A stretch of 41,847 bases of DNA. It comes from a virus. A model generated the notes under the pieces. It was not told the DNA's origin and ran no database searches. It saw only the letters and a program-made list of their open reading frames with translations. Shown here piece by piece: positions 1-41,847 of the stretch. Positions within the stretch are counted from its first letter, which is position 1; the number at the start of each line of letters is the position of its first letter. The stretch lies in the IMG/VR virus record IMGVR_UViG_3300031953_000042; one strand, written 5' to 3'. A program made the position numbers and the translations under genes.

Positions 1-127
1 GGGGCGGGGCTCGCGGCCGTGCTTAGTTTATTCGCCGGCCGGTTTGATCGGTGCGAGCCATGAAAGCCACGGCGTGTTGCTAATCAACGCATTGACGGCG
101 GGTTGCGCCATAATCTGCGCGAGCAGT
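1..127. repeat. Terminal overlap copy 1, identical to 41721-41847 (circular closure of the contig)
   Basis: Read by eye, bases 1-127 (ggggcggggctcgcggccgtgcttag...gcgagcagt) recur exactly at 41721-41847. The repeat cuts through the 3' end of a CDS. Confidence 0.95.
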
Positions 128-429
128 TTCGCGCCAAGAGAGAGCACAACGGCGGCCGCGTTGAAGCCAATCACCAGCCACGCGTAAACGGGCCCGAGCA
201 GCGTTTCCAAGCTTGGCGCCACGTCGGGACTAATCAGAAATGCGTACACGATCGGAACCGCGACGTTGATTCCGAGCAACCACGGGATTGCGGATTGTAC
301 GAACGTGCGCCAACTTGTGCGCTTAGGGTTCGCGACCTGAGTCGGCACCCCGTCGTTTTGGATGCCGCTCGCGGTGAGAGCGGCGGGGACAATCACCAGT
401 TGATCGGCGGTTGCTTTTGCGGGTGTCAT
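28..429 (-). CDS. Holin-like membrane protein (2 predicted TM helices)
   Basis: ATG at 429 overlaps the endolysin stop (ATGA at 426-429). Hydrophobic stretches are FVQSAIPWLLGINVAVPIVYAFLI and LLGPVYAWLVIGFNAAAVVLSLGA. It lies immediately downstream of the endolysin. The longer track ORF (to 507) has an Arg-rich, non-protein-like N-terminus. Confidence 0.6.
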   Translation of the reverse strand: MTPAKATADQLVIVPAALTASGIQNDGVPTQVANPKRTSWRTFVQSAIPWLLGINVAVPIVYAFLISPDVAPSLETLLGPVYAWLVIGFNAAAVVLSLGAKLLAQIMAQPAVNALISNTPWLSWLAPIKPAGE

Positions 430-1412
430 TCGGTGTCCTTTCGTCCGGTTATTTTGTTGATGATTTTCGCGAGTGCGGCGAACAATGCCACGATAGCGGC
501 CCCCCAATTCGGCGCGGGCTTCGGCGCGGGGATCTCCGGTTTCGGTGTTGGCTCCGGTTCGACGGGCTCGGCCGGTTCGACGGGCTCCGGCTCGATCGGG
601 TCGGGCGTCGGTTCGGGCTCGACGGGCGTCGGCTCCGGCTCCGGCTCCGGCTCAACGACGACCGGGGGTTCCGGTTCCGGTTCCGGCGTCGGTGTTGGCG
701 TCGGTGTTGGCGTTGGCGTCGGAACAGGTGCCGGCGCCACCGTCTTGTCCTTTATGTCGTGCCCGTGAATCTCGGTGAATCCGCCGGCATTAGCCCAGCC
801 GCCGGTTGCCGCGATTTCATACCAGACGCGCGTTCCGTTGTTGAGAGAACCGTCGGTGACGAATCCCGATATTTCGACAATCTGCGCCGGCGCTAATACC
901 GTGTGAAGCTTCGCGGCCGCGTTCGGTGAGACCCGCACGTTGACCGCTGAGTCTCCGCTGACTTGTCGTTGTGTGCGAGTCGGGCCCGGCGCGTTGATCT
1001 TCACAACGTTCCCGCCGTTCGTCGCCGACCAACCTAGGAACTGAAGTTTCGCGCGTGCCTGAAAGTCGGCATGTGAGACCCGGCCAATGTTGCGGGAGAC
1101 CCCGCCGAAGTGATCGGAGATATGCCGTGAGCCCATAATCCAAACCCCGCCGCCCTCATAGATCGCGACGTGATCGTCGGTGCCCCACAACCAGTACCCG
1201 ATCGCGCCGACGGGCGCCGTTCCCAGATCGGGGTTGAGCCAACCGGAAGCGAGTCGAGCAGCGCGCGCGGTTCCGTAGGTGCGAAGCCAACCGCCGGAGA
1301 CAACCGAAACGCGAGCGACGGCCGCTTGGCACCACATGTTCCACTCTTCAACACCGCCGCCGGACGGGTTGTATTTCTGAAAGAACTCGCGAAGCTCCGC
1401 GACGGTGCTCAC
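426..1412 (-). CDS. Endolysin: N-terminal Cys/His peptidase (CHAP / NlpC-P60-like), SH3-like middle domain, PT/PE-rich linker and C-terminal hydrophobic anchor
   Basis: GTG start in a GTGA overlap with the upstream mini-ORF. NMWCQAAV (Cys28) and DDHVAIYEGG (His81) resemble the CHAP/NlpC-P60 catalytic pair. VRVSPN...VWYEIAATGGWANAG looks like an SH3b fold. The linker spans aa 226-302, followed by NWGAAIVALFAALAKIINKI and a basic tail. Confidence 0.75.
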   Translation of the reverse strand: MSTVAELREFFQKYNPSGGGVEEWNMWCQAAVARVSVVSGGWLRTYGTARAARLASGWLNPDLGTAPVGAIGYWLWGTDDHVAIYEGGGVWIMGSRHISDHFGGVSRNIGRVSHADFQARAKLQFLGWSATNGGNVVKINAPGPTRTQRQVSGDSAVNVRVSPNAAAKLHTVLAPAQIVEISGFVTDGSLNNGTRVWYEIAATGGWANAGGFTEIHGHDIKDKTVAPAPVPTPTPTPTPTPTPEPEPEPPVVVEPEPEPEPTPVEPEPTPDPIEPEPVEPAEPVEPEPTPKPEIPAPKPAPNWGAAIVALFAALAKIINKITGRKDTE

Positions 1413-1513
1413 TTGTCGCCACCGTTCGGGGTGTACTCGCCGTCAATTTCCGGGTCATAGAACGCGCCAACTTCGGGCACGGATTCCGGGGCGTCGTTTG
1501 GTTTTGTAGACAT
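1409..1513 (-). CDS. Hypothetical 34-aa acidic protein (below the ORF-track cutoff)
   Basis: ATG at 1513 is preceded by GAGGAAA. It translates to MSTKPNDAPESVPEVGAFYDPEIDGEYTPNGGDK. Its TGA overlaps the endolysin GTG (GTGA). Confidence 0.5.
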   Translation of the reverse strand: MSTKPNDAPESVPEVGAFYDPEIDGEYTPNGGDK

Positions 1514-1532
1514 GCTGGGTTTCCTCTTTCTG

Positions 1533-1850
1533 TTATGCGGTGGGTTCTGCGGTGGGTTCCCACACGGCTAGAACTGCAGCCGCGAGTTGGGAATCTGTAA
1601 CCGCCGCCGGGTTCATTCCCGGCCGGGGCGGAAGTGCGTCGACCGCGATTTGATACTGCCCCGCGGCGTAAGCGTGAACCGACGTGAGTGTCGTCCCCGC
1701 GCTGATTTCTGTCGAGACCAACCGCCCCACGTTCGACTCGACGAAGCTCGCCGGGTTCGGGATGTGCGCTTGCTCGGCCGCTGCGACAAGCCGCGCGGTG
1801 AGGTCTTCGTCGTCGCGTGCGGCCATGTGTTGCGCTGTTGTGTCTGCCAT
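1533..1850 (-). CDS. Hypothetical protein between tail fibre and lysis genes
   Basis: ATG at 1850 with GGGGGAA upstream. The 105-aa product has protein-like composition and sits in the same operon. Confidence 0.6.
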   Translation of the reverse strand: MADTTAQHMAARDDEDLTARLVAAAEQAHIPNPASFVESNVGRLVSTEISAGTTLTSVHAYAAGQYQIAVDALPPRPGMNPAAVTDSQLAAAVLAVWEPTAEPTA

Positions 1851-1858
1851 GATTCCCC

Positions 1859-3799
1859 CTAGATTTTGATGATGCTGTTTAGAACGATGTACGGCGGAAG
1901 ATTCGAGGTCGAATCGGTCAAACCCTCAATCGATGCGCCGGCGGTTGCCGTGGATGACGAACCGCCGGGAGCAGTAATTCCGCCGCTGTTGGTTGCCGTC
2001 CATACCGGGACAGTTCCGCCGCGACTCTTCCAAAAACCAACCCACACGGCAGCGACCGCTTGCGTCAATGAGTGGGTGTGCGCCTTAGCGCCGCCGGTTT
2101 CGCCGAGCGTGTCGAACTCGGTCTGAGTTGAGTCGAACCCGACGGAGACCCGGCCGCGTTTGTTCGGAATGTTGAAGTGACTAACGTCGGCCGCGCCGTG
2201 AGCAGTTCCGAGCGCCGCGAACAGTGCCGGATACGCCGAACGAAGCAACGAACGCCCGTCACAAAACAACCAACCGGCGGGCTCTACGGCTCCGGCGAAG
2301 TCCATCGTCGAACCCGACGGAATCAGCAACGCGAGCGTGGCCGAGTCCGCGACGGCTTTCCCGTCGTTCTGGTATATCTGCCCCTTGGCATCGATCGAGC
2401 CTTGCTCCCAATACTTGCCGACGGCCATTCCTTGCCCGGCTCCGGCGAAGTGGATAAACACGCCGGCGGTTGTGATCGTGGCATTGATGTAAAGCACGCC
2501 GCCGAGCACGTCGGAAAGAATCAACTGCAAGTCGTAAGACGTTCCGACGCTATAGACACCGAACTCGAAGTGGTTCGCGTAAGCGATCGCGCCGGGGGTC
2601 TCGGTATGTACCGCCGTGCCCCAGTCCGTTGTTCCCCGAACCCGGGTGAAAGCGTTGATCGTTAGCGCGTTCTTTTCCACGGCCGCAACCGTGAGAGATT
2701 GCGCGGCCGCGGTTAGATCGGCACGAATGTAGGTGCCGTTCTCGTCAACGGTTCCACCGGAGAGAGAGCGCCGGAACTGTGCTGCAGACATAGCCGGAAG
2801 CGAATACGCGAGCACGGTCACGGTTACAGTCTCGGAGTGCGTGCGGCCGCGGGAGTCGGTCACGGTTCCCACAAGAGCAACGGAACCGCTCACGCCGATC
2901 GGGTCGGGTGTTGTTCCGGCCTGTGCGTTGATTGTCTGCGCGCCCACCGTGATCTTGTAACTAGCGACCGTTGCCGAGTACGGGGCGGTCGCCGACGTAA
3001 TGGCCAGCGCTAGTTTCGTGAAGCCCTGAACATAACCCCCAATTGCGGTGCCGACGGCGGTCACGGTTTCCGCGTGTGTGATCGTGCCGAAGTCGGGCTC
3101 GAAAGCGGCGCCGGCGGGGACTCCGAGCGTGAGCACTTTCGTTGTCGTGCCGATCAGCGTCGCACCGTTGTACGTCTTCGTTGTCACCGTAAGCGGCCCC
3201 GAGGTCGCGTTCGGCATTTCGTTCAGCAACGCAAGCGGGAACGTGAACGCCGTCGAAGCGCCAACGCCCGACGCGATCGGCTGAGCGGTGAGCCCGCCGA
3301 ATGCGTAACTCATTTCATGCGTGAAGCCGCTCGAGGCTCGGTTCGTGTTGAGAGTGACCTCCACGCCGGCGTCGGCGCTTGTGACCGTTGAACCCGCAAC
3401 CGCGAACGTGACGTTGGAAGCTCGCGGAATCGTTGAGAGAGTGAGCGAACCCGCCGCGGTGCCGGCGCCGAGTTGCCCCAAAACGTCGTTGAACGTTCCC
3501 GAAACGCTGAGCGTCTTCGAGCCGTCGGCATTGTGACCGACTACGAACGTGCCAGACCACAAGAGCAGCAGCGAGTAAGACCGAAAGTCGTAGGTGAAAA
3601 CACCGGAGAAAGCGCCGCCCGTGTTACCAGAGAACGAATCGTTCGAGTAAGTCCAATAACCCGAACCGGAGAGCTTGCGAATGTAAAGCGCCCCGTCGAC
3701 TTCCGACGTGTTGCCGGGAATGCTGATACTTCCCGTATCTTCGTCCGCGTAAAGCTCGAGGCGGTACTTCGAGCCAAGCGCCGCAAAATATGTAGCCAT
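1859..3799 (-). CDS. Tail fibre / receptor-binding protein with C-terminal phage tail-collar domain
   Basis: The C-terminus GWLFCDGRSLLRSAYPALFAALG...FNIPNKRGRV...GGAKAHTHSL...NLPPY matches the tail-collar (PF07484-type) pattern. The middle is Thr/Ala/Gly-rich and beta-like. TAATG junction with the upstream gene. Confidence 0.8.
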   Translation of the reverse strand: MATYFAALGSKYRLELYADEDTGSISIPGNTSEVDGALYIRKLSGSGYWTYSNDSFSGNTGGAFSGVFTYDFRSYSLLLLWSGTFVVGHNADGSKTLSVSGTFNDVLGQLGAGTAAGSLTLSTIPRASNVTFAVAGSTVTSADAGVEVTLNTNRASSGFTHEMSYAFGGLTAQPIASGVGASTAFTFPLALLNEMPNATSGPLTVTTKTYNGATLIGTTTKVLTLGVPAGAAFEPDFGTITHAETVTAVGTAIGGYVQGFTKLALAITSATAPYSATVASYKITVGAQTINAQAGTTPDPIGVSGSVALVGTVTDSRGRTHSETVTVTVLAYSLPAMSAAQFRRSLSGGTVDENGTYIRADLTAAAQSLTVAAVEKNALTINAFTRVRGTTDWGTAVHTETPGAIAYANHFEFGVYSVGTSYDLQLILSDVLGGVLYINATITTAGVFIHFAGAGQGMAVGKYWEQGSIDAKGQIYQNDGKAVADSATLALLIPSGSTMDFAGAVEPAGWLFCDGRSLLRSAYPALFAALGTAHGAADVSHFNIPNKRGRVSVGFDSTQTEFDTLGETGGAKAHTHSLTQAVAAVWVGFWKSRGGTVPVWTATNSGGITAPGGSSSTATAGASIEGLTDSTSNLPPYIVLNSIIKI

Positions 3800-6048
3800 T
3801 AGTTGAGAGCCCTCATAACTGTGCCTTTCACTCCGGCGGGTGCCGCCTCAAACTTGTGAGCTCCTAGAACTACCTGTTCGCCGACGAACTGTTCGGCGTA
3901 CATGACGCCACCTTGCCACCGGGCGAGAACTGTCAGACCGTCGCGGGCTTCGATGCTTTCGTTGTCGATCGCGAAAGCAAGGGGCGAGCCCGGCTGACTG
4001 ATTCGGAGTTCGTCGGGCGTGAAGTCGTACCGTTGACGCAAGTCGGCGAGTTCCGACGTTGTGTCGCCTAGATCGCTCGCAACTTCCGCTATCTCGCCAA
4101 CGACAAGGCTGATCGATTCGTTGGCGCTAATGTCTAGGGCTCCACCGACGCCGGCCGCAATATGCCGCACTTCGATAGCGCCGGCCGTGATCGTGTTCGC
4201 CGTGACCGTGTTCGCGATAAGGTCGGCGCCGTCAATGCCGACGACTTCGACTTCGGTCGCTTCCGAGAGAGCCGACTCGCGGCCGAGCCGGTCGATTGCA
4301 GAGAGCCGAAACCACCAGACCGAACCGACGCCGAGCCCGATCAAACTCATTCGCTCGGAACCTTTGAACAGAGTCCCGACCAGTGAGTACTCTCCGTCTT
4401 CGGCCGTGCTCATGTAGGCGTTGATCTGTTGGAAGTGTGCCGGCGGGAACGTCACCGGGTCGGTGTCGAACGTTCCCGGCCACCTGAGCTCAACAACCCC
4501 GTTGTTTGATGTTCCTGTTGGTCGGGTCGGTGCTTCGAGCGCGAACGTTGGCTGCGCCATAGTGACCGCAACTTCCGCGCTGAACGCACCCCACACGCCG
4601 TTCTTCGATTGCGCTCGCACTTTGATAAGCCAAGCCGTTAGCGGGTTGAACGGGGAAGCGCTCGCCGCGTTCGTCGTCGTCGTTGTGAGTGCGTTCGACT
4701 CGGTGGCGCCGTCGTTGGGGCGTCCCCAAAGTTCATACGCCGCAACGTCAATCGCGACGTCGTTCGTTCCTTGTGTAACTTCCGTCCACGTCGCGCCGAT
4801 CTGTGCGAGCGGAATCCCGCCATCTGACCAGTACCCCGCCGAACCCACAACCAACCCGGCCGGCGCTTTCGGCGCTCGACGGTCTTCGGTCGATGGAACC
4901 CCGCCGGAACCCGAAGCGGAAGAGCCGCCGACAATGCCCGAGGTTCTCTTCGCGACCCGTGCGAGCAAGTCCAAGAAACGGTCGTTTAGAACAGGGGTGA
5001 CGGTGATCGCGCCGGAGTTGTTTTTCAGAACTACCAGTTCGGCAACGCGCACACGCTCCCAATCGCCGGCGAGCCAAAGCAGAACCCAATCGGCGGGGAA
5101 GTAGTGACGCCACGGCAACGACTCGGCGTTCTCGGCCTGTTCGCTCGCGGTGATCTGCCGGCGTACTTCCTTGCCGAGCGTTAGCCGCTGTTGTGCCAAT
5201 AGCTCGGCGGTGCCCTCGTCGCTCACTCCGCCCTGTTGGATAGCGACGCGCAACGCTCCCAGCTCGGTTACGGCGCCGACGTTCGTCACTGAGTGAGTAA
5301 ACCCGTCTTCACCGAAGAGAACGGCATCCGTCGCCAAGTCATCCAGCGATCGCTTTACGGGGGTTGTTGTCGCGAGCCGGCCGACACGGGTCGGGGCGTC
5401 GCCCGTGCTCCGGTCGGTGCCGTGCTCCGGGTTCCACAGGTGAATCGTGCGGCCGGCCGTGCTGAACTCGACAACACCCTGATCGATCAAGTTTCTGAGC
5501 ACAACCCACGCGCTAGTTCCGGGGGCGTACTGAATAGTGAGTTGTTCGGCCCAAGGGATGCCGGCGGAATCGTGCGTGGCCGTGAAGTCGTAAGAGAGTT
5601 CAACGCCCCAACCGAGCGCCTGTTCTTCGTCGATGATCGTTTTGAAGATCGCGCCGGGCGTCGAAGAGTTGAACGGGCGGTGGCCGTTCACAAGGTCGGC
5701 TAGATCGGGCGGGTTTTCTACGATCGCTTTCGCGAGCTTCCACGGGACAAGTTGCGCACCCTGTAGAGAGTGAGCGCCGGCGGGGTCGGTGTCGTCGTCG
5801 TTGTCGGTGTTCAGCAGAAAGCGACAATCGGGCGGCTCTACCCACGCGGCGTCGGCGTCGTTCCAATACTCGAGCGCGGCTTCAACGATCGTGGGCAACT
5901 TGCCGTAGATCGCTTGCGAAACCTGAGCGCGCAAAACCGACGGCGAACCGTTCGGGATAGTGGCGCCGAGCGTTTCCGTTGTGACCGTGCCGACACGATC
6001 GCCGGCGGGAACGTAGCGAACTAGGCGAAGATCAAACCTCGTAAGCAT
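3799..6048 (-). CDS. Minor tail protein (Tal-like baseplate/tip protein, probable FN3-like repeats)
   Basis: 749 aa, positioned directly after Dit. FN3-like segments (PKAPAGLVVGS...AYELWGRP, and PTRPTG...VELRWPG). ATG at 6048 with AAGGGG upstream. Confidence 0.7.
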   Translation of the reverse strand: MLTRFDLRLVRYVPAGDRVGTVTTETLGATIPNGSPSVLRAQVSQAIYGKLPTIVEAALEYWNDADAAWVEPPDCRFLLNTDNDDDTDPAGAHSLQGAQLVPWKLAKAIVENPPDLADLVNGHRPFNSSTPGAIFKTIIDEEQALGWGVELSYDFTATHDSAGIPWAEQLTIQYAPGTSAWVVLRNLIDQGVVEFSTAGRTIHLWNPEHGTDRSTGDAPTRVGRLATTTPVKRSLDDLATDAVLFGEDGFTHSVTNVGAVTELGALRVAIQQGGVSDEGTAELLAQQRLTLGKEVRRQITASEQAENAESLPWRHYFPADWVLLWLAGDWERVRVAELVVLKNNSGAITVTPVLNDRFLDLLARVAKRTSGIVGGSSASGSGGVPSTEDRRAPKAPAGLVVGSAGYWSDGGIPLAQIGATWTEVTQGTNDVAIDVAAYELWGRPNDGATESNALTTTTTNAASASPFNPLTAWLIKVRAQSKNGVWGAFSAEVAVTMAQPTFALEAPTRPTGTSNNGVVELRWPGTFDTDPVTFPPAHFQQINAYMSTAEDGEYSLVGTLFKGSERMSLIGLGVGSVWWFRLSAIDRLGRESALSEATEVEVVGIDGADLIANTVTANTITAGAIEVRHIAAGVGGALDISANESISLVVGEIAEVASDLGDTTSELADLRQRYDFTPDELRISQPGSPLAFAIDNESIEARDGLTVLARWQGGVMYAEQFVGEQVVLGAHKFEAAPAGVKGTVMRALN

Positions 6049-6826
6049 TGCGGCCCCTTACTTCAATTGTGGGTGAGCCCGTGCGCGCTGAACTCGTAAC
6101 CGTGAGCACGGCGGCGCGGGTGTCGGGGTCGGTGAATGCCGGAGTGAGTTCGAGAAAGTAAGAGCCCGGCCCGGTGTTGATCTTCCCGGTTACTTCGGTG
6201 CCACCAGTCCAAGTGTCGGTGGCGGTGAGCCATGCGCGGCCGCTCTCGGAGTCGAAGCGAAGCCATTCGCCGGCGGCGAGCACGTCGGTGTATCCGAAGA
6301 AAGAGCCCTGCGAATCGGTCGCGACTAGGTTCGTGGCTCCACCTTTGACACGAATCACCGCGTCCCGCACGGGGGCGGATAGACCAGCGAGCGCCGACAC
6401 CGCGACGGAACCCGAACTGAGAGCGGCCGCCGCGGTCGTCGTTGCCGCTGTATCGCGCCAAAACACGCCGGGGGTACGGAACAACGCGGTTAGTTCCACA
6501 ATCTCGTCTTCGGGCCCGTAGCCGACCGGGGAGAGCGTCAACAGTTCGAGCGCGGCTTCGGCACCGGGGAAGTTCGAGTCGGTGAGGATAAGACCCGGCC
6601 GCCGTATAAGCGCCCGTAACGCCTGTAGATTCGCGCGGGGTGTCTCTATGACTAGCGGGAACGTTGGCGCCGCTACACGCCGAGCGGGAAGCGGAACGAA
6701 CCCGTCCCGGCCGGCCGCGACAATGTTCGTTAGTTCGAGTTCCGTCACCGTCAACGGTTGAGACTCTTCGCCGACAAGCCAGCCGCGGGTTTCGTCGTCG
6801 AGCGCGACCCCGTTCAGACTAAACAT
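6032..6826 (-). CDS. Distal tail protein (Dit-like)
   Basis: 264 aa immediately after the tape measure gene. Synteny is conserved with siphovirus tail-tip modules. Confidence 0.65.
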   Translation of the reverse strand: MFSLNGVALDDETRGWLVGEESQPLTVTELELTNIVAAGRDGFVPLPARRVAAPTFPLVIETPRANLQALRALIRRPGLILTDSNFPGAEAALELLTLSPVGYGPEDEIVELTALFRTPGVFWRDTAATTTAAAALSSGSVAVSALAGLSAPVRDAVIRVKGGATNLVATDSQGSFFGYTDVLAAGEWLRFDSESGRAWLTATDTWTGGTEVTGKINTGPGSYFLELTPAFTDPDTRAAVLTVTSSARTGSPTIEVRGRNAYEV

Positions 6827-9746
6827 TGAGAACCGCCTCGGCGTACTGCGCGGCCGTGCGAGCGTCTTCGACCGGGTCTTTACTTACCGGGTTGTGCATG
6901 TGAATGCCTCCAAGGTTGATCGTCTTCCCGGTGCCCGTCGAGCCGCCGCCGTCAATGCCGCCGACCGCCATTGTGCGTGCTCCGGCCGGTATGTAAGTTC
7001 CCCCGAATATGCCCGCAACGGTTTGCATAATGGACTCCGAACGGGCTCGGCGATCAAGTGCAAACGGAACGTATGCCTCCCCGCCGGTCTCTTGCTCGGC
7101 CCAAACGGTGAGGTCGCCGGCTCGACGGATCTGCGCTTGCTGGCCCGCGTTCGACATAATGCCGCCGTCGGCCATGTGGCGAACGTAATCAATTCCGCCG
7201 TATGCGTGTTCAGTGAGTCCGCGCACGTTGCCGCCAACGTCAACGACGTACCGCGACCGTATGAACGTCGCGAGCCGCCCCTGCAGATCACTAATTGCAT
7301 TCTTGGCGCCGACCGTGTTCACGATCGCTTCGGTTTCCGCTTTACTCGGAATCTTGAGAATCTTGTCCGCAAGGTTCGCGGCTTCGTCGGCGTTGAGCCC
7401 GAAGTCTTGCGCCCGTTTGATTAGTGCATCCCGTGACGCTTCCAACGACGCCTGAAAGTTCTGGGTGTTCCCGTCGACCGCTAGTTGAGCTTCCGCGGCC
7501 GTCCACGCGTCGTCGGCGAGTTGCACAAGCATGCCCATGTTCGTTCGGCCGGCTTCGCTGTTCGTGTCGAGCGTGTTCGTGTAGCCGTCGACCTTGTCTT
7601 TGGCATTCTGAACGGCTAGATCGATTTCCGCGAGGGTGTCTTTGTAAGCAATGTTCGTGGTTATCGCGTCCTGATTCGCGCCGTTGGCTTCGTTCAGAGT
7701 GTCCAAGAGCGAGTCGAGGGAATCTTGAAGCGCCCCCACTTCGTCGGAAGCGACAACATAGGCGTCGGCCGCGCTTGTCGTGGCCTCTTCCGCGTCGCCC
7801 ATGCTGAGCTTTATCATTCGCTGAGCGTCGACCAGTTCGTTCCCGGTCGTCACGTTGATGCCCTGTGCGGTGGCTTGCTCGATAAGGGCGTCGCGGTACT
7901 CCGGCATGGTGTCGAGCAGTTGCCCTAACCGCTCGTCCGTCATGTCGGTTTCTTCGGCGATCAAACGGAACGCGCGCTGCGCCGCGGGGAGGTCGCTCGT
8001 AGACAGTTCGCCGAGTTGCTTCCCAATGTCTCGAAGTCCGTCGATGGTTGCGTTCTGAGCGGTGTCGTTGTTGAAGCGTGCCCACACGTTGTCGGCCTCT
8101 TCGCCGGCTAGCTGTAGGTCTTTGTCGAGATTCTTCAACGCGTCGGAAGTGTCGGCCCAGTACTTCGTATCTTTGCCCTGTAGTGCAACGGTGAATATCT
8201 CGGCCGCGGTCTTCGCGGTCGTGAGTGAGTTCGTGATTTCCGTCGTTGTGCTTTGCAAACTGTCGAGATACTTCGAGAGCAAGTTCACGCCGAGCACGGC
8301 CGCCGCGATCGCGATTCCCCAAGGCCCGGCTAAGAATGTGCCGACCTTGCCGAGTGCGGCCGCTGTTGCCGGCATGTCAGTTCGGAGAATAGCCATCGCC
8401 GCGCGGAACTCGATCGCTTTCGTGATTCCGACCGTGAACGCGCCGCCGGTGATCAAGAGCCCGGCCGTGAGTGCGGCACCGCCTAGGACAACCTGTTGCA
8501 TCCACGACGGGAGTTCCGCGAAGCCATCCACAAGTTCGGTCGTTGACTGAATCAGATCGCGAAGCACGCCGTTAGCTCCGGCGCCCGTGTTGATCAGTGC
8601 CGAGTCGAACGCGCCGCCGAGCTTTTCGAGGTCGCCCTGTAGGTTGTTCTGGTTTATGCCGGCGATCTTCGCGGCGTAGCCGGCCTCGTCAACGGCGCCA
8701 ATCCAACCCTGAATGCCCTCGGTGCCCTCGTTGTAAAGAACGTTCGCGGCTCGAATAGCATCCGACCCGAACATAATCCCGAGCGCGTAGTCTCGTTGCG
8801 CCTGAGTGGAATCAGCAAAGCCGGCTTTTAGTTGCCCGGCGAGTGAAGTCAAACCGACGAAGTTCCCCTGTGCGTCGTAAGCCTGAATGTTGAACTCCGC
8901 CATAAGGTCGCGCTGTTGCGACGTCGGCGTTGCCAAGTTGAGCAGCATCGTTCGGAACGATGTACCGGCATCCGAGCCAATCAGACCCGCGGAAGCGAAC
9001 GCGGCGAGCGTTCCCGTTGTCTCTTCAACGCTGAGACCCATCTGGGATGCGACGAGGCCCGATTGCTTTAGACCTTGCGAGAGCTCGGCGACTCCACCTT
9101 GTGCTTTACCAGCGGCCGCGGCGAGCAAGTCGGAAACGTGACCCGCTTCCGAGCCTTTCAGTTTGAACAGGTTTAGCGCGGTCGCGGTGATCGCCGCGGC
9201 GTCGGCCACTCCGATTTCACCGGCGGCCGCCAAGTTGAGAGAACCCGCGAGAGCTCCGCCGAGAATGTCAGCAGTTGAGACACCCGCCCGGCCGAGCTCT
9301 GCCACACCGTCGGCGGCTTCCTTGGCCGTGTATACGGTCTCGCCACCTAGCGAGATAGTGAGCTTGCGAATTGCGTCGAGCTCTTCACCGTAGGCACCGG
9401 TGACGGCGATAGATTTCGAGAGAGCCGCGTCGTATTCGGCATACTTCGCGACAGAGAGCCCGACAACGGCGGCGATCGCAATTCCGGCGATCGTCATTCC
9501 CGTGCCGATCGTGCGCATTGCCGCGAGTCCCCGGTCGCCCATTGCGAGCAGTTCCCGGCCGGCCGCGCCAACACTAGCGCCGAGCGTTAGCGAGCCGGCG
9601 CTTGCTCCGCCGAGCGACTTCGAGAGTGCGTCACCCTTACCGGCGGCACCCTGCAAAGCGGCGCCGCCGGCGTTGATGTCCTTTTCAAACTGTCCGCGAC
9701 CCTCAACGGTCATACGGGTGACAAGTGCGCCAAGATCAAACGACAC
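6819..9746 (-). CDS. Tape measure protein
   Basis: It is the largest gene, Ala/Gly-rich with TM-like segments, and follows the G/GT chaperones. Preferred start is GTG 9746 (GAAAGG 8 nt upstream); the track start is TTG 9782 and ATG 9713 is an alternative. Confidence 0.85.
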   Translation of the reverse strand: MSFDLGALVTRMTVEGRGQFEKDINAGGAALQGAAGKGDALSKSLGGASAGSLTLGASVGAAGRELLAMGDRGLAAMRTIGTGMTIAGIAIAAVVGLSVAKYAEYDAALSKSIAVTGAYGEELDAIRKLTISLGGETVYTAKEAADGVAELGRAGVSTADILGGALAGSLNLAAAGEIGVADAAAITATALNLFKLKGSEAGHVSDLLAAAAGKAQGGVAELSQGLKQSGLVASQMGLSVEETTGTLAAFASAGLIGSDAGTSFRTMLLNLATPTSQQRDLMAEFNIQAYDAQGNFVGLTSLAGQLKAGFADSTQAQRDYALGIMFGSDAIRAANVLYNEGTEGIQGWIGAVDEAGYAAKIAGINQNNLQGDLEKLGGAFDSALINTGAGANGVLRDLIQSTTELVDGFAELPSWMQQVVLGGAALTAGLLITGGAFTVGITKAIEFRAAMAILRTDMPATAAALGKVGTFLAGPWGIAIAAAVLGVNLLSKYLDSLQSTTTEITNSLTTAKTAAEIFTVALQGKDTKYWADTSDALKNLDKDLQLAGEEADNVWARFNNDTAQNATIDGLRDIGKQLGELSTSDLPAAQRAFRLIAEETDMTDERLGQLLDTMPEYRDALIEQATAQGINVTTGNELVDAQRMIKLSMGDAEEATTSAADAYVVASDEVGALQDSLDSLLDTLNEANGANQDAITTNIAYKDTLAEIDLAVQNAKDKVDGYTNTLDTNSEAGRTNMGMLVQLADDAWTAAEAQLAVDGNTQNFQASLEASRDALIKRAQDFGLNADEAANLADKILKIPSKAETEAIVNTVGAKNAISDLQGRLATFIRSRYVVDVGGNVRGLTEHAYGGIDYVRHMADGGIMSNAGQQAQIRRAGDLTVWAEQETGGEAYVPFALDRRARSESIMQTVAGIFGGTYIPAGARTMAVGGIDGGGSTGTGKTINLGGIHMHNPVSKDPVEDARTAAQYAEAVLNV

Positions 9747-10511
9747 GGGTCGCCGCCTTTCGTGTGAGGGTTTCGAGTTCAAACAGTGAGAAACAACGGG
9801 CGAGCAGATACTGCCACGTCATCTTTTCGGGCAAGTCTTCCCCGTCGAGCCGGAGAGAGTAAACGCGTTCCAAGTCGAGCCATACAGACCCGCCGTCGGT
9901 GTCGTTCATGCTCTCCAGCACAATCTTTAGCCGGTCGTTTCGGGTGAGGGTTCCGCCGGGTTCGGGAGGTCGCTCGGCTTCGTCGGGGTGCTCGGCTCGG
10001 CGGCGGGCTTGCTCTCGTTGGTCTCGGAACCACTTCGGGTAACGGTATCGGGGGAAGATTCCGCGATCGTCTGCCGTGCCGATTCCAAACGGTGCCTTAT
10101 CTGCGACAGTAAGGGAACCATACGAAGCTGGAACGCCGCTAGCGCTTTTTTTCGTGCGTCTTCGCCGCCTTGCGATCCCATTTCGTCGAGCTCGAGCAAC
10201 GCTTTTACCGCGTCGAGACCGCCGACCGATTGCCAGAAATAGGCACACTGGGCGAGCATTTCGCCCTCATGTTGGCTCAAAGTCTCGTCGGCTCGCTTGT
10301 AGTTCTCCAAGCCGAACGAATTGATAACGTCTTCGTTCTGTGCGCCCTCGGCGATCGGAAGACCCTCAACGGCGAACAGATAACGGGTCGACAACTCCCG
10401 GCCGGCTTTGGCGCTCATAGGCGAGATAAGGAACGGCGCGATTGGCTCTTCCCCGTCTTCGGTCTGAACGGTCAAAGCAAGCCGGCGCCCCTGTAGTTGT
10501 GCAGTGATCAT
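9736..10511 (-). CDS. Tail assembly chaperone, -1 frameshift fusion (GT-type); shift at 10146-10152
   Basis: ORF 9736-10248 lies in the -1 frame relative to 9927-10511. The predicted junction is ...EDARKK/SASGVPASYG... Confidence 0.7.
9927..10511 (-). CDS. Tail assembly chaperone (G-type, frame 0)
   Basis: Lies between the major tail and tape measure genes. It contains the slippery heptamer and is overlapped by a -1 frame ORF. Confidence 0.8.
   Translation of the reverse strand: MITAQLQGRRLALTVQTEDGEEPIAPFLISPMSAKAGRELSTRYLFAVEGLPIAEGAQNEDVINSFGLENYKRADETLSQHEGEMLAQCAYFWQSVGGLDAVKALLELDEMGSQGGEDARKKALAAFQLRMVPLLSQIRHRLESARQTIAESSPDTVTRSGSETNESKPAAEPSTPTKPSDLPNPAEPSPETTG
10146..10152 (-). 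promoter_or_regulatory. Programmed -1 ribosomal frameshift slippery heptamer A_AAA_AAA
   Basis: Seven consecutive T on the plus strand. On the minus strand the zero frame reads CGA AAA AAA GCG, which fits X_XXY_YYZ. Confidence 0.75.
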
Positions 10512-10517
10512 TTGCTA

Positions 10518-11252
10518 TTACACCGCCGCCATGTATGCGAACGCGGCCGAAGCCCCGTCCGGAGTCGTCACAACAACGGGCGCCGAGCCGCTAACAGTCG
10601 CGGGAATCTCCACGCTGATGTTGCGGTCGTCGATAACCGTCGCCGTGCTGAAAGCCGCGACACCGCCGAACGTGAGCGCGGTCGCACCGGTGAACGAAAG
10701 ACCGCGAACCAGAACAACGTCGCCAACGGCCGCACCGATCGGAGTCACCGACACAACGCCGGGAACGATCGCGTCGTTGACCGGGTTAGTGATCAGCGTC
10801 GCACCGCCAACACTCGCGAGAGCGAACGCGAACCAGCCGGCGTCTTCGTCGCCCGTGCTCGGTCGGCTGTATTCGATCGTGTAGAGAGCCTCGAACGCGA
10901 AGTCAGCGCCGAGCGTGTCGAAGACGCGCACACGGATCTGGTTGTCTTCGTTGAGCAGTTGCGCCTTGGTGAGCATGTACCCGAGCTCGTCTTGGTACTG
11001 TTCCGACGCGTCGCGAACGATCTCAACGTTGAACGCCAAGTTCATGTCGCGGGCGTAAGTGTTGGGGCGTGCGCGGCCCTTTGTGGCGTAGCTCGAACGG
11101 TTCCGAGTCTTCGCCTGTGGCTGTGGGTTTAGCGCCGTAATATCCGGCACGTTGACCCAAGCGGCACCCATCCAGATGTCAACGCCGAGTTCGTAGGCGT
11201 TTCCGGGGGTGCCGTCGGTTGGGGCGAGAGTGTCCCAATCTGCTGTAGGCAT
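10518..11252 (-). CDS. Major tail protein with C-terminal Ig-like (IPT/TIG-type) domain
   Basis: Positioned upstream of the chaperones. The C-terminus VVSVTPIGAAVGDVVLVRGLSFTGATALTFGG...SVEIPA...APVVVTTPDG looks like an IPT/TIG fold. Confidence 0.8.
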   Translation of the reverse strand: MPTADWDTLAPTDGTPGNAYELGVDIWMGAAWVNVPDITALNPQPQAKTRNRSSYATKGRARPNTYARDMNLAFNVEIVRDASEQYQDELGYMLTKAQLLNEDNQIRVRVFDTLGADFAFEALYTIEYSRPSTGDEDAGWFAFALASVGGATLITNPVNDAIVPGVVSVTPIGAAVGDVVLVRGLSFTGATALTFGGVAAFSTATVIDDRNISVEIPATVSGSAPVVVTTPDGASAAFAYMAAV

Positions 11253-11291
11253 TTCTTACTTCCTTTGTTCGTTGGTTTCCCCGGTTGGGGC

Positions 11292-11750
11292 TTATCGGTT
11301 CACACTGGGCAAGAGCCCGCGGAACGTGTAGTTAGCGGTCGCACCGGGTCGGCGGCTTGCGTCGCTCCCAATGTTGCCCGCTGAGTTGAACAAAACGGCG
11401 CCGACTCGCACGGCTCCGAATTGGTAGTGGCTAAGACGGTGCAACCGGCGGAACAGTAGCCCCGTGAAGTTGAGACCGTCGAGCGGGTCGGCGCCAACGC
11501 CACCGCGCCAATTGATGCCGACCGAAGTCGCTGCGATCTGCCCGCGAACGATCGCGCTCGGCCGCACAGTCAGCAGCACCCGTTCGTCGGGAGTGTTCGC
11601 CGGCTCATTCGGCCCGAAGTAAAGCGGGCGAACGTCGTCGGTTCCATACTTTGCGGCATCCGAGTAACTAACGATGTCCCATTCGGCGAGCGCTTCCGCA
11701 AGTCCAAGAGCGAGCCCCGCTTCCATGCTGTTAGGCGTTATAGACGGCAT
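11292..11750 (-). CDS. Tail terminator protein (by position)
   Basis: 152 aa directly upstream of the major tail gene. ATG at 11750 with GGAAAGGAA upstream. Confidence 0.55.
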   Translation of the reverse strand: MPSITPNSMEAGLALGLAEALAEWDIVSYSDAAKYGTDDVRPLYFGPNEPANTPDERVLLTVRPSAIVRGQIAATSVGINWRGGVGADPLDGLNFTGLLFRRLHRLSHYQFGAVRVGAVLFNSAGNIGSDASRRPGATANYTFRGLLPSVNR

Positions 11751-12132
11751 CGATGATTCCTTTCCCGATCAGGTCGCGGTATTCGTTGCGGCGGCCGGCG
11801 TCTTCGTAGTTGCTCGCGACGTACCGGGCCTCGCCCGCGGGTTCACCGTTCGCGCCGGCCGTGTGTTGGAGGGTCTCGTCTTCGTGCTGTTTCGCCGCGT
11901 AGGGTGCGTCGAACACAAGGATGGCCGTCGGGGTGCCGGCGTTCGGTGTCGCCGGAACAACGGCCGCTTCGCCCCGCAAGTCGCCCTGATCGACGGGGGC
12001 TTTCTCAACGGAGTGACCGCGAAGCCGTTCAATTGCCATGTTCACGCCGTTAGCGCCGCCGACCTTTGAAGCGCCGATCAGCTTCGGCCCGTTCCATGTA
12101 AACCCGGTTTGTGCCCGGTAGCCGGAAGCCAT
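11731..12132 (-). CDS. HK97 gp10-like tail-completion / neck protein
   Basis: Starts at ATG 12132 (TAATG junction). Size and position are typical. LRGHSVEKAPVDQGDLRG resembles the gp10 family. Confidence 0.55.
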   Translation of the reverse strand: MASGYRAQTGFTWNGPKLIGASKVGGANGVNMAIERLRGHSVEKAPVDQGDLRGEAAVVPATPNAGTPTAILVFDAPYAAKQHEDETLQHTAGANGEPAGEARYVASNYEDAGRRNEYRDLIGKGIIDAVYNA

Positions 12133-12455
12133 TACGCGCACCAGAGTTCAGAGTGCGACGGTGCCGACGGGTGCGACAAGTGCGACACGTCAACGATCGA
12201 CACTTCGCCGCGCTCGGTAACGATTCGAGTCCCCGGCGTGAGCGTGCGGTCTAGCTGAGCAAGCATGAACACACTCGTGGTTATCTCCGTGCCGGCCGTT
12301 TCGCTCGCGGCTCGGCGATCAATGCGGAGGCTTGCTTTCTCTTCGACGTGCATCCGAACCGGCGCCGGCGTCGCGAATGTTTCGCCGCGGGCGTTGGCTC
12401 CCTCAAAGCGGGCAACGGTCACGGTCGATTCGAGAATGATCGCGGGGAGTCTCAA
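12132..12455 (-). CDS. Head-closure protein (by position)
   Basis: 107 aa. TTG start in a TTGA overlap with the upstream gene. Standard connector-module position. Confidence 0.5.
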   Translation of the reverse strand: MRLPAIILESTVTVARFEGANARGETFATPAPVRMHVEEKASLRIDRRAASETAGTEITTSVFMLAQLDRTLTPGTRIVTERGEVSIVDVSHLSHPSAPSHSELWCA

Positions 12456-12850
12456 CGGTGCCCCACAATCCCCGACTGCAGACCAGCGGCCGCGAGAGTC
12501 GCAAGAGCACGGGGAGAGTATGCGACGCGCTTCGAGTCGGAAACGGCCGTCGTCGAGTCACCGCGGGAAAGAGTGACGGCGCCGAAACGCATAGTCGAGA
12601 ACTGGGAAGCTGCGCCGGTGCCGGTGTCGCCGGTCTCTTCGGCACGCTCGAACTGTTGGCACGTCGCACGGGTGAGCGCGGTCGCGGTGGCTTCGTCGTC
12701 GACGTCGTATCGCTGATACCGGATAGCGGCGTTAATGTCGTCCTGAGCGTTGAGCAAGCCGGCGTTGATGCGCAACCGCTCGGCGTCGTCGTAGTCGTCG
12801 GGTACGCCCATAACTGCGGCATAGTCGGCGGCCGTTGCGTATGCGGTCAT
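12452..12850 (-). CDS. Head-tail connector/adaptor (gp6-like)
   Basis: 132 aa. The N-terminus MTAYATAADYAAVMGVPDDYDDAERL...L..A...I is typical of phage gp6-like adaptors. Confidence 0.65.
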   Translation of the reverse strand: MTAYATAADYAAVMGVPDDYDDAERLRINAGLLNAQDDINAAIRYQRYDVDDEATATALTRATCQQFERAEETGDTGTGAASQFSTMRFGAVTLSRGDSTTAVSDSKRVAYSPRALATLAAAGLQSGIVGHR

Positions 12851-12884
12851 GGTTTGCGCTCCCGTCGTTCTGAAAGTTTAGGGT

Positions 12885-12919
12885 GGTGCCCGCTCCCCCC
12901 CACTTGAAGAGCGGGCACC
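12885..12919 (-). terminator. Perfect 11-bp GC-rich hairpin after the capsid block (attenuator/terminator candidate)
   Basis: GGTGCCCGCTC (12885-12895) pairs with GAGCGGGCACC (12909-12919) across a 13-nt loop. It sits in an 86-bp gap. The downstream U-tract is only weak. Confidence 0.5.
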
Positions 12920-12936
12920 GGTCTAGCGTCGGGAGA

Positions 12937-13482
12937 TTATTCGCCCGAGTTGGCGTTGGCGTTGTCGCTGTTCGCGTCGTCGTCGTTGCCGGTCTTTGTG
13001 TTGCCGTCGGAAGTCCCAACGATCGGGAGCCCGTCTTCGCCAACCAACGGCGCGGAACCGTCGGCGTTCTCGATCGTGGCGGGAGTACGGTCGCCCGTGC
13101 CGTCGTCGATCGTGGCGGTTACGTTCTCGCCGGTGCCCTTGTCGCTCGAGTCGGTCTTCGTGGCGATCGCGTCGTTGATCGCTTCCACGATCTCGGCTTT
13201 CTTCCCGAAGTCCGCCGGCGTCAAACCGTGGAACGTGGCGAGTTCATCCAACTGTGCGCGGGTCAACTTAGCGACTTCGGCGGGTGCCGCGGTCTCCGAG
13301 TTGAACTGCTTCGGTTCGGTGGACTCGACGCCGGCCGAGACCGTGAAGCCGTGGCGGTTGAAGTATTCCAACTGCGCCAACTGCTTCCGGTCGTCGATCG
13401 TCGCCACGCCGTCAACGAATTGCACGCCGACGGTTGCCCCGGTGAACGTCGTCACCGGGCTCTTGACTGTGAGTTGTGCCAT
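12937..13482 (-). CDS. Hypothetical capsid-associated protein with HeH/SAP-like motif and acidic low-complexity tail
   Basis: 181 aa directly after the major capsid gene. LTRAQLDELATFHGLTPADFGKKAEIVEAI looks like an HeH motif. The C-terminus is rich in D, N, G and T. Confidence 0.6.
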   Translation of the reverse strand: MAQLTVKSPVTTFTGATVGVQFVDGVATIDDRKQLAQLEYFNRHGFTVSAGVESTEPKQFNSETAAPAEVAKLTRAQLDELATFHGLTPADFGKKAEIVEAINDAIATKTDSSDKGTGENVTATIDDGTGDRTPATIENADGSAPLVGEDGLPIVGTSDGNTKTGNDDDANSDNANANSGE

Positions 13483-13520
13483 TTTGCTACCTGTTTCTTT
13501 TGGGGTTCGTGGGGGAACGG

Positions 13521-14519
13521 TTAGCTGTTCTTGATGTTACGGAGAACCGCGGCGGCCTTAGTTGCTTTGAGAGCAACGGCGATCGGCCCGAGCTCAACTT
13601 CGCCCGTCTTCACGGCGCCGGCGGTCGTGTGATCGGGCAGCCAAGCCTTGACCATTGAGTCGCCGGTAGTCGTGACCGCGTGGAAGCCGTCCATGCCAAT
13701 ACGCACCGCGTACAGGTCGGAAAGACCGGTCTGGGCTACGCCGTCAACGGTTGCCGCTCGCACGGGGATAACCTGAGCAGCCGAGCCCGCGACCTCTCCG
13801 GCGTCAACGAATACGAGGTTGCCGTAGTACTCGCGGAAGATCGGGCGGCCGGCGTTGTCGGTAAGGTCTTCGATCGGGTTCTTCGTGTACTGACCAGCAC
13901 GGCGAGCAGCAGCACGCACGCGAGCGAGCGTTTGACGGTTTCCAATCAGCAACGACGGGGCACCGTCGAGCAGTCCAAGGAACTCGTCGATCGCGTCGAT
14001 TGCGCGGTGCTCGGCACGGGTTGAAGTGTCGAAGTCTGACCAGTCGGTCACAACGTCGACGCCGATTTCCGTTGAAGAGCCGGTGAGTGCCTTGTCGAGT
14101 CCGTCGAACCCGTTCGCTTCCACGGCGGTGTCGCCGTTGATTACTGCGTCGTTGAACTTGGCCTTAGTGGACTTGATCACCTGAGCCATTTGGAGAGCGT
14201 TCTCACCGGGGGCACCGATCGTCGCGATAACGCGGTCAATCTGGTACGAACCACCGAGCGGTGCGAGTGTCACCGTGTGAATGCTCGTGGTTGCGGCTCC
14301 GGGCGTGTACTCGGTGTTCAGAGTACGGAACGCGGCGCCGACCTGAGTCGCGAGGCGGCGGTAGCCGTAAGTCATAACGGCGCCGCCGCCCGACGGGTTT
14401 ACCGCTTGGTCATAGACCAGCGAGTCGAGGATTTCGGAAGACTTGCGGAACTCGTCGATAACTTCCGTATCGAGGTCGGTCTGCGCGCCTTTGCTTGCCT
14501 CTGCGAGTGTTACGGGCAT
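13521..14519 (-). CDS. Major capsid protein
   Basis: 332 aa following the scaffold gene. Composition and length are typical for an SPP1/HK97-fold major capsid protein. Confidence 0.85.
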   Translation of the reverse strand: MPVTLAEASKGAQTDLDTEVIDEFRKSSEILDSLVYDQAVNPSGGGAVMTYGYRRLATQVGAAFRTLNTEYTPGAATTSIHTVTLAPLGGSYQIDRVIATIGAPGENALQMAQVIKSTKAKFNDAVINGDTAVEANGFDGLDKALTGSSTEIGVDVVTDWSDFDTSTRAEHRAIDAIDEFLGLLDGAPSLLIGNRQTLARVRAAARRAGQYTKNPIEDLTDNAGRPIFREYYGNLVFVDAGEVAGSAAQVIPVRAATVDGVAQTGLSDLYAVRIGMDGFHAVTTTGDSMVKAWLPDHTTAGAVKTGEVELGPIAVALKATKAAAVLRNIKNS

Positions 14520-14598
14520 TTCAGTTTCTCCTTGTTTCGGGGGGTTGGTTTATTGGGGTGCAACTAATCCCGAAACTCGGAGAACTGTCGGCGGGTGC

Positions 14599-15402
14599 CT
14601 AAGAGTTCATTTGTGCGGCGATCGCACCCTCGAGGCCGGGCTTCGACTGGCCCTTGCCGGCGCCCTGTTGACGGTCTCCGCTTCGTGCGGGGAGTGCTCC
14701 GCGGGTGTTAGCCGCGAACGTCGGGTGCTTTTCGACCCAGTCTTTGATTGCGGTAGTTAGGGCGGGTTTGTCGTTAGGTTCCAGACCTTTGATGACTTCC
14801 GCGAATCCTTTACTGTCCAGCAGTTGCGCCGCATTTGCTCCGGCGTCCGGCGCCGTTTGCAGCACCATATTCTCACGCTTAAGGCTCATGTTCTCGGCTT
14901 CGGTCTCTGTTAGGCGTGTCGTTTTGTCTGTGAGCGCGCCCGCGAGCTCTTCCGCGGAGGGTGCTTTGTCGTCTTCCAAGAATCCAAGCTGGCGGCCGAG
15001 CTCTTGACGGCGCTCTTCCGTCATGCCGTTTTTGAGGTCGGCGCGAAGAGTCTGGTCGCTCTTGCGTAGCCGGCGAACTTCGTCCTGCGTTTCCTTTGGC
15101 AGATCAGCGAAAGCGACGCCACCGACCGGGCCTTGCTTCGATTCGGCGCCCTTGTCTCCGGCACCGCCCTTGTCGTCGGAACTTCCGCCGGCGTCGTTGC
15201 TTCCGCCCTTGTCGCCGTCGTTGCTCGAACCGTCGCCACCGTCGCCACCGGTTCCGCCGGCATCCCCGCCGGTTCCGCCGTCACCGCCCTCTCCCGCTCC
15301 AAAGCGGATACCGCGCAAGGCGTGAAGAGTGCGGCCGAGAACGGCCATGCCGTCGGCGTCGCGAACAGTAGCTGGAATCTGGGTGGGCTTTGTGTCAAAC
15401 AT
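14599..15402 (-). CDS. Scaffolding protein
   Basis: ATG at 15402 has GGAGGA 7 nt upstream. A Gly/Asp-rich region is followed by a charged helical C-terminus (coiled-coil-like). It lies upstream of the major capsid gene. The track ORF extension to 15561 runs through a hairpin and is not protein-like. Confidence 0.75.
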   Translation of the reverse strand: MFDTKPTQIPATVRDADGMAVLGRTLHALRGIRFGAGEGGDGGTGGDAGGTGGDGGDGSSNDGDKGGSNDAGGSSDDKGGAGDKGAESKQGPVGGVAFADLPKETQDEVRRLRKSDQTLRADLKNGMTEERRQELGRQLGFLEDDKAPSAEELAGALTDKTTRLTETEAENMSLKRENMVLQTAPDAGANAAQLLDSKGFAEVIKGLEPNDKPALTTAIKDWVEKHPTFAANTRGALPARSGDRQQGAGKGQSKPGLEGAIAAQMNS

Positions 15403-15550
15403 TCGGAGTCCTCCGTGGGTCTCGGTTTTGTTCAGTGAGGGAACCGACCCGCACAGAGCAGGGGCCATGTGCGAGCCGGGAGTGTGTGACCACTCACCCG
15501 AAAGAATAGCTGCAGAGAGCCGAAACCGCGGGAAATGCGGGCGAGCGTGC

Positions 15551-15595
15551 AAAACCCCCAACGGAGAAACAGAGCGTGAACCGTGTCGTTGGGGG
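15551..15595 (-). terminator. Intrinsic terminator-like hairpin (minus strand) after the MuF gene
   Basis: On the minus strand, CCCCCAACG ... CGTTGGGGG is followed by TTTTG. It lies within a 263-bp non-coding gap. Confidence 0.5.
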
Positions 15596-15665
15596 TTGTG
15601 CCCGTCGGTTGGCTCGCGGTCTATGTCGCGCGAACCGGTAAACCCGACGGGTTGCGGGTGCTACT

Positions 15666-16898
15666 TTACCGGGCGATAGCGGCCGGGGCAACGCTCGGAG
15701 TGGATGTGGGCCCGCCGGCCGAGAACGAGAGCGCTTCACGGTACGGCTTACGAATCTGCCCGGTGTTCGCGACGTGATCACGGATCCGCGCTTGCTCGGC
15801 TCTAATCGATCGCCCGTACTGGGATGCGCTGAACTCGTCGCCGAGCCCGCCGGCGATGTTCTGTTTCTGTTTCAACGTGCGAACACGGCGCTCGAGGTAG
15901 CGAAGCCGGTCGCGGTCTTTCTCGCTTTGCGGGTCATACGTCGAGTCGTTCGCGGGCAGAGACAGACCGGGGAACACGGGGGCGAGCGTGCAGCGACAGT
16001 TCGGGTGGTTCCAACCGTCGGCGCGTGCGCTCTCGATCGTGCCCGCGACTTCGACCGTGACCGGTGCGCCCGTTGTGGCGTGCTCGGCTTCGACTGTGCC
16101 CGTTATCCCGTTCAGTGACAGAACCCGCCCCGACCAACGCGCGCACGCTTGGCACGAATCCGAGCCGCGAACGATCGTCACGAACTGCAATCCCATAGCG
16201 TCCCACCGCTCGGTATGCCCGGCGAGCCATGCCCGGTTCGTCGCGGTGCGGGTAGCCATCTCCGTGTATGCGCTCACCGACCAACGCCGGCCGCCCTGAT
16301 CAACAAACCCCGTAATCCCTTTGCTGAGAAACGAAGCCACGGCGCGGTTCTGAGCTTGCCGGCCGGTCGTTGCGCCCAGCAGTCGTTCACCGGCGAAGCG
16401 GGCGACGGTCTGTTGATACACGTCGGGAGTGAACCGGAGAATGCGGGCGCTCATATCGTCGAGCGCGTTCGTGAGCTCTAACCCGATCTGTGCCGAAGCA
16501 AGAGCGGCGCCGGGAGTGATGCCCGTCGCGAATGGAAGCGTTACCCCGTTGCCGAACTTGATCGGGTTCGTTGCACCGCCGGCCGCTTGCGTGAACCCTA
16601 GCTGCTCGATTGCGGCCGCTTCGCCCTCTCGCATTGCTGTTTCCACAACGACGCGGGCGAGCGCTTCGGAGTCAATGGCCGCGATCGTGCGAGCCGCTTC
16701 GACGCGTAGCGATTGGATAGCCGCGAGCCGTGCCGTTTGGTCGGCCGTGTTCATATCAGCCGCGACCCGTCGAGCTATCTCGGCGAGCAGGTGCGTTTCT
16801 GCGCGTTGGTACGTTGTGGCGAGATACGCGCCCAACTGTTCGACGGTCTCTTGGCCGGTGAGATAGTCAGCGTCGGCGCGCTCAACGAAGCGGGCCAC
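15666..16898 (-). CDS. Head morphogenesis / minor capsid protein, SPP1 gp7 / Mu F family
   Basis: Hallmark WNHPNCRCTL motif. Positioned after the portal gene. GTG start. Confidence 0.85.
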   Translation of the reverse strand: MARFVERADADYLTGQETVEQLGAYLATTYQRAETHLLAEIARRVAADMNTADQTARLAAIQSLRVEAARTIAAIDSEALARVVVETAMREGEAAAIEQLGFTQAAGGATNPIKFGNGVTLPFATGITPGAALASAQIGLELTNALDDMSARILRFTPDVYQQTVARFAGERLLGATTGRQAQNRAVASFLSKGITGFVDQGGRRWSVSAYTEMATRTATNRAWLAGHTERWDAMGLQFVTIVRGSDSCQACARWSGRVLSLNGITGTVEAEHATTGAPVTVEVAGTIESARADGWNHPNCRCTLAPVFPGLSLPANDSTYDPQSEKDRDRLRYLERRVRTLKQKQNIAGGLGDEFSASQYGRSIRAEQARIRDHVANTGQIRKPYREALSFSAGGPTSTPSVAPAAIAR

Positions 16899-16901
16899 GG
16901 G

Positions 16902-17033
16902 TTACTTCAAACGGGGAAGCCGCGGCGGGCGAGACTTCGCGAGCTTTTCGTGACTCTCGGCCATAGCTAGACCGACAACCGCGAGGGGGATTGCTCCGAG
17001 AACTAGGCAGATAATCACAACTAGAACGATCAC
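16902..17033 (-). CDS. Small membrane protein (43 aa; N-terminal TM, basic tail)
   Basis: GTG start in a GTGA overlap with the upstream mini-gene. Sequence: (M)IVLVVIICLVLGAIPLAVVGLAMAESHEKLAKSRPPRLPRLK. Confidence 0.5.
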   Translation of the reverse strand: MIVLVVIICLVLGAIPLAVVGLAMAESHEKLAKSRPPRLPRLK

Positions 17034-17224
17034 TTCTTCACCGCCCCTGTTGCCTTGCCGCGGAACATGCGCGGGGCTTGCTTGCGTGCTCGGTGCCGTA
17101 TCGGGAGGTTCTCTTCCGCCGTAGGGTCGGGAGTGTTCCGGCCGGCGGCTTTCGTGAAGATCACAAGCAGCAACACGGCGAGCAGCAGCACAAGAGCAAT
17201 CATTAGAAACGCTTCGAGGTTCAT
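17030..17224 (-). CDS. Small membrane protein (64 aa; N-terminal TM, basic tail)
   Basis: ATGA overlap with the portal stop. Sequence: MNLEAFLMIALVLLLAVLLLVIF followed by a Lys/Arg-rich tail. Confidence 0.6.
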   Translation of the reverse strand: MNLEAFLMIALVLLLAVLLLVIFTKAAGRNTPDPTAEENLPIRHRARKQAPRMFRGKATGAVKK

Positions 17225-18891
17225 TCGGTGCCGTCCTTTTCTGGGTTGGGGTCGGTGGCGTCGAGTGTAATCGTTTCACGGCCGAACGTCGAGGGGTCGG
17301 CGAGCGTCGAGCCGTTCACGTCGGCCATCTGCTTTGCGATCTTCGCCACTTCCCCGCGTACCTGTTCCTCGTCCCAATTCGGGCGGCGCTCGCGGACGGT
17401 CTGTTCAATGCTGATCGCGTTCGCCGTAGACAGGTCTAAGAACGTGCGGGCTTGCTCGGCCGGGTTCACCTGAGACACGTCGGGGAAGTCGATCGCGAGT
17501 TCGTTCGTGATCGGGCCACTCCCCTTGCCGGGATACATAAGCCCGTCGAGCTCGGCGAGCATACGAAAGAACGGGTTAGCGGCGCTTTTGTATTCCAACG
17601 CCTTAGCGTCGCGGGTTCGTTCGCTCTTCGTAGTGCGGTCGTTGACTTCCGTCGCTGTTGCCGCCCCGCCGGAGTCAATGCCGACCGGGTTCCCGTAAGA
17701 CGCCATAGACCAGCCGGCACCGTCGAGGATTTCCATCTTCGCGGCCGCGAGCAAGTTCAGGTGCTCTTGCCACCGGATACCGGGCTGGGTGTCTTTGATT
17801 GTGTTCGTTCCCGATTCGGGGTCTAGCCCGCCAACTTCGGTGAATATCTCCCGGTCGGGGTCGAAGCTTCCACCGTCGCCGGCTCCCATACTGTCGAGCA
17901 TTCCGACGGGCACAAGGAGGCGGGCCTTGCCGAGTCGAACGTCGCGCATGGCCGAGCCCCAAAGTTCGGAATATGCGTCGATTAGCGGCTCTATGCTCTC
18001 GAAGTCAGACCGGCCGAGATTCGCCAAGTTGCCAGAACGACGCCACGCGCGCGCCGGCCGGTTGCGCCAAAACTGCGCGGTTAGCCGTTCGAGCCCCGTC
18101 GGGATAACCGCGACAAGCCCGTCCATTGTGTGATCGGCTTCGAGCAGATACGAGAGCGCTTCCACCTTGTCGAGCGGTGCCAGTTTGCCGATGCTCGATT
18201 CGGTTCCGAGATAGAGAGCGTGCTCAATGAATCCGATCGAGTGGCGTTCAATGTGGCGGAACACTTTCGAGCCGTCGGCGGGGTATTCCTGAAACAGTGA
18301 CACCGCGACGAGGCGGCCGTTTCCGTTGAACTCTGGCAGAGAACAGTCGGCGCCTATGGAGTCGAACCAGACCGATTCGCGGTCTTTGTCGTCAACGTCC
18401 CACGCGGCTTTCAGCACAACGCCACCGATCGCGGCCGCGGTCTCGGCGGCTTCGAGCAGGGTCATGTGTGCATCGTCGGAGTTCGCGAACAGATCGAGGC
18501 GGGCTTGCTGTTCGTTGTTGATCTGTGCGCGCTTCCCGTCGCTCTTAGTCTCGAAGAGTCGCACCGTTGGCGCTTCGGCCATAAGCTGCCCGGCCGAGAG
18601 TGCCGCGATACTGCCACCGATCGGCACGGGCAAGTCGGTGCGCTTTTCGTTGGCCGGGCTATCTCCGATTCGTTGCCAACCCCAACGGCGGGCAATGTCC
18701 ACCAGTAGCCCTTTGCGCTTCACGCGACCAGCAGCAGCGCGGCCGGCTTCGTTGCTTTGGCTTCCGCCGCGCAATATCTTGCCGAGCTCCGCTGTGTCGT
18801 TGAGCCAGATCGCTTCGTTGAGTTGATACCGGTCGAATGCGGGGGCGTGGAAGTCGGGAAGCCAAGCGGTTCCCTCTGACGGCATAGGCAT
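17221..18891 (-). CDS. Portal protein
   Basis: 556 aa from ATG 18891 (TAATG junction). It lies between the TerL region and MuF. The upstream 52 codons of the track ORF are Arg-rich shadow sequence. Confidence 0.85.
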   Translation of the reverse strand: MPMPSEGTAWLPDFHAPAFDRYQLNEAIWLNDTAELGKILRGGSQSNEAGRAAAGRVKRKGLLVDIARRWGWQRIGDSPANEKRTDLPVPIGGSIAALSAGQLMAEAPTVRLFETKSDGKRAQINNEQQARLDLFANSDDAHMTLLEAAETAAAIGGVVLKAAWDVDDKDRESVWFDSIGADCSLPEFNGNGRLVAVSLFQEYPADGSKVFRHIERHSIGFIEHALYLGTESSIGKLAPLDKVEALSYLLEADHTMDGLVAVIPTGLERLTAQFWRNRPARAWRRSGNLANLGRSDFESIEPLIDAYSELWGSAMRDVRLGKARLLVPVGMLDSMGAGDGGSFDPDREIFTEVGGLDPESGTNTIKDTQPGIRWQEHLNLLAAAKMEILDGAGWSMASYGNPVGIDSGGAATATEVNDRTTKSERTRDAKALEYKSAANPFFRMLAELDGLMYPGKGSGPITNELAIDFPDVSQVNPAEQARTFLDLSTANAISIEQTVRERRPNWDEEQVRGEVAKIAKQMADVNGSTLADPSTFGRETITLDATDPNPEKDGTE

Positions 18892-19295
18892 TATTTGGAG
18901 TCCTCCGGGTGCTCGGTCGCGGCGTGCTCTTTGAGCGCGTCGAGAACCTCTTCGATTGTGCGACGCTTCGCAACGTAGGGGCACACGGCAACGGGGCAGA
19001 TACCGCCGACGCCTTGGCCGGGTGCGTCGGGGTCGGCGGCATCCCACGGGGATTCGTCGTCGTCGGCGTCGGTGCCGTTGAGTTTGTCAGCTACGGGGGT
19101 GCAATAGCCACACTTGCCGGGGTTGGTCTCGTCGAAGTCGTGCGGCCCGGTTCCCTTGTGAACGTAGGCGAGACCTAGTTCGGGATAAATATCAACGGGC
19201 GGCCGGGCGGGTATGGCTGTTGGGTTCATGGTTGCGGACTCTTCCAGAGTGTCGGCGGGGGTAACGTGCTCCGGTGTCCATGCGCCGATCGTCAC
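18891..19295 (-). CDS. Hypothetical acidic Cys-containing protein between terminase and portal
   Basis: GTG 19295 lies in a GTGA overlap with the TerL stop; ATG 19229 is an alternative start. Motifs GKCGYC ... ICPVAVCP suggest a zinc-binding knuckle. Confidence 0.55.
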   Translation of the reverse strand: MTIGAWTPEHVTPADTLEESATMNPTAIPARPPVDIYPELGLAYVHKGTGPHDFDETNPGKCGYCTPVADKLNGTDADDDESPWDAADPDAPGQGVGGICPVAVCPYVAKRRTIEEVLDALKEHAATEHPEDSK

Positions 19296-20692
19296 GCGGC
19301 TAGTCGGTAAGCCGCTTTCAGAATAGGCCACCACAACGGCCGTGTGGTATAGATCGCGTACCGCGCGCCGTCGAGACTGTGATCGTTCTCCGTTACCGGG
19401 TAGTCGATGCCGTCTTCGTCGGCTTTCTTTTGGTCGTAAACATATTCGGTTACTTCACTAAGAAAGCCGGGACAACGATCAGTGACCAACAGGTGGTGCG
19501 AGCCGATCAAGTTCTGAACGGTGCTAATGCCTTTCATGACTGAGTTCGCCGCGGGCCCGGTAATGAACCCCGCGTTACGGAGTGCGAGAGAGAACGCGGG
19601 CGCCGCCGGGTCGACCACGATTGCGCGGGGGCGCTGTTGAAGTAGTGGCGTTGGCGTGTGTGACTGTGCGAAGCCGCGGCCGTCGCCGTGATACCAGTCA
19701 GAGAACCGCAGCGCTTGCTTGTCGGGGGTGAGCCGTAGTTTCGTAACGCGGGAGTCGTAACGCCATTCGTCGAGCAAGATCAGCCGCGGGCGGGGTAGTC
19801 CCTTGGCTGTGCGCTCGGCGGTGATTCCGAGCAACAGGCCGGTGGATGCGTTCGACGTTCCCCAGTCCATCCCAATACTGAGCACGTCGGAAAGTGGCGG
19901 CGTTTCTTCCCACCGGATTGTGTGCGCCGTATGGTCGGCGATTGGCTTCACCGTGTCGTCGAAGTCTGAGTAGATCGCGCCGGCGGCGGCCGTCCATAGG
20001 CCGAGTATGAACCGTTCGTGTTGTGTGCGCTCGGAGAACGTCGCCTCCATATCGCGCATGTATTCGGGCCCGACTTCCCCGCCCTCGTAGTAAAGCGGGT
20101 TGTCGTGCATCGTTAGGTGGAAAGTGATCATGTTCACGGCGTCGCCGCGGTCAATCCAGTTGGTTTTCAGCCAATGGTTGCGGGAGCCGGGGTTCGTTGT
20201 CGCGATCAGTCGGGCACCCTTTACGCGTAGGCGGGTGATCAGCATCGACCAGAAGTTCACCGGCACGAGGGTTGCTTCGTCAACGTAGGCGAGCCCATAC
20301 GTTGCGCCGCGGATCCGTTCTTCGGCGCTCGCGTTGTTGGCTCCGATCAGTTGCACCCGTCGGCCGAGAATGACGGCGAAGTTGGAACCGCGGGTGTGCA
20401 CCGTGTGAGCGGCGAGAGCTCCGAACACTTTCGGGTTCTGCAGTGTGTTTATGACGTTGTCTTCGATCGACGTCAACGTCTTGCCGATAATCACGATTAG
20501 CTCGCCGGCGGGCGCTCGGTGTAAGGCGATCAGAAACGCGAGCAGACTCGCGACGGTCTTCCCGGCCGAGACCGCACCGACCCAGAGCGCGATCTTGCGT
20601 TCGTCACTTCGGGCAACGCTCGCGAGTTGGCGCGGGGACATTACTCCGAACAGGTCGGTGAGCTTCGTCGAGCCGGGAACGGGGGCGCTCAC
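19292..20692 (-). CDS. terL: Terminase large subunit
   Basis: Walker A GAVSAGKT and Walker B-like LAYVDEA. C-terminal nuclease-type acidic motifs (GMDWG). GTGA overlap with TerS. Confidence 0.9.
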   Translation of the reverse strand: MSAPVPGSTKLTDLFGVMSPRQLASVARSDERKIALWVGAVSAGKTVASLLAFLIALHRAPAGELIVIIGKTLTSIEDNVINTLQNPKVFGALAAHTVHTRGSNFAVILGRRVQLIGANNASAEERIRGATYGLAYVDEATLVPVNFWSMLITRLRVKGARLIATTNPGSRNHWLKTNWIDRGDAVNMITFHLTMHDNPLYYEGGEVGPEYMRDMEATFSERTQHERFILGLWTAAAGAIYSDFDDTVKPIADHTAHTIRWEETPPLSDVLSIGMDWGTSNASTGLLLGITAERTAKGLPRPRLILLDEWRYDSRVTKLRLTPDKQALRFSDWYHGDGRGFAQSHTPTPLLQQRPRAIVVDPAAPAFSLALRNAGFITGPAANSVMKGISTVQNLIGSHHLLVTDRCPGFLSEVTEYVYDQKKADEDGIDYPVTENDHSLDGARYAIYTTRPLWWPILKAAYRLAA

Positions 20693-21369
20693 GGGGTCGC
20701 TGTTGGCTCGGTCGGTTCCGCGGGCATCCGGTCGGGGGTCTCTGTCGGGTCGGGCATTTCGCCGGCGGCCGCAAGGCTCCGGTAGATCGCTCCGAGTGAT
20801 TCGTGCATTTCGCCAACCATTCCGAGCGCACCGGGCAAGTTCCCGCCGTCTGAGTCGATTCGCTCCAAGTCGGCGTGCCGCTGTAACGCAATGGCCGCGA
20901 TCGTCATTTGGTTTCGTTGATCACCGACGGGCGGGGCATCCAGTAGGCGCTCGCTGTAGGTGTTGTCTTTGCCGCCGAAGCTGAACACAACCGCCGGGGC
21001 ATCCATAGCTTCGAGCGCTTCCCGTGCACGAACTAACAACATGGCCGACAACTGAGCCCGCGACGCCGCTAGGTCAATGCGGTGAGCTTCCACCGCGAGC
21101 GCCGTCGCCGTGCGGTCGAACTCGAGCGGGGGGTCTTCCGCCTTAGCGATATTGGAAACCGTCGCGGCTCCGATGCTGAGTTCTCTCGCGATCTGATTCC
21201 GACCAAAGCCGAGACCGTGAAGCCGGCGAACCTCTGAGCGCGTTTCGTCGGTGACTGGACGGGGCGCTTGGCTCGGTTTCTTTTCTTGCTTTGTGTTGTT
21301 GTTCATGTTATGGCCTTGCCCGTTCGTCGGTTCTGCCCCGTTCGACGGGGTGGCGGTTGTCTTTGGCAT
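20689..21369 (-). CDS. terS: Terminase small subunit (HTH)
   Basis: HTH segment RRLHGLGFGRNQIARELSIGAATVSNI. Directly upstream of, and coupled to, TerL. It is the first gene after the terminator hairpin. Confidence 0.7.
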   Translation of the reverse strand: MPKTTATPSNGAEPTNGQGHNMNNNTKQEKKPSQAPRPVTDETRSEVRRLHGLGFGRNQIARELSIGAATVSNIAKAEDPPLEFDRTATALAVEAHRIDLAASRAQLSAMLLVRAREALEAMDAPAVVFSFGGKDNTYSERLLDAPPVGDQRNQMTIAAIALQRHADLERIDSDGGNLPGALGMVGEMHESLGAIYRSLAAAGEMPDPTETPDRMPAEPTEPTATP

Positions 21370-21381
21370 GTTACCGCGCGA

Positions 21382-21412
21382 AAGCCCCCGGCCGGGTTAG
21401 GGTCGGGGGCTT
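21382..21412 (-). terminator. GC-rich hairpin (T3) separating the early region from the late operon
   Basis: AAGCCCCCG / CGGGGGCTT stem with loop GCCGGGTTAGGGT. On the minus strand it is followed by TTTCGCG. It has the same architecture as the hairpins at 40659 and 41702. Confidence 0.55.
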
Positions 21413-21446
21413 CGGGTTTGGAAATTGTTTCGTCGCTTCGCGACTG

Positions 21447-21707
21447 TTAGGTGTTTCGGCTAGCGGGGCGGGGTTCTACGATCTTCAGGTATGTGTCGTA
21501 GCTTTCCCGGTCGCGTTGGCGTGCGTGTAGTGCGTTGAGTTGTTTCACGCGTTCGGCTTCGAGTGTTGCGGCGAAGCGTTTCAGTTGTGCGCCGGTGAGT
21601 GTGTCGAAGAGTTGCCAGCGTTCTTCGTTGCTGGCGTTTCGGTAGCGTTCTAGGTCTTCGGGGCTCTCGACGTCGAATGGTTGGGGTTGTGGGTTGAGTG
21701 TTGGCAT
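21447..21707 (-). CDS. Hypothetical protein, paralog family member P1
   Basis: AAGGAG RBS. Shares DLERYRNASNEERWQLF and C-terminal SYDTYLKIV motifs with 21719-21952. Confidence 0.7.
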   Translation of the reverse strand: MPTLNPQPQPFDVESPEDLERYRNASNEERWQLFDTLTGAQLKRFAATLEAERVKQLNALHARQRDRESYDTYLKIVEPRPASRNT

Positions 21708-21718
21708 GTTGTGGCTCC

Positions 21719-21952
21719 TTAGCCGGTGATGGTGTCGAGGTAGTCGTCGATCGATCCGCGGGCGGCGCGTTCGGCTGAGCGGGTGAGCTCGGCCGAGCGT
21801 TCGCGTTCGACGATGTTGTCGTTCAGTATCCGCATTTCTTCGCCTTTGAGGTACGCGAGCAGCGCGACTCGTTCGTCGTTGGTGGCGGTGACGAACTCTT
21901 CAACGTCGGCGGCTTTGCGGGGGTCGAATGTTACGGGGTCGATTGTTGCCAT
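21719..21952 (-). CDS. Hypothetical protein, paralog family member P2
   Basis: Starts at ATG 21952. Sequence begins MATIDPVTFDPRKAADVEEFVTATNDERVALL and ends SIDDYLDTITG. The track ORF extension to 22174 is Arg-rich shadow sequence. Confidence 0.65.
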   Translation of the reverse strand: MATIDPVTFDPRKAADVEEFVTATNDERVALLAYLKGEEMRILNDNIVERERSAELTRSAERAARGSIDDYLDTITG

Positions 21953-21984
21953 GTTGTTGTTTCGCTTTCTGTTGTTGTTGTTGG

Positions 21985-22200
21985 TTATTCGGAGTATGTG
22001 CCGCCGAAGCCGGAGTCGTGGCTGGGGCTTTTGTGAAGTGGGCACGGGCACGCGTCGCCGGGGGTGCATACCCCGCCGCAGTTCTCGCTCTCGCAAGGCT
22101 CGAACACTTCGCCCCTTATGCACGCGGTTTGATCGCCGTCGGTGTCGTCGTTGGGGCCACCGGGACAGGTGCACGGGTTTGCGGGTTCTTTTTCGTTCAT
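21985..22200 (-). CDS. Cys-rich acidic miniprotein (8 Cys in 71 aa)
   Basis: GGAG RBS. Contains CTCPGG...C...C...C...C...CPCP with Asp/Glu/Pro/Gly-rich spacing. Confidence 0.6.
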   Translation of the reverse strand: MNEKEPANPCTCPGGPNDDTDGDQTACIRGEVFEPCESENCGGVCTPGDACPCPLHKSPSHDSGFGGTYSE

Positions 22201-22229
22201 GGTTGCTCCGTTGCTTCGAGTGTTGTCGG

Positions 22230-22394
22230 TTATAGCCCGAAGAGTCGGGCGAGGTTCGATAGTGCGGCGAGCACGAACACGACCGAGAGTATGTTCATGC
22301 GGTAGCGGGCTCGGTTCATTTTCTGTTCAGCGTGCCGGAAGTATGCAATCGCTTTGTGGAGGTCGCCGGGCTTGACGTCGTCGTTGTCGTTCAT
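22230..22394 (-). CDS. Hypothetical 54-aa tail-anchored membrane protein (below track cutoff)
   Basis: ATGA overlap with the stop of 22391-22954. Sequence: MNDNDDVKPGDLHKAIAYFRHAEQKMNRARYRMNILSVVFVLAALSNLARLFGL. Confidence 0.5.
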   Translation of the reverse strand: MNDNDDVKPGDLHKAIAYFRHAEQKMNRARYRMNILSVVFVLAALSNLARLFGL

Positions 22395-22954
22395 GGTCGC
22401 GGCCTTATGATTTGCCCGCCGGGAAAACGTTCGGAAACGAAACCGCCGGGGGCTTCGGTGCCCTCACCGCGGGCGATTCCCCCTTGCGTGTTCGGCGGGA
22501 GTTTGAGGCCGGTGTTCGCGAGTGCGTGCGTTCCGGTCTCGTGTGCGAGTGTGTCGAAGCGTCGAGCGAGAGCGGTCAGCGCCTCTTGCCCGCGGTTGGC
22601 TTCGGCTCGGTGGACTTCCACGCGTCCCCGGTAGACCGTGACCAGTTCCGCGGCTTGTCTGAGGGTTAGCACGTCGATCAGTGATCCCTGTTCGCGGGTG
22701 TTCGCTACCTGAAAGTGGTCGGCGATTTCGGAGATTGTGCCGAGCTCGGTCACGCTTTCACCCTCTGCCGTTTCGGTGTCGACGTCGTCGTTGCCGGCGC
22801 TTGCTTTCATTGCGTCAATCTCGGCGGCGAGCCAACGCGAAAGCGTGATGAGTTCGTGAGTGAGCAAAGTCTCGGCGTAGGCGGTGCGGTTGTCTGACGC
22901 TAAGAACTCCACGAATATTTTCCGCGTGCGTTCGGAGGGGGTTTCGTTAGTCAT
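22391..22954 (-). CDS. Hypothetical protein (N-terminus distantly similar to the P1-P3 motif)
   Basis: 187 aa. ATGA coupling at both ends. Confidence 0.65.
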   Translation of the reverse strand: MTNETPSERTRKIFVEFLASDNRTAYAETLLTHELITLSRWLAAEIDAMKASAGNDDVDTETAEGESVTELGTISEIADHFQVANTREQGSLIDVLTLRQAAELVTVYRGRVEVHRAEANRGQEALTALARRFDTLAHETGTHALANTGLKLPPNTQGGIARGEGTEAPGGFVSERFPGGQIIRPRP

Positions 22955-23181
22955 GCTGTCTTCCTGTTCTGTGAGTTGTGCCGGGCGTTGTGCCGGCGGA
23001 TTAGGTCTTGCTTAGCGGTGCGGGTCTTCCATAGGGCGCCGGGCTTCGCGGCCGCGGCGTTGGCGAAGACAATCAAGACTGAGAGTGTCGTCGGCGTGTA
23101 GGTGTATAGCAGTTGGAACCGTTCGGAGTGATCGGCGGCCGTGAAGCGCTCGAGTTCCGCTTTGCCCTGTTCGTCGTTCAT
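22951..23181 (-). CDS. Hypothetical protein, paralog family member P3
   Basis: ELERFTAADHSERFQLL matches the P1/P2 N-terminal motif. Confidence 0.6.
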   Translation of the reverse strand: MNDEQGKAELERFTAADHSERFQLLYTYTPTTLSVLIVFANAAAAKPGALWKTRTAKQDLIRRHNARHNSQNRKTA

Positions 23182-23189
23182 GGCGTGCC

Positions 23190-23861
23190 CTAAACGATCG
23201 GGCTCACGGCGCCATGCAGCGCGGCTTCGGTGGCGCGAAGCTCTTCCCGGCGAGCGGCTTCGTTCAGTGCGGAAGTGTTCGCCGGCGGGAACGCTTGCGT
23301 GAACATGGCGGCGGCTTCGTGCATCTTCGTAGGGAACCGGACGGGAACTTCGTCGAGCGTGCCGGGCCCGTGCGCTGTTCCGCCGCCGACGGTGTGAAAA
23401 CGCACCGTTTCGGGGTTGGTCTCGTCGAGAATGCCGGAGAGATACCCGCGGGCGTCGTCGAGTGCGGCACGGGTTCCGGCTTTGTCATGCTCACACGCGT
23501 TGACGTACTGCCGTTTGAGTATCAGCAACAGGCCGGCGAGCTCGGAGACCGATCGGTCGGCAATGAATTGATCAACGTCGGCGTGAGCGGCGTCGCGGAA
23601 CTTGCGGGCGTTCTCCACGTCTTCGGCCACGGTTGTTCCGAGACTCAAAGCAACGGGAATACCGCCATGCCCAACAGAGCGAGCGCGCACGTTACTAGAA
23701 GTGTCCACAGCATTCTCCACGTCATTGTTCGGTTCTGCCTTTCGTGCTCGGTTGTTGAGTTGGTCTTGTACGTCGTCGAGTGTGTTCCGTGCTGAGTTGA
23801 TAGCGTTCTGCAATTCGCCGAGCGCGATCAGTTCCGCAGCTTGTCCAAGTGTTACGGCCAT
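23190..23861 (-). CDS. Hypothetical protein
   Basis: 223-aa ORF with protein-like composition and an ATG start. Confidence 0.65.
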   Translation of the reverse strand: MAVTLGQAAELIALGELQNAINSARNTLDDVQDQLNNRARKAEPNNDVENAVDTSSNVRARSVGHGGIPVALSLGTTVAEDVENARKFRDAAHADVDQFIADRSVSELAGLLLILKRQYVNACEHDKAGTRAALDDARGYLSGILDETNPETVRFHTVGGGTAHGPGTLDEVPVRFPTKMHEAAAMFTQAFPPANTSALNEAARREELRATEAALHGAVSPIV

Positions 23862-23897
23862 TGTTTCGGTTCTTTCTACTAGGTGAGCGGTTAGGGG

Positions 23898-24599
23898 TTA
23901 GCCGGTGATCTTGATCGGCCAGTGTGTGTTCACGTCGGAGGCGTCTTTACCTGACCGGCGAAGATAGTCGGCGAATGACTCCGCTTGTGAGCGGGCCCAC
24001 TCGACTTGTGCGGCGTGCACTCCGTCGGGGTTGACCGAAGCGGCGAGCGCTAGATCGTCGAAGCGGCGAAGCATGGACTGCAGAACGCGGCCGGCGGCTA
24101 TGGAATCGGCGAGAGCTCCGTGGGCTTCACCCTCAAACTTCACCCCGTAGTGCTCGGCGGCGGCTACTAGGGTGCGCTTGCCCTTGCGGAAGCGGTCGAA
24201 TTGCTTGTCGAGTACCAGCGGGTCGAACACGTTCGGGCGGGGCATTAGCTCTTTGAGTTCTTTCCCGAAGTGGCGGCGGGTGCCGGCGTCGAGCATGGAC
24301 AGATCAAACGGGGCGTTATAGATCACGATCGGGAGATTGGCGCCGATCGCCGTCCGCAAGTGACCGACCATTTCGGCGATAGCTTCGCCGGGGACTTGGC
24401 CGAGTGCGGCCATTTCGTCGGTGATGCCGTGCACGGCGGTAGCTTCCGCGGGGATATGGATCTCCGGGTTCACTTTCCATTCGTGCCAATCCAACAACTC
24501 CCCGTCTTCGTCGAGCAGCGAGACCGCGCCGGAAACGATGCGGTCGTTCTCGGTGTCGACTCCGGTTGTTTCTAGGTCGAATGATGCGAGAGCAATCAT
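23898..24599 (-). CDS. DnaQ-like 3'-5' exonuclease (DEDDh family)
   Basis: Exo I FDLETTG, Exo II IYNAPFDLSML and Exo III HGALADSIAAGRV. Confidence 0.85.
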   Translation of the reverse strand: MIALASFDLETTGVDTENDRIVSGAVSLLDEDGELLDWHEWKVNPEIHIPAEATAVHGITDEMAALGQVPGEAIAEMVGHLRTAIGANLPIVIYNAPFDLSMLDAGTRRHFGKELKELMPRPNVFDPLVLDKQFDRFRKGKRTLVAAAEHYGVKFEGEAHGALADSIAAGRVLQSMLRRFDDLALAASVNPDGVHAAQVEWARSQAESFADYLRRSGKDASDVNTHWPIKITG

Positions 24600-24680
24600 G
24601 GGTTTGCTTCCTGTTCTGTTTCGGTTGTGCCTAATTGCACACCCCCGGCTACCCCGTGAGAGATAGCCGAGAGAGAGCCG

Positions 24681-25841
24681 TTAGGCGCTGATCTTGCGGT
24701 GACGAACTAGCGACGTGACTACAAGAGCCAAGCCGAGCAAGAGCGAACCGATTCCGAGACCGGCGGCCGCGGTGTTGTCGCTTCCCGTGAATGCGAGAGC
24801 GGCGGGCAGGGTCGGTGTCGGAAGATCAACAACCGGGGTCGGTGTCGGCTCGACGGGGGGCGGGGTTGGCTCCGGCTCGACAACGACGGGGGGAATTGTT
24901 TCCCACGTCATCGTCGGGTTGCAGGTGTCAGTTCCGACCGTGAAGACGACCGTCGTTCCGTCAACGAAGTGCCACGTTTCCGACTGCCCGGCGTTCGTGG
25001 GCATGTGGACGTAGATATTCCCGGCGATCATGTGCTTCGCCGGCTTGTCGTCGTAGCCCTGTTGTGCCGACTCAATCCAACCGCCGAACGATTCCGCGTT
25101 GAACAGGGCGGGCATGTTTTGGGTTGCGGCGTCGCGGCCGAAGTGAATCTCCCACCACACGTCGTCGCCGTTCACGTTGCCGGTTGTTCCCTCGGCTTCA
25201 CACAATGCCGGGGGAACGATAACGCAATCAGTCGCCGGCACAATCACCGGGTAAGCAACGGCGAGCGTCGTCGAACTGTCGGCGAACTTGTGCCCGCTGT
25301 TGGCGATCGCGTTCCGCTCTCCGTCGGTTGTGTCGGTGTCGTTCTCCCATGTGGCGTTCTCAATGGCGAACGCGGTCGAACCGGCGGCCGCGCACGTCGC
25401 GGGAGTCGTGACGGCGCTCGCGGTGGCGTCGAGCACGTCGGGAATTACGCACGCGGGAACGACAACGGTCGCGCTCTTCGTGTAGGCAAGTTTGCCGGGC
25501 TTGTGATTCTCGAACTGAACGCCAACGCTCAGCCGGTATTCGCCCGGCTCGACGTTCTGCGCCCAAGTCTGAGTTACTTCGTTGCCGCGAAGCGGGAGAC
25601 CGATCGCGCTCACGTCGGCGGGGGTAACGCCGTTCACTTCGAGACTTTCGATGGTGGCGTTGATTTTGTCGTACCCCTTGCCAAGATCGCCGGTAACTGT
25701 CCACGCGATCGACGCTTGGCCGGTTGTTGTGTCGCAGTTCGGGGTTCCTGTAACGGTCGGGTGGGTGGCGCTCGCGGGAATCGCGGCTCCTGCCACCACT
25801 AGGCCGGCGGCGAGTAGTGTCGCCGTTGCTGTTTTGAACAT
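24681..25841 (-). CDS. Secreted cell-wall-anchored surface protein (signal peptide plus LAFTG sortase sorting signal)
   Basis: N-terminus MFKTATATLLAAGLVVAGAAIPASA. C-terminus has a Pro-rich linker, LAFTG (codons 24783-24797), the hydrophobic stretch AAAGLGIGSLLLGLALVVTSLV, then RHRK. Confidence 0.8.
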   Translation of the reverse strand: MFKTATATLLAAGLVVAGAAIPASATHPTVTGTPNCDTTTGQASIAWTVTGDLGKGYDKINATIESLEVNGVTPADVSAIGLPLRGNEVTQTWAQNVEPGEYRLSVGVQFENHKPGKLAYTKSATVVVPACVIPDVLDATASAVTTPATCAAAGSTAFAIENATWENDTDTTDGERNAIANSGHKFADSSTTLAVAYPVIVPATDCVIVPPALCEAEGTTGNVNGDDVWWEIHFGRDAATQNMPALFNAESFGGWIESAQQGYDDKPAKHMIAGNIYVHMPTNAGQSETWHFVDGTTVVFTVGTDTCNPTMTWETIPPVVVEPEPTPPPVEPTPTPVVDLPTPTLPAALAFTGSDNTAAAGLGIGSLLLGLALVVTSLVRHRKISA

Positions 25842-25860
25842 TGTCTGGGTCTCTCTTTCG

Positions 25861-26169
25861 TTATTCGGTGGGTGTTGCTATTGCTACGCCGTGCGCGTGC
25901 GCGGCGAGTTCGATGGTTTTCGGGGAAGCGTTGGCGAGCATTAGGTCGCTGAGCCATTCGGGGAGTTCGCCCCAACAGAACAAAGAGCGGGTGCCGGGCT
26001 CGGCGGGGAGTTCATGCCAAGAGAACCCGACACCGCGGCCGGCTTCGTCGAACGTGAACACGGTCACGGGGGCGTTTTGGTCTACTTTCTCCCATGTCCC
26101 GTTGCCGATAATCGCGTTGACCATTACGGCAACGACGCGGGCGAACTGTTCGTTAGCGGTTTTTGTCAT
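25861..26169 (-). CDS. Hypothetical protein
   Basis: 102-aa ORF with an ATG start and tight spacing in the operon. Confidence 0.6.
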   Translation of the reverse strand: MTKTANEQFARVVAVMVNAIIGNGTWEKVDQNAPVTVFTFDEAGRGVGFSWHELPAEPGTRSLFCWGELPEWLSDLMLANASPKTIELAAHAHGVAIATPTE

Positions 26170-26172
26170 GGT

Positions 26173-26517
26173 CTAAACCTTGCCGATCAGCGTCAGCAGT
26201 TGTTCCGGCTTCGTGATCGGGATGTGGCACGAAGCGCAAAGAATGATCGCCGCGGCGGGCACGGTAAAGAACTCGGCCACTTCCCGGTTCATGTGCTCGA
26301 AGCCGTCCGCGCAAACTGCCCGCAAGAATGGCTCGCAAGTCTCCATCGATCGGGAGTGCGCGACCATGACAACCCAAGCGGCCGGCGCTTCGGGGTCGCA
26401 CCCGCGACGCCCCTCAACGTGCCGGGGGCGATCGCATGGCACGAACGGCTCGAAGTCGAGAGCCGCGAGAACACTCTCGTCGATGGTTAGCCCGGTGACG
26501 GGTTCCGCGGTGCTCAT
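26173..26517 (-). CDS. Hypothetical Cys-containing protein
   Basis: 114 aa. ATGA overlap with the upstream gene. Confidence 0.6.
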   Translation of the reverse strand: MSTAEPVTGLTIDESVLAALDFEPFVPCDRPRHVEGRRGCDPEAPAAWVVMVAHSRSMETCEPFLRAVCADGFEHMNREVAEFFTVPAAAIILCASCHIPITKPEQLLTLIGKV

Positions 26518-26912
26518 AGAACACCGTCCCCGGTGACAACCACGGCGCCGTCGGGCATAAGCACGGTTTCAATGGTCATAGCGTCGAGCGGGTTCGCGCC
26601 GCCGTCGGAGAGCTCCCGCACGGTTTGGAGAATCCACGCCATGAGAGCCGTTTCGGGCCCGTGCTCGGCGATCGCTTCGGGTTTGATCGTGTGCACCGCG
26701 CGAACGACAAAGCCGGGGGCGGCGGTGCGGTCTTTGGTCTGCCCGAAAGAGCCTCGAGCAACGTCGGCGGGCTTCGGTGCCCCGTTGATCGTTCCTAAGT
26801 CGTAGGCGTCGCGGATAGCTTGCAACGCTTCGGCGCGGGTAATCTTCGCGATTCGTTGAACGTTGAGCAGCTTCGTTGCGATCTGTTCGAGTGCTTCGGT
26901 GGGTTCTGACAT
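26514..26912 (-). CDS. Hypothetical protein
   Basis: ATG at 26912 with GAAAGAG upstream; sequence begins MSEPTEALEQIATKLL. The track extension to 27140 is Pro/Ser-rich shadow sequence overlapping the next gene. Confidence 0.6.
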   Translation of the reverse strand: MSEPTEALEQIATKLLNVQRIAKITRAEALQAIRDAYDLGTINGAPKPADVARGSFGQTKDRTAAPGFVVRAVHTIKPEAIAEHGPETALMAWILQTVRELSDGGANPLDAMTIETVLMPDGAVVVTGDGVL

Positions 26913-26934
26913 TGTGTGGGTCTCTTTCTCTGGG

Positions 26935-27273
26935 TTACTTAGGGCTGAACAGGCGGGCGGCTTCGGGGAAGCCGAGCTCGGCGAGCTTGGCGTGAATGTC
27001 GGCGCCGGTGAACAGTTGCCGGTGGGGGGCGGTGTCGCGAATGACGTCGGCTCCCAACTCTTGCCCGCACTCCATCCAGAACCCGTTTTCGACAAGTTCG
27101 GCGGGGTTGTCGTTGCGGTCGATGTAGAAACCTTTGTCAACGGGAACGCCGTCGATTGCGGCGCCGATCAGCGGGGCGGTTGCTTGTAGTGCCGAGATAC
27201 GGGCCTCGAGCGCGGCGAGAGCGACAATGGCTTCCGCGAGCTCGGCGGCCGCGTCGCGCGGTGCGGCGCTCAT
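26935..27273 (-). CDS. Hypothetical protein
   Basis: 112 aa. ATGA overlap with the upstream gene. Confidence 0.6.
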   Translation of the reverse strand: MSAAPRDAAAELAEAIVALAALEARISALQATAPLIGAAIDGVPVDKGFYIDRNDNPAELVENGFWMECGQELGADVIRDTAPHRQLFTGADIHAKLAELGFPEAARLFSPK

Positions 27274-27839
27274 TCGCTTGCCTTAGTGCTCGGAACCGCT
27301 TCAATGCGGCTCCCGATCTCGAAATTCCCGTCCTCTGACACGTCGCACCAGAACCGGCCGGGAGTAATCTCGCCAAACCCGCCGTGGCTAAACCGGCGGA
27401 AAGCGTCGAGCAGCACGGCGCACCGCGGGGTCTCCGGTCGAATGTGCGGGGCAACGTAAGCCATCCCGGTTTCTTCAATGATCAAGACGTGGCGGGGAGC
27501 TTCGGTCTCGTACTCGGTAGCGGGCTCGGTCTCTGTTTTCTTCACGGGGTTACTTCCTTTTCTGTTCGATGGTTGCGGGCGGTTGCTTTTGAGCCCTAGC
27601 CGTTTTAGCTCGGTCTGGACTCGGATATTGGTCTGGTTCATTGCCCGTGCGATTTCGGGAACTGTTGCGCCTTTCCCGTGCAACTCCCGCACTTGCGTAG
27701 CGAACGGCGTCGGCTTTTGGAACGTTGCGAAGACTACGGCCGAGCGTGCGAGCTCCCGCGGGTGTTGACCTAAGCCGCCGGCCGCTTCCGCTAGGGCTAA
27801 GTACTCCCGGTTCGTGAGCTCGATCGTTAGCAGTTTCAC
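27270..27839 (-). CDS. DNA-binding protein (RHH-like N-terminus plus HTH)
   Basis: MKLLTIELTNREYLALAEAA is RHH-like. GATVPEIARAMNQTNIRVQTELKRLG is an HTH. GTG start in a GTGA overlap. Confidence 0.6.
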   Translation of the reverse strand: MKLLTIELTNREYLALAEAAGGLGQHPRELARSAVVFATFQKPTPFATQVRELHGKGATVPEIARAMNQTNIRVQTELKRLGLKSNRPQPSNRKGSNPVKKTETEPATEYETEAPRHVLIIEETGMAYVAPHIRPETPRCAVLLDAFRRFSHGGFGEITPGRFWCDVSEDGNFEIGSRIEAVPSTKASE

Positions 27840-28255
27840 CGGATCCCCAATTCGTCGACGGCCATTGTGAGCAAGTGCGAAACGCTAGGGCTCGACGGGT
27901 TCCAAAACCCCAACGCGCCGGGCGTCGGCACAGGCGTAACGAACTCGCGAGCGCCGGAGAGCTCCCAATGCCACGCGGCGCCGGCGATCGCTCCGTCGGC
28001 CGCCGAGCAGTCACACTCGGCCGAGTCTGCCCGGTGGCTTCCGGTGAGATTCGCGAAGCCGACAACGGCGCGGGTTGTGATCTTGCCGGCGCGGAAACGC
28101 TCGACATACTCGGCCGGCGCTAGTTCGTGCACGGCAACGGCCGCATGGATAAACACAAGCCCGCGAACGCCGGTGACTTGGCTCCGGTTCTCGATGGTCT
28201 TCCGCCCCTGAACGATCGCGTCGGCGAACGGTTGGCGAACGGTGAGCACTCTCAT
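27836..28255 (-). CDS. ASCH domain protein
   Basis: MRVLTVRQPFADAIVQGRKTIENR is the typical ASCH N-terminus. ATGA overlap with the upstream gene. Confidence 0.65.
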   Translation of the reverse strand: MRVLTVRQPFADAIVQGRKTIENRSQVTGVRGLVFIHAAVAVHELAPAEYVERFRAGKITTRAVVGFANLTGSHRADSAECDCSAADGAIAGAAWHWELSGAREFVTPVPTPGALGFWNPSSPSVSHLLTMAVDELGIR

Positions 28256-28422
28256 TCCGTCCCCCAACCTAGAAACACGAAACCGACGAATGCGAGCCAA
28301 GCAGCGAGCACAAGCCCGCCGACAATCGCACCCGGTGACTCCCGGCGCCAAAGCAGCATGGCAACGGCAACGACGCCGGAGAGCAGCAACGAAAATAATC
28401 CGAGCATGTAAACGGCGATCAT
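28252..28422 (-). CDS. Small membrane protein (2 TM, 56 aa)
   Basis: ATG 28422 lies in an ATGA overlap. Sequence: MIAVYMLGLFSLLLSGVVAVAMLLW...LVLAAWLAFVGFVFLGW. Confidence 0.55.
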   Translation of the reverse strand: MIAVYMLGLFSLLLSGVVAVAMLLWRRESPGAIVGGLVLAAWLAFVGFVFLGWGTE

Positions 28423-29141
28423 TCCGACCACCGCCCGGTGTCTAGGTAGTTCAGCAGCACAAGCGGCTCCTCGCGGGTTAGGCACGTCAAAACGAAACGC
28501 GTCGGCAGTTTTGGGAATGTCTTAGCTCGGTCTAGGTAGTGCGTGCGAATGCCGCCGGCTTCGATCGGGTGACATTCCCGGCCGGTGAGTTCCGCGACGT
28601 GCTGAGCTATCCGAGCGAGGTCGTTGTCCACAGATTCCACAGAGTTACTAACAGTCAATCCGGTGCCGGGAACTTCGCTGGTGAGTTCGGCTATTGACTG
28701 ATTGTTCTTTGGGTTGGGTTGGGTAGGGACTGGGACTGGGACTGGGGGGGGCGTTACTTCGTTTTTGTAACGCGTTACACCATCGTTGCTCTCGCCCGTG
28801 TTTACTGCCTTAGAGTCGCGGTGCTTGCGAACCCGATCAGTTGCGGCTTGGCGTTTCTTCTCTACCTCTTCGCGGGTCTGTTGCCACTTTGACCAGTTGC
28901 GGAAGCGATACCCGTCGCGAAGCTTCGTCCATAACTTCGCCTCAATCAGCACGCCGGCGAGCTCTTCCGACCCGCCTAGGTCTTCGACCATGTAGCCGGG
29001 AACGAAGCCGTCTTTCAGGTGATCGGAACTCCACGCGCCGGCGAGAGTCCAGAGCCCGATCGCCGCGACGCGAGTCGCGCGGGGCATTGACTTAACCTCT
29101 TCGGCGCTGTGGAACTTGTCGTCAACTCGGAACCAACTCAC
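28419..29141 (-). CDS. Putative DNA-binding / replication-associated protein (function uncertain)
   Basis: Starts at GTG 29141 with (M)SWFRVDDKFHS..., an N-terminus I recall from actinophage and actinobacterial replisome-organiser-like proteins. The middle is basic and helical. Confidence 0.4.
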   Translation of the reverse strand: MSWFRVDDKFHSAEEVKSMPRATRVAAIGLWTLAGAWSSDHLKDGFVPGYMVEDLGGSEELAGVLIEAKLWTKLRDGYRFRNWSKWQQTREEVEKKRQAATDRVRKHRDSKAVNTGESNDGVTRYKNEVTPPPVPVPVPTQPNPKNNQSIAELTSEVPGTGLTVSNSVESVDNDLARIAQHVAELTGRECHPIEAGGIRTHYLDRAKTFPKLPTRFVLTCLTREEPLVLLNYLDTGRWSE

Positions 29142-29215
29142 GGGCGCACCCCGCTGTTCCGCGCACGGCGAACGGTGCGGGCAGTAGTCGGCGCGGTGTT
29201 GGTAGAATCGTTCAC
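29138..29215 (-). CDS. Candidate 25-aa leader ORF coupled to the downstream gene
   Basis: AGGAGG (29230-29225) lies 9 nt before GTG 29215. Its stop TGA overlaps GTG 29141 (GTGA). Confidence 0.3.
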   Translation of the reverse strand: MNDSTNTAPTTARTVRRARNSGVRP

Positions 29216-29300
29216 GCGGCCGCACCTCCTAACTAGGTGATCTGGCTGGAACGCGTCGGGCTCGTAACCCGGCGCGTTCGTTCGTTCTGAGAGCGTAACA

Positions 29301-29636
29301 CTATGCGAAGACATAATCGCCACTCGAGAGCAACAGAACGGGCAACCGATACGCCGGGTGGAAGTACGGCACAAGTTCCGGGTCGTCATAGCGGGAGAGT
29401 TTGACCCCCCGTTCGCGGGCGAGCTCGGCGAGGTCGGGGTCTGACTCGATAAGCCCGTTGCACGTCCAGCAGATCGCGCACGCGTTGGCGAGAGTGTTCG
29501 CCCCTTTGAAGCCGCCGGCGCCCCTGTTAGCGCGGTGATTGACCGTTGTCGCTTTCCGGTAACAGATCGGGCAAGTCTCGAAGTCTCGAAACAAAACGAT
29601 GGCTTTTTGCTCGGCGGTGAATCCGGTCGCGGCCAT
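29301..29636 (-). CDS. HNH endonuclease
   Basis: CPIC ... VNHRANRGAGG ... CAICWTCN fits the HNH/zinc pattern. Confidence 0.8.
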   Translation of the reverse strand: MAATGFTAEQKAIVLFRDFETCPICYRKATTVNHRANRGAGGFKGANTLANACAICWTCNGLIESDPDLAELARERGVKLSRYDDPELVPYFHPAYRLPVLLLSSGDYVFA

Positions 29637-29667
29637 AGCCGGGCCTCGGTCTCTCTTGTCTGGGTTT

Positions 29668-29841
29668 TCATCTGTGATCGCTTTCTATACACGCGGCGAC
29701 GTAGGCATACACGCCGCCGATTTCGTTCCGAAACTTGTCGGTTATGTGCTGAACGTATTCGGGAGTGATCGCGGCGCCCTCTGACTGGATGCGGGCAGAC
29801 TCCGCCCGCACCCACTCGGAATGCTCGGCCGCGGTCTTCAC
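29668..29841 (-). CDS. Hypothetical 57-aa protein (below track cutoff)
   Basis: GTGA overlap with the methyltransferase stop. Sequence: (M)KTAAEHSEWVRAESARIQSEGAAITPEYVQHITDKFRNEIGGVYAYVAACIESDHR. Confidence 0.5.
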   Translation of the reverse strand: MKTAAEHSEWVRAESARIQSEGAAITPEYVQHITDKFRNEIGGVYAYVAACIESDHR

Positions 29842-31310
29842 AAGTCCCCGAAGAGTGTCTGCTGGTGTTCTTTCTTGAGCCGCTTTTCAATCAGCGGTAA
29901 GTGAGCCCCGTCGAGTTCAATCCCGATAACGCTCACACCCTCAATGAGGCACGCTTCGAGCGTTGTCCCTGAGCCGGCGAACGGCTCGAGCACGGTTCCG
30001 CCGGCGGGCACGAAGAGCCGCACAAGGTGGCGCATTAGGTCGAGCGGCTTCACCGTCGGGTGCTGCAATGTGTTGCCCTGTTCGTCGATCACCGTCGGGC
30101 GTTCACTTGTCGGCGCTTTCGCTTCGTACCTGAACGCGGGAAAGAATCGGGCGGCGTCGCGGCGTTGCTCTTCGAGCAGCAGCACGGGGCATCCATCGAC
30201 GCACCCGTTCCCGCACGCGTCCCCGATCGCTTCCCCGGTGTCGGTGTCGATCGTTGGGGCGTGCGTTAGCAACGCGTTAGCCGGCCACCGAGCGTCTTCG
30301 GGGGTGAGCGGGTCGGCCGACGGGGTTCGGTTCGCTTCAACATTGATCGCGCCGACACCGTGGACGGTGATGTTCGTCGCGACGGTGCCGACTAGCGGCT
30401 TGCGGGCGAGCACGATCGGCTCAAACGACGGCTTTAGGGCGGTGCCCCAACCTTGCCACTTCCGAGAGAGCTCGGTGGCCGCTAAGTCGCGACGCTCGGC
30501 CGCCGGCGCTGCAGTCTCCCCTTTCTCGGAGAACTTCGCACGCCAACCCGCGGCGTGCGCGATCTTCGTATGTTGCCCCGTGACTTCCCGGTCGAGCCAT
30601 GCAGCGCCCGGTTGCCCTTTCTGCCCGTTGAGCTCAACAATCAGCGACCGGATTTCGTCGGGTACTTCGGCGAGAGTGAGCCCGAAGAGTTCGAGCAGTT
30701 GCGGCACCTGTTCGAGCGTCGGGACGGCGGGTTGTTGCCCGTCGGTTGTCCAATGCCCGGCCATGCCCGCGAATCCGAACGCTCGATCGATCGCAGGGTT
30801 CGTTATGCCGGCCGCGTCGCGTGCTGCGCGTGCCCACTCGGTGAACTGTAAGAGCTCGGCCCGGTTGTGGCGTTGCTTGTCGAGCGCTTTCGACACGTCG
30901 AGATTCTTCGGGAACCCCGACGAATAGAGCCACGCTATGCCGTCGCGAATCTCAAACCCGGCGTTCTCAATTCCCGACGTGAGCCGGTGAGCAGTTCGAG
31001 CAGACCCGAACGCGAGCAGAAACCCGCCCGGTTTGAGCACGCGCAACGCTTCGGCCGCCCATTGCTCGCACCAGACTTCAAAGCCCCGCAACTTGACCCG
31101 GTCTTCGGTCTTGAACGTGTCCCAGCTCCGGTTCATAAACTCCAAGGCGTAAGGCGGGTCGGTGATCACCGCGTCGACGCTCTCCGGTTCGAGTAGTCGC
31201 ATTGTCTCGATGCAGTCACCGTGCCAAAGATCGGCGCCGCCGTCGGAGTAGTGAAGCACGGGGGCGGGTGTCGGGTCTGTCATTGTGTGGATCTCCGGTT
31301 CGTTGTTCAT
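29838..31310 (-). CDS. DNA methyltransferase (N6-adenine or N4-cytosine, beta-class DPPY)
   Basis: Motif IV VITDPPY lies near the N-terminus and motif I EPFAGSGTT near the C-terminus, with a long intervening region. ATG 31310 (ATGA coupling) is preferred; ATG 31283 is an alternative. Confidence 0.85.
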   Translation of the reverse strand: MNNEPEIHTMTDPTPAPVLHYSDGGADLWHGDCIETMRLLEPESVDAVITDPPYALEFMNRSWDTFKTEDRVKLRGFEVWCEQWAAEALRVLKPGGFLLAFGSARTAHRLTSGIENAGFEIRDGIAWLYSSGFPKNLDVSKALDKQRHNRAELLQFTEWARAARDAAGITNPAIDRAFGFAGMAGHWTTDGQQPAVPTLEQVPQLLELFGLTLAEVPDEIRSLIVELNGQKGQPGAAWLDREVTGQHTKIAHAAGWRAKFSEKGETAAPAAERRDLAATELSRKWQGWGTALKPSFEPIVLARKPLVGTVATNITVHGVGAINVEANRTPSADPLTPEDARWPANALLTHAPTIDTDTGEAIGDACGNGCVDGCPVLLLEEQRRDAARFFPAFRYEAKAPTSERPTVIDEQGNTLQHPTVKPLDLMRHLVRLFVPAGGTVLEPFAGSGTTLEACLIEGVSVIGIELDGAHLPLIEKRLKKEHQQTLFGDL

Positions 31311-31516
31311 TGTTGGCCGTTTCGTTGTCTGCGCCAGTTTGGTTTCGGGTCGCCCTCTTCGACTTCCGCGACTAGATAATCGCGGCACGATCGGCACGGG
31401 GCGCCACGTTGCACGTTCTCCAAGTGATGATCGAATACAAAGCCGCACCGCCAACACACGGTCAAGCTCTTAGCCCTAACCGTGTGCTTGCCGACGTGCG
31501 CGCCGAGCAGCGTCAT
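31307..31516 (-). CDS. Zinc-ribbon miniprotein (69 aa)
   Basis: ATG 31516 lies in an ATGA overlap. CWRCG ... CRSC gives a CxxC...CxxC pattern. Confidence 0.5.
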   Translation of the reverse strand: MTLLGAHVGKHTVRAKSLTVCWRCGFVFDHHLENVQRGAPCRSCRDYLVAEVEEGDPKPNWRRQRNGQQ

Positions 31517-31650
31517 TTCGGGAGTCGCTTCGTGCCGAAAGTTTCCCCGCAATTGCACCGCAACACTAGAAAGCCGGGCATGTTGTCGCTACAAACCCAG
31601 ATCGCGATATGTTCGTGGGCGGCTTCCGCTCGCCGGGTTCTCTTGCTCAC
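31513..31650 (-). CDS. Hypothetical 45-aa Cys-containing miniprotein (below track cutoff)
   Basis: GTGA overlap at its start and ATGA overlap at its stop. Sequence: (M)SKRTRRAEAAHEHIAIWVCSDNMPGFLVLRCNCGETFGTKRLPK. Confidence 0.45.
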   Translation of the reverse strand: MSKRTRRAEAAHEHIAIWVCSDNMPGFLVLRCNCGETFGTKRLPK

Positions 31651-31868
31651 TTCTTGCGCCTCTCGAAGTCGGCCGTCTGCGCGGCGATAATCTCCCCCAG
31701 TTGCTTGTGCAACCGGGCTAGTTCTCCGAAGTCGAGCCGTTGCATAATTCCCCAATAGCCGACCTCCAACGCGATACGAACCCCGGCGCGATCTTCGGAG
31801 ACAGAGAGCACAGGCCCGACGCCGTCTTGCATGTACTCTTCGCTTGGCACTTCGGCACGTTTGCTCAT
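31647..31868 (-). CDS. Hypothetical protein
   Basis: 73 aa with an ATG start and protein-like composition. Confidence 0.6.
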   Translation of the reverse strand: MSKRAEVPSEEYMQDGVGPVLSVSEDRAGVRIALEVGYWGIMQRLDFGELARLHKQLGEIIAAQTADFERRKK

Positions 31869-32158
31869 TTCCGCCCCCTATGTGTAACCCGGATTACGGG
31901 TTGCGAGCGGCCGAGAACGGCGAGAGCACGACCGACGGTCTCCGGCGTTGACTCGCCGGCGAGCTCGGCGCGCACGTCGGCGAACTGAGCCTCGAGAAAC
32001 TTCACCCGTGCCTGTGCAATGTTGCGGCCGTGCTCGAAGCGGTGCGCCCGGTACTCCCACAGTTCAGCGTTCCCGTTCGCTTCGGCAACTTTCGTTTTTA
32101 GGTTCTCGATGCGGGTTAGGTTTTCGCCCCACTTCTTCGCGTCGGTTGGCTTAGTCAT
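31865..32158 (-). CDS. Hypothetical helical protein
   Basis: ATG 32158 (MTKPTDAKKW...). The track start at 32182 is TTG. Confidence 0.55.
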   Translation of the reverse strand: MTKPTDAKKWGENLTRIENLKTKVAEANGNAELWEYRAHRFEHGRNIAQARVKFLEAQFADVRAELAGESTPETVGRALAVLGRSQPVIRVTHRGRK

Positions 32159-32312
32159 TCGAGGTTCCGTTCTGTGCGTCAAAGTCGCGGAGAGCTTTCT
32201 CGGCGGCGCGAAAGTCTTTTAGCTTCCCGACGTTTTCCGCGTAGTCGTTTAGTTTCTGTTTCGCGTCCCATGCCAGCAGAAGGCGAGTGTTTGTGCGGGC
32301 GTCGTCGCTCAT
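32151..32312 (-). CDS. Hypothetical 53-aa protein
   Basis: ATG 32312 lies in an ATGA overlap with the upstream zinc-ribbon ORF. Sequence begins MSDDARTNTRLLLAWDAKQKLNDY. Confidence 0.5.
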   Translation of the reverse strand: MSDDARTNTRLLLAWDAKQKLNDYAENVGKLKDFRAAEKALRDFDAQNGTSND

Positions 32313-32446
32313 GCTGAGTCGCTCATTTCGTACCCGCACGCGTCGCACCATTCGCGCCAATGCAAACCACCGCCGGGTCGCGTGTGGACTTCCGAGTTCG
32401 CGGGCTTTCCGCACTCTGGGCAGGTGATTTCTTCGTTGCTCGGCAT
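32309..32446 (-). CDS. Zinc-ribbon miniprotein (45 aa, below track cutoff)
   Basis: TAATG junction with the RecT stop. Sequence: MPSNEEITCPECGKPANSEVHTRPGGGLHWREWCDACGYEMSDSA, giving CxxC...CxxC. Confidence 0.55.
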   Translation of the reverse strand: MPSNEEITCPECGKPANSEVHTRPGGGLHWREWCDACGYEMSDSA

Positions 32447-33624
32447 TATTCGCCCCCGGCCGCGCTGTAACGCTCATACTCGGCCGGCGTCATTTCGCGA
32501 CCCTGTTCCCGAACGTGCGCGGGCAAGTCGAGCGCGTCAATCTTCGACGTGTCGGGCGGCCCTGAAACGCTCTGTGCGGCTCTGGGAGTCTCCGGCGCAT
32601 TAGTTGACCCGGCCGCGGTTTGCGTCGCGCTCGGCTCAACGTCACCAGCGGGCGGGGTGTTTCCGTCGCTCTCGTCAATCGTGCGAGCGTCTTCCCCTGT
32701 TGTGACGGTCTCGGCGGTGTCGTCGCCGTCTTCGTCGCGGCGCGTGTCGATCGCTTCCGTTTCACGATTCCAAAGCGAAACCATTTCGTCAGCGTTCACC
32801 GCAAGCGCTAGATCCGTTGAGAGCCGGAGAAACTTCGCCTGCTCCCTAAACGGGGTCTTAGTCGCCATAGCGTCGGCAAACTTCGCATTCCCCCACGGAG
32901 TCTTTTCCCACGAAGTCGGGCGCCGGCTCAGTATCTCTTCAACAGTCATAGCGAGCGTCGACGTTTGCCCGTTGGTTAGTTTCGCGATCGCCACAACGTC
33001 GGTCAGCGGGCGTTTGTTATCTCCGCCGCGTAACGCTTTGAACTCGTACCAGTTGCCGCGAGCCGAGTCGGATCCGGTCTCGAAGTGATCGCCCTCGCGA
33101 ACTCGAACGTACTCGAACGCCGACACGTTGCCCGAACGGTATCCGAGCTCAAAGAACCCGCGGTAGCCGATCACGGGCACGCACTCGAAAGAGCCCCGGC
33201 GTTCGCGCCCCTCTACAATCTTCACGGCGTTTTTGTTGAACCGCGGCGTCAGGTAGTAATGGCCGAGCGGCCCCCCGATTTCAAAGCCGAGAGTGGCGCC
33301 GAGCAAGATCGCGCCGGCGAGCGAGTCGCGAGTGGATTCCCGCAACGGTTGAACCGCGGCGATTGTGCGGAACACGTTGTAGAGATACCCGTCAACGTCG
33401 CGCACTCGGCCGGCGAGCAGTTCCGCGACTTGATCGCGGAAACTGAAAACCCAAGCCTCGGCGCCCTCTCGAACGCGGGCGGCTTTCTCGGTTTTCTGAA
33501 CACGCGCTAAGAACGTGCCGGGAGTAGCCGCCGGAGTTGGCTCGGCCGCCGGTGCCGGAGACTCGGCCGCGGGTTGCGCGGGGGTCTCAACGGCGGGGGT
33601 CTGGGATTGGTCGTTGGTAGTCAT
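32446..33624 (-). CDS. recT: RecT-family single-strand annealing protein with long acidic C-terminal tail
   Basis: The core LAGAILLGATLGFEIGGPLGHYYLTPR...VIGYRGFFELGYRSG is RecT-like. It is adjacent to a YqaJ exonuclease. Confidence 0.8.
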   Translation of the reverse strand: MTTNDQSQTPAVETPAQPAAESPAPAAEPTPAATPGTFLARVQKTEKAARVREGAEAWVFSFRDQVAELLAGRVRDVDGYLYNVFRTIAAVQPLRESTRDSLAGAILLGATLGFEIGGPLGHYYLTPRFNKNAVKIVEGRERRGSFECVPVIGYRGFFELGYRSGNVSAFEYVRVREGDHFETGSDSARGNWYEFKALRGGDNKRPLTDVVAIAKLTNGQTSTLAMTVEEILSRRPTSWEKTPWGNAKFADAMATKTPFREQAKFLRLSTDLALAVNADEMVSLWNRETEAIDTRRDEDGDDTAETVTTGEDARTIDESDGNTPPAGDVEPSATQTAAGSTNAPETPRAAQSVSGPPDTSKIDALDLPAHVREQGREMTPAEYERYSAAGGE

Positions 33625-33692
33625 TAGTGTGCCTCGTTCTTTTCTCTTGAGTTGTTTATCTGGGATTGTGTGCGGCCGCCCGATTGGGTTCG

Positions 33693-33745
33693 AGCGGCCG
33701 CGGTGTTGCTTAGGCTACTTGATCAGCAGCGGCCGCGGTGTTGCT
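33693..33745. repeat. 18-bp direct repeat AGCGGCCGCGGTGTTGCT (33693-33710 and 33728-33745) straddling the exonuclease stop codon
   Basis: Both copies were read directly. A further GCGGCCGC palindrome at 33672-33679 can pair with the one at 33694-33701. Confidence 0.8.
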
Positions 33746-34767
33746 CCGTCGGTTGTGTATGCGTCGACGGTGTCTTTCAATTCGGGGTGGTCGTGCAACA
33801 TGCCCTTGTGATCGAATGTTTTCCGCGGTGCCTTGTGCGGGCGCCACGTCGCGACCAGCTTCCGGTCTGCCAACTTGTCGGGGTTCACCGACAACGCTTC
33901 GGTCGCGTCGCCCATCTCGACTTTGACGTCGAGTGCGAGCGCTTCGCCGATTTCGGTCGCACGCTTCGCGAGAGCTTTCAGCCGCTTTAGGCGTGCGATC
34001 TTTTCGACGGTCTCGGCGCTGAGCTCGACAGACTCACCCGCGACGCCGGGCCATATTCCCGAAAGATCGTCGCCGAGAGTCGGGTCGGGCAGTTCTTCGC
34101 CGGCGGGCCCGTAACGGCGCCACCACTCGGCCGAGTACTCCGCGTACCACTCCACCATTTCGGCGTCGGCTTCAACTCGAATCGGCTCCGGCATTGTGTT
34201 GCCGCCGAAGATCGGGAGAACCCAGCCGTGATCGGAACCGAAAACGATGCACTCCTGAATGACTTGCATCCGAACCATGTCGGGAAGACCGCCGTCGGCG
34301 TCACCCCACGCGGCTCTCTTGTACTCGGTCACGTTTTTGATCTGGCCGGGAACGTGCTCACCGCTCGGCTCCACAATCACGGAGTCCAACGACGCGAGCA
34401 AGTGCGGGAACCGCGTCGAGCGGATAAGGCCCGGCGCTTCGATCATTTCGCCGAGGTACTTATGGCGGCTGTTCTCTTTGTTCCCGTGCCGACGTTTGAA
34501 GACTTCACGCGCGACGGGTTCCATTAGGTGCCCGAACTCCATAGCTTCGGTCTGTTCGTCGGTGATCTTCGTCGCCCGCTTCGAGAGAGCGACCTCGCGG
34601 GGAGTGCTCCACGGGGACAGGTCGAGAATGGTCGGGGCTTCGGAAGCGCCGAGCCCGCTTTGCCGGCCGACCAACCACGCCGGGGTGTTCGCCACGATCG
34701 GGGCGCCGTGCTCGTCGTTCACTACTTCCCACAAGGTGCGCTGCTCGGTCTGGGTTTTGGTTGTCAT
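33715..34767 (-). CDS. YqaJ-type (lambda Exo / RecE-like) exonuclease
   Basis: GLGASEAPTILDLSPWSTPREV is the YqaJ N-terminal motif. It is paired with RecT. Confidence 0.8.
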   Translation of the reverse strand: MTTKTQTEQRTLWEVVNDEHGAPIVANTPAWLVGRQSGLGASEAPTILDLSPWSTPREVALSKRATKITDEQTEAMEFGHLMEPVAREVFKRRHGNKENSRHKYLGEMIEAPGLIRSTRFPHLLASLDSVIVEPSGEHVPGQIKNVTEYKRAAWGDADGGLPDMVRMQVIQECIVFGSDHGWVLPIFGGNTMPEPIRVEADAEMVEWYAEYSAEWWRRYGPAGEELPDPTLGDDLSGIWPGVAGESVELSAETVEKIARLKRLKALAKRATEIGEALALDVKVEMGDATEALSVNPDKLADRKLVATWRPHKAPRKTFDHKGMLHDHPELKDTVDAYTTDGATPRPLLIK

Positions 34768-35441
34768 TTCGTGCCCTCTTTCTGAATGATTGCGCCCGCC
34801 AAGTTGACGAGTGCCATTGTGTTGTGATCGCCGCCAATATCGGGGTGGGCTTTGATCTTTGCCTCTCTGAGTAACTTAGGCACCGGCGCCGACATAGGCA
34901 ACCGCACCCCGACGAACTCACGGAGCCAAGCTTCGGCGCCGGCGGAATCCGCGAACGGGGCGGCCGAGCCGGGCATGGGGGTGCCCGACTCGATCGCGAG
35001 AAAGCCGCGGAACTGTTCACCGTTGCCGACGTGCCAACGGTCGATCGCTCTCAACGCTTCGAGAGTGAGCGCGATCGCCCGGAGGTTGTCTTCCCAGTGC
35101 GTGTAGTAATCCGACGGATAACGTTGCACGCCCGCCGGAGTCTCGAACGACAGAATGACGCCGGGGTGCCACGGCTTCCGGCCGGCTCGAAGCCGACCGT
35201 CCAGCGTGAAGTCCTCCGAGAGCGCGGCGATCTGCAGCCGCGGTTCTTTCGCTCCGATCTTGTCGAACGTTGTCGCAAGCTCTTGCATTGTTTTGCGAAT
35301 CGGAACGCGAGCGGCCGCGACGTACTTCCCGTTCTGAACACCGCCGGGGGTGCGGAAGCGTGCCTCCTGCCGGCGTTCAGTGAGTCGCGTCGGCCATTCC
35401 CCGATCGGTTCGAGCGTGAAAACCCGCGGATAACTAGACAC
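34764..35441 (-). CDS. Hypothetical protein with C-terminal J-domain-like HPD motif
   Basis: The C-terminus LLREAKIKAHPDIGGDHNTMALVNLAGAI fits a helix II - HPD - helix III pattern. GTG start. Confidence 0.55.
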   Translation of the reverse strand: MSSYPRVFTLEPIGEWPTRLTERRQEARFRTPGGVQNGKYVAAARVPIRKTMQELATTFDKIGAKEPRLQIAALSEDFTLDGRLRAGRKPWHPGVILSFETPAGVQRYPSDYYTHWEDNLRAIALTLEALRAIDRWHVGNGEQFRGFLAIESGTPMPGSAAPFADSAGAEAWLREFVGVRLPMSAPVPKLLREAKIKAHPDIGGDHNTMALVNLAGAIIQKEGTK

Positions 35442-35844
35442 CGAAAACCACCGCCAACTTATCTACAGGGAGCGCGCTTTGCTCGGTCGAGTCGTCCCAC
35501 CGAACGATCGCGTCTTTCCCCGACGGCGAGAGCGAGAGAACTGTCCCGAAAGAGTCGGCCGCGACAACCGGGGGGCCACTGTTTAGCCGCGGGGCAATGC
35601 ACACAACGCGAGAGTCGAGTTCTAACGCCGGCGGCTCGGTGTTCGGTGCGGGTGCCGTCGCGATCGTGGCAAGCGTGGCGTACACCTGAGCCAACGCCCC
35701 CAACTGTGCACCCCGTGACCGCTCGGCGATCACTCCCGCGTTGTTGTCGAACACGTTCCCGAGCTCTTCGGCGTTACGGAATATGTTCACCGCTTCGTCG
35801 GCGAGAGCTTCCGCCCGGCGCTGATTCTGTTCCGCGGTTCTCAT
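35434..35844 (-). CDS. Hypothetical protein
   Basis: 136 aa. ATGA overlap with the upstream ATPase gene. Confidence 0.6.
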   Translation of the reverse strand: MRTAEQNQRRAEALADEAVNIFRNAEELGNVFDNNAGVIAERSRGAQLGALAQVYATLATIATAPAPNTEPPALELDSRVVCIAPRLNSGPPVVAADSFGTVLSLSPSGKDAIVRWDDSTEQSALPVDKLAVVFGV

Positions 35845-37130
35845 GCCTTGCTCTTCCCGTTATCAGCGACGACGCGGCCCTCTTCGATCACGAAGCCAAC
35901 GTCGCCCGACTCATCGACAACTTCGACCCAAACTTGCGCCTCGTGCCGGGTAGCAATTGCGCGAATCGTTGCCATGTGCGCCGTGTCAATCAGCGAGCCC
36001 TCATTGATTCGGAAGACCCTCAACTCCGGGTTAGCCGCGGCCGCGACACCCATCGCGGTTTCCCATTGCTCGGCCGTGGAAGCATCCGACAAGGGGAGCC
36101 CCTTGTACGTCACGCCGTCTTCGTCGAAGCCGAGACCGTCGACCGGGAACTTCGCCGCGGCGAGACCGTCGGCGCGTTTCTTTTCGAGCGCTTCAATCTT
36201 GGCCGTGAGCCCGTCGCGCTTCGCTTTGGTCTCTTCGAGAGTCCGCGCCGTGTTCTGGCGCTGTTGCTCGGCACGAACCGCAGCGTTGATCGCGTCGGCG
36301 TTGTTGATCTTGCTCCGTGCCGCGTCGATTTCTTCCGCCGGCACCGGTGCCATTTCGGAAAGACGCCCGCGGATTTCTTCGGCTCGGTCGCGCGTTTTGT
36401 TGAGGCGCTCTTCCAAGTCGTCGGCGGTCGCCTGTAGGTGCGCGAGCTCTTCCGTTGTCTCTTCGTGCTGGCGAGCACAGTCGCGCAACGTTTCGAGCTC
36501 ATCCATTAGTTCAGCCGATGAAACTTCGGCCGCGGGAAGATCGGCCGCCGGCTGTTGGAAGCCCGCCAACTGTCCCTCGAGTTGTTTCACCACGCGCCCT
36601 ACGTCGGTGCGGGTGCTGTAGTGCTCGGCGCGCTCGGCGTCGAGTTGCACCGGGTCGAATCCAAGATCGACAAGCCCGACGAGCTCGGCTTGCTGATCTT
36701 TCGGAGACTTCGCGAGAAACTTCGCCGGGTCGAGAGCCAACACCGAATAGAACCGGTCGAGAACCTCTTGCGGCCGTGACAAGTGCGAATAGATCGCGTT
36801 CCCGTCGTCGTCGGTACGCTCCGAGCGTTGGCGCACCGTGATCTTCGTCACAATCTCTTTACTGCCGGGGGTCTTCCGTTCCCACGTTCGAGTTGCTTCA
36901 ATGTCGCCGAACTCAACAATGACGGCCGCGCGCTCTTCACCGTCCCGAATCGGGCGGCTAGTTTTCTTAGCCTTACCGCCGGCGATCGCCGCCTCGATCG
37001 CGTCGAGAATGGCCGACTTGCCGGCACCGTTCGCGCCGCTAATCTGAACAATCGGGTCGTTCGGGTCGGGGCTAATCTCAATCGCCCTAATCGTTTTGAA
37101 GTTCTCGGCCTGAAACTTTGCAATTATCAT
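35841..37130 (-). CDS. SMC/RecF/SbcC-like AAA ATPase with central coiled coil
   Basis: N-terminus FKTIRAIEI...ISGANGAGKSAILDAIE (Walker A), a long charged helical middle, and a C-terminal VWVEVVDE Walker B-like motif. Confidence 0.75.
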   Translation of the reverse strand: MIIAKFQAENFKTIRAIEISPDPNDPIVQISGANGAGKSAILDAIEAAIAGGKAKKTSRPIRDGEERAAVIVEFGDIEATRTWERKTPGSKEIVTKITVRQRSERTDDDGNAIYSHLSRPQEVLDRFYSVLALDPAKFLAKSPKDQQAELVGLVDLGFDPVQLDAERAEHYSTRTDVGRVVKQLEGQLAGFQQPAADLPAAEVSSAELMDELETLRDCARQHEETTEELAHLQATADDLEERLNKTRDRAEEIRGRLSEMAPVPAEEIDAARSKINNADAINAAVRAEQQRQNTARTLEETKAKRDGLTAKIEALEKKRADGLAAAKFPVDGLGFDEDGVTYKGLPLSDASTAEQWETAMGVAAAANPELRVFRINEGSLIDTAHMATIRAIATRHEAQVWVEVVDESGDVGFVIEEGRVVADNGKSKA

Positions 37131-37157
37131 CTGGGTTTTTCTTTCTTGTGAGGGTGC

Positions 37158-37183
37158 CGGGCGGCGAGAGTAGCCGCCGCCCG
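37158..37183 (-). terminator. 9-bp GC hairpin in a 71-bp gap (U-tract-less terminator/attenuator candidate)
   Basis: CGGGCGGCG (37158-37166) pairs with CGCCGCCCG (37175-37183). Confidence 0.35.
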
Positions 37184-37201
37184 ACAGTAATTGGGGTGGG
37201 G

Positions 37202-37549
37202 TTAGTTGCCGTCGCCTAAGTCGTCGATACCCGTCAGGGGGGTGTCGTCGTTGACGTCGTCTTCGTGCGGGTTCGGGCGGGTTTTCTGATTCGTGCGGCG
37301 AGTGAACTCCGAGTCGATCAGCTTCTCGATTTCGTCGCGACCCTTGCCGCTCGGAACTTCAATGTGCACAATCTGGAGCGTTGCTTGCTCGTCGCCCGTT
37401 GCTACGTCGGTGCGAATGTCCTTTACTGCCAGTTCAACAACCGCGTAACGACGTTCACGCGGAAGCGCAATCACTTGCCCGTGTAGGGCGATCAGTGCGT
37501 TGTGCTCGGTGGCGTCGGGGGTCTTCGTGCTCAATTTCGGTTTAGTCAT
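37202..37549 (-). CDS. Hypothetical protein with acidic C-terminal tail
   Basis: 115 aa. The tail DDVNDDTPLTGIDDLGDGN is reminiscent of SSB-type acidic tips, but I cannot see an OB-fold motif. Confidence 0.55.
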   Translation of the reverse strand: MTKPKLSTKTPDATEHNALIALHGQVIALPRERRYAVVELAVKDIRTDVATGDEQATLQIVHIEVPSGKGRDEIEKLIDSEFTRRTNQKTRPNPHEDDVNDDTPLTGIDDLGDGN

Positions 37550-38186
37550 TGTTCCTGTTCTTTCTCTGGGTGTTCGAGGGCCATTCGACGGCGTTCAATG
37601 CCGACGGTGTGACCCTCTGTGGGCTTGGCTCTCTGGGAGAGCCGAGCGCACGCGCCACCATAGCGGCGAGCGCGAGCGCGTCCGCGGTGTTGTCGTCGGT
37701 GACGAAAACGCCGGGGAACATTCGTGGGATAGCGAGCAGAATCGCGGCTTTGGAGTCTTGCCCCTTTGGAGTGCCGCCGCTTCCGGTCGCGTATTTCTTC
37801 ATGGTTGTTGTGCTGATTTCGATAACGATCCCGTGGTTGAAGAGTGCGTTAGTGACCAACCAGAACAACCCGGCACGATCGAGAACGCCTTGCCCGCCAT
37901 TCTTCGCGAGCAGCAACGGAAGCTCGATCGCAAAGACCGGGGCGTCGTCAACTTCGGGGTCGTAGCCGTCGAGAGCGGCCGCGACAATCCGCCCGGCGAT
38001 ACGTCGCAAACGGTTGCGGCGATCAAGTAGCCCGGCGTAAGACTTGCCGTCTTTCACCGCGGTTTTCTCCGGTGCGCTTCGCACGTTCCTAAGCAAGTGC
38101 GGGTGGCCCTCTAAGTCGTCCCCGCGAAGCACGGCCACGCCGGTATTCGTGAGAGACAAGTCGAGCCCAACAAAGTGATAAGGCAT
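37542..38186 (-). CDS. RuvC-like Holliday junction resolvase
   Basis: ATG 38186 (TAATG junction). FVGLDLSLTNTG, FAIELP and TDDNTADALALA supply the RuvC acidic residues. Confidence 0.75.
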   Translation of the reverse strand: MPYHFVGLDLSLTNTGVAVLRGDDLEGHPHLLRNVRSAPEKTAVKDGKSYAGLLDRRNRLRRIAGRIVAAALDGYDPEVDDAPVFAIELPLLLAKNGGQGVLDRAGLFWLVTNALFNHGIVIEISTTTMKKYATGSGGTPKGQDSKAAILLAIPRMFPGVFVTDDNTADALALAAMVARALGSPREPSPQRVTPSALNAVEWPSNTQRKNRNND

Positions 38187-38386
38187 TATTTCTCCGGTTG
38201 TTTCTGTTCGTGGAACACGGCGGTGATCGCACAAACGACAAGAGCGACGGCGAGCAGACTCGCCCCGTTGAACTTGTCGGATACTCCGAGAGCGATCGCG
38301 CCGGCGGCGGCGGCTTGTGCGAGAAAGATCACCGACCAACGGGGCGGCTTGCGGTCTTTCTTGCCGGATACAATTGTGCGTGTCAA
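38186..38386 (-). CDS. Small membrane protein (2 TM, 66 aa)
   Basis: TTG start with GAGG 7 nt upstream. Hydrophobic stretches WSVIFLAQAAAAGAIALGV and LLAVALVVCAITAVF. Confidence 0.5.
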   Translation of the reverse strand: MTRTIVSGKKDRKPPRWSVIFLAQAAAAGAIALGVSDKFNGASLLAVALVVCAITAVFHEQKQPEK

Positions 38387-38408
38387 AGTCGTGCCTCGAT
38401 TCTTGGCC

Positions 38409-38449
38409 GAGTGGGTGCCGATCTGGGTTCGGTGCCCACTCTTTTTTTT
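38409..38449 (+). terminator. Rho-independent terminator oriented for PLUS-strand transcription, inside the minus-strand operon
   Basis: A 12-bp stem (38409-38420 / 38430-38441) is followed by T8 (38442-38449). Two stem positions are G-U wobbles only in plus-strand RNA; they are A-C mismatches in minus-strand RNA. Confidence 0.65.
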
Positions 38450-38452
38450 GGG

Positions 38453-38683
38453 TTATCTTCCGAAGTTGCGGGTGATTTCTGCGGGGTCTTCGAGCCCGAA
38501 GAGCTCGGCGAGCAGTTCGAGTTCGTGCAGGGTGAACTCCCGCCGGCCGTTCATGCGTGCCGATACTGCCCCCAATCCGCGCTCGATCGTTTCGGCGATC
38601 TGTTGGTTGCTTACGTTGTTTTGAGCGGCGAGAGCGCGCACGTTGCCCGCTACTTTCTCCGCGAAGCTGAGTTGAGTTGCCAT
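38453..38683 (-). CDS. XRE/Cro-like helix-turn-helix regulator
   Basis: ATG 38683 with GAAAGG upstream. NVSNQQIAETIERGLGAVSARMNGRREFTLHEL is an XRE-type HTH. It is the first gene of the leftward operon at a divergent junction. Confidence 0.75.
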   Translation of the reverse strand: MATQLSFAEKVAGNVRALAAQNNVSNQQIAETIERGLGAVSARMNGRREFTLHELELLAELFGLEDPAEITRNFGR

Positions 38684-38823
38684 GTTTCTACCTTTCGTTA
38701 TTAGAGACCGTAACACAAACACGCCGCGCCGCGACCTGTTTAGGTTGTTTTCCGTTCACTTTGTGCCGTATAGTGGACTGCATCGGGTTCCTCCCGGTAC
38801 TACCCAGAACAGATTGGCACAAC
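38684..38823. promoter_or_regulatory. Divergent intergenic control region; candidate plus-strand promoter TTGTTT-18-TATAGT
   Basis: This is the only strand switch of the divergent type. TTGTTT lies at 38745-38750 and TATAGT at 38769-38774. I could not identify a convincing minus-strand promoter. Confidence 0.4.
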
Positions 38824-39288
38824 ATGAACAACGCAACCGCACAGATCGAACAGGGCACCCGCGTAAAGATCACCAGCAACCGCTCCGCTTCGCGTTTCTT
38901 TGTTCTGGGCTACGAGGGCGAATATGTTTACCTCGTTCAGACCAGCGCGAACTCAACTAGCGCCGCCGACATTTCAATGGTCAATCTGGATGTCGCTCTT
39001 GCTTCCGACATTGAAGCCGACCCCAAAGGCAAGGCCCAACTGATCAGCGCTTGGAAGCGTTTCTGGGAGCTCCGCGTTGCCGCGCAAGCCGTGAACACCC
39101 CGGCACCCGCCGAAGTTGAGCCGCTTCCCGCGTCGTCGTTCGCCCGTGTTGTTGCCGCCGCCGGTTGCTCGACTTGCGACGCACCGGCCGGCGAGAACTG
39201 CGCCCGAATCACCGAAGACGGAACCCGCCGTCCGCTCGGTCGGAATCACCGCAGCCGCGTTCTCGAAGCCAACGCCGCAACCCTCTAA
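38824..39288 (+). CDS. Hypothetical protein (N-terminal beta-rich module, C-terminal Cys/His knuckle)
   Basis: ATG 38824. C-terminus CSTCDAPAGENCARITEDGTRRPLGRNHRSR. Confidence 0.65.
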   Translation: MNNATAQIEQGTRVKITSNRSASRFFVLGYEGEYVYLVQTSANSTSAADISMVNLDVALASDIEADPKGKAQLISAWKRFWELRVAAQAVNTPAPAEVEPLPASSFARVVAAAGCSTCDAPAGENCARITEDGTRRPLGRNHRSRVLEANAATL

Positions 39289-39301
39289 CCCAACTTTTAC
39301 C

Positions 39302-39324
39302 GGGGGCGGCATCCCGCCGCCCCC
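39302..39324 (+). promoter_or_regulatory. Intercistronic stem-loop H1 (9-bp stem, loop ATCCC)
   Basis: GGGGGCGGC ATCCC GCCGCCCCC. Confidence 0.7.
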
Positions 39325-39345
39325 CCTGAACCGATCGGAAAGACC

Positions 39346-39633
39346 ATGACGAAAGCCGCCGAGACACAAGCCGCACGGGTCGAACGCCGCCTAATGGCGA
39401 TTTACCCGGCCGCTGATGGCTACGACGTGCAAGTTCACGTCGAGGGGTACTCTCTCGCGGCGAGCGTGTGGCGCGACAACAACCGGACGGTCGGATACGT
39501 CGGGGACAAGTGGACAGTTGCCGCGGCACTCGAAACGCTCACCCCGCTGTTCGACAAGCTAGACCGTGACGAAGACGGGAACCCGCCCCGTGACGAAGAC
39601 GGAAACCCGCTAGACCTGAGCCAGTACGCCTAA
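39346..39633 (+). CDS. Hypothetical protein with C-terminal DEDGNP tandem repeat
   Basis: 95 aa. Contains RDEDGNPPRDEDGNPLD. Confidence 0.65.
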   Translation: MTKAAETQAARVERRLMAIYPAADGYDVQVHVEGYSLAASVWRDNNRTVGYVGDKWTVAAALETLTPLFDKLDRDEDGNPPRDEDGNPLDLSQYA

Positions 39634-39640
39634 CCCCTAC

Positions 39641-39665
39641 GGGCTCGGCATCCCGCCGAGCTCCC
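39641..39665 (+). promoter_or_regulatory. Intercistronic stem-loop H2 (loop ATCCC, stem with one bulge)
   Basis: GGGCTCGGC ATCCC GCCGAGCTCCC. Confidence 0.65.
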
Positions 39666-39686
39666 AACGAATAGAAAGAGAAAACA

Positions 39687-40157
39687 ATGCCTACAGTTCG
39701 CAAGCAATACGGCCCCACCGTGAAGTGCACTTTCACCGGAGACCTAGCGACAACGCACCGCCCCGGTAACTCTGGCCCGTTCTTTTGCATGAATTGCGGG
39801 GAGACCGATCACCCCGAGGTTGACTACGCGGAACACTTCGCGGGGAAAGCCGCCGAAGCGGAAGCCGCGAAGCCGACCGAAGAGACACCGACCGGCGCCG
39901 CCCTGTCACCGTTCTACACAAACATCCCGACGCCGGTCAAAGACGGGGACACGGTTACTCTTACGTTTGACGAACACCACGGCCGCGAGTATGTCGTCGG
40001 CGATATGAGTCGCAACGGCAAGGCGGCTTTCTTGTACGGAATGCCCGACGGGAAGCCGGCGCCGCTCTCAACTCCCGGCGTGCTCCGCTTCGGCCCGTTC
40101 AACGTGAGCGAGTTCCGAGCAACCCGCAAGACGCACGCCGCACGCTCCCCGAAATAA
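39687..40157 (+). CDS. Hypothetical protein (N-terminal Cys knuckle, C-terminal beta-rich module)
   Basis: 156 aa. Contains KCTFTG...FFCMNCGETDH. Confidence 0.65.
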   Translation: MPTVRKQYGPTVKCTFTGDLATTHRPGNSGPFFCMNCGETDHPEVDYAEHFAGKAAEAEAAKPTEETPTGAALSPFYTNIPTPVKDGDTVTLTFDEHHGREYVVGDMSRNGKAAFLYGMPDGKPAPLSTPGVLRFGPFNVSEFRATRKTHAARSPK

Positions 40158-40172
40158 CCCACAACCCCAACC

Positions 40173-40199
40173 GCGGCGCCGGCATCCCGCCGGCGCCGC
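40173..40199 (+). promoter_or_regulatory. Intercistronic stem-loop H3 (11-bp perfect stem, loop ATCCC)
   Basis: GCGGCGCCGGC ATCCC GCCGGCGCCGC. Confidence 0.7.
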
Positions 40200-40219
40200 C
40201 CCAACAGATCGGAAAGACA

Positions 40220-40645
40220 ATGCCCAAACTCCACGAAGCTCTCGCACAGTTCGCAACCGTCGCCCGTGCCATGCCCGGCGCCGACCCCATCATTCGCCCA
40301 ATGGCCGCGCTCGACTGTTCACAAGTCGAAGCGTTCACCGGGGTTCTCCGCGCGATCGGCGAAGTTGAGCTCGCCGACTCCCTCTTGGCCGAGCACGAAG
40401 CGCACGACCGGAAGTACGGCAACCGCGCACACAACGACGAACTGCCAACGACACCCGTCGCCCCGCCGTTGCCGTTCCTGATTGACGAACGAATCGCAAC
40501 GATTCGCCCCGCGGTTCTCTCCACCGGTGCCGAGCTCGGATCCATTCGCCTAGTCGAGTCCACAACCGGCACACTCCACAAGCAAGTGCTGAACGTCTTC
40601 GGAGAATGGGAAGACGCGCTCGAGCTCGCACCCGTAGCCGGCTAG
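40220..40645 (+). CDS. Hypothetical protein
   Basis: 141 aa. It is the last gene of the plus-strand cassette. Confidence 0.65.
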   Translation: MPKLHEALAQFATVARAMPGADPIIRPMAALDCSQVEAFTGVLRAIGEVELADSLLAEHEAHDRKYGNRAHNDELPTTPVAPPLPFLIDERIATIRPAVLSTGAELGSIRLVESTTGTLHKQVLNVFGEWEDALELAPVAG

Positions 40646-40658
40646 CCCGCAACGAACG

Positions 40659-40696
40659 AAAGCCCCGCACCGGGTAGGGTGCGGGGCTTTCTTTGT
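40659..40696. terminator. Bidirectional intrinsic terminator (T1) between convergent genes
   Basis: AAAGCCCCGCAC CGGGTAGG GTGCGGGGCTTT. It is followed by TCTTTG on the plus strand and TTTCGTTCGTT on the minus strand. Confidence 0.75.
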
Positions 40697-40702
40697 GGGC
40701 TC

Positions 40703-41101
40703 TTACTCGGCCGGGTGTCGCGACTTGCGCGGCTCAACGTCGAAGATCACCTGAGAGCGGCGCCGGAGTCGAGCAACCAACGAAGCGTCTAGGCGGGTGA
40801 TCGTGACGGCGACGCCGAAGTACACGGCGAAGCGGAACGCCGGCCGCCATTCGAGCACGTCGGGCGGGGAGACATACCAAGGGGCGCTTCCGCCGACGAA
40901 GATCGCGACGAAGATCAGCGCCACCACTCCGAGCAACGAGAGCGTGAACCAGAACACAAGCTGCCCGGCCGCGGTGTCATACCAGCGGAACCGGAAGCCG
41001 TAGAGAGCAACCCACACGATAAGGGCGCCGGATATGTAGAGAACGGTCATGTTCGCCACAACCCACAAGGCGGGGTTGATGTAGTCGGTTAGTGCGTCCA
41101 A
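40703..41101 (-). CDS. Membrane protein (about 4 TM)
   Basis: TTG 41101 with GGAGGG 8 nt upstream. Hydrophobic stretches: ALWVVANMTVLYISGALIVWVALYG, LVFWFTLSLLGVVALIFVAIFVG and FRFAVYFGVAVTI. Confidence 0.6.
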   Translation of the reverse strand: MDALTDYINPALWVVANMTVLYISGALIVWVALYGFRFRWYDTAAGQLVFWFTLSLLGVVALIFVAIFVGGSAPWYVSPPDVLEWRPAFRFAVYFGVAVTITRLDASLVARLRRRSQVIFDVEPRKSRHPAE

Positions 41102-41331
41102 GGGTTGCGCCCTCCATAGTTTCGGCGGGGGGTTAGTGCTGTTTCCAACTCGGCGCCGAATGAATCGGGCACGGCGGTAATTCTAAGACGTGCGAAGACC
41201 GGTGCCAGTTGCCGGCGCGTTGTCTGTATCTGGCCGAGTTCCGCGACGGCCGCGGCTTGTGCTGAACGTGCGGCGGCTATCCCGGCGCGCACGTCGGCCG
41301 GAGTGTCGGCCGGTAGTTCTTCGAGACTCAC
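41089..41331 (-). CDS. Hypothetical protein
   Basis: 80 aa. GTG start in a GTGA overlap with the upstream gene. Confidence 0.5.
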   Translation of the reverse strand: MSLEELPADTPADVRAGIAAARSAQAAAVAELGQIQTTRRQLAPVFARLRITAVPDSFGAELETALTPRRNYGGRNPWTH

Positions 41332-41684
41332 GATTGTGCCCCCTTGGTCGTGTCACCATTGTGCCCCCGTTGGGGGGTTGCGGGGCGTTGCTCGAACAAC
41401 ATTTCGATATATCTGTTGGCATCCACAGACTCTTTGAGGGTTGCCGCGGTCTCCGTGTGAACGGCCGCGAGAGCAACGTGGGCGGCTTTCCAGTCGTCGG
41501 CGAGGGTCTTGTAAACCGAAAGCGTGTTGTCTTTCTCGGTGAGCAACTTCGTTACTTGCTCGGCCGTGTACCAGTGACCGGAAGTCTGCCGGCGAATCAG
41601 CCAGATTAGAACGCTGATCAGCGCACCGACTGAGCTCGCCGCAATGCCAAGCGATACGGGCCACGGCACTATCTGTTCCAACAT
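41328..41684 (-). CDS. Signal-anchor membrane protein with helical ectodomain
   Basis: ATG 41684 with AAAGGGGGAG upstream. Sequence: MLEQIVPWPVSLGIAASSVGALISVLIWLI followed by a charged helical region. Confidence 0.6.
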   Translation of the reverse strand: MLEQIVPWPVSLGIAASSVGALISVLIWLIRRQTSGHWYTAEQVTKLLTEKDNTLSVYKTLADDWKAAHVALAAVHTETAATLKESVDANRYIEMLFEQRPATPQRGHNGDTTKGAQS

Positions 41685-41701
41685 GCTCCCCCTTTCATAA
41701 A

Positions 41702-41734
41702 GCGAGCCCCGCACCGGGTAGGGGCGGGGCTCGC
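41702..41734 (-). terminator. Hairpin T2 downstream of the holin-like gene, near-identical to T1
   Basis: GCGAGCCCCGC ACCGGGTAGGG GCGGGGCTCGC. On the minus strand it is followed by TTTAT. It shares AGCCCCGCACCGGGTAGGG and GCGGGGCT with T1. Confidence 0.55.
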
Positions 41735-41847
41735 GGCCGTGCTTAGTTTATTCGCCGGCCGGTTTGATCGGTGCGAGCCATGAAAGCCACGGCGTGTTGC
41801 TAATCAACGCATTGACGGCGGGTTGCGCCATAATCTGCGCGAGCAGT
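41721..41847. repeat. Terminal overlap copy 2. It duplicates the 3' end of the holin-like gene (28-127) and half of a hairpin.
   Basis: Exact duplicate of 1-127. It contains no independent genes. Confidence 0.95.

Follow-up and report, generated by a model that had tools for sequence, protein, structure and literature searches.

The gene described here lies on the minus strand of a 41,847-nucleotide viral sequence (IMG/VR record IMGVR_UViG_3300031953_000042; "the window" below means this whole stretch), where the list of open reading frames and the sequence itself give a complete coding sequence at 24681–25841 with an ATG start, 386 codons and a stop. The ends of the window are an identical 127 bp, and it is therefore a complete circular genome of about 41.7 kb, which carries head, tail, lysis and recombination modules and encodes a major capsid protein 63% identical to those of Streptomyces, Rhodococcus and Gordonia phages. 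The gene is packed tightly in a same-strand array of phage genes, in an early or DNA-metabolism block; the terminase module is about 3.3 kb away, and the head and tail genes lie far off. The tail-tip proteins are encoded at 1859–6048. The intergenic gaps are 81 bp downstream and 19 bp upstream, where the stop codon of the neighbouring gene occupies 25861–25863, and a purine-rich sequence resembling a ribosome-binding site (GAAAGAGAG; 25851–25859, minus strand) lies 9 nt 5' of the ATG; the gaps and the site had all been reported in an earlier, sequence-only reading of this DNA. Megablast with 10 kb of the genome and tblastn with the protein gave no match among 50,697 phage records.

The layout of the protein, which the same reading had outlined, is present in the sequence in every part, and all of its segments are given here on the minus strand. 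The signal peptide (MFKTATATLLAAGLVVAGAAIPASA; aa 1–25, 25767–25841) combines a single basic residue with a core that is hydrophobic (Kyte-Doolittle above 1.5 over aa 3–27) and an A-S-A site, with a predicted cut between ASA and THP. This call is heuristic, made from hydropathy and the presence of an AxA site before domain D1, and in 27 of the 32 D1-bearing relatives an AxA site is likewise followed directly by the T-[H/V/I]-P start of D1. The ectodomain consists of D1 itself (aa 26–130, 25452–25766), an N-terminal beta-sandwich module, D2 (aa 131–205, 25227–25451), a repeat module of about 74 aa, and D3 (aa 206–316, 24894–25226), a rarer module. It contains six cysteines, at positions 36, 131, 150, 206, 214 and 307. 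A Pro/Thr/Val/Glu-rich stalk follows (PPVVVEPEPTPPPVEPTPTP; aa 317–348, 24798–24893), which presumably spans the wall and has equivalents in the phage homologs. The stalk leads into the pentapeptide LAFTG (aa 349–353, 24783–24797; predicted cleavage T352/G353), a hydrophobic membrane-retention helix (aa 357–379, 24705–24773; hydropathy up to 2.19) and a basic cytoplasmic tail, RHRKISA (aa 380–386, 24684–24704). A C-terminal helix at aa 365–384 was also predicted by AF2 in a first model built on a 4-row alignment.

The C-terminal signal is a family trait. The query and its 88 relatives make a set of 89 proteins, and in 68 of them the C-terminus consists of L[PA]xT[G/A], mostly LAxTG, followed by a hydrophobic helix and a basic tail. 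The pentapeptide of the phage protein stands 38 residues from the C-terminus, which is also the family median, and LAFTG and LAYTG share first place among the forms (12 proteins each). LAXTG is the published signal of class E sortases, a class prevalent in soil and freshwater/aquatic Actinobacteria (PMC5148588), and on its pentapeptide the LAFTG signal is assigned to this class-E type. Many LAxTG proteins occur in the Microbacteriaceae, the inferred host family, and a cognate sortase is thereby implied. The sequence-only reading had let its case depend on conservation of the motif, which is indeed kept in the phage homologs, as LPYTG, LAVTG or the variant LAYTA; since two of these homologs have LAYTA, with no T-G scissile pair, the motif is not invariant. 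That reading had also proposed a check with cell-wall-anchor models, and here it was disappointed: the phage protein was not matched by Pfam Gram_pos_anchor (PF00746) at E up to 1, nor by any of the NCBIfam anchor models at E up to 10. However, PF00746 matched just 2 of the 85 relatives scanned, and its silence is uninformative because the other 83 were missed although most relatives display a visible motif. The missing match is a limit of the tool, which is insensitive to LAxTG, rather than evidence of absence.

These observations bear on whether the product might be a tail-anchored membrane protein, in which LAFTG would remain unprocessed and the ectodomain would occupy the wall zone from the cytoplasmic membrane. 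The helix and basic tail would suffice for this topology, the anchor models have no match, the two LAYTA homologs depart from LAxTG, and GenBank labels counterparts in other phages 'membrane protein'. Against this, the pentapeptide is kept at a fixed distance from the C-terminus across unrelated ectodomains and stalks, the chromosomal relatives are typical sortase substrates (one of them, P0007, bears the IMG name 'LPXTG-motif cell wall-anchored protein'), and the silence of PF00746, which also passed over 83 of 85 relatives, carries no weight. We therefore regard simple membrane retention as unlikely, and consider that the gene probably encodes a wall-sorted surface protein, a substrate of the housekeeping (class E) sortase of the host. 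The claim that this is a Sec-exported phage protein with a class-E sorting signal is supported by every available test at the sequence level, and as a reading of the sequence its role as a sortase substrate is well supported.

Relatives of the protein fall into two groups: LAFTG surface proteins encoded on Microbacteriaceae chromosomes, and genes of phage contigs that are otherwise unrelated. The chromosomal genes sit in a variable two-gene locus with conserved flanks (Beta-lactamase2 ... HEM4, DUF1304, FAD_binding_3, PFK), found in a Terrimesophilobacter metagenome-assembled genome (MAG; L006) and in syntenic metagenomic contigs (L010–L012), and each of the four host-locus proteins examined carries LAFTG. 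D1 and D2 together are 40% identical to a chromosomal 706-aa LAFTG protein of the Terrimesophilobacter MAG, D2 is 61% identical to a chromosomal LAFTG protein, and D3 is 65% identical to aa 616–728 of P0005, a chromosomal LAFTG protein of 1112 aa. A further relative (P0009) is a protein of Leifsonella bigeumensis (WP_344752824). Local phmmer searches placed D1 in 36 proteins, always directly after the signal peptide, and found 85 copies of D2 across 54 proteins, with one to five per protein and the consensus DAxAS..PATC..G..F.I.NATW.D..D.TDGSR.A.A..GH.F. Among the relatives D3 (motif WWEIHFG ... GYDDKP ... YVHMP) was found by the same method only in P0003, P0004, P0005 and P0038.

The phage protein thus shares with the Microbacteriaceae locus all three domains, at 40–65% identity, as well as the style of signal peptide ending in ASA before THP and the LAFTG signal. 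The locus proteins are two to three times longer (706–1112 aa), with extra repeats and other domains, whereas the phage protein is a minimal chimera that holds one copy of each module and combines modules that occur on different host proteins. Judged by these alignments, the comparison has shown the phage modules to be the same building blocks as those of chromosomal LAFTG surface proteins of Microbacteriaceae, and we infer that the host of the phage belongs to this family. Because the modules are common to host LAFTG proteins, the infected cell would display a short, phage-made imitation of variable host proteins.

That the domains recur in chromosomal proteins, with identity as high as 65%, could also be explained by a bacterial gene placed on a misassembled contig, or by a contig that is a fragment of the host. 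This explanation is scarcely credible in view of the circular contig with its identical 127-bp ends and the tight packing of the gene in the same-strand phage array. The identical protein (P0001) is present in three sources (JGI, Logan and ENA), three contigs that carry it were read, and another two places, whose neighbour genes are largely the same, were merged into the locus shown. The phage comes from samples SRR22704850/52 and IMG 3300031953. The G+C content of the gene (62.7%) does not differ in composition from that of the genome (61.8%); one chromosomal locus has 62.7% compared with the 61.8% of the phage. Moreover, the same chassis recurs in four other phage or phage-like contigs and in six sampled cultured phages, one of which represents a family matched in 136 records.

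The predicted structure of the ectodomain does not identify a fold family. With a 59-row fragment alignment (pLDDT 80; the 4-row model, at pLDDT 42, was set aside), AF2 modelled D1 and D2 as confident all-beta sandwiches, each with pLDDT above 90, and the model was poor over D3. The sandwiches and the six cysteines agree with the beta-rich, Cys-containing ectodomain proposed earlier, and the remark that it holds no recognisable motif was also upheld: D1–D3 had no match in Pfam, PDB or PHROGs, profile searches of PDB sequences with D1+D2, D2 and D3 gave none, and comparison of the protein with Pfam, NCBIfam, PHROGs and PADLOC found no family. Foldseek against PDB and BFVD returned nothing below E 1e-3 and generic Ig, CARDB or Fn3 sandwiches alone, and therefore we claim no specific fold family; the D1/D2 fold had no enzyme-like match in these searches. 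An N-terminal His-brace or YcnI-like copper domain, considered for D1, was rejected on the lack of a match to Pfam DUF1775 and a predicted mature N-terminus of Thr, and no pilin-motif evidence spoke for an intramolecular isopeptide or pilin role of the 386-aa protein. A profile search with the D1+D2 alignment against an index of 5.8 billion proteins returned one protein, probably through swamping by low-complexity sequence, a D2 scan of IMG/VR found none, and a profile search of genome contigs with 8 sequences yielded just two loci.

Against viral models, the Foldseek matches were confined to tail and decoration proteins of a generic Fn3/Ig-like kind, with E values of 2e-3 or weaker, and the upstream neighbour of the gene has a weak match to a PHROG labelled 'tail fiber'. 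On these matches the product could conceivably belong to the virion, as a decoration or accessory protein whose domains are Ig-like and whose terminal hydrophobic segments are incidental. However, a signal peptide and membrane anchor would take the protein out of the cytoplasm, where virions are assembled, the gene has DNA-metabolism genes on either side, with the terminase module about 3.3 kb off and the head and tail genes far away, and its nearest relatives are wall-anchored proteins of cells. A place in the virion is accordingly very improbable, and nothing in our analysis points to a virion component, an outcome that the sequence-only reading had named as counting against its case.

Counterparts of the predicted wall-sorted protein occur in other phages whose contigs are otherwise unrelated. 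The relatives on phage contigs lie in early or DNA-metabolism regions, and homologs with the same chassis follow the SSB gene in L001 and L005 and precede a helicase gene in L008. Another homolog is on a contig of small ORFs (L009) on which ten ORFs gave no match to PHROGs; its phage nature is deduced from the genes it shares with the viral contigs L001, L005 and L008. The gene is almost the sole gene of the window matched in these four contigs. In addition, six cultured Microbacterium phages of different genera encode a protein with a signal peptide, stalk, LAQTG or LAATG, helix and basic tail (Cressida gp81, ClearAsMud gp84, Anakin gp58, Dewdrop gp123, Grassboy gp74 and Magritte gp249), so that the survey of related phages suggested earlier did recover counterparts in both phage contigs and isolates. 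A tblastn search with the Cressida gp81 family matched 136 phage records. In common with the 386-aa protein, its members have a signal peptide ending in ASA before H or T, cysteines in the ectodomain, and a P/E/T stalk that leads to LAQTG or LAATG with helix and basic tail, and their genes are placed in the non-structural region. Their ectodomains have no direct sequence similarity to D1–D3, and the link is indirect: Cressida gp81 and P0004 have homologous N-domains (E 2e-17), and P0003 and P0004 combine a Cressida-type N-domain with D3. No member is annotated as a sortase substrate, or described as one in the literature searched.

The genome and the surroundings of the gene give some indication of the lifestyle in which the protein is used. 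As the sequence-only reading had stated, no integrase is recognisable: the scanned ORFs of the complete circular genome yielded no integrase or recombinase domain, nor was a function in partition or plasmid replication recognised in them. Its companion statement, that no repressor is recognisable, did not survive: a small HTH protein encoded at 38453–38722 matches a PHROG annotated 'transcriptional repressor', and its gene faces a divergent block of unknown genes, so that a non-integrative temperate lifestyle is possible. Directly 3' of the stop codon lies a strong stem-loop (24629–24686, minus strand), with a 14-bp core stem in which 24660–24673 pairs with 24642–24655 and with no U tract. Its RNA fold has an energy of -38.5 kcal/mol (z = -3.64), and none of 200 shuffled sequences was as stable. 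The stem-loop was not called by a scan for consensus terminators; it may act as a factor-independent terminator or as an element that stabilises RNA. A scan of 23800–26600, confined to the sigma-70 consensus, found no promoter-like site. The suggestion that the gene is weakly moron-like holds only in part. Its patchy spread, as nearly the sole gene shared with otherwise unrelated phages, is in favour, and a strong hairpin does come after its stop codon, but no promoter of its own was found, given the 19-bp gap and the lack of a sigma-70-type site, and its G+C content is like that of the genome.

A precedent for carriage by a temperate phage is SasX, an LPXTG surface protein encoded on a phiSPbeta-like staphylococcal prophage (PMC7047976). 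Both SasX and, by prediction, the 386-aa protein are sortase-anchored surface proteins carried by a phage genome, and the latter might likewise be a lysogenic-conversion or colonisation factor, altering the adhesion or surface of a lysogen of a non-integrating temperate phage. This idea draws on the SasX example (PMC7047976), on the repressor-like HTH gene opposite its divergent block, on the hairpin, which could insulate expression, and on the adhesin-like, Ig-type build of an ectodomain that resembles host surface proteins. However, SasX is a class A (LPXTG) substrate of Firmicutes, carried by a temperate prophage as a colonisation factor of the lysogen, whereas the protein described here has a class E (LAxTG) signal, lies inside a lytic early array in a genome with no integrase, and has no sequence similarity to SasX. 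Temperate carriage of the SasX type, with integration functions, is thus not what the complete genome shows; beyond the integrase, partition and plasmid-replication functions were also not recognised among its ORFs scanned. The 19-bp gap to the upstream early gene, together with the lack of a promoter-like site, points to co-transcription with lytic genes and argues against conversion. Most Microbacterium phages are lytic (PMC7302621), and these phages, ClearAsMud included, are described as mostly obligately lytic (PMC7302621; PMC7660999); the same chassis is common among them. We consider a role in lysogeny quite unlikely.

We return to a protein that would be sorted to the wall during lytic growth, for which the following course can be proposed. 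The gene would be transcribed together with early or middle genes, being on the same strand with a 19-bp gap upstream. The pre-protein would be exported by Sec and its signal peptide cut between ASA and THP, and the C-terminal helix and RHRK tail would then hold it in the membrane. The sortase would cleave LAFTG between T and G and transfer the product to lipid II, resulting in a covalent bond to peptidoglycan. A Pro-rich stalk some 30 residues long would thereby present three small modules that contain disulfides.

As to what such a display might achieve, the sequence-only reading had put forward exclusion, masking or a decoy among other roles, all of them conjectural; our own favoured guess is that the surface is remodelled, or the receptor masked, while the phage grows lytically. 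The purpose may be to change the surface of the infected cell in lytic growth such that further phage adsorption is reduced, although we offer this tentatively. Reduced adsorption could bring about superinfection exclusion, prevent the loss of progeny to infected cells and debris, or do both. One difficulty is that, in a short lytic cycle, a wall-anchored protein produced late might arrive at the surface in amounts too small to be useful. It is possible, but far from assured, that lytic phages of Microbacteriaceae routinely use the class-E sortase to fix to the wall, by a covalent bond, a protein copied in part from hypervariable LAFTG surface proteins of the host, where it would mask the receptor or compete with it. 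If so, such a strategy, not recognised until now, would be common among phages and would both shut out competing phages and keep progeny from adsorbing to debris.

Known anchored and exclusion proteins provide two points of comparison. Class E substrates include the Streptomyces chaplins ChpA–C, which are anchored by SrtE1/SrtE2. The 386-aa protein has in common with such substrates an N-terminal signal peptide, a C-terminal LAxTG, helix and basic tail, an actinobacterial context, and nearest cellular relatives with an identical LAFTG. In contrast, class E substrates are encoded by the cell, whereas this protein is a predicted substrate encoded by a phage, and the chaplins are unrelated to the uncharacterised modules D1–D3. 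The second comparison is with the phage-encoded exclusion lipoproteins Llp of T5 and Ltp of the Streptococcus thermophilus phage TP-J34, which are exported by Sec and fixed outside the infected or lysogenic cell, a location suited to blocking receptors or DNA entry. By analogy, the protein would be a Gram-positive, sortase-anchored counterpart of these lipoproteins; Llp and Ltp are anchored by lipid through a lipobox rather than by the predicted sortase route, and there is no homology between them and the 386-aa protein. We found no known exclusion protein similar to it, and PADLOC identified no catalogued defence or exclusion system in the protein and its neighbours, nor was there a PHROG family. 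This silence has no bearing on an exclusion-like function.

Sortase substrates are a classic feature of Gram-positive bacteria, and the phage-borne cases are known as temperate virulence cargo such as SasX. Here a LAxTG device of this kind lies in the lytic gene array of an integrase-less actinophage, assembled from modules of host surface proteins. If these proteins are indeed attached to the wall, then lytic phages alter the set of surface proteins bound to peptidoglycan on a cell that they are about to kill, and the isolated phages, a culturable host such as Microbacterium foliorum and simple mutation of the motif would offer a tractable system for exclusion, masking and mimicry in high-G+C Gram-positives. 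A further, immediate benefit is improved annotation of a large phage collection, in which GenBank at present labels the counterparts 'hypothetical', 'membrane protein' or, in the case of two phages, 'glycosyltransferase'.

The 386-aa product of the ORF at 24681..25841 (minus strand; ORF list and sequence) begins with a predicted signal peptide (aa 1-25, MFKTATATLLAAGLVVAGAAIPASA) in which a basic n-region and a hydrophobic core precede an A-S-A site. Behind the ectodomain, a Pro/Thr/Val/Glu stalk starts at residue 317 and is followed by an LAFTG motif (residues 349-353, window 24783-24797), a strongly hydrophobic segment (residues 357-379) and the C-terminal end RHRKISA. All of these elements lie where the sequence-only reading had placed them, and its view of LAxTG as a class-E motif agrees with published work, in which sortases of this class from soil and freshwater Actinobacteria recognise LAXTG, and in which SrtE1 and SrtE2 cut such peptides and link ChpC to the wall (PMC5148588). 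Six cysteines occur in the protein, at residues 36, 131, 150, 206, 214 and 307. At the level of sequence, our comparisons showed that the phage gene has every element of a class-E sortase substrate and that these are conserved in relatives; wall anchoring and function of the phage protein are predicted. We propose that the protein would be exported by the Sec pathway with the signal peptide cut at ASA|THP, held back by the helix and basic tail, cleaved by sortase at T352|G353, transferred to lipid II, and presented on a stalk some 30 residues long.

A word-indexed search returned only three relatives, in which modularity was already visible: P0002 has the N-terminal third in common with the query and ends in LPYTG, a helix and a basic tail, while P0003 and P0004 have the C-terminal third in common and end in LAYTA, a helix and KARK. 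Exhaustive HMMER searching raised the number of relatives to 88, one of them named 'LPXTG-motif cell wall-anchored protein' in IMG and another from Leifsonella bigeumensis. Conservation of the sorting motif in homologues, on which the original claim depended, was evident: 68 of the 89 proteins (query included) end in L[PA]xT[G/A], a hydrophobic helix and a basic tail, the great majority of these motifs being LAxTG, with LAFTG and LAYTG commonest (12 each), and the query's motif-to-C-terminus distance of 38 residues is the family median. The predicted mature N-terminus, THP (aa 26-28, window 25758-25766), has a counterpart in 27 of the 32 relatives bearing the first ectodomain module, where T-[H/V/I]-P directly follows the AxA site; conservation thus extends to the mature N-terminus. 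The suggested check with cell-wall-anchor HMMs failed, as neither the Pfam nor the NCBIfam anchor models matched the query. LPXTG is evidently what these models are built to detect, since PF00746 matched only 2 of 85 relatives scanned, although the motif is visible in most. LAYTA in place of LAxTG occurs in the phage homologues P0003 and P0004 (L001:10001-11290; L005) and in one further relative, P0049; the change may be tolerated, may direct the protein to a different class of sortase, or may reflect decay, and class D sortases use LPXTA (PMC5148588). Between these LAYTA termini and missed anchor models on one side, and the family-wide sorting signal on the other, stands the most probable of the four rival explanations, that the product is a tail-anchored membrane protein that stays unprocessed.

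Local phmmer divided the ectodomain into three modules: D1 (aa 26-130), found in 36 proteins; D2 (aa 131-205), a repeat of about 74 aa with 85 copies in 54 proteins, one to five per protein; and D3 (aa 206-316), found in five proteins only. No Pfam family and, by sequence profile, no PDB relative was found for any of them. The proposed structure prediction gave a confident all-beta fold for D1 and D2 (pLDDT above 90) and a poor D3 in an AlphaFold2 model built from a 59-row fragment alignment (mean pLDDT 80), but Foldseek against PDB and BFVD returned no match below E 1e-3 and nothing more specific than generic sandwiches of the CARDB, Ig or Fn3 type. A virion Ig-like protein, third in probability among the rivals, would fit such sandwiches; the signal peptide and sorting signal that flank this ectodomain point to the cell surface.

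Genome scans found matches in two Microbacteriaceae, a Terrimesophilobacter MAG and Leifsonella bigeumensis. In the MAG (L006:4664-8885) and in syntenic metagenomic contigs (L010:1643-7594; also L011 and L012), a conserved chromosomal locus runs Beta-lactamase2 (beta-lactamase-like), two large LAFTG proteins, HEM4, DUF1304, FAD-monooxygenase and PFK. The surface proteins differ strongly between genomes in size and domain content (706 aa vs 1112 aa), and all four examined end in LPTLAFTG, a helix and a basic tail. By BLASTP, D1+D2 of the query are 40% identical to the 706-aa protein, D2 is 61% identical to that protein's neighbour, and D3 is 65% identical to the 1112-aa protein; G+C is 62.7% in L010 and 61.8% in the phage. 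The module identities and shared LAFTG thus indicate that the phage protein combines modules of host surface proteins into a compact chimera bearing the host's own pentapeptide. The two-gene surface locus is hypervariable and may encode a phage receptor.

PHROG and Pfam scans of the window, whose genes are nearly all on the minus strand, identified structural and packaging genes (tape measure, tail proteins, major and minor head proteins, portal, large terminase) and genes of DNA metabolism (DNA methyltransferase, RecT, YqaJ exonuclease, SbcC-like ATPase, RuvC-like resolvase, DnaQ-like exonuclease). Near the right end is a holin gene (40703-41101, minus; Pfam Phage_holin_2, E 9.5e-10), and beyond the circle junction from it is a 328-aa ORF (426-1412, minus) whose one match, to SH3_3, is weak; no endolysin catalytic domain was recognisable in the ORFs scanned. 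The major capsid protein shares about 63% identity with its counterparts in Streptomyces phages SV1 and Picard, Rhodococcus phage REQ3 and Gordonia phage GMA1. Matches to the portal were confined to actinophages and a small number of Bacillus phages, and no nucleotide-level relative was found among 50,697 phage records. Positions 1-127 and 41721-41847 are identical, a signature of circular assembly, and the genome is therefore complete at about 41.7 kb (about 41,720 bp). Misassembly, which could have joined a host-like gene to a phage, is the least probable rival: the identical protein is present in three sources (JGI, Logan, ENA), and the neighbouring genes are mostly the same on the three contigs compared.

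As the sequence-only reading held, no integrase or recombinase catalytic domain was detected by Pfam or PHROG in any scanned ORF, which, the genome being complete, is a property of the whole phage. Its statement that no repressor is recognisable did not hold: an 89-aa HTH protein (38453-38722, minus; Pfam HTH_31/HTH_3) matches a PHROG annotated 'transcriptional repressor'. The only plus-strand block (39346-40645) adjoins this gene; none of its three genes had a counterpart in Pfam, PHROGs or PADLOC. This divergent layout resembles a genetic switch, though in a genome without integrase. The rival ranked second is that the protein serves as a conversion factor in a temperate phage that does not integrate, with SasX as a precedent (PMC7047976); the switch-like layout would suit it, whereas the placement of the gene within the lytic array argues for co-transcription with the lytic genes.

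The gene also occurs in other phages. That of P0004 directly follows SSB on a contig with ERF, YqaJ, ParB_N and terminase, that of P0002 directly precedes a helicase on IMG/VR UViG 3300031953_000017, and UViG 3300031953_000021 carries a relative of P0003/P0004. P0006, the best D1+D2 match, ends in LAVTG and lies on a small-ORF contig having genes in common with those viral contigs. When all window proteins were compared with these phage loci by tblastn, the surface-protein gene was practically the sole gene in common; it behaves as a mobile, shuffled cassette of the early or DNA-metabolism region.

The second BFVD match was the uncharacterised gp81 of Microbacterium phage Cressida (L013:48489-49766). 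On translation it opens with a signal peptide (..APASA|HTP) and closes with a P/E/T stalk, then LAQTG, a helix and RRRQ. The N-domains of gp81 and P0004 are homologous (33% identity, E 2e-17), and P0004 thereby links gp81 to the window's protein, with which P0004 shares D3. A survey of related phages, as had been recommended, proved productive: gp81 matched 136 records by tblastn, all Microbacterium phages, with no match in phages of any other host genus. Six representatives from different genera were translated (Cressida; ClearAsMud gp84, L014:2396-3721; and Anakin, Dewdrop, Grassboy and Magritte, L015:1387-3018, L016:1303-3009, L017:1360-2853 and L018:625-3258), and all six have a signal peptide, stalk, LAQTG or LAATG, helix and basic tail. 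Their ectodomains have no detectable similarity to D1-D3; judged by sequence, what they share with the window's protein is this chassis, not the ectodomain. GenBank labels these counterparts 'hypothetical protein' or 'membrane protein', and the label 'glycosyltransferase' on Quhwah gp85 and Paschalis gp81 looks like a misannotation. A survey of 116 Microbacterium phages describes most as obligately lytic and is silent on signal peptides, sortase and LPXTG (PMC7302621); a lytic lifestyle is reported for ClearAsMud (PMC7660999). Our literature searches found nothing pairing a Microbacterium phage with sortase, and actinobacteriophage and LPXTG co-occurred only in unrelated papers. Sortase substrates, and phage-borne LPXTG proteins on temperate phages of Firmicutes, are already known; what appears to be new is a putative class-E LAxTG version inside the lytic gene array of an integrase-less actinophage, its apparent construction from host surface-protein modules, and a predicted chassis widespread yet unrecognised in cultured Microbacterium phages.

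The reported gaps (19 bp upstream, 81 bp downstream) and the RBS-like GAAAGAGAG, 9 nt 5' of the ATG, were borne out, and a strong hairpin follows the stop codon (-38.5 kcal/mol, z -3.64 by RNA folding), which may act as a transcription terminator or transcript stabiliser. The description 'moron-like' was only partly upheld. The patchy occurrence among unrelated phages and the downstream hairpin favour it, whereas the 19-bp gap is too short to hold a promoter, no promoter-like site was found for the gene, its G+C is the same as that of the genome, and 81 bp is within the ordinary upper range of this genome's gaps. Lying 19 bp behind its upstream neighbour on the same strand, with no promoter-like site, the gene would be expressed together with early or middle lytic genes. 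Tentatively, and with less than even confidence, we suggest that the protein lowers secondary adsorption by masking or mimicking the variable LAFTG proteins of the host, so that superinfection is excluded and/or progeny are not lost to infected cells and debris. In that case its functional analogues would be the lipoproteins T5 Llp and TP-J34 Ltp. PADLOC found nothing for the protein. Two genes upstream, a 114-aa ORF (26173-26517, minus) matches phrog_2857, 'tail fiber protein' (E 2.5e-6), despite its early-region position, distant from the tail genes.

Follow-up and report, generated by a model that had tools for sequence, protein, structure and literature searches.

The segment 38369-38449 of the viral genome analysed here (a stretch of 41,847 nucleotides, called the window throughout) probably carries a small gene for a cis-antisense RNA resembling sar of phage P22. 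The RNA would block translation of the first gene behind the cro-type gene, together with the gene block that is translationally coupled to it. A first-pass annotation of the DNA had already proposed an antisense RNA driven by a possible TACAAT promoter and ended by a plus-strand terminator, lying over the Shine-Dalgarno (SD) sequence and the start codon of a small membrane-protein gene. Comparison with related phages supports this core reading. The G-U pairs of the hairpin are found mostly on the antisense strand (12 versus 2), T-rich tails follow the stem on the antisense side only, and a TAnnnT hexamer is fixed upstream in 13 of 13 loci. Judged from sequence, the element would belong to a known kind of regulator, as a new and so far unannotated family, and is located at the main switch of the phage.

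The window is an essentially complete siphovirus genome (41.8 kb, 62% G+C), whose products include terminase, portal, major head protein, tape measure and tail proteins, a RecT/YqaJ pair, a DNA methylase and a holin-like protein. Neither tRNA genes nor a recognisable integrase were found in the window. Identity of the major head protein to its counterparts in Streptomyces phages SV1 and Picard, Rhodococcus phage REQ3 and Gordonia phage GMA1 amounts to 60-63%, which points to an actinobacterial host. At the DNA level, region 37500-39500 had no match among deposited phages (megablast and blastn against INPHARED).

Nearly all genes are on the minus strand, with one long operon running from 38683. 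A divergent control region (38684-38823) is located between this operon and four plus-strand genes (38824-40645). The first operon gene encodes a 76-residue helix-turn-helix (HTH) protein and is followed by a gap of 66 nt, an ORF of 66 residues with two transmembrane (TM) segments, a RuvC-like resolvase gene and an ORF of 115 residues. Coordinates of these genes and of the elements discussed below are collected in Table 1. The Cro-like 76-residue protein matches phrog_4583, a 'transcriptional repressor' family, with an E-value of 1e-9, and its scores against Pfam HTH_31 and HTH_3 are just under the curated cut-offs.

Table 1. Features at the start of the minus-strand operon and elements of the putative antisense RNA gene (window positions).
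Feature	Position	Strand	Remarks
Predicted -10 hexamer TACAAT of the antisense promoter	38369..38374	plus	Within codons 5-6 (ATT GTA) of the 66-residue ORF
Predicted antisense RNA, about 65-70 nt	38380..38449	plus	Predicted from promoter and terminator geometry
Antisense RNA segment facing SD and start codon	38384..38397	plus	CCTC (38394-38397) pairs with the SD; CAA (38384-38386) pairs with TTG
Terminator hairpin	38409-38441	plus	13 bp, 8 G-C, 2 adjacent G-U; 7-nt loop UCUGGGU
T8 tract (terminator U-tract)	38442-38449	plus	Directly after the stem
Cro-like 76-residue HTH gene	38453..38683	minus	Operon gene 1; stop codon 3 nt from the A8/T8 tract
Target ORF, 66-residue 2-TM protein	38186..38386	minus	TTG start 38386-38384; SD GAGG 7 nt upstream
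RuvC-like resolvase	38186..37542	minus	phrog_159, E = 4e-29
115-residue ORF	37549..37202	minus	Overlaps the RuvC-like gene by 8 nt

The 66-residue ORF is cistron 2 of the operon. It lacks its own promoter and stands at the head of a block of translationally coupled genes, among which it alone has a free-standing SD. Its stop codon overlaps the start of the RuvC-like gene by 1 nt (TAATG). In one relative, L002, seven consecutive genes overlap by 4 nt. A tblastn search of phages with the 66-residue protein gave no match.

Between the Cro-like gene and this ORF, the plus strand carries a hairpin, GAGTGGGTGCCGA-TCTGGGT-TCGGTGCCCACTC (38409-38441), that has the two features of an intrinsic terminator, a G+C-rich stem-loop and an adjoining U-tract. 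Eleven of its pairs are Watson-Crick and two are G-U. The latter exist on the plus strand only and open as A-C on the minus strand. The T8 tract is the longest A/T homopolymer of the 41.8-kb window, the only other run of at least six being a T7 at 10146. On the minus strand, the sequence after the stem reads GGCCAAGAAUCGAGG and holds no U-tract. Folding of the plus-strand RNA 38375-38455 gives -32.6 kcal/mol (z = -3.7, with none of 200 shuffles as good), versus -21.5 kcal/mol for the minus-strand RNA, in which the two G-U positions are open as A-C. The first-pass annotation had placed a plus-strand terminator with a 12-bp stem at 38409-38449. Its strand, coordinates and T8 tract stand, and the stem is corrected to 13 bp by counting the closing A-T pair. 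Sequence and folds also agree with its remarks that the two non-Watson-Crick positions pair as G-U in the plus-strand RNA only, being A-C in the minus-strand transcript, and that no U-tract follows the stem on the minus strand.

The candidate promoter is located inside the target ORF. A transcript starting 6-8 nt past the TACAAT hexamer would have its 5' end at 38380-38382 and its 3' end within the T-tract. It would be complementary to the leader, the SD, the start codon and the first two codons of the post-cro gene. The segment facing the SD and the start codon, TGCCTCGATTC, is almost invariant among relatives (alignment A2). The positions annotated earlier for TACAAT (38369-38374), for the GAGG complement (38394-38397) and for the TTG codon (38386) are all correct. 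No -35 element is present, and the promoter is predicted from its -10 hexamer. Mycobacterial promoters often have no conserved -35 element and TANNNT is preferred in mycobacteria, so that the poor -35 region mentioned in the first-pass annotation is no objection. This preference is that of SigA for its -10 motif (PMC6448022). A palindrome, ACAATTGT, covers the -10 hexamer and is unique in the window, yet 26 of 100 shuffles also contain a match. Operator-like repeats common to the antisense promoter and the divergent control region were looked for and none were found. In the window fold, a small 5' hairpin shows the anti-SD in its loop; by inspection, it is not conserved in relatives. An Rfam scan of 37000-41847, evaluated by E-value, gave no match at the element.

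Relatives were collected with the RuvC-like protein, for which public assemblies contain 24 relatives at 50-67% identity. The genomic context was taken from twelve loci (L001, L002, L005-L010, L066 and L108-L110), L111 being left out for want of its upstream region. These loci are phylogenetically related and represent roughly 8-10 lineages, so that counts over loci overstate independence. One of them, L066 (62%), is the single usable close locus from a search of metagenome contigs, in which the other matches were too short or too distant. Viral contigs searched with the RuvC-like protein alone gave no match, and an alignment-based search of genome and viral contigs returned only relatives of at most 50% identity. 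A pattern scan of more distant loci yielded no convincing module; its few extra matches looked spurious.

The order of elements is shared by all twelve loci. First comes a stop codon, either that of the HTH gene or that of a small gene behind it, then a short A-rich spacer, the hairpin, a CA-rich spacer, an SD of the form GAAyCGAGGCA and finally the start codon (TTG, GTG or ATG) of a small ORF. In ten loci this ORF can be aligned as a conserved 2-TM protein whose centre contains an FNG(L/A)S motif (alignment A4), and the 66-residue ORF is therefore considered a real gene. In L001, the gene caller gave no ORF at this place, and a TM-like ORF seems to begin further downstream.

Because the MAFFT alignments A2 and A3 misalign the variable stems, the hairpins were compared in an alignment made with a covariance model (A6) and with strand-symmetric scripts. 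Stem sequences are almost unshared between lineages, while pairing is retained. The first-pass annotation had proposed conservation of the hairpin with compensatory changes in relatives as a check on its reading, and such changes are found: 13 of 13 pairs show double-sided changes. In this alignment, which is fitted to the structure and includes three non-orthologous hairpins, the covariation score is 0.919 versus 0.228 in shuffles, none of 500 of which reach it. When partners are slid along the sequence as a control, pairing is 41-53%, versus 97% at the true register.

With G-T and A-C treated alike, a strand-symmetric count over the post-cro hairpin gives 12 antisense G-U versus two sense G-U, both of the latter at outermost, doubtful pairs of the stem. 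Control hairpins located before other SDs of the same phages (before RecT and before an SbcC-like gene) give one antisense versus six sense G-U, and the two kinds of hairpin differ significantly in polarity (Fisher p = 0.003). Mutational bias was considered as a source of the polarity and rejected: since the controls, taken from the same operons, show the opposite polarity, composition and mutational bias are excluded as its cause. Among orthologues alone, 97.9% of the pairs are standard on the antisense strand versus 84.4% on the sense strand. In L007 and L009, the sense hairpin is lost, with three A-C among 11 pairs, whereas the antisense hairpin retains 11 of 11. Folded separately, the antisense strand is the more stable one in 13 of 13 loci, by 1.5-11.9 kcal/mol; the background strand difference in fold energy across the whole window is 0.67 +/- 3.96. 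These comparisons suggest that an RNA structure has been selected on the antisense strand.

The same counts bear on two other readings of the hairpin. It could be a palindrome acting at the DNA level, as a protein-binding or recombination site, and a site bound by a dimer would also covary in both arms. However, a strand asymmetry of G-T versus A-C (12 versus 2) is meaningless for duplex DNA, the arms are unshared between relatives although their HTH proteins are related, and the divergent control region contains no copy of an arm. We therefore hold a DNA site to be extremely improbable. The hairpin could also act on the sense early mRNA, as a stabiliser, an RNase processing site, a pause or a tR1-like attenuator devoid of U-tract, the plus-strand features being incidental. 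Hairpins with G-U on the sense strand precede every gene block in these phages (37155-37186, 33672-33701 and their counterparts), the location right after cro recalls lambda tR1, and the loop contains a CA-rich motif common to other sense-strand leaders. At the post-cro site, however, 8 of 11 lineages have a sense fold disrupted by non-Watson-Crick positions, in L007 and L009 no sense fold is left, no T-rich tail is present on the sense side (11% T), and the conserved antisense TAnnnT would be left unexplained. A role on the sense strand is thus contradicted by the polarity at this site, where we regard it as unlikely, and probably applies to the other intergenic hairpins.

The sequences that flank the stem also differ between strands. 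Of the nine bases past the stem, 49% are T on the antisense side and 11% on the opposite one. The U-tract is perfect in the window alone; the relatives show 2-5 T among the first 9 nt (for example AUUCUUACU and GCUUCUAUU), so that termination may be inefficient in them. Imperfect U-tracts in relatives would suit an establishment promoter comparable to lambda PRE, from which some transcripts would pass the hairpin, cross the Cro-like gene in antisense direction and enter the divergent plus-strand genes at 38824-40645 in sense direction. The location also matches that of PRE, inside the 5' end of the post-cro gene and pointing back through cro. This reading nevertheless appears very unlikely to us, as the 13-bp stem and U8 of the window should terminate transcription efficiently, the hairpin is selected to fold on that very transcript, and no activator site was found.

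Upstream of the hairpin, the putative -10 hexamer is kept in position. A single TAnnnT is present per locus in the 47 nt that precede the anti-SD, and its distance to the hairpin is always 34-40 nt (13 of 13 loci). Six variants are found: TACAAT, TAGACT, TAGCAT, TACGAT, TACGCT and TAGGGT. With the start set 6-8 nt past the hexamer, the predicted RNAs measure 68-87 nt in 12 lineages. In most loci the hexamer falls on codons 5-6 of the small ORF, where the encoded residues vary (Ile-Val, Ser-Leu, Met-Leu, Ser-Val) and codon 6 is mostly GTA or CTA. Such codons are rare in the window phage: GTA makes up 7% of Val codons and CTA 10% of Leu codons, and NTA represents 2% of all codons. In L066 and L001, TAnnnT is retained out of the frame of the ORF. 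Because the residues differ, the codons are rare and the frame is shifted in these two loci, the hexamer appears to be constrained at the nucleotide level.

This constraint has to be weighed against the idea that the plus-strand terminator is only an insulator, which would shield the Cro-like gene and the divergent promoter region from spurious antisense transcription and leave a short, non-regulatory product. Pervasive antisense initiation at TANNNT occurs in high-GC actinobacterial genomes, and the polarity of the terminator is accounted for equally well by this idea. An insulator, however, needs neither a promoter fixed 34-40 nt upstream in 12 lineages as well as in REQ3, GMA1 and SV1, against codon preference, nor a transcript spanning exactly the SD and the start codon. 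We consider it improbable that insulation is the whole role of the element.

REQ3, GMA1 and SV1, which are isolated temperate phages, have an antisense-oriented hairpin after their Cro-like genes and before target genes unrelated to that of the window. The genes facing the module encode non-membrane proteins, annotated as 'endonuclease', 'Ant' and hypothetical protein. In REQ3, the sequence GCCCGUCCCG-GUGCAA-CGGGGCGGGC, followed by UUUUAC, is antisense to the early operon (L112 3509-3484) and is the best terminator-like site in 7 kb; a TATTCT lies within codons 4-6 of gp08. GMA1 has a longer hairpin followed by U5, together with a TATTCT, and its next gene is the annotated anti-repressor Ant. 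In SV1, the hairpin has about 14 bp, the hexamer is TACCCT and the tail is weak, with UUU only. In each of the three phages, TAnnnT is found in codons 4-6 of the next gene and one A-C of the sense strand corresponds to a G-U of the antisense strand, the antisense folds being more stable by 12-17 kcal/mol. The stretches that would encode these antisense RNAs are 3484-3560 in REQ3 (NC_016654; host Rhodococcus equi), 26803-26880 in GMA1 (host Gordonia malaquae) and about 23847-23925 in SV1 (host Streptomyces venezuelae), each on the minus strand. The REQ3 hairpin was not detected with the covariance model R1; this analogue was identified by reading the sequence and by a terminator scan.

A strict scan for the module used TAnnnT, then 30-44 nt including an anti-SD, a stem of at least 9 bp and a T-rich tail. 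On the window, it gives two matches on the plus strand and none on the minus strand; a second candidate module of the window lies at 29203-29290. REQ3 gives two and GMA1 one, all antisense to operons, so that the total is five versus none on sense strands, in a scan that favours the antisense strand because the anti-SD is required by design and that strand is richer in T. The module layout appears to be conserved in twelve uncultured relatives; for the three cultured phages the case is less firm. As these three are temperate phages available in culture, the idea can be tested directly.

From these elements we propose the following mechanism. The TACAAT promoter inside codons 5-6 of the 66-residue ORF would fire against the early operon, with a start near 38381. 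The antisense transcript would cross the complement of the TTG codon and of GAGG and stop at the hairpin and U8 in the post-cro gap, giving an RNA of about 68 nt with full complementarity to the region where translation of the first post-cro gene begins. By pairing with the early mRNA, this RNA would make the ribosome-binding site inaccessible, and the duplex would probably be a substrate of RNase III, which makes cleavage plausible. Expression of the 2-TM protein would then fall and, via translational coupling, so would that of the RuvC-like resolvase and of the next ORF, while the Cro-like cistron would stay intact. Since the block is coupled and has a sole free-standing SD, one occluded ribosome-binding site would be expected to lower the whole block and to spare cro. 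The antisense promoter faces the early promoter, and the RNA would matter most when early transcription is weak. By analogy with known convergent-promoter systems, strong early transcription should interfere with the facing antisense promoter, which would result in a threshold on delayed-early expression.

The nature of the target bears on whether the pair could be a type I toxin-antitoxin system, an option raised in the first-pass annotation. In such a pair, the 66-residue 2-TM protein would serve as a membrane toxin, and the antisense RNA would be the antitoxin, with an overlap at the 5' end as in the case of SymR. The target is indeed small and hydrophobic, and the predicted RNA covers its SD and start codon. 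This option is however weakened, because the target ORF is coupled within a long operon and the module faces unrelated, non-membrane genes in REQ3, GMA1 and SV1. As cistron 2 of the main operon, the ORF lacks a promoter of its own and is joined to the RuvC-like gene by TAATG. Its product belongs to a conserved 2-TM family with the FNG(L/A)S motif, rather than being a single-TM peptide, and has no toxin match in Pfam or PHROGs. We thus find a toxin-antitoxin pair quite unlikely.

In the relatives, CCCAACC is found 28 times on the sense strand versus four times on the other, mostly just upstream of SDs, in the leaders of other early gene blocks, and often in hairpin loops. The loop of the terminator hairpin, UGGGU in the window and GGGUUGGG in the clade of L002, L007, L009 and L108, is complementary to motifs of the CCCAACC type. 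The conserved UGGGU (ACCCA on the sense strand) may therefore reflect a CA-rich motif of sense leaders and not a recognition loop of the antisense RNA. Conversely, since the G-rich loop complements the leader motif, one RNA could throttle several coupled early blocks, in hosts without Hfq. This would make the antisense RNA a general 'post-cro gate' of a broad actinobacterial siphovirus lineage, extending from the uncultured clade to Streptomyces phages SV1 and Picard, Rhodococcus phage REQ3 and Gordonia phage GMA1, and acting also in trans by loop-loop kissing. We regard this extension as doubtful.

Antisense RNAs at phage switches are textbook knowledge in enterobacterial phages (OOP, sar). 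In the literature searched, none was found described at the genetic switches of actinobacteriophages. If the RNA predicted here is real, a large and poorly studied phage lineage would gate entry into delayed-early expression post-transcriptionally and not by antitermination, and the target would be the lead cistron of a coupled gene block. The element would also form a compact repressor module of about 80 bp (promoter, anti-SD and terminator) that could be reused in high-GC hosts without Hfq.

An RNA-based prophage replication origin (PMC7157519) was considered as a parallel and rejected, as the noncoding RNA in that case adjoins parABS. The symE/symR type I system resembles the element in that a cis-encoded RNA covers the SD and the start codon of a small ORF (PMC5415839). 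In contrast, the target here is embedded in an operon, coupled, predicted to have two TM segments and replaced by unrelated genes in related phages. Like lambda tR1/nutR, the element lies directly downstream of a cro-type gene and plausibly gates delayed-early genes. However, tR1 is a Rho-dependent terminator of the sense strand that is overcome by N, whereas the element here has its terminator on the antisense strand and would exert its control post-transcriptionally.

OOP, a short antisense RNA of phage lambda encoded near cro-cII, has its own promoter and an intrinsic terminator and acts by duplex formation and RNase III. It is listed in PMC5415839. The predicted RNA resembles it in its small size, its candidate promoter and terminator and the vicinity of cro. 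The analogy drawn in the first-pass annotation nevertheless does not hold at the level of detail: OOP overlaps cII, its target, at the 3' end, whereas the element here overlaps the SD, the start codon and the 5' leader.

The likeness to P22 sar, drawn in the same annotation, appears to be closer: like sar, the predicted RNA would start in the 5' end of the target gene, overlap its SD and have a similar length. Sar is a short cis-antisense RNA, as the one proposed here would be; it was reportedly measured at about 68-69 nt by Liao et al. in 1987, and about 68 nt is predicted here. In P22, sar starts at the beginning of ant, crosses the gap between arc and ant and blocks translation of Ant by base-pairing (PMC13397905). 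Similarly, the RNA proposed here would begin early in a gene located behind that of a small DNA-binding repressor, and would extend backwards over the SD of the gene in which it begins. There are also differences. The element has no sequence or Rfam relationship to sar, the phage is unrelated to P22 and has an actinobacterial instead of an enterobacterial host. The putative target gene encodes a 2-TM protein, stands at the head of the main early operon next to a cro-type switch and does not belong to an immI region, and the terminator stem and U-tract fill the whole intercistronic gap. The parallel with sar extends to one of the cultured relatives, GMA1, in which the gene facing the analogous module is itself annotated as the anti-repressor Ant.

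Apart from the predicted antisense RNA located 3' of the Cro-like gene, the window contains a second candidate antisense module, at 29203-29290 on the plus strand, with a matching anatomy. It sits in the gap that separates an HNH-like ORF (29636..29301) from the minus-strand gene that follows, and covers both the SD sequence AGGAGG and the GTG start codon of the latter. In its hairpin, one A-C on the sense (minus) strand corresponds to a G-U on the plus strand.

Coordinates of the candidate modules and of other hairpins, repeats and motifs in the window, its uncultured relatives (L005, L007, L008, L109) and cultured phages
Feature	Genome	Position	Strand	Remarks
Second candidate module, -10 TAGAAT	window	29203-29208	+
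Second candidate module, anti-SD CCTCC	window	within 29203-29290	+
Second candidate module, 12-bp hairpin	window	29249-29279	+
Second candidate module, tail GTTCGTTCT	window	within 29203-29290	+
Block-leader hairpins	window	37155-37186; 33672-33701	minus (sense)
Block-leader counterpart	L005	about 5080
Block-leader counterpart	L008	about 7640
Block-leader counterpart	L109	7864-7902
14-nt inverted repeat	window	38754-38767 / 38816-38829		86% complementary, arms 48 nt apart
Likely -10, TATAGT	window	about 38770
Perfect 14-bp hairpin	window	40658-40691		T-rich tails on both strands
Counterpart of 14-bp hairpin	L007	1470-1515
11-bp hairpin, similar to the 14-bp one	window	41702-41734
T7 run	window	10146-10152	+	A7 on coding strand
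Analogous module	L112 (REQ3)	3484-3560
Additional module match	REQ3	10292-10326
Analogous module	L113 (GMA1)	2804-2880
Analogous module	L114 (SV1)	3848-3925

Hairpins are also found on the sense strand. The minus-strand operon of the window is split into gene blocks, translationally coupled within, and ahead of each block is a hairpin without a U-tract, together with a strong SD sequence, GAAyCGAGGCA. The loop GCUACUCU is common to the window and L005. Because the G-U falls on the sense strand, in the window as well as in the counterparts, these block-leader hairpins probably work at the mRNA level, serving as attenuators, as stabilisers or as sites of processing.

The leaders of the relatives also contain a recurrent heptamer, CCCAACC, with 28 copies on the sense strand versus 4 on the other strand (L002, L003, L007, L009, L108 and others). 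The copies are mostly located in 5' leaders, immediately 5' of SD sequences or start codons, and frequently in hairpin loops. CCCAACC is complementary to GGGUUGGG, the loop that the predicted antisense RNA has in the L002/L007/L009/L108 clade. A leader motif is one possibility for the heptamer, a set of trans targets another.

The perfect 14-bp hairpin of the window, positioned between a convergent plus-strand gene (end 40645) and the minus-strand holin-like gene (end 40703), probably terminates transcription in both directions. Besides the T8 of the main predicted antisense RNA, the window has only one more long A/T run, a T7 located where minus-strand ORFs 9927..10511 and 9736..10248 overlap, a short way upstream of the tape-measure gene. 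It looks like the slippery site of a tail-assembly-chaperone programmed frameshift.

On the divergent arm, TATAGT is the likely -10 of the plus-strand operon. The leader of this operon contains the 14-nt inverted repeat, whose distal arm includes the ATG at 38824; the repeat may be a 5'-UTR structure or an operator pair. One of the four genes of the operon shows a weak match to a phage zinc finger. No integrase was found among the window ORFs searched against Pfam and PHROGs.

An antisense-oriented hairpin analogous to that of the window is also present in cultured temperate actinophages, Rhodococcus phage REQ3, Gordonia phage GMA1 and Streptomyces phage SV1. In all three, TAnnnT is located in codons 4-6 of the gene following the Cro-like gene. 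The targets of the modules are unrelated ('endonuclease', 'Ant' and a hypothetical protein). In these phages, the divergent arm carries the integrase and the repressor, whereas that of the window (38824-40645, +) carries four genes of unknown function.

Follow-up and report, generated by a model that had tools for sequence, protein, structure and literature searches.

Hairpin and ribosome-site modules between the genes of a reversed cassette in an uncultivated actinobacterial phage

In Cluster K mycobacteriophages, the start-associated sequence (SAS) has a 13-bp consensus, GGGATAGGAGCCC, which is found with at most two mismatches in 11-19 copies per genome (PMC3203893, PMC12699233). About half of the SAS copies have on their 5' side an extended element (ESAS), which consists of imperfect 17-bp inverted repeats with a consensus and a spacer of 4-13 bp (PMC3203893). 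In T4-type phages, PeSLs are repeated stem-loop regulatory cassettes with a strong sigma-70 promoter and an effective terminator, and they mediate shuffling (Arbiol et al. 2010, PMC2839356).

Here we analyzed the reversed cassette of an uncultivated actinobacterial phage (IMG/VR record IMGVR_UViG_3300031953_000042). The window, by which we mean the whole analyzed stretch of 41,847 nucleotides, is its complete circular genome, of metagenomic origin. The cassette is a small plus-strand operon of four genes, g1 to g4, with hairpins H1, H2 and H3 between successive genes. A preliminary description of this DNA had likened the spacers to the SAS/ESAS layout with a different sequence, and this likeness is strengthened by relatives of the phage, which carry multiple copies of the motif GAAT(C/T)GAGGCAC, about half of them with a strong hairpin.

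The GGGATAGGAGCCC consensus has nine matches at up to three mismatches in the window, against 8.6 expected, and none lies beside a cassette start codon; membership in the Cluster K SAS was rejected on this chance level. The placement is nevertheless of the SAS type, as GATCGGAAAGAC stands 1 nt before the g2 and g4 ATG codons and GAAT(C/T)GAGGCAC, co-oriented with its genes, lies 3-8 nt before start codons in most of the 12 relatives. As in SAS, the motif is asymmetric, contains a Shine-Dalgarno (SD) sequence, lies just 5' of non-structural gene starts in the orientation of the gene and has several copies per genome (up to about five per 20-kb locus in the relatives). As in ESAS, about half of the motif copies (11 of 25 in the relatives) are preceded by a short-spacer inverted repeat. 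At H1-H3 this repeat has a 5-nt spacer, but its arms are perfect, 9-11 bp long and have only four apical pairs in common; over all modules the arms measure 9-15 bp and pair perfectly with free compensatory variation, unlike the 17-bp consensus arms of ESAS. The phage lineage, and presumably the host, also differ. On our reading, the modules are analogous to the Cluster K elements and are not members of that family.

The cassette, its hairpins and its start motifs

The features of the cassette and its borders, in order along the window, are:

38453-38683, minus strand: divergent Cro/CI-like HTH gene, whose promoter region is also that of the cassette (phrog_4583, transcriptional repressor, E = 1e-9)
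38745-38774, plus strand: putative cassette promoter, TTGTTT, 18-nt spacer, TATAGT, read from the sequence
38784-38796, plus strand: small leader hairpin CGGG-UUCCU-CCCG, close to the predicted transcript 5' end
38812-38823, plus strand: degenerate start-associated motif GATTGGCACAAC, 5' of the g1 ATG, resembling AATTGAGGCACAA of the relatives
38824-39288, plus strand: g1, 154 aa
39302-39324, plus strand: H1, 9-bp stem, GGGGGCGGC-AUCCC-GCCGCCCCC, invariant apex 39307-39319
39333-39344, plus strand: SD-like box GATCGGAAAGAC, one base 5' of the g2 ATG
39346-39633, plus strand: g2, 95 aa, without a family match; RDEDGNP occurs twice as a short internal repeat
39641-39663, plus strand: H2, 9-bp stem with one G-U pair, GGGCUCGGC-AUCCC-GCCGAGCUC, invariant apex 39646-39658
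39673-39684, plus strand: purine box AGAAAGAGAAAA 5' of the g3 ATG, of the phage-wide ribosome-site type
39687-40157, plus strand: g3, 156 aa, without a family match
40173-40199, plus strand: H3, 11-bp stem, GCGGCGCCGGC-AUCCC-GCCGGCGCCGC, invariant apex 40180-40192
40207-40218, plus strand: SD-like box GATCGGAAAGAC, one base 5' of the g4 ATG
40220-40645, plus strand: g4, 141 aa
40658-40691, unstranded: canonical terminator hairpin of 14 bp, flanked by A and U runs, at the end of both the cassette and the convergent holin operon

Searches of Pfam, PHROGs, NCBIfam and PADLOC with g1-g4, and of PDB sequences with g1 and g3, gave as sole match a weak Phage_zn_bind_8 zinc finger at the C-terminus of g1 (E = 1.4e-4, under the curated cut-off). 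AlphaFold gave no usable model for g1 (pLDDT 40) or for g3 (pLDDT 34.5). We infer that the promoter of the cassette probably lies at 38745-38774, where the -10 region (38769-38774) aligns with a CGTAGTGT box in the corresponding position of the relatives, whose reversed cassettes are preceded by GCCGTAGTGTGT; the site scores under the threshold of a consensus promoter scan. The leader hairpin is weak, as the 44-nt leader folds at -7.3 kcal/mol, not better than shuffles.

The three stem-loops with the loop ATCCC that had been proposed between the genes are borne out, with minimum free energies of -17.5 to -28.4 kcal/mol and z scores of -3.8 to -5.7 against shuffles. Their loop and closing GGC...GCC had been called identical; the identity holds, and the shared core is longer than was claimed, namely the 13 nt CGGCATCCCGCCG (loop plus four closing pairs), which has three exact copies against 0.02 expected, a number reached in none of 100 shuffles. 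The string GGCATCCCGCC is confined to H1-H3, with exactly three copies in the whole window, all on the plus strand. Beside these 13 identical apical nucleotides the lower stems have diverged, with 4-7 of 10 positions different, and stay complementary, as first described: all 27 pair cells are paired, against 41-67% in slid controls, three pairs are altered on both sides and one G-C has become G-U. The covariation statistic is weak alone, coming from three sequences of one genome, and the observed values were reached by 13-22 of 500 shuffles. The bulged T that had been drawn in H2 is unneeded. These data support the stems of H1-H3 as a selected structure and not a product of chance.

Downstream of the hairpins the tails read CCUGAACC, CCAACGAA and CCCAACAG. 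They contain no U-tract, in agreement with the preliminary description, and H1-H3 are absent from the terminator scan, which does list a hairpin at 38409-38441; the canonical intrinsic terminator, a GC hairpin with a 7-9 nt U-rich tract, was therefore rejected. A role other than canonical termination, as had been suggested, is supported by the behaviour of mycobacterial RNA polymerase, which does not terminate at hairpins without a U-tract, even with NusA and NusG (PMC3993855). One possible option, which we regard as rather unlikely, is that H1-H3 are non-canonical or factor-dependent attenuators whose C-rich, G-poor flanks load Rho, giving graded expression in the order g1 > g2 > g3 > g4. The hairpins do stand directly 3' of stop codons in C-rich, G-poor sequence, and U-tract terminators are scarce in actinobacterial genomes. 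Poly-U-less terminators were reportedly found by Ingham et al. in 1995 in the early region of actinophage phiC31 (cited in PMC3993855), which keeps attenuation among the candidates. Yet the unpaired C-rich stretches span just ~10-20 nt, which is short for a Rho-loading site, and at true operon ends canonical terminators are used (40658-40691, at -43.9 kcal/mol over a 63-nt stretch with z = -6.9, and 38409-38441). The need of the purified polymerase with NusA and NusG for a U-tract (PMC3993855) argues against attenuation too.

A start motif had been described before each gene of the cassette. Exact copies of GATCGGAAAGAC precede only g2 and g4; the version at g3 is AATAGAAAGAGAAAACAATG and that at g1 is GATTGGCACAACATG, and the degenerate copy noted in the g1 leader is indeed present (GATTGGCACAAC). 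The reading of the motif as a signal of the cassette is not supported, as purine boxes of the AGAAAGA type, within G-poor leaders, lie 5' of many minus-strand genes of the same genome. GATCGGAAAGAC is a local variant of the general purine-rich, SD-like ribosome site of the phage with a clade-typical flank, and not specific to the cassette. In the window the start-associated motif has largely decayed to AGAAAGA-type boxes.

Several other known elements can be compared with H1-H3. The boxB of lambda and P22 is a short GC stem of 5 bp with C-rich flanks and a 5-nt, purine-rich, GNRA-like loop that is read by a protein, the phage-encoded N; it occurs with boxA, once per operon. H1-H3 resemble it in their GC stem, 5-nt loop and C-rich flanks and differ in their pyrimidine-rich loop, their 9-11 bp stem and, judged by eye, the lack of boxA; a lambda-type nut site was rejected for its loop and stem and because no N- or Q-like family appeared in the Pfam scans or recorded Pfam hits. 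Like the REP elements of E. coli and other mRNA-stabilising hairpins, proposed as exonuclease barriers, they are U-less, GC-rich and repeated between operon cistrons (PMC3993855). Unlike REP, they stand at a fixed distance from the next ribosome site, their module type occurs also in 5' leaders, only the apex is conserved, and neither a RAYT-type transposase nor a GTAG-type head is present. Like PeSLs, they are repeated stem-loop units that separate small ORFan genes of a variable region, but they have no promoter, no U-tract and only 20-23 nt from stem to ATG; a consensus scan found no promoter-like site in 38300-40800, and a PeSL cassette was rejected on this count. Also rejected was integron attC (57-141 bp, RYYYAAC ... 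GTTRRRY, IntI), since the elements measure 23-27 nt, their flanking CCCAAC is direct and not inverted, and no integrase family appeared in the Pfam scans or the recorded Pfam hits. An Rfam family was excluded, with no match at gathering thresholds in the whole window and, in 38600-40800, chance-level matches only, none of them at H1-H3. Loop complementarity to the SD box or the 16S 3' end, tRNA-like arms, a CRISPR-like array and antisense-strand terminators were rejected by inspection.

The module in the rest of the genome and in relatives

The layout is also seen in the minus-strand early operon of the same genome, where, after a TAACCC stop, a U-less hairpin (38409-38441, 37158-37183 and 33672-33701) precedes a G-poor spacer and then either a purine box or ATCGAGGCAC. 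A second pair of hairpins in this genome has a common apex, CGA-ACCCA(G)A-UCG, while the lower stems are unrelated.

The 12 distinct relatives, with RuvC proteins 50-67% identical, have the same genome layout as the window; the close relatives were all found in Logan and ENA assemblies. Their reversed cassettes, in 12 of 12, are tightly packed with overlapping genes and are devoid of hairpins like H1-H3, so that the loop conservation which had been expected in homologous cassettes fails and H1-H3 are dispensable for the cassette as such. Elsewhere, these phages carry many units in which a strong U-less hairpin is followed by a G-poor C/A spacer, GAAT(C/T)GAGGCAC and a start codon. Stability was scored as the minimum energy in a sliding 44-nt window: the 11 of 25 motif sites with an upstream hairpin are those beyond the 5th percentile of local stability, where about 1.25 would be expected (Mann-Whitney p = 0.002). 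Two cruder measures, the minimum free energy over 58 nt and the length of the longest unbroken stem (G-U pairs counted), were dropped as uninformative in DNA of 62-71% GC. Some modules stand in the 5' leaders of first genes (L018 from 1468, L016 from 5699 and L015 from 5334), where no cistron lies upstream, so the hairpin there goes with the downstream start; with nothing upstream to terminate, these leaders again speak against attenuation. One syntenic hairpin, 3' of the gene that follows RuvC, is 100% paired in each of three phages; three of its pairs are compensatory and its loop core, CUACUC, is invariant, while the sequence on either side has diverged. Based on these comparisons, the hairpin-spacer-ribosome-motif module is of a type common to the whole phage clade. 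In the relatives, the loops and stems of the module hairpins are unrelated, and the generic function of the module therefore needs no particular loop.

Further copies of H1-H3 were looked for in several ways. A covariance model built from the three copies (R1) found no further one in ~1 Mb of related DNA, where only the training copies score (40 bits, next best 22 bits), and the AUCCC apex is absent from this DNA, all relatives included, outside H1-H3. An IMG/VR pattern scan for GGCATCCCGCC-N(8-30)-GGAAAGAC gave four matches, none of them hairpin-forming and hence chance matches. Known actinophages match the portal protein of this phage at 37% identity or less, and megablast against reference phages, with the cassette and with 25 kb of the window as queries, gave no match. 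Protein-seeded IMG/VR scans with g1, g4, RuvC and holin returned no relatives, homolog searches with g1 and g4 returned, own copies aside, one 566-bp fragment (P0003), a partial g1 homolog that covers the N-terminus and has no spacer, and an exact look-up of g4 returned identical copies of the same contig only. RuvC profile scans of JGI metagenomes, IMG/VR and GTDB genomes found mostly relatives of at most 43% identity and no close prophage; the GTDB matches are in Actinomycetota, among them Leifsonia, Frigoribacterium, Curtobacterium, Clavibacter, Gordonia and Streptomyces.

Among the cassette genes, only g4 has homologs in the relatives' reversed cassettes (L009 7399-7806, 41% identity; L016 5188-5607, 34%), which a word-seeded homolog search had missed. 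They stand there without an upstream module, and g1-g3 have no counterparts in the cassettes compared, which suggests that g1-g3 arrived as units with their spacers. It could then be proposed that the apex and GATCGGAAAGAC are short DNA homologies for shuffling of genes with their spacers, as with T4-type PeSLs, the repeated stem-loop cassettes to which such shuffling has been ascribed (PMC2839356), or lambdoid boundary sequences, and that the hairpin is incidental or secondary. The phage has its own RecT and YqaJ exonuclease, proteins which can recombine at short homologies. We consider this proposal very unlikely, for the homology of 12-13 nt is very short, the spacers have no promoter and so are not PeSL-like units, and a crossover within the apex would give mismatched arms, yet all arms pair perfectly. 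Moreover, no second phage with the apex was found, and the GC3 of g2-g4 (0.73-0.75) is within the range of the minus-strand genes.

Possible functions of the modules

The explanation that we favour, with moderate confidence, is that H1-H3 are cis-acting RNA hairpins in intercistronic modules, serving as decay and structure insulators that define the ribosome site and tune the mRNA rather than stop transcription. They would form the upstream half of a bipartite module in which a stable U-less GC hairpin is followed by a G-poor, C/A-rich single-stranded spacer, a purine-rich SD box and the start codon. RNA polymerase would pass through the hairpins, and in the polycistronic mRNA each of them may stop 3'-to-5' exonucleases arriving from downstream and also 5'-end-dependent decay from upstream. 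The local G-rich sequence would be held in a closed helix that ends, on its 3' side, 20-23 nt upstream of the ATG, near the expected 5' edge of a bound 30S subunit; with this sequence locked away, the G-poor spacer and SD box would stay unpaired and the cistrons could be initiated independently. The near-constant stem-to-ATG distance (21, 23 and 20 nt for H1, H2 and H3), compared with a variable stop-to-stem distance (13, 7 and 15 nt, where 8-15 nt had been given), counts for such a module, and U-less hairpins have been proposed to stabilise RNA or define 3' ends (PMC3993855). Counted against it are the relatives' homologous cassettes, which work with no intergenic hairpin at all, and the GGAAAG box of g2 and g4, which is only 3 nt from the ATG, short for a Shine-Dalgarno sequence. 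Furthermore, a purely structural role does not explain 13 identical apical nucleotides beside differing lower stems. The three apices may descend from each other, or from one shared pool, with selection preserving their sequence; alternatively, a single factor may bind all of them.

In its stronger form, the latter idea is that the apex CGGC-AUCCC-GCCG, whatever the sequence of the stem beneath it, is an operator for an RNA-binding factor of the phage, for example the zinc-finger protein g1, or of the host; g2-g4 would then be co-regulated, whether in translation (repressed or activated), in processing or through antitermination, like the MS2/PP7 coat-protein operators or lambda boxB. This is a possibility to which we give a minor probability. 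An invariant apex over a lower stem that varies with compensation is the pattern of a protein reading the loop and closing pairs; the second hairpin pair repeats this pattern with its own apex, the loop core of the syntenic hairpin is kept in three phages, and H1-H3 end near enough to the ATG to influence 30S binding. Even so, a sequence-specifically read loop, as put forward in the preliminary description, is unproven: the clade's other module hairpins have unrelated loops, and the apex is missing from all relatives and the ~1 Mb of related DNA. Neither is there an RNA-binding family match in g1-g4 (with unusable models for g1 and g3), a boxA-like element, or an N- or Q-like antiterminator family in the Pfam scan of 30 proteins and the recorded hits of the other genes.

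A wider proposal, which we hold to be rather improbable, is a clade-wide post-transcriptional system in which the apices AUCCC, CUACUC and ACCCA(G)A are addresses for distinct phage or host RNA-binding factors and gene sets are co-regulated independently of operons; the plus-strand cassette would form one of these sets, a regulon that bears the same address three times. If the apex is truly read, orthologous spacers would keep CGGCAUCCCGCCG despite drifting lower stems and flanks, and the three identical apices are a ready test for a specific binder.

What SAS- and ESAS-type elements do in actinobacteriophages has been an open question since 2011 and still awaits an experimental test (PMC12699233). 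The same two-part arrangement, a conserved SD-containing motif with a hairpin upstream of about half of its copies, now in a second and unrelated phage clade, suggests a shared answer to a widespread need: initiation that is independent and insulated on the long polycistronic mRNAs of high-GC hosts with few U-tract terminators. As the stems are perfect and covary, structure can be separated from sequence in reporters, and the modules are cleaner material for this than the Cluster K elements. They could further be of use in Actinobacteria as compact insulators between the cistrons of synthetic operons.

The phage genome and its plus-strand cassette

The DNA studied here (ENA ERZ27315296, k141_18244) is a metagenomic phage contig of 41,847 nt, complete and assembled as a circle. 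Positions 1-127 are identical to 41721-41847, an assembly overlap of the circular contig, so the window is the whole phage genome, with the lysis genes divided across its two ends. It has 62% GC and no tRNA genes, and no close match was found among 50,697 reference phages. Judging by its portal protein, which is at most 37% identical to portals of Streptomyces, Gordonia and Microbacterium phages, this is an unclassified actinobacteriophage. The lack of an integrase in any scanned protein of the window suggests that it is lytic or non-integrating.

The minus strand carries nearly all genes: tail, lysis and holin, then Cro/CI-like HTH, RuvC, AAA/SMC-like ATPase, YqaJ, RecT and methyltransferases. 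Its early operon also encodes an RNase_T/DEDD exonuclease (23898-24599, clear match) and a protein whose match to the ASCH domain (PUA-like, putatively RNA-binding) is marginal (27836-28255; E = 6e-4, narrowly missing the curated cut-off). Only g1-g4 lie on the plus strand, divergent from the HTH gene and convergent with the holin operon. A -10-like box, GCCGTA(TA)GTGT, lies in the divergent region that separates the HTH gene from the reversed cassette and is conserved in all relatives (window 38764-38776; related contigs L009, L010, L013, L015 and L083); it is probably the cassette promoter.

Features of the cassette
38824-39288, plus strand: g1
39302-39324, plus strand: H1, a single strong hairpin in the g1/g2 spacer
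39346-39633, plus strand: g2
39641-39663, plus strand: H2, a single strong hairpin in the g2/g3 spacer
39687-40157, plus strand: g3
40173-40199, plus strand: H3, a single strong hairpin in the g3/g4 spacer
40220-40645, plus strand: g4
40658-40691: canonical bidirectional terminator between g4 and the holin operon

The hairpin at 40658-40691 shares a near-identical 27-28 nt core, AGCCCCGCACCGGGTAGGG(T)GCGGGGCT, in direct orientation with one at about 41702-41733, and the two flank a three-gene block that includes the holin. Within g2 (39563-39610, plus strand) the acidic C-terminus contains RDEDGNP twice, owing to a short direct repeat in frame.

The fold stability of the three spacers was reached by none of 200 shuffles. 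The genome contains exactly three copies of GGCATCCCGCC, all in the cassette, and the 13-nt invariant block CGGCATCCCGCCG, comprising the loop and four closing pairs, has three copies against 0.02 expected. Below this block, stem pair 5 is G-C, U-A or C-G, pairs 6 and 7 show one flip each, and pair 8 is G-C, G-U and G-C; all 27 pair cells are paired, whereas sliding the 3' arm leaves 41-67% paired. The feature is thus real, with solid statistics behind it. The bulged T that the preliminary description had placed in H2 is not needed for its stem.

Punctuation elsewhere in the genome

The preliminary description also had one start motif before each cassette gene. The exact GATCGGAAAGAC stands only before g2 and g4; g3 has AGAAAGAGAAAACA and g1 has GATTGGCACAAC. 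Many minus-strand genes with a real upstream gap are preceded by an AGAAAGA-type box in a G-poor, C/A-rich leader (for example, genes starting at 37549, 37130, 34767, 33624, 26912, 25841 and 23861), and U-less GC hairpins, often following a TAACCC stop, lie in minus-strand gaps:

38409-38441, minus-strand gap: U-less GC hairpin
37158-37183, minus-strand gap: U-less GC hairpin
33672-33701, minus-strand gap: U-less GC hairpin
29245-29275, minus-strand gap: U-less GC hairpin
24640-24669, minus-strand gap: U-less GC hairpin

Based on these hairpins and boxes, the cassette uses the general punctuation of the phage, and its only specific feature is the shared apex. The hairpins at 38409-38441 and 33672-33701 (minus strand) have a common apex, CGA-ACCCA(G)A-UCG, over unrelated lower stems, which repeats the pattern of H1-H3 with a conserved tip and a free base. 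Many window genes with a spacer behind them end in TAACCC (stops at 39286, 39631, 40155, 38453, 37202, 23898 and others), which may belong to the module or reflect a preference in stop-codon context. Read on the plus strand, 38409-38450 is a hairpin followed by T8, a textbook intrinsic terminator. It lies between the HTH gene and its neighbour and is oriented against the minus-strand early genes around it; its role could be to block antisense transcription or to terminate a plus-strand RNA that is not annotated.

A start-associated module in related phages

A word-seeded search of 5.8 billion proteins returned one fragment only for g1 and g4, while RuvC, 640 nt from the cassette, gave about 25 relatives with 50-67% identity. 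We retrieved 12 distinct related contigs of 68-71% GC (L009, L010/11/12, L013/14, L015, L016, L017, L018, L082, L083, L084, L117 and the fragment L019). Every sufficiently long one is organised in the same way, with 1-4 genes forming a reversed cassette between holin and HTH. In these cassettes stop and start codons overlap; the sole gap, 38 nt in L082, contains no hairpin. Only g4 has homologs there (41% and 34% identity), both without the upstream module. R1, the covariance model built from H1-H3, scored these copies at 40 bits and everything else at 22.4 bits or less (602 kb and 432 kb searched), and nowhere in 1.45 Mb of fetched DNA does the 11-mer GGCATCCCGCC form part of another hairpin. 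Conservation in the relatives' cassettes, on which the earlier reading had staked itself, is thus absent.

What the relatives do carry is GAAT(C/T)GAGGCAC, 3-8 nt upstream of start codons and in several copies per genome (L009, L015, L016, L018, L082, L083 and L084; for example L009 11077 and 14132, L018 4617, L082 13679, L084 13472 and 17601). In most relatives it stands before recT; its other sites follow the HTH gene or the gene downstream of RuvC, or lie at reversed-cassette heads. To our knowledge, this motif is undescribed for any phage group. The window has a single canonical copy, GAATCGAGGCAC (38391-38402, minus strand, beginning at 38402). Since L084 carries CGATCGGAGACC, almost identical to GATCGGAAAGAC, and GATTGGCACAAC in the g1 leader is similar to AATTGAGGCACAA, the motif first noticed in the cassette is a decayed local form of the clade-wide one.

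Eleven of 25 such sites have an upstream hairpin beyond the 5th percentile of random-window stability, where about 1.25 would be expected. These hairpins have no U-tract, a G-poor C/A run separates them from the motif, their stems and loops differ from site to site without relation, and some lie in first-gene 5' leaders with no upstream cistron. One is syntenic, after the gene downstream of RuvC:

37158-37183, minus strand, window: syntenic hairpin
9426-9455, L015: syntenic hairpin
7716-7745, L016: syntenic hairpin

Its 11-bp stem is 100% paired with three compensatory pairs, its loop core CUACUC is invariant and the spacer flanks have diverged; for this element class, covariation across phages is therefore genuine. 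In more distant relatives a hairpin of different sequence occupies this position.

Possible function and known systems

The absence of a U-tract after H1-H3, as first described, was confirmed, and a terminator scan omits all three yet lists 38409-38441, a true terminator-like site. Canonical termination is ruled out by sequence, and biochemically it is also unlikely, since hairpins lacking a U-tract do not cause termination by mycobacterial RNAP, even in the presence of NusA and NusG; the authors suggested RNA stabilisation or the definition of 3' ends as roles for them (PMC3993855). The stop-to-stem distance is 13, 7 and 15 nt for H1, H2 and H3, and stem-to-ATG is 21, 23 and 20 nt. Three features link the hairpin to the initiation site that follows it: this constant 20-23 nt, its presence in leaders and a spacer free of G. 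Given this link and the lack of canonical termination, we propose that H1-H3 may be RNA-level insulators, which would form an exonuclease barrier in both directions and a clamp holding the ribosome-binding region single-stranded.

A generic insulator leaves one thing unaccounted for, namely why the 13-nt apex is identical when the lower stems have diverged with compensation. The obvious alternative, a specific binder of the apex, would explain this pattern, but no RNA-binding family was matched in the g1-g4 proteins, predicted structure models were uninformative and the apex is not conserved outside this genome. Transcription attenuators and DNA-level shuffling junctions are minor options. H1-H3 match no Rfam family; nut and attC sites were rejected, as were PeSLs (PMC2839356), the spacers having no promoter.

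The closest known system to the module comes from Cluster K mycobacteriophages: SAS/ESAS, a pair of unknown function in which a 13-bp SD-containing repeat lies at start codons and half of the copies have upstream inverted repeats (PMC3203893, PMC12699233). The likeness already proposed holds: the two-part logic is the same and the sequence differs. The inverted repeats of the window clade are true covarying helices, whereas those of ESAS are consensus arms. The description that suits H1-H3 best is that of a local family belonging to a clade-wide module that joins a hairpin to a start motif.
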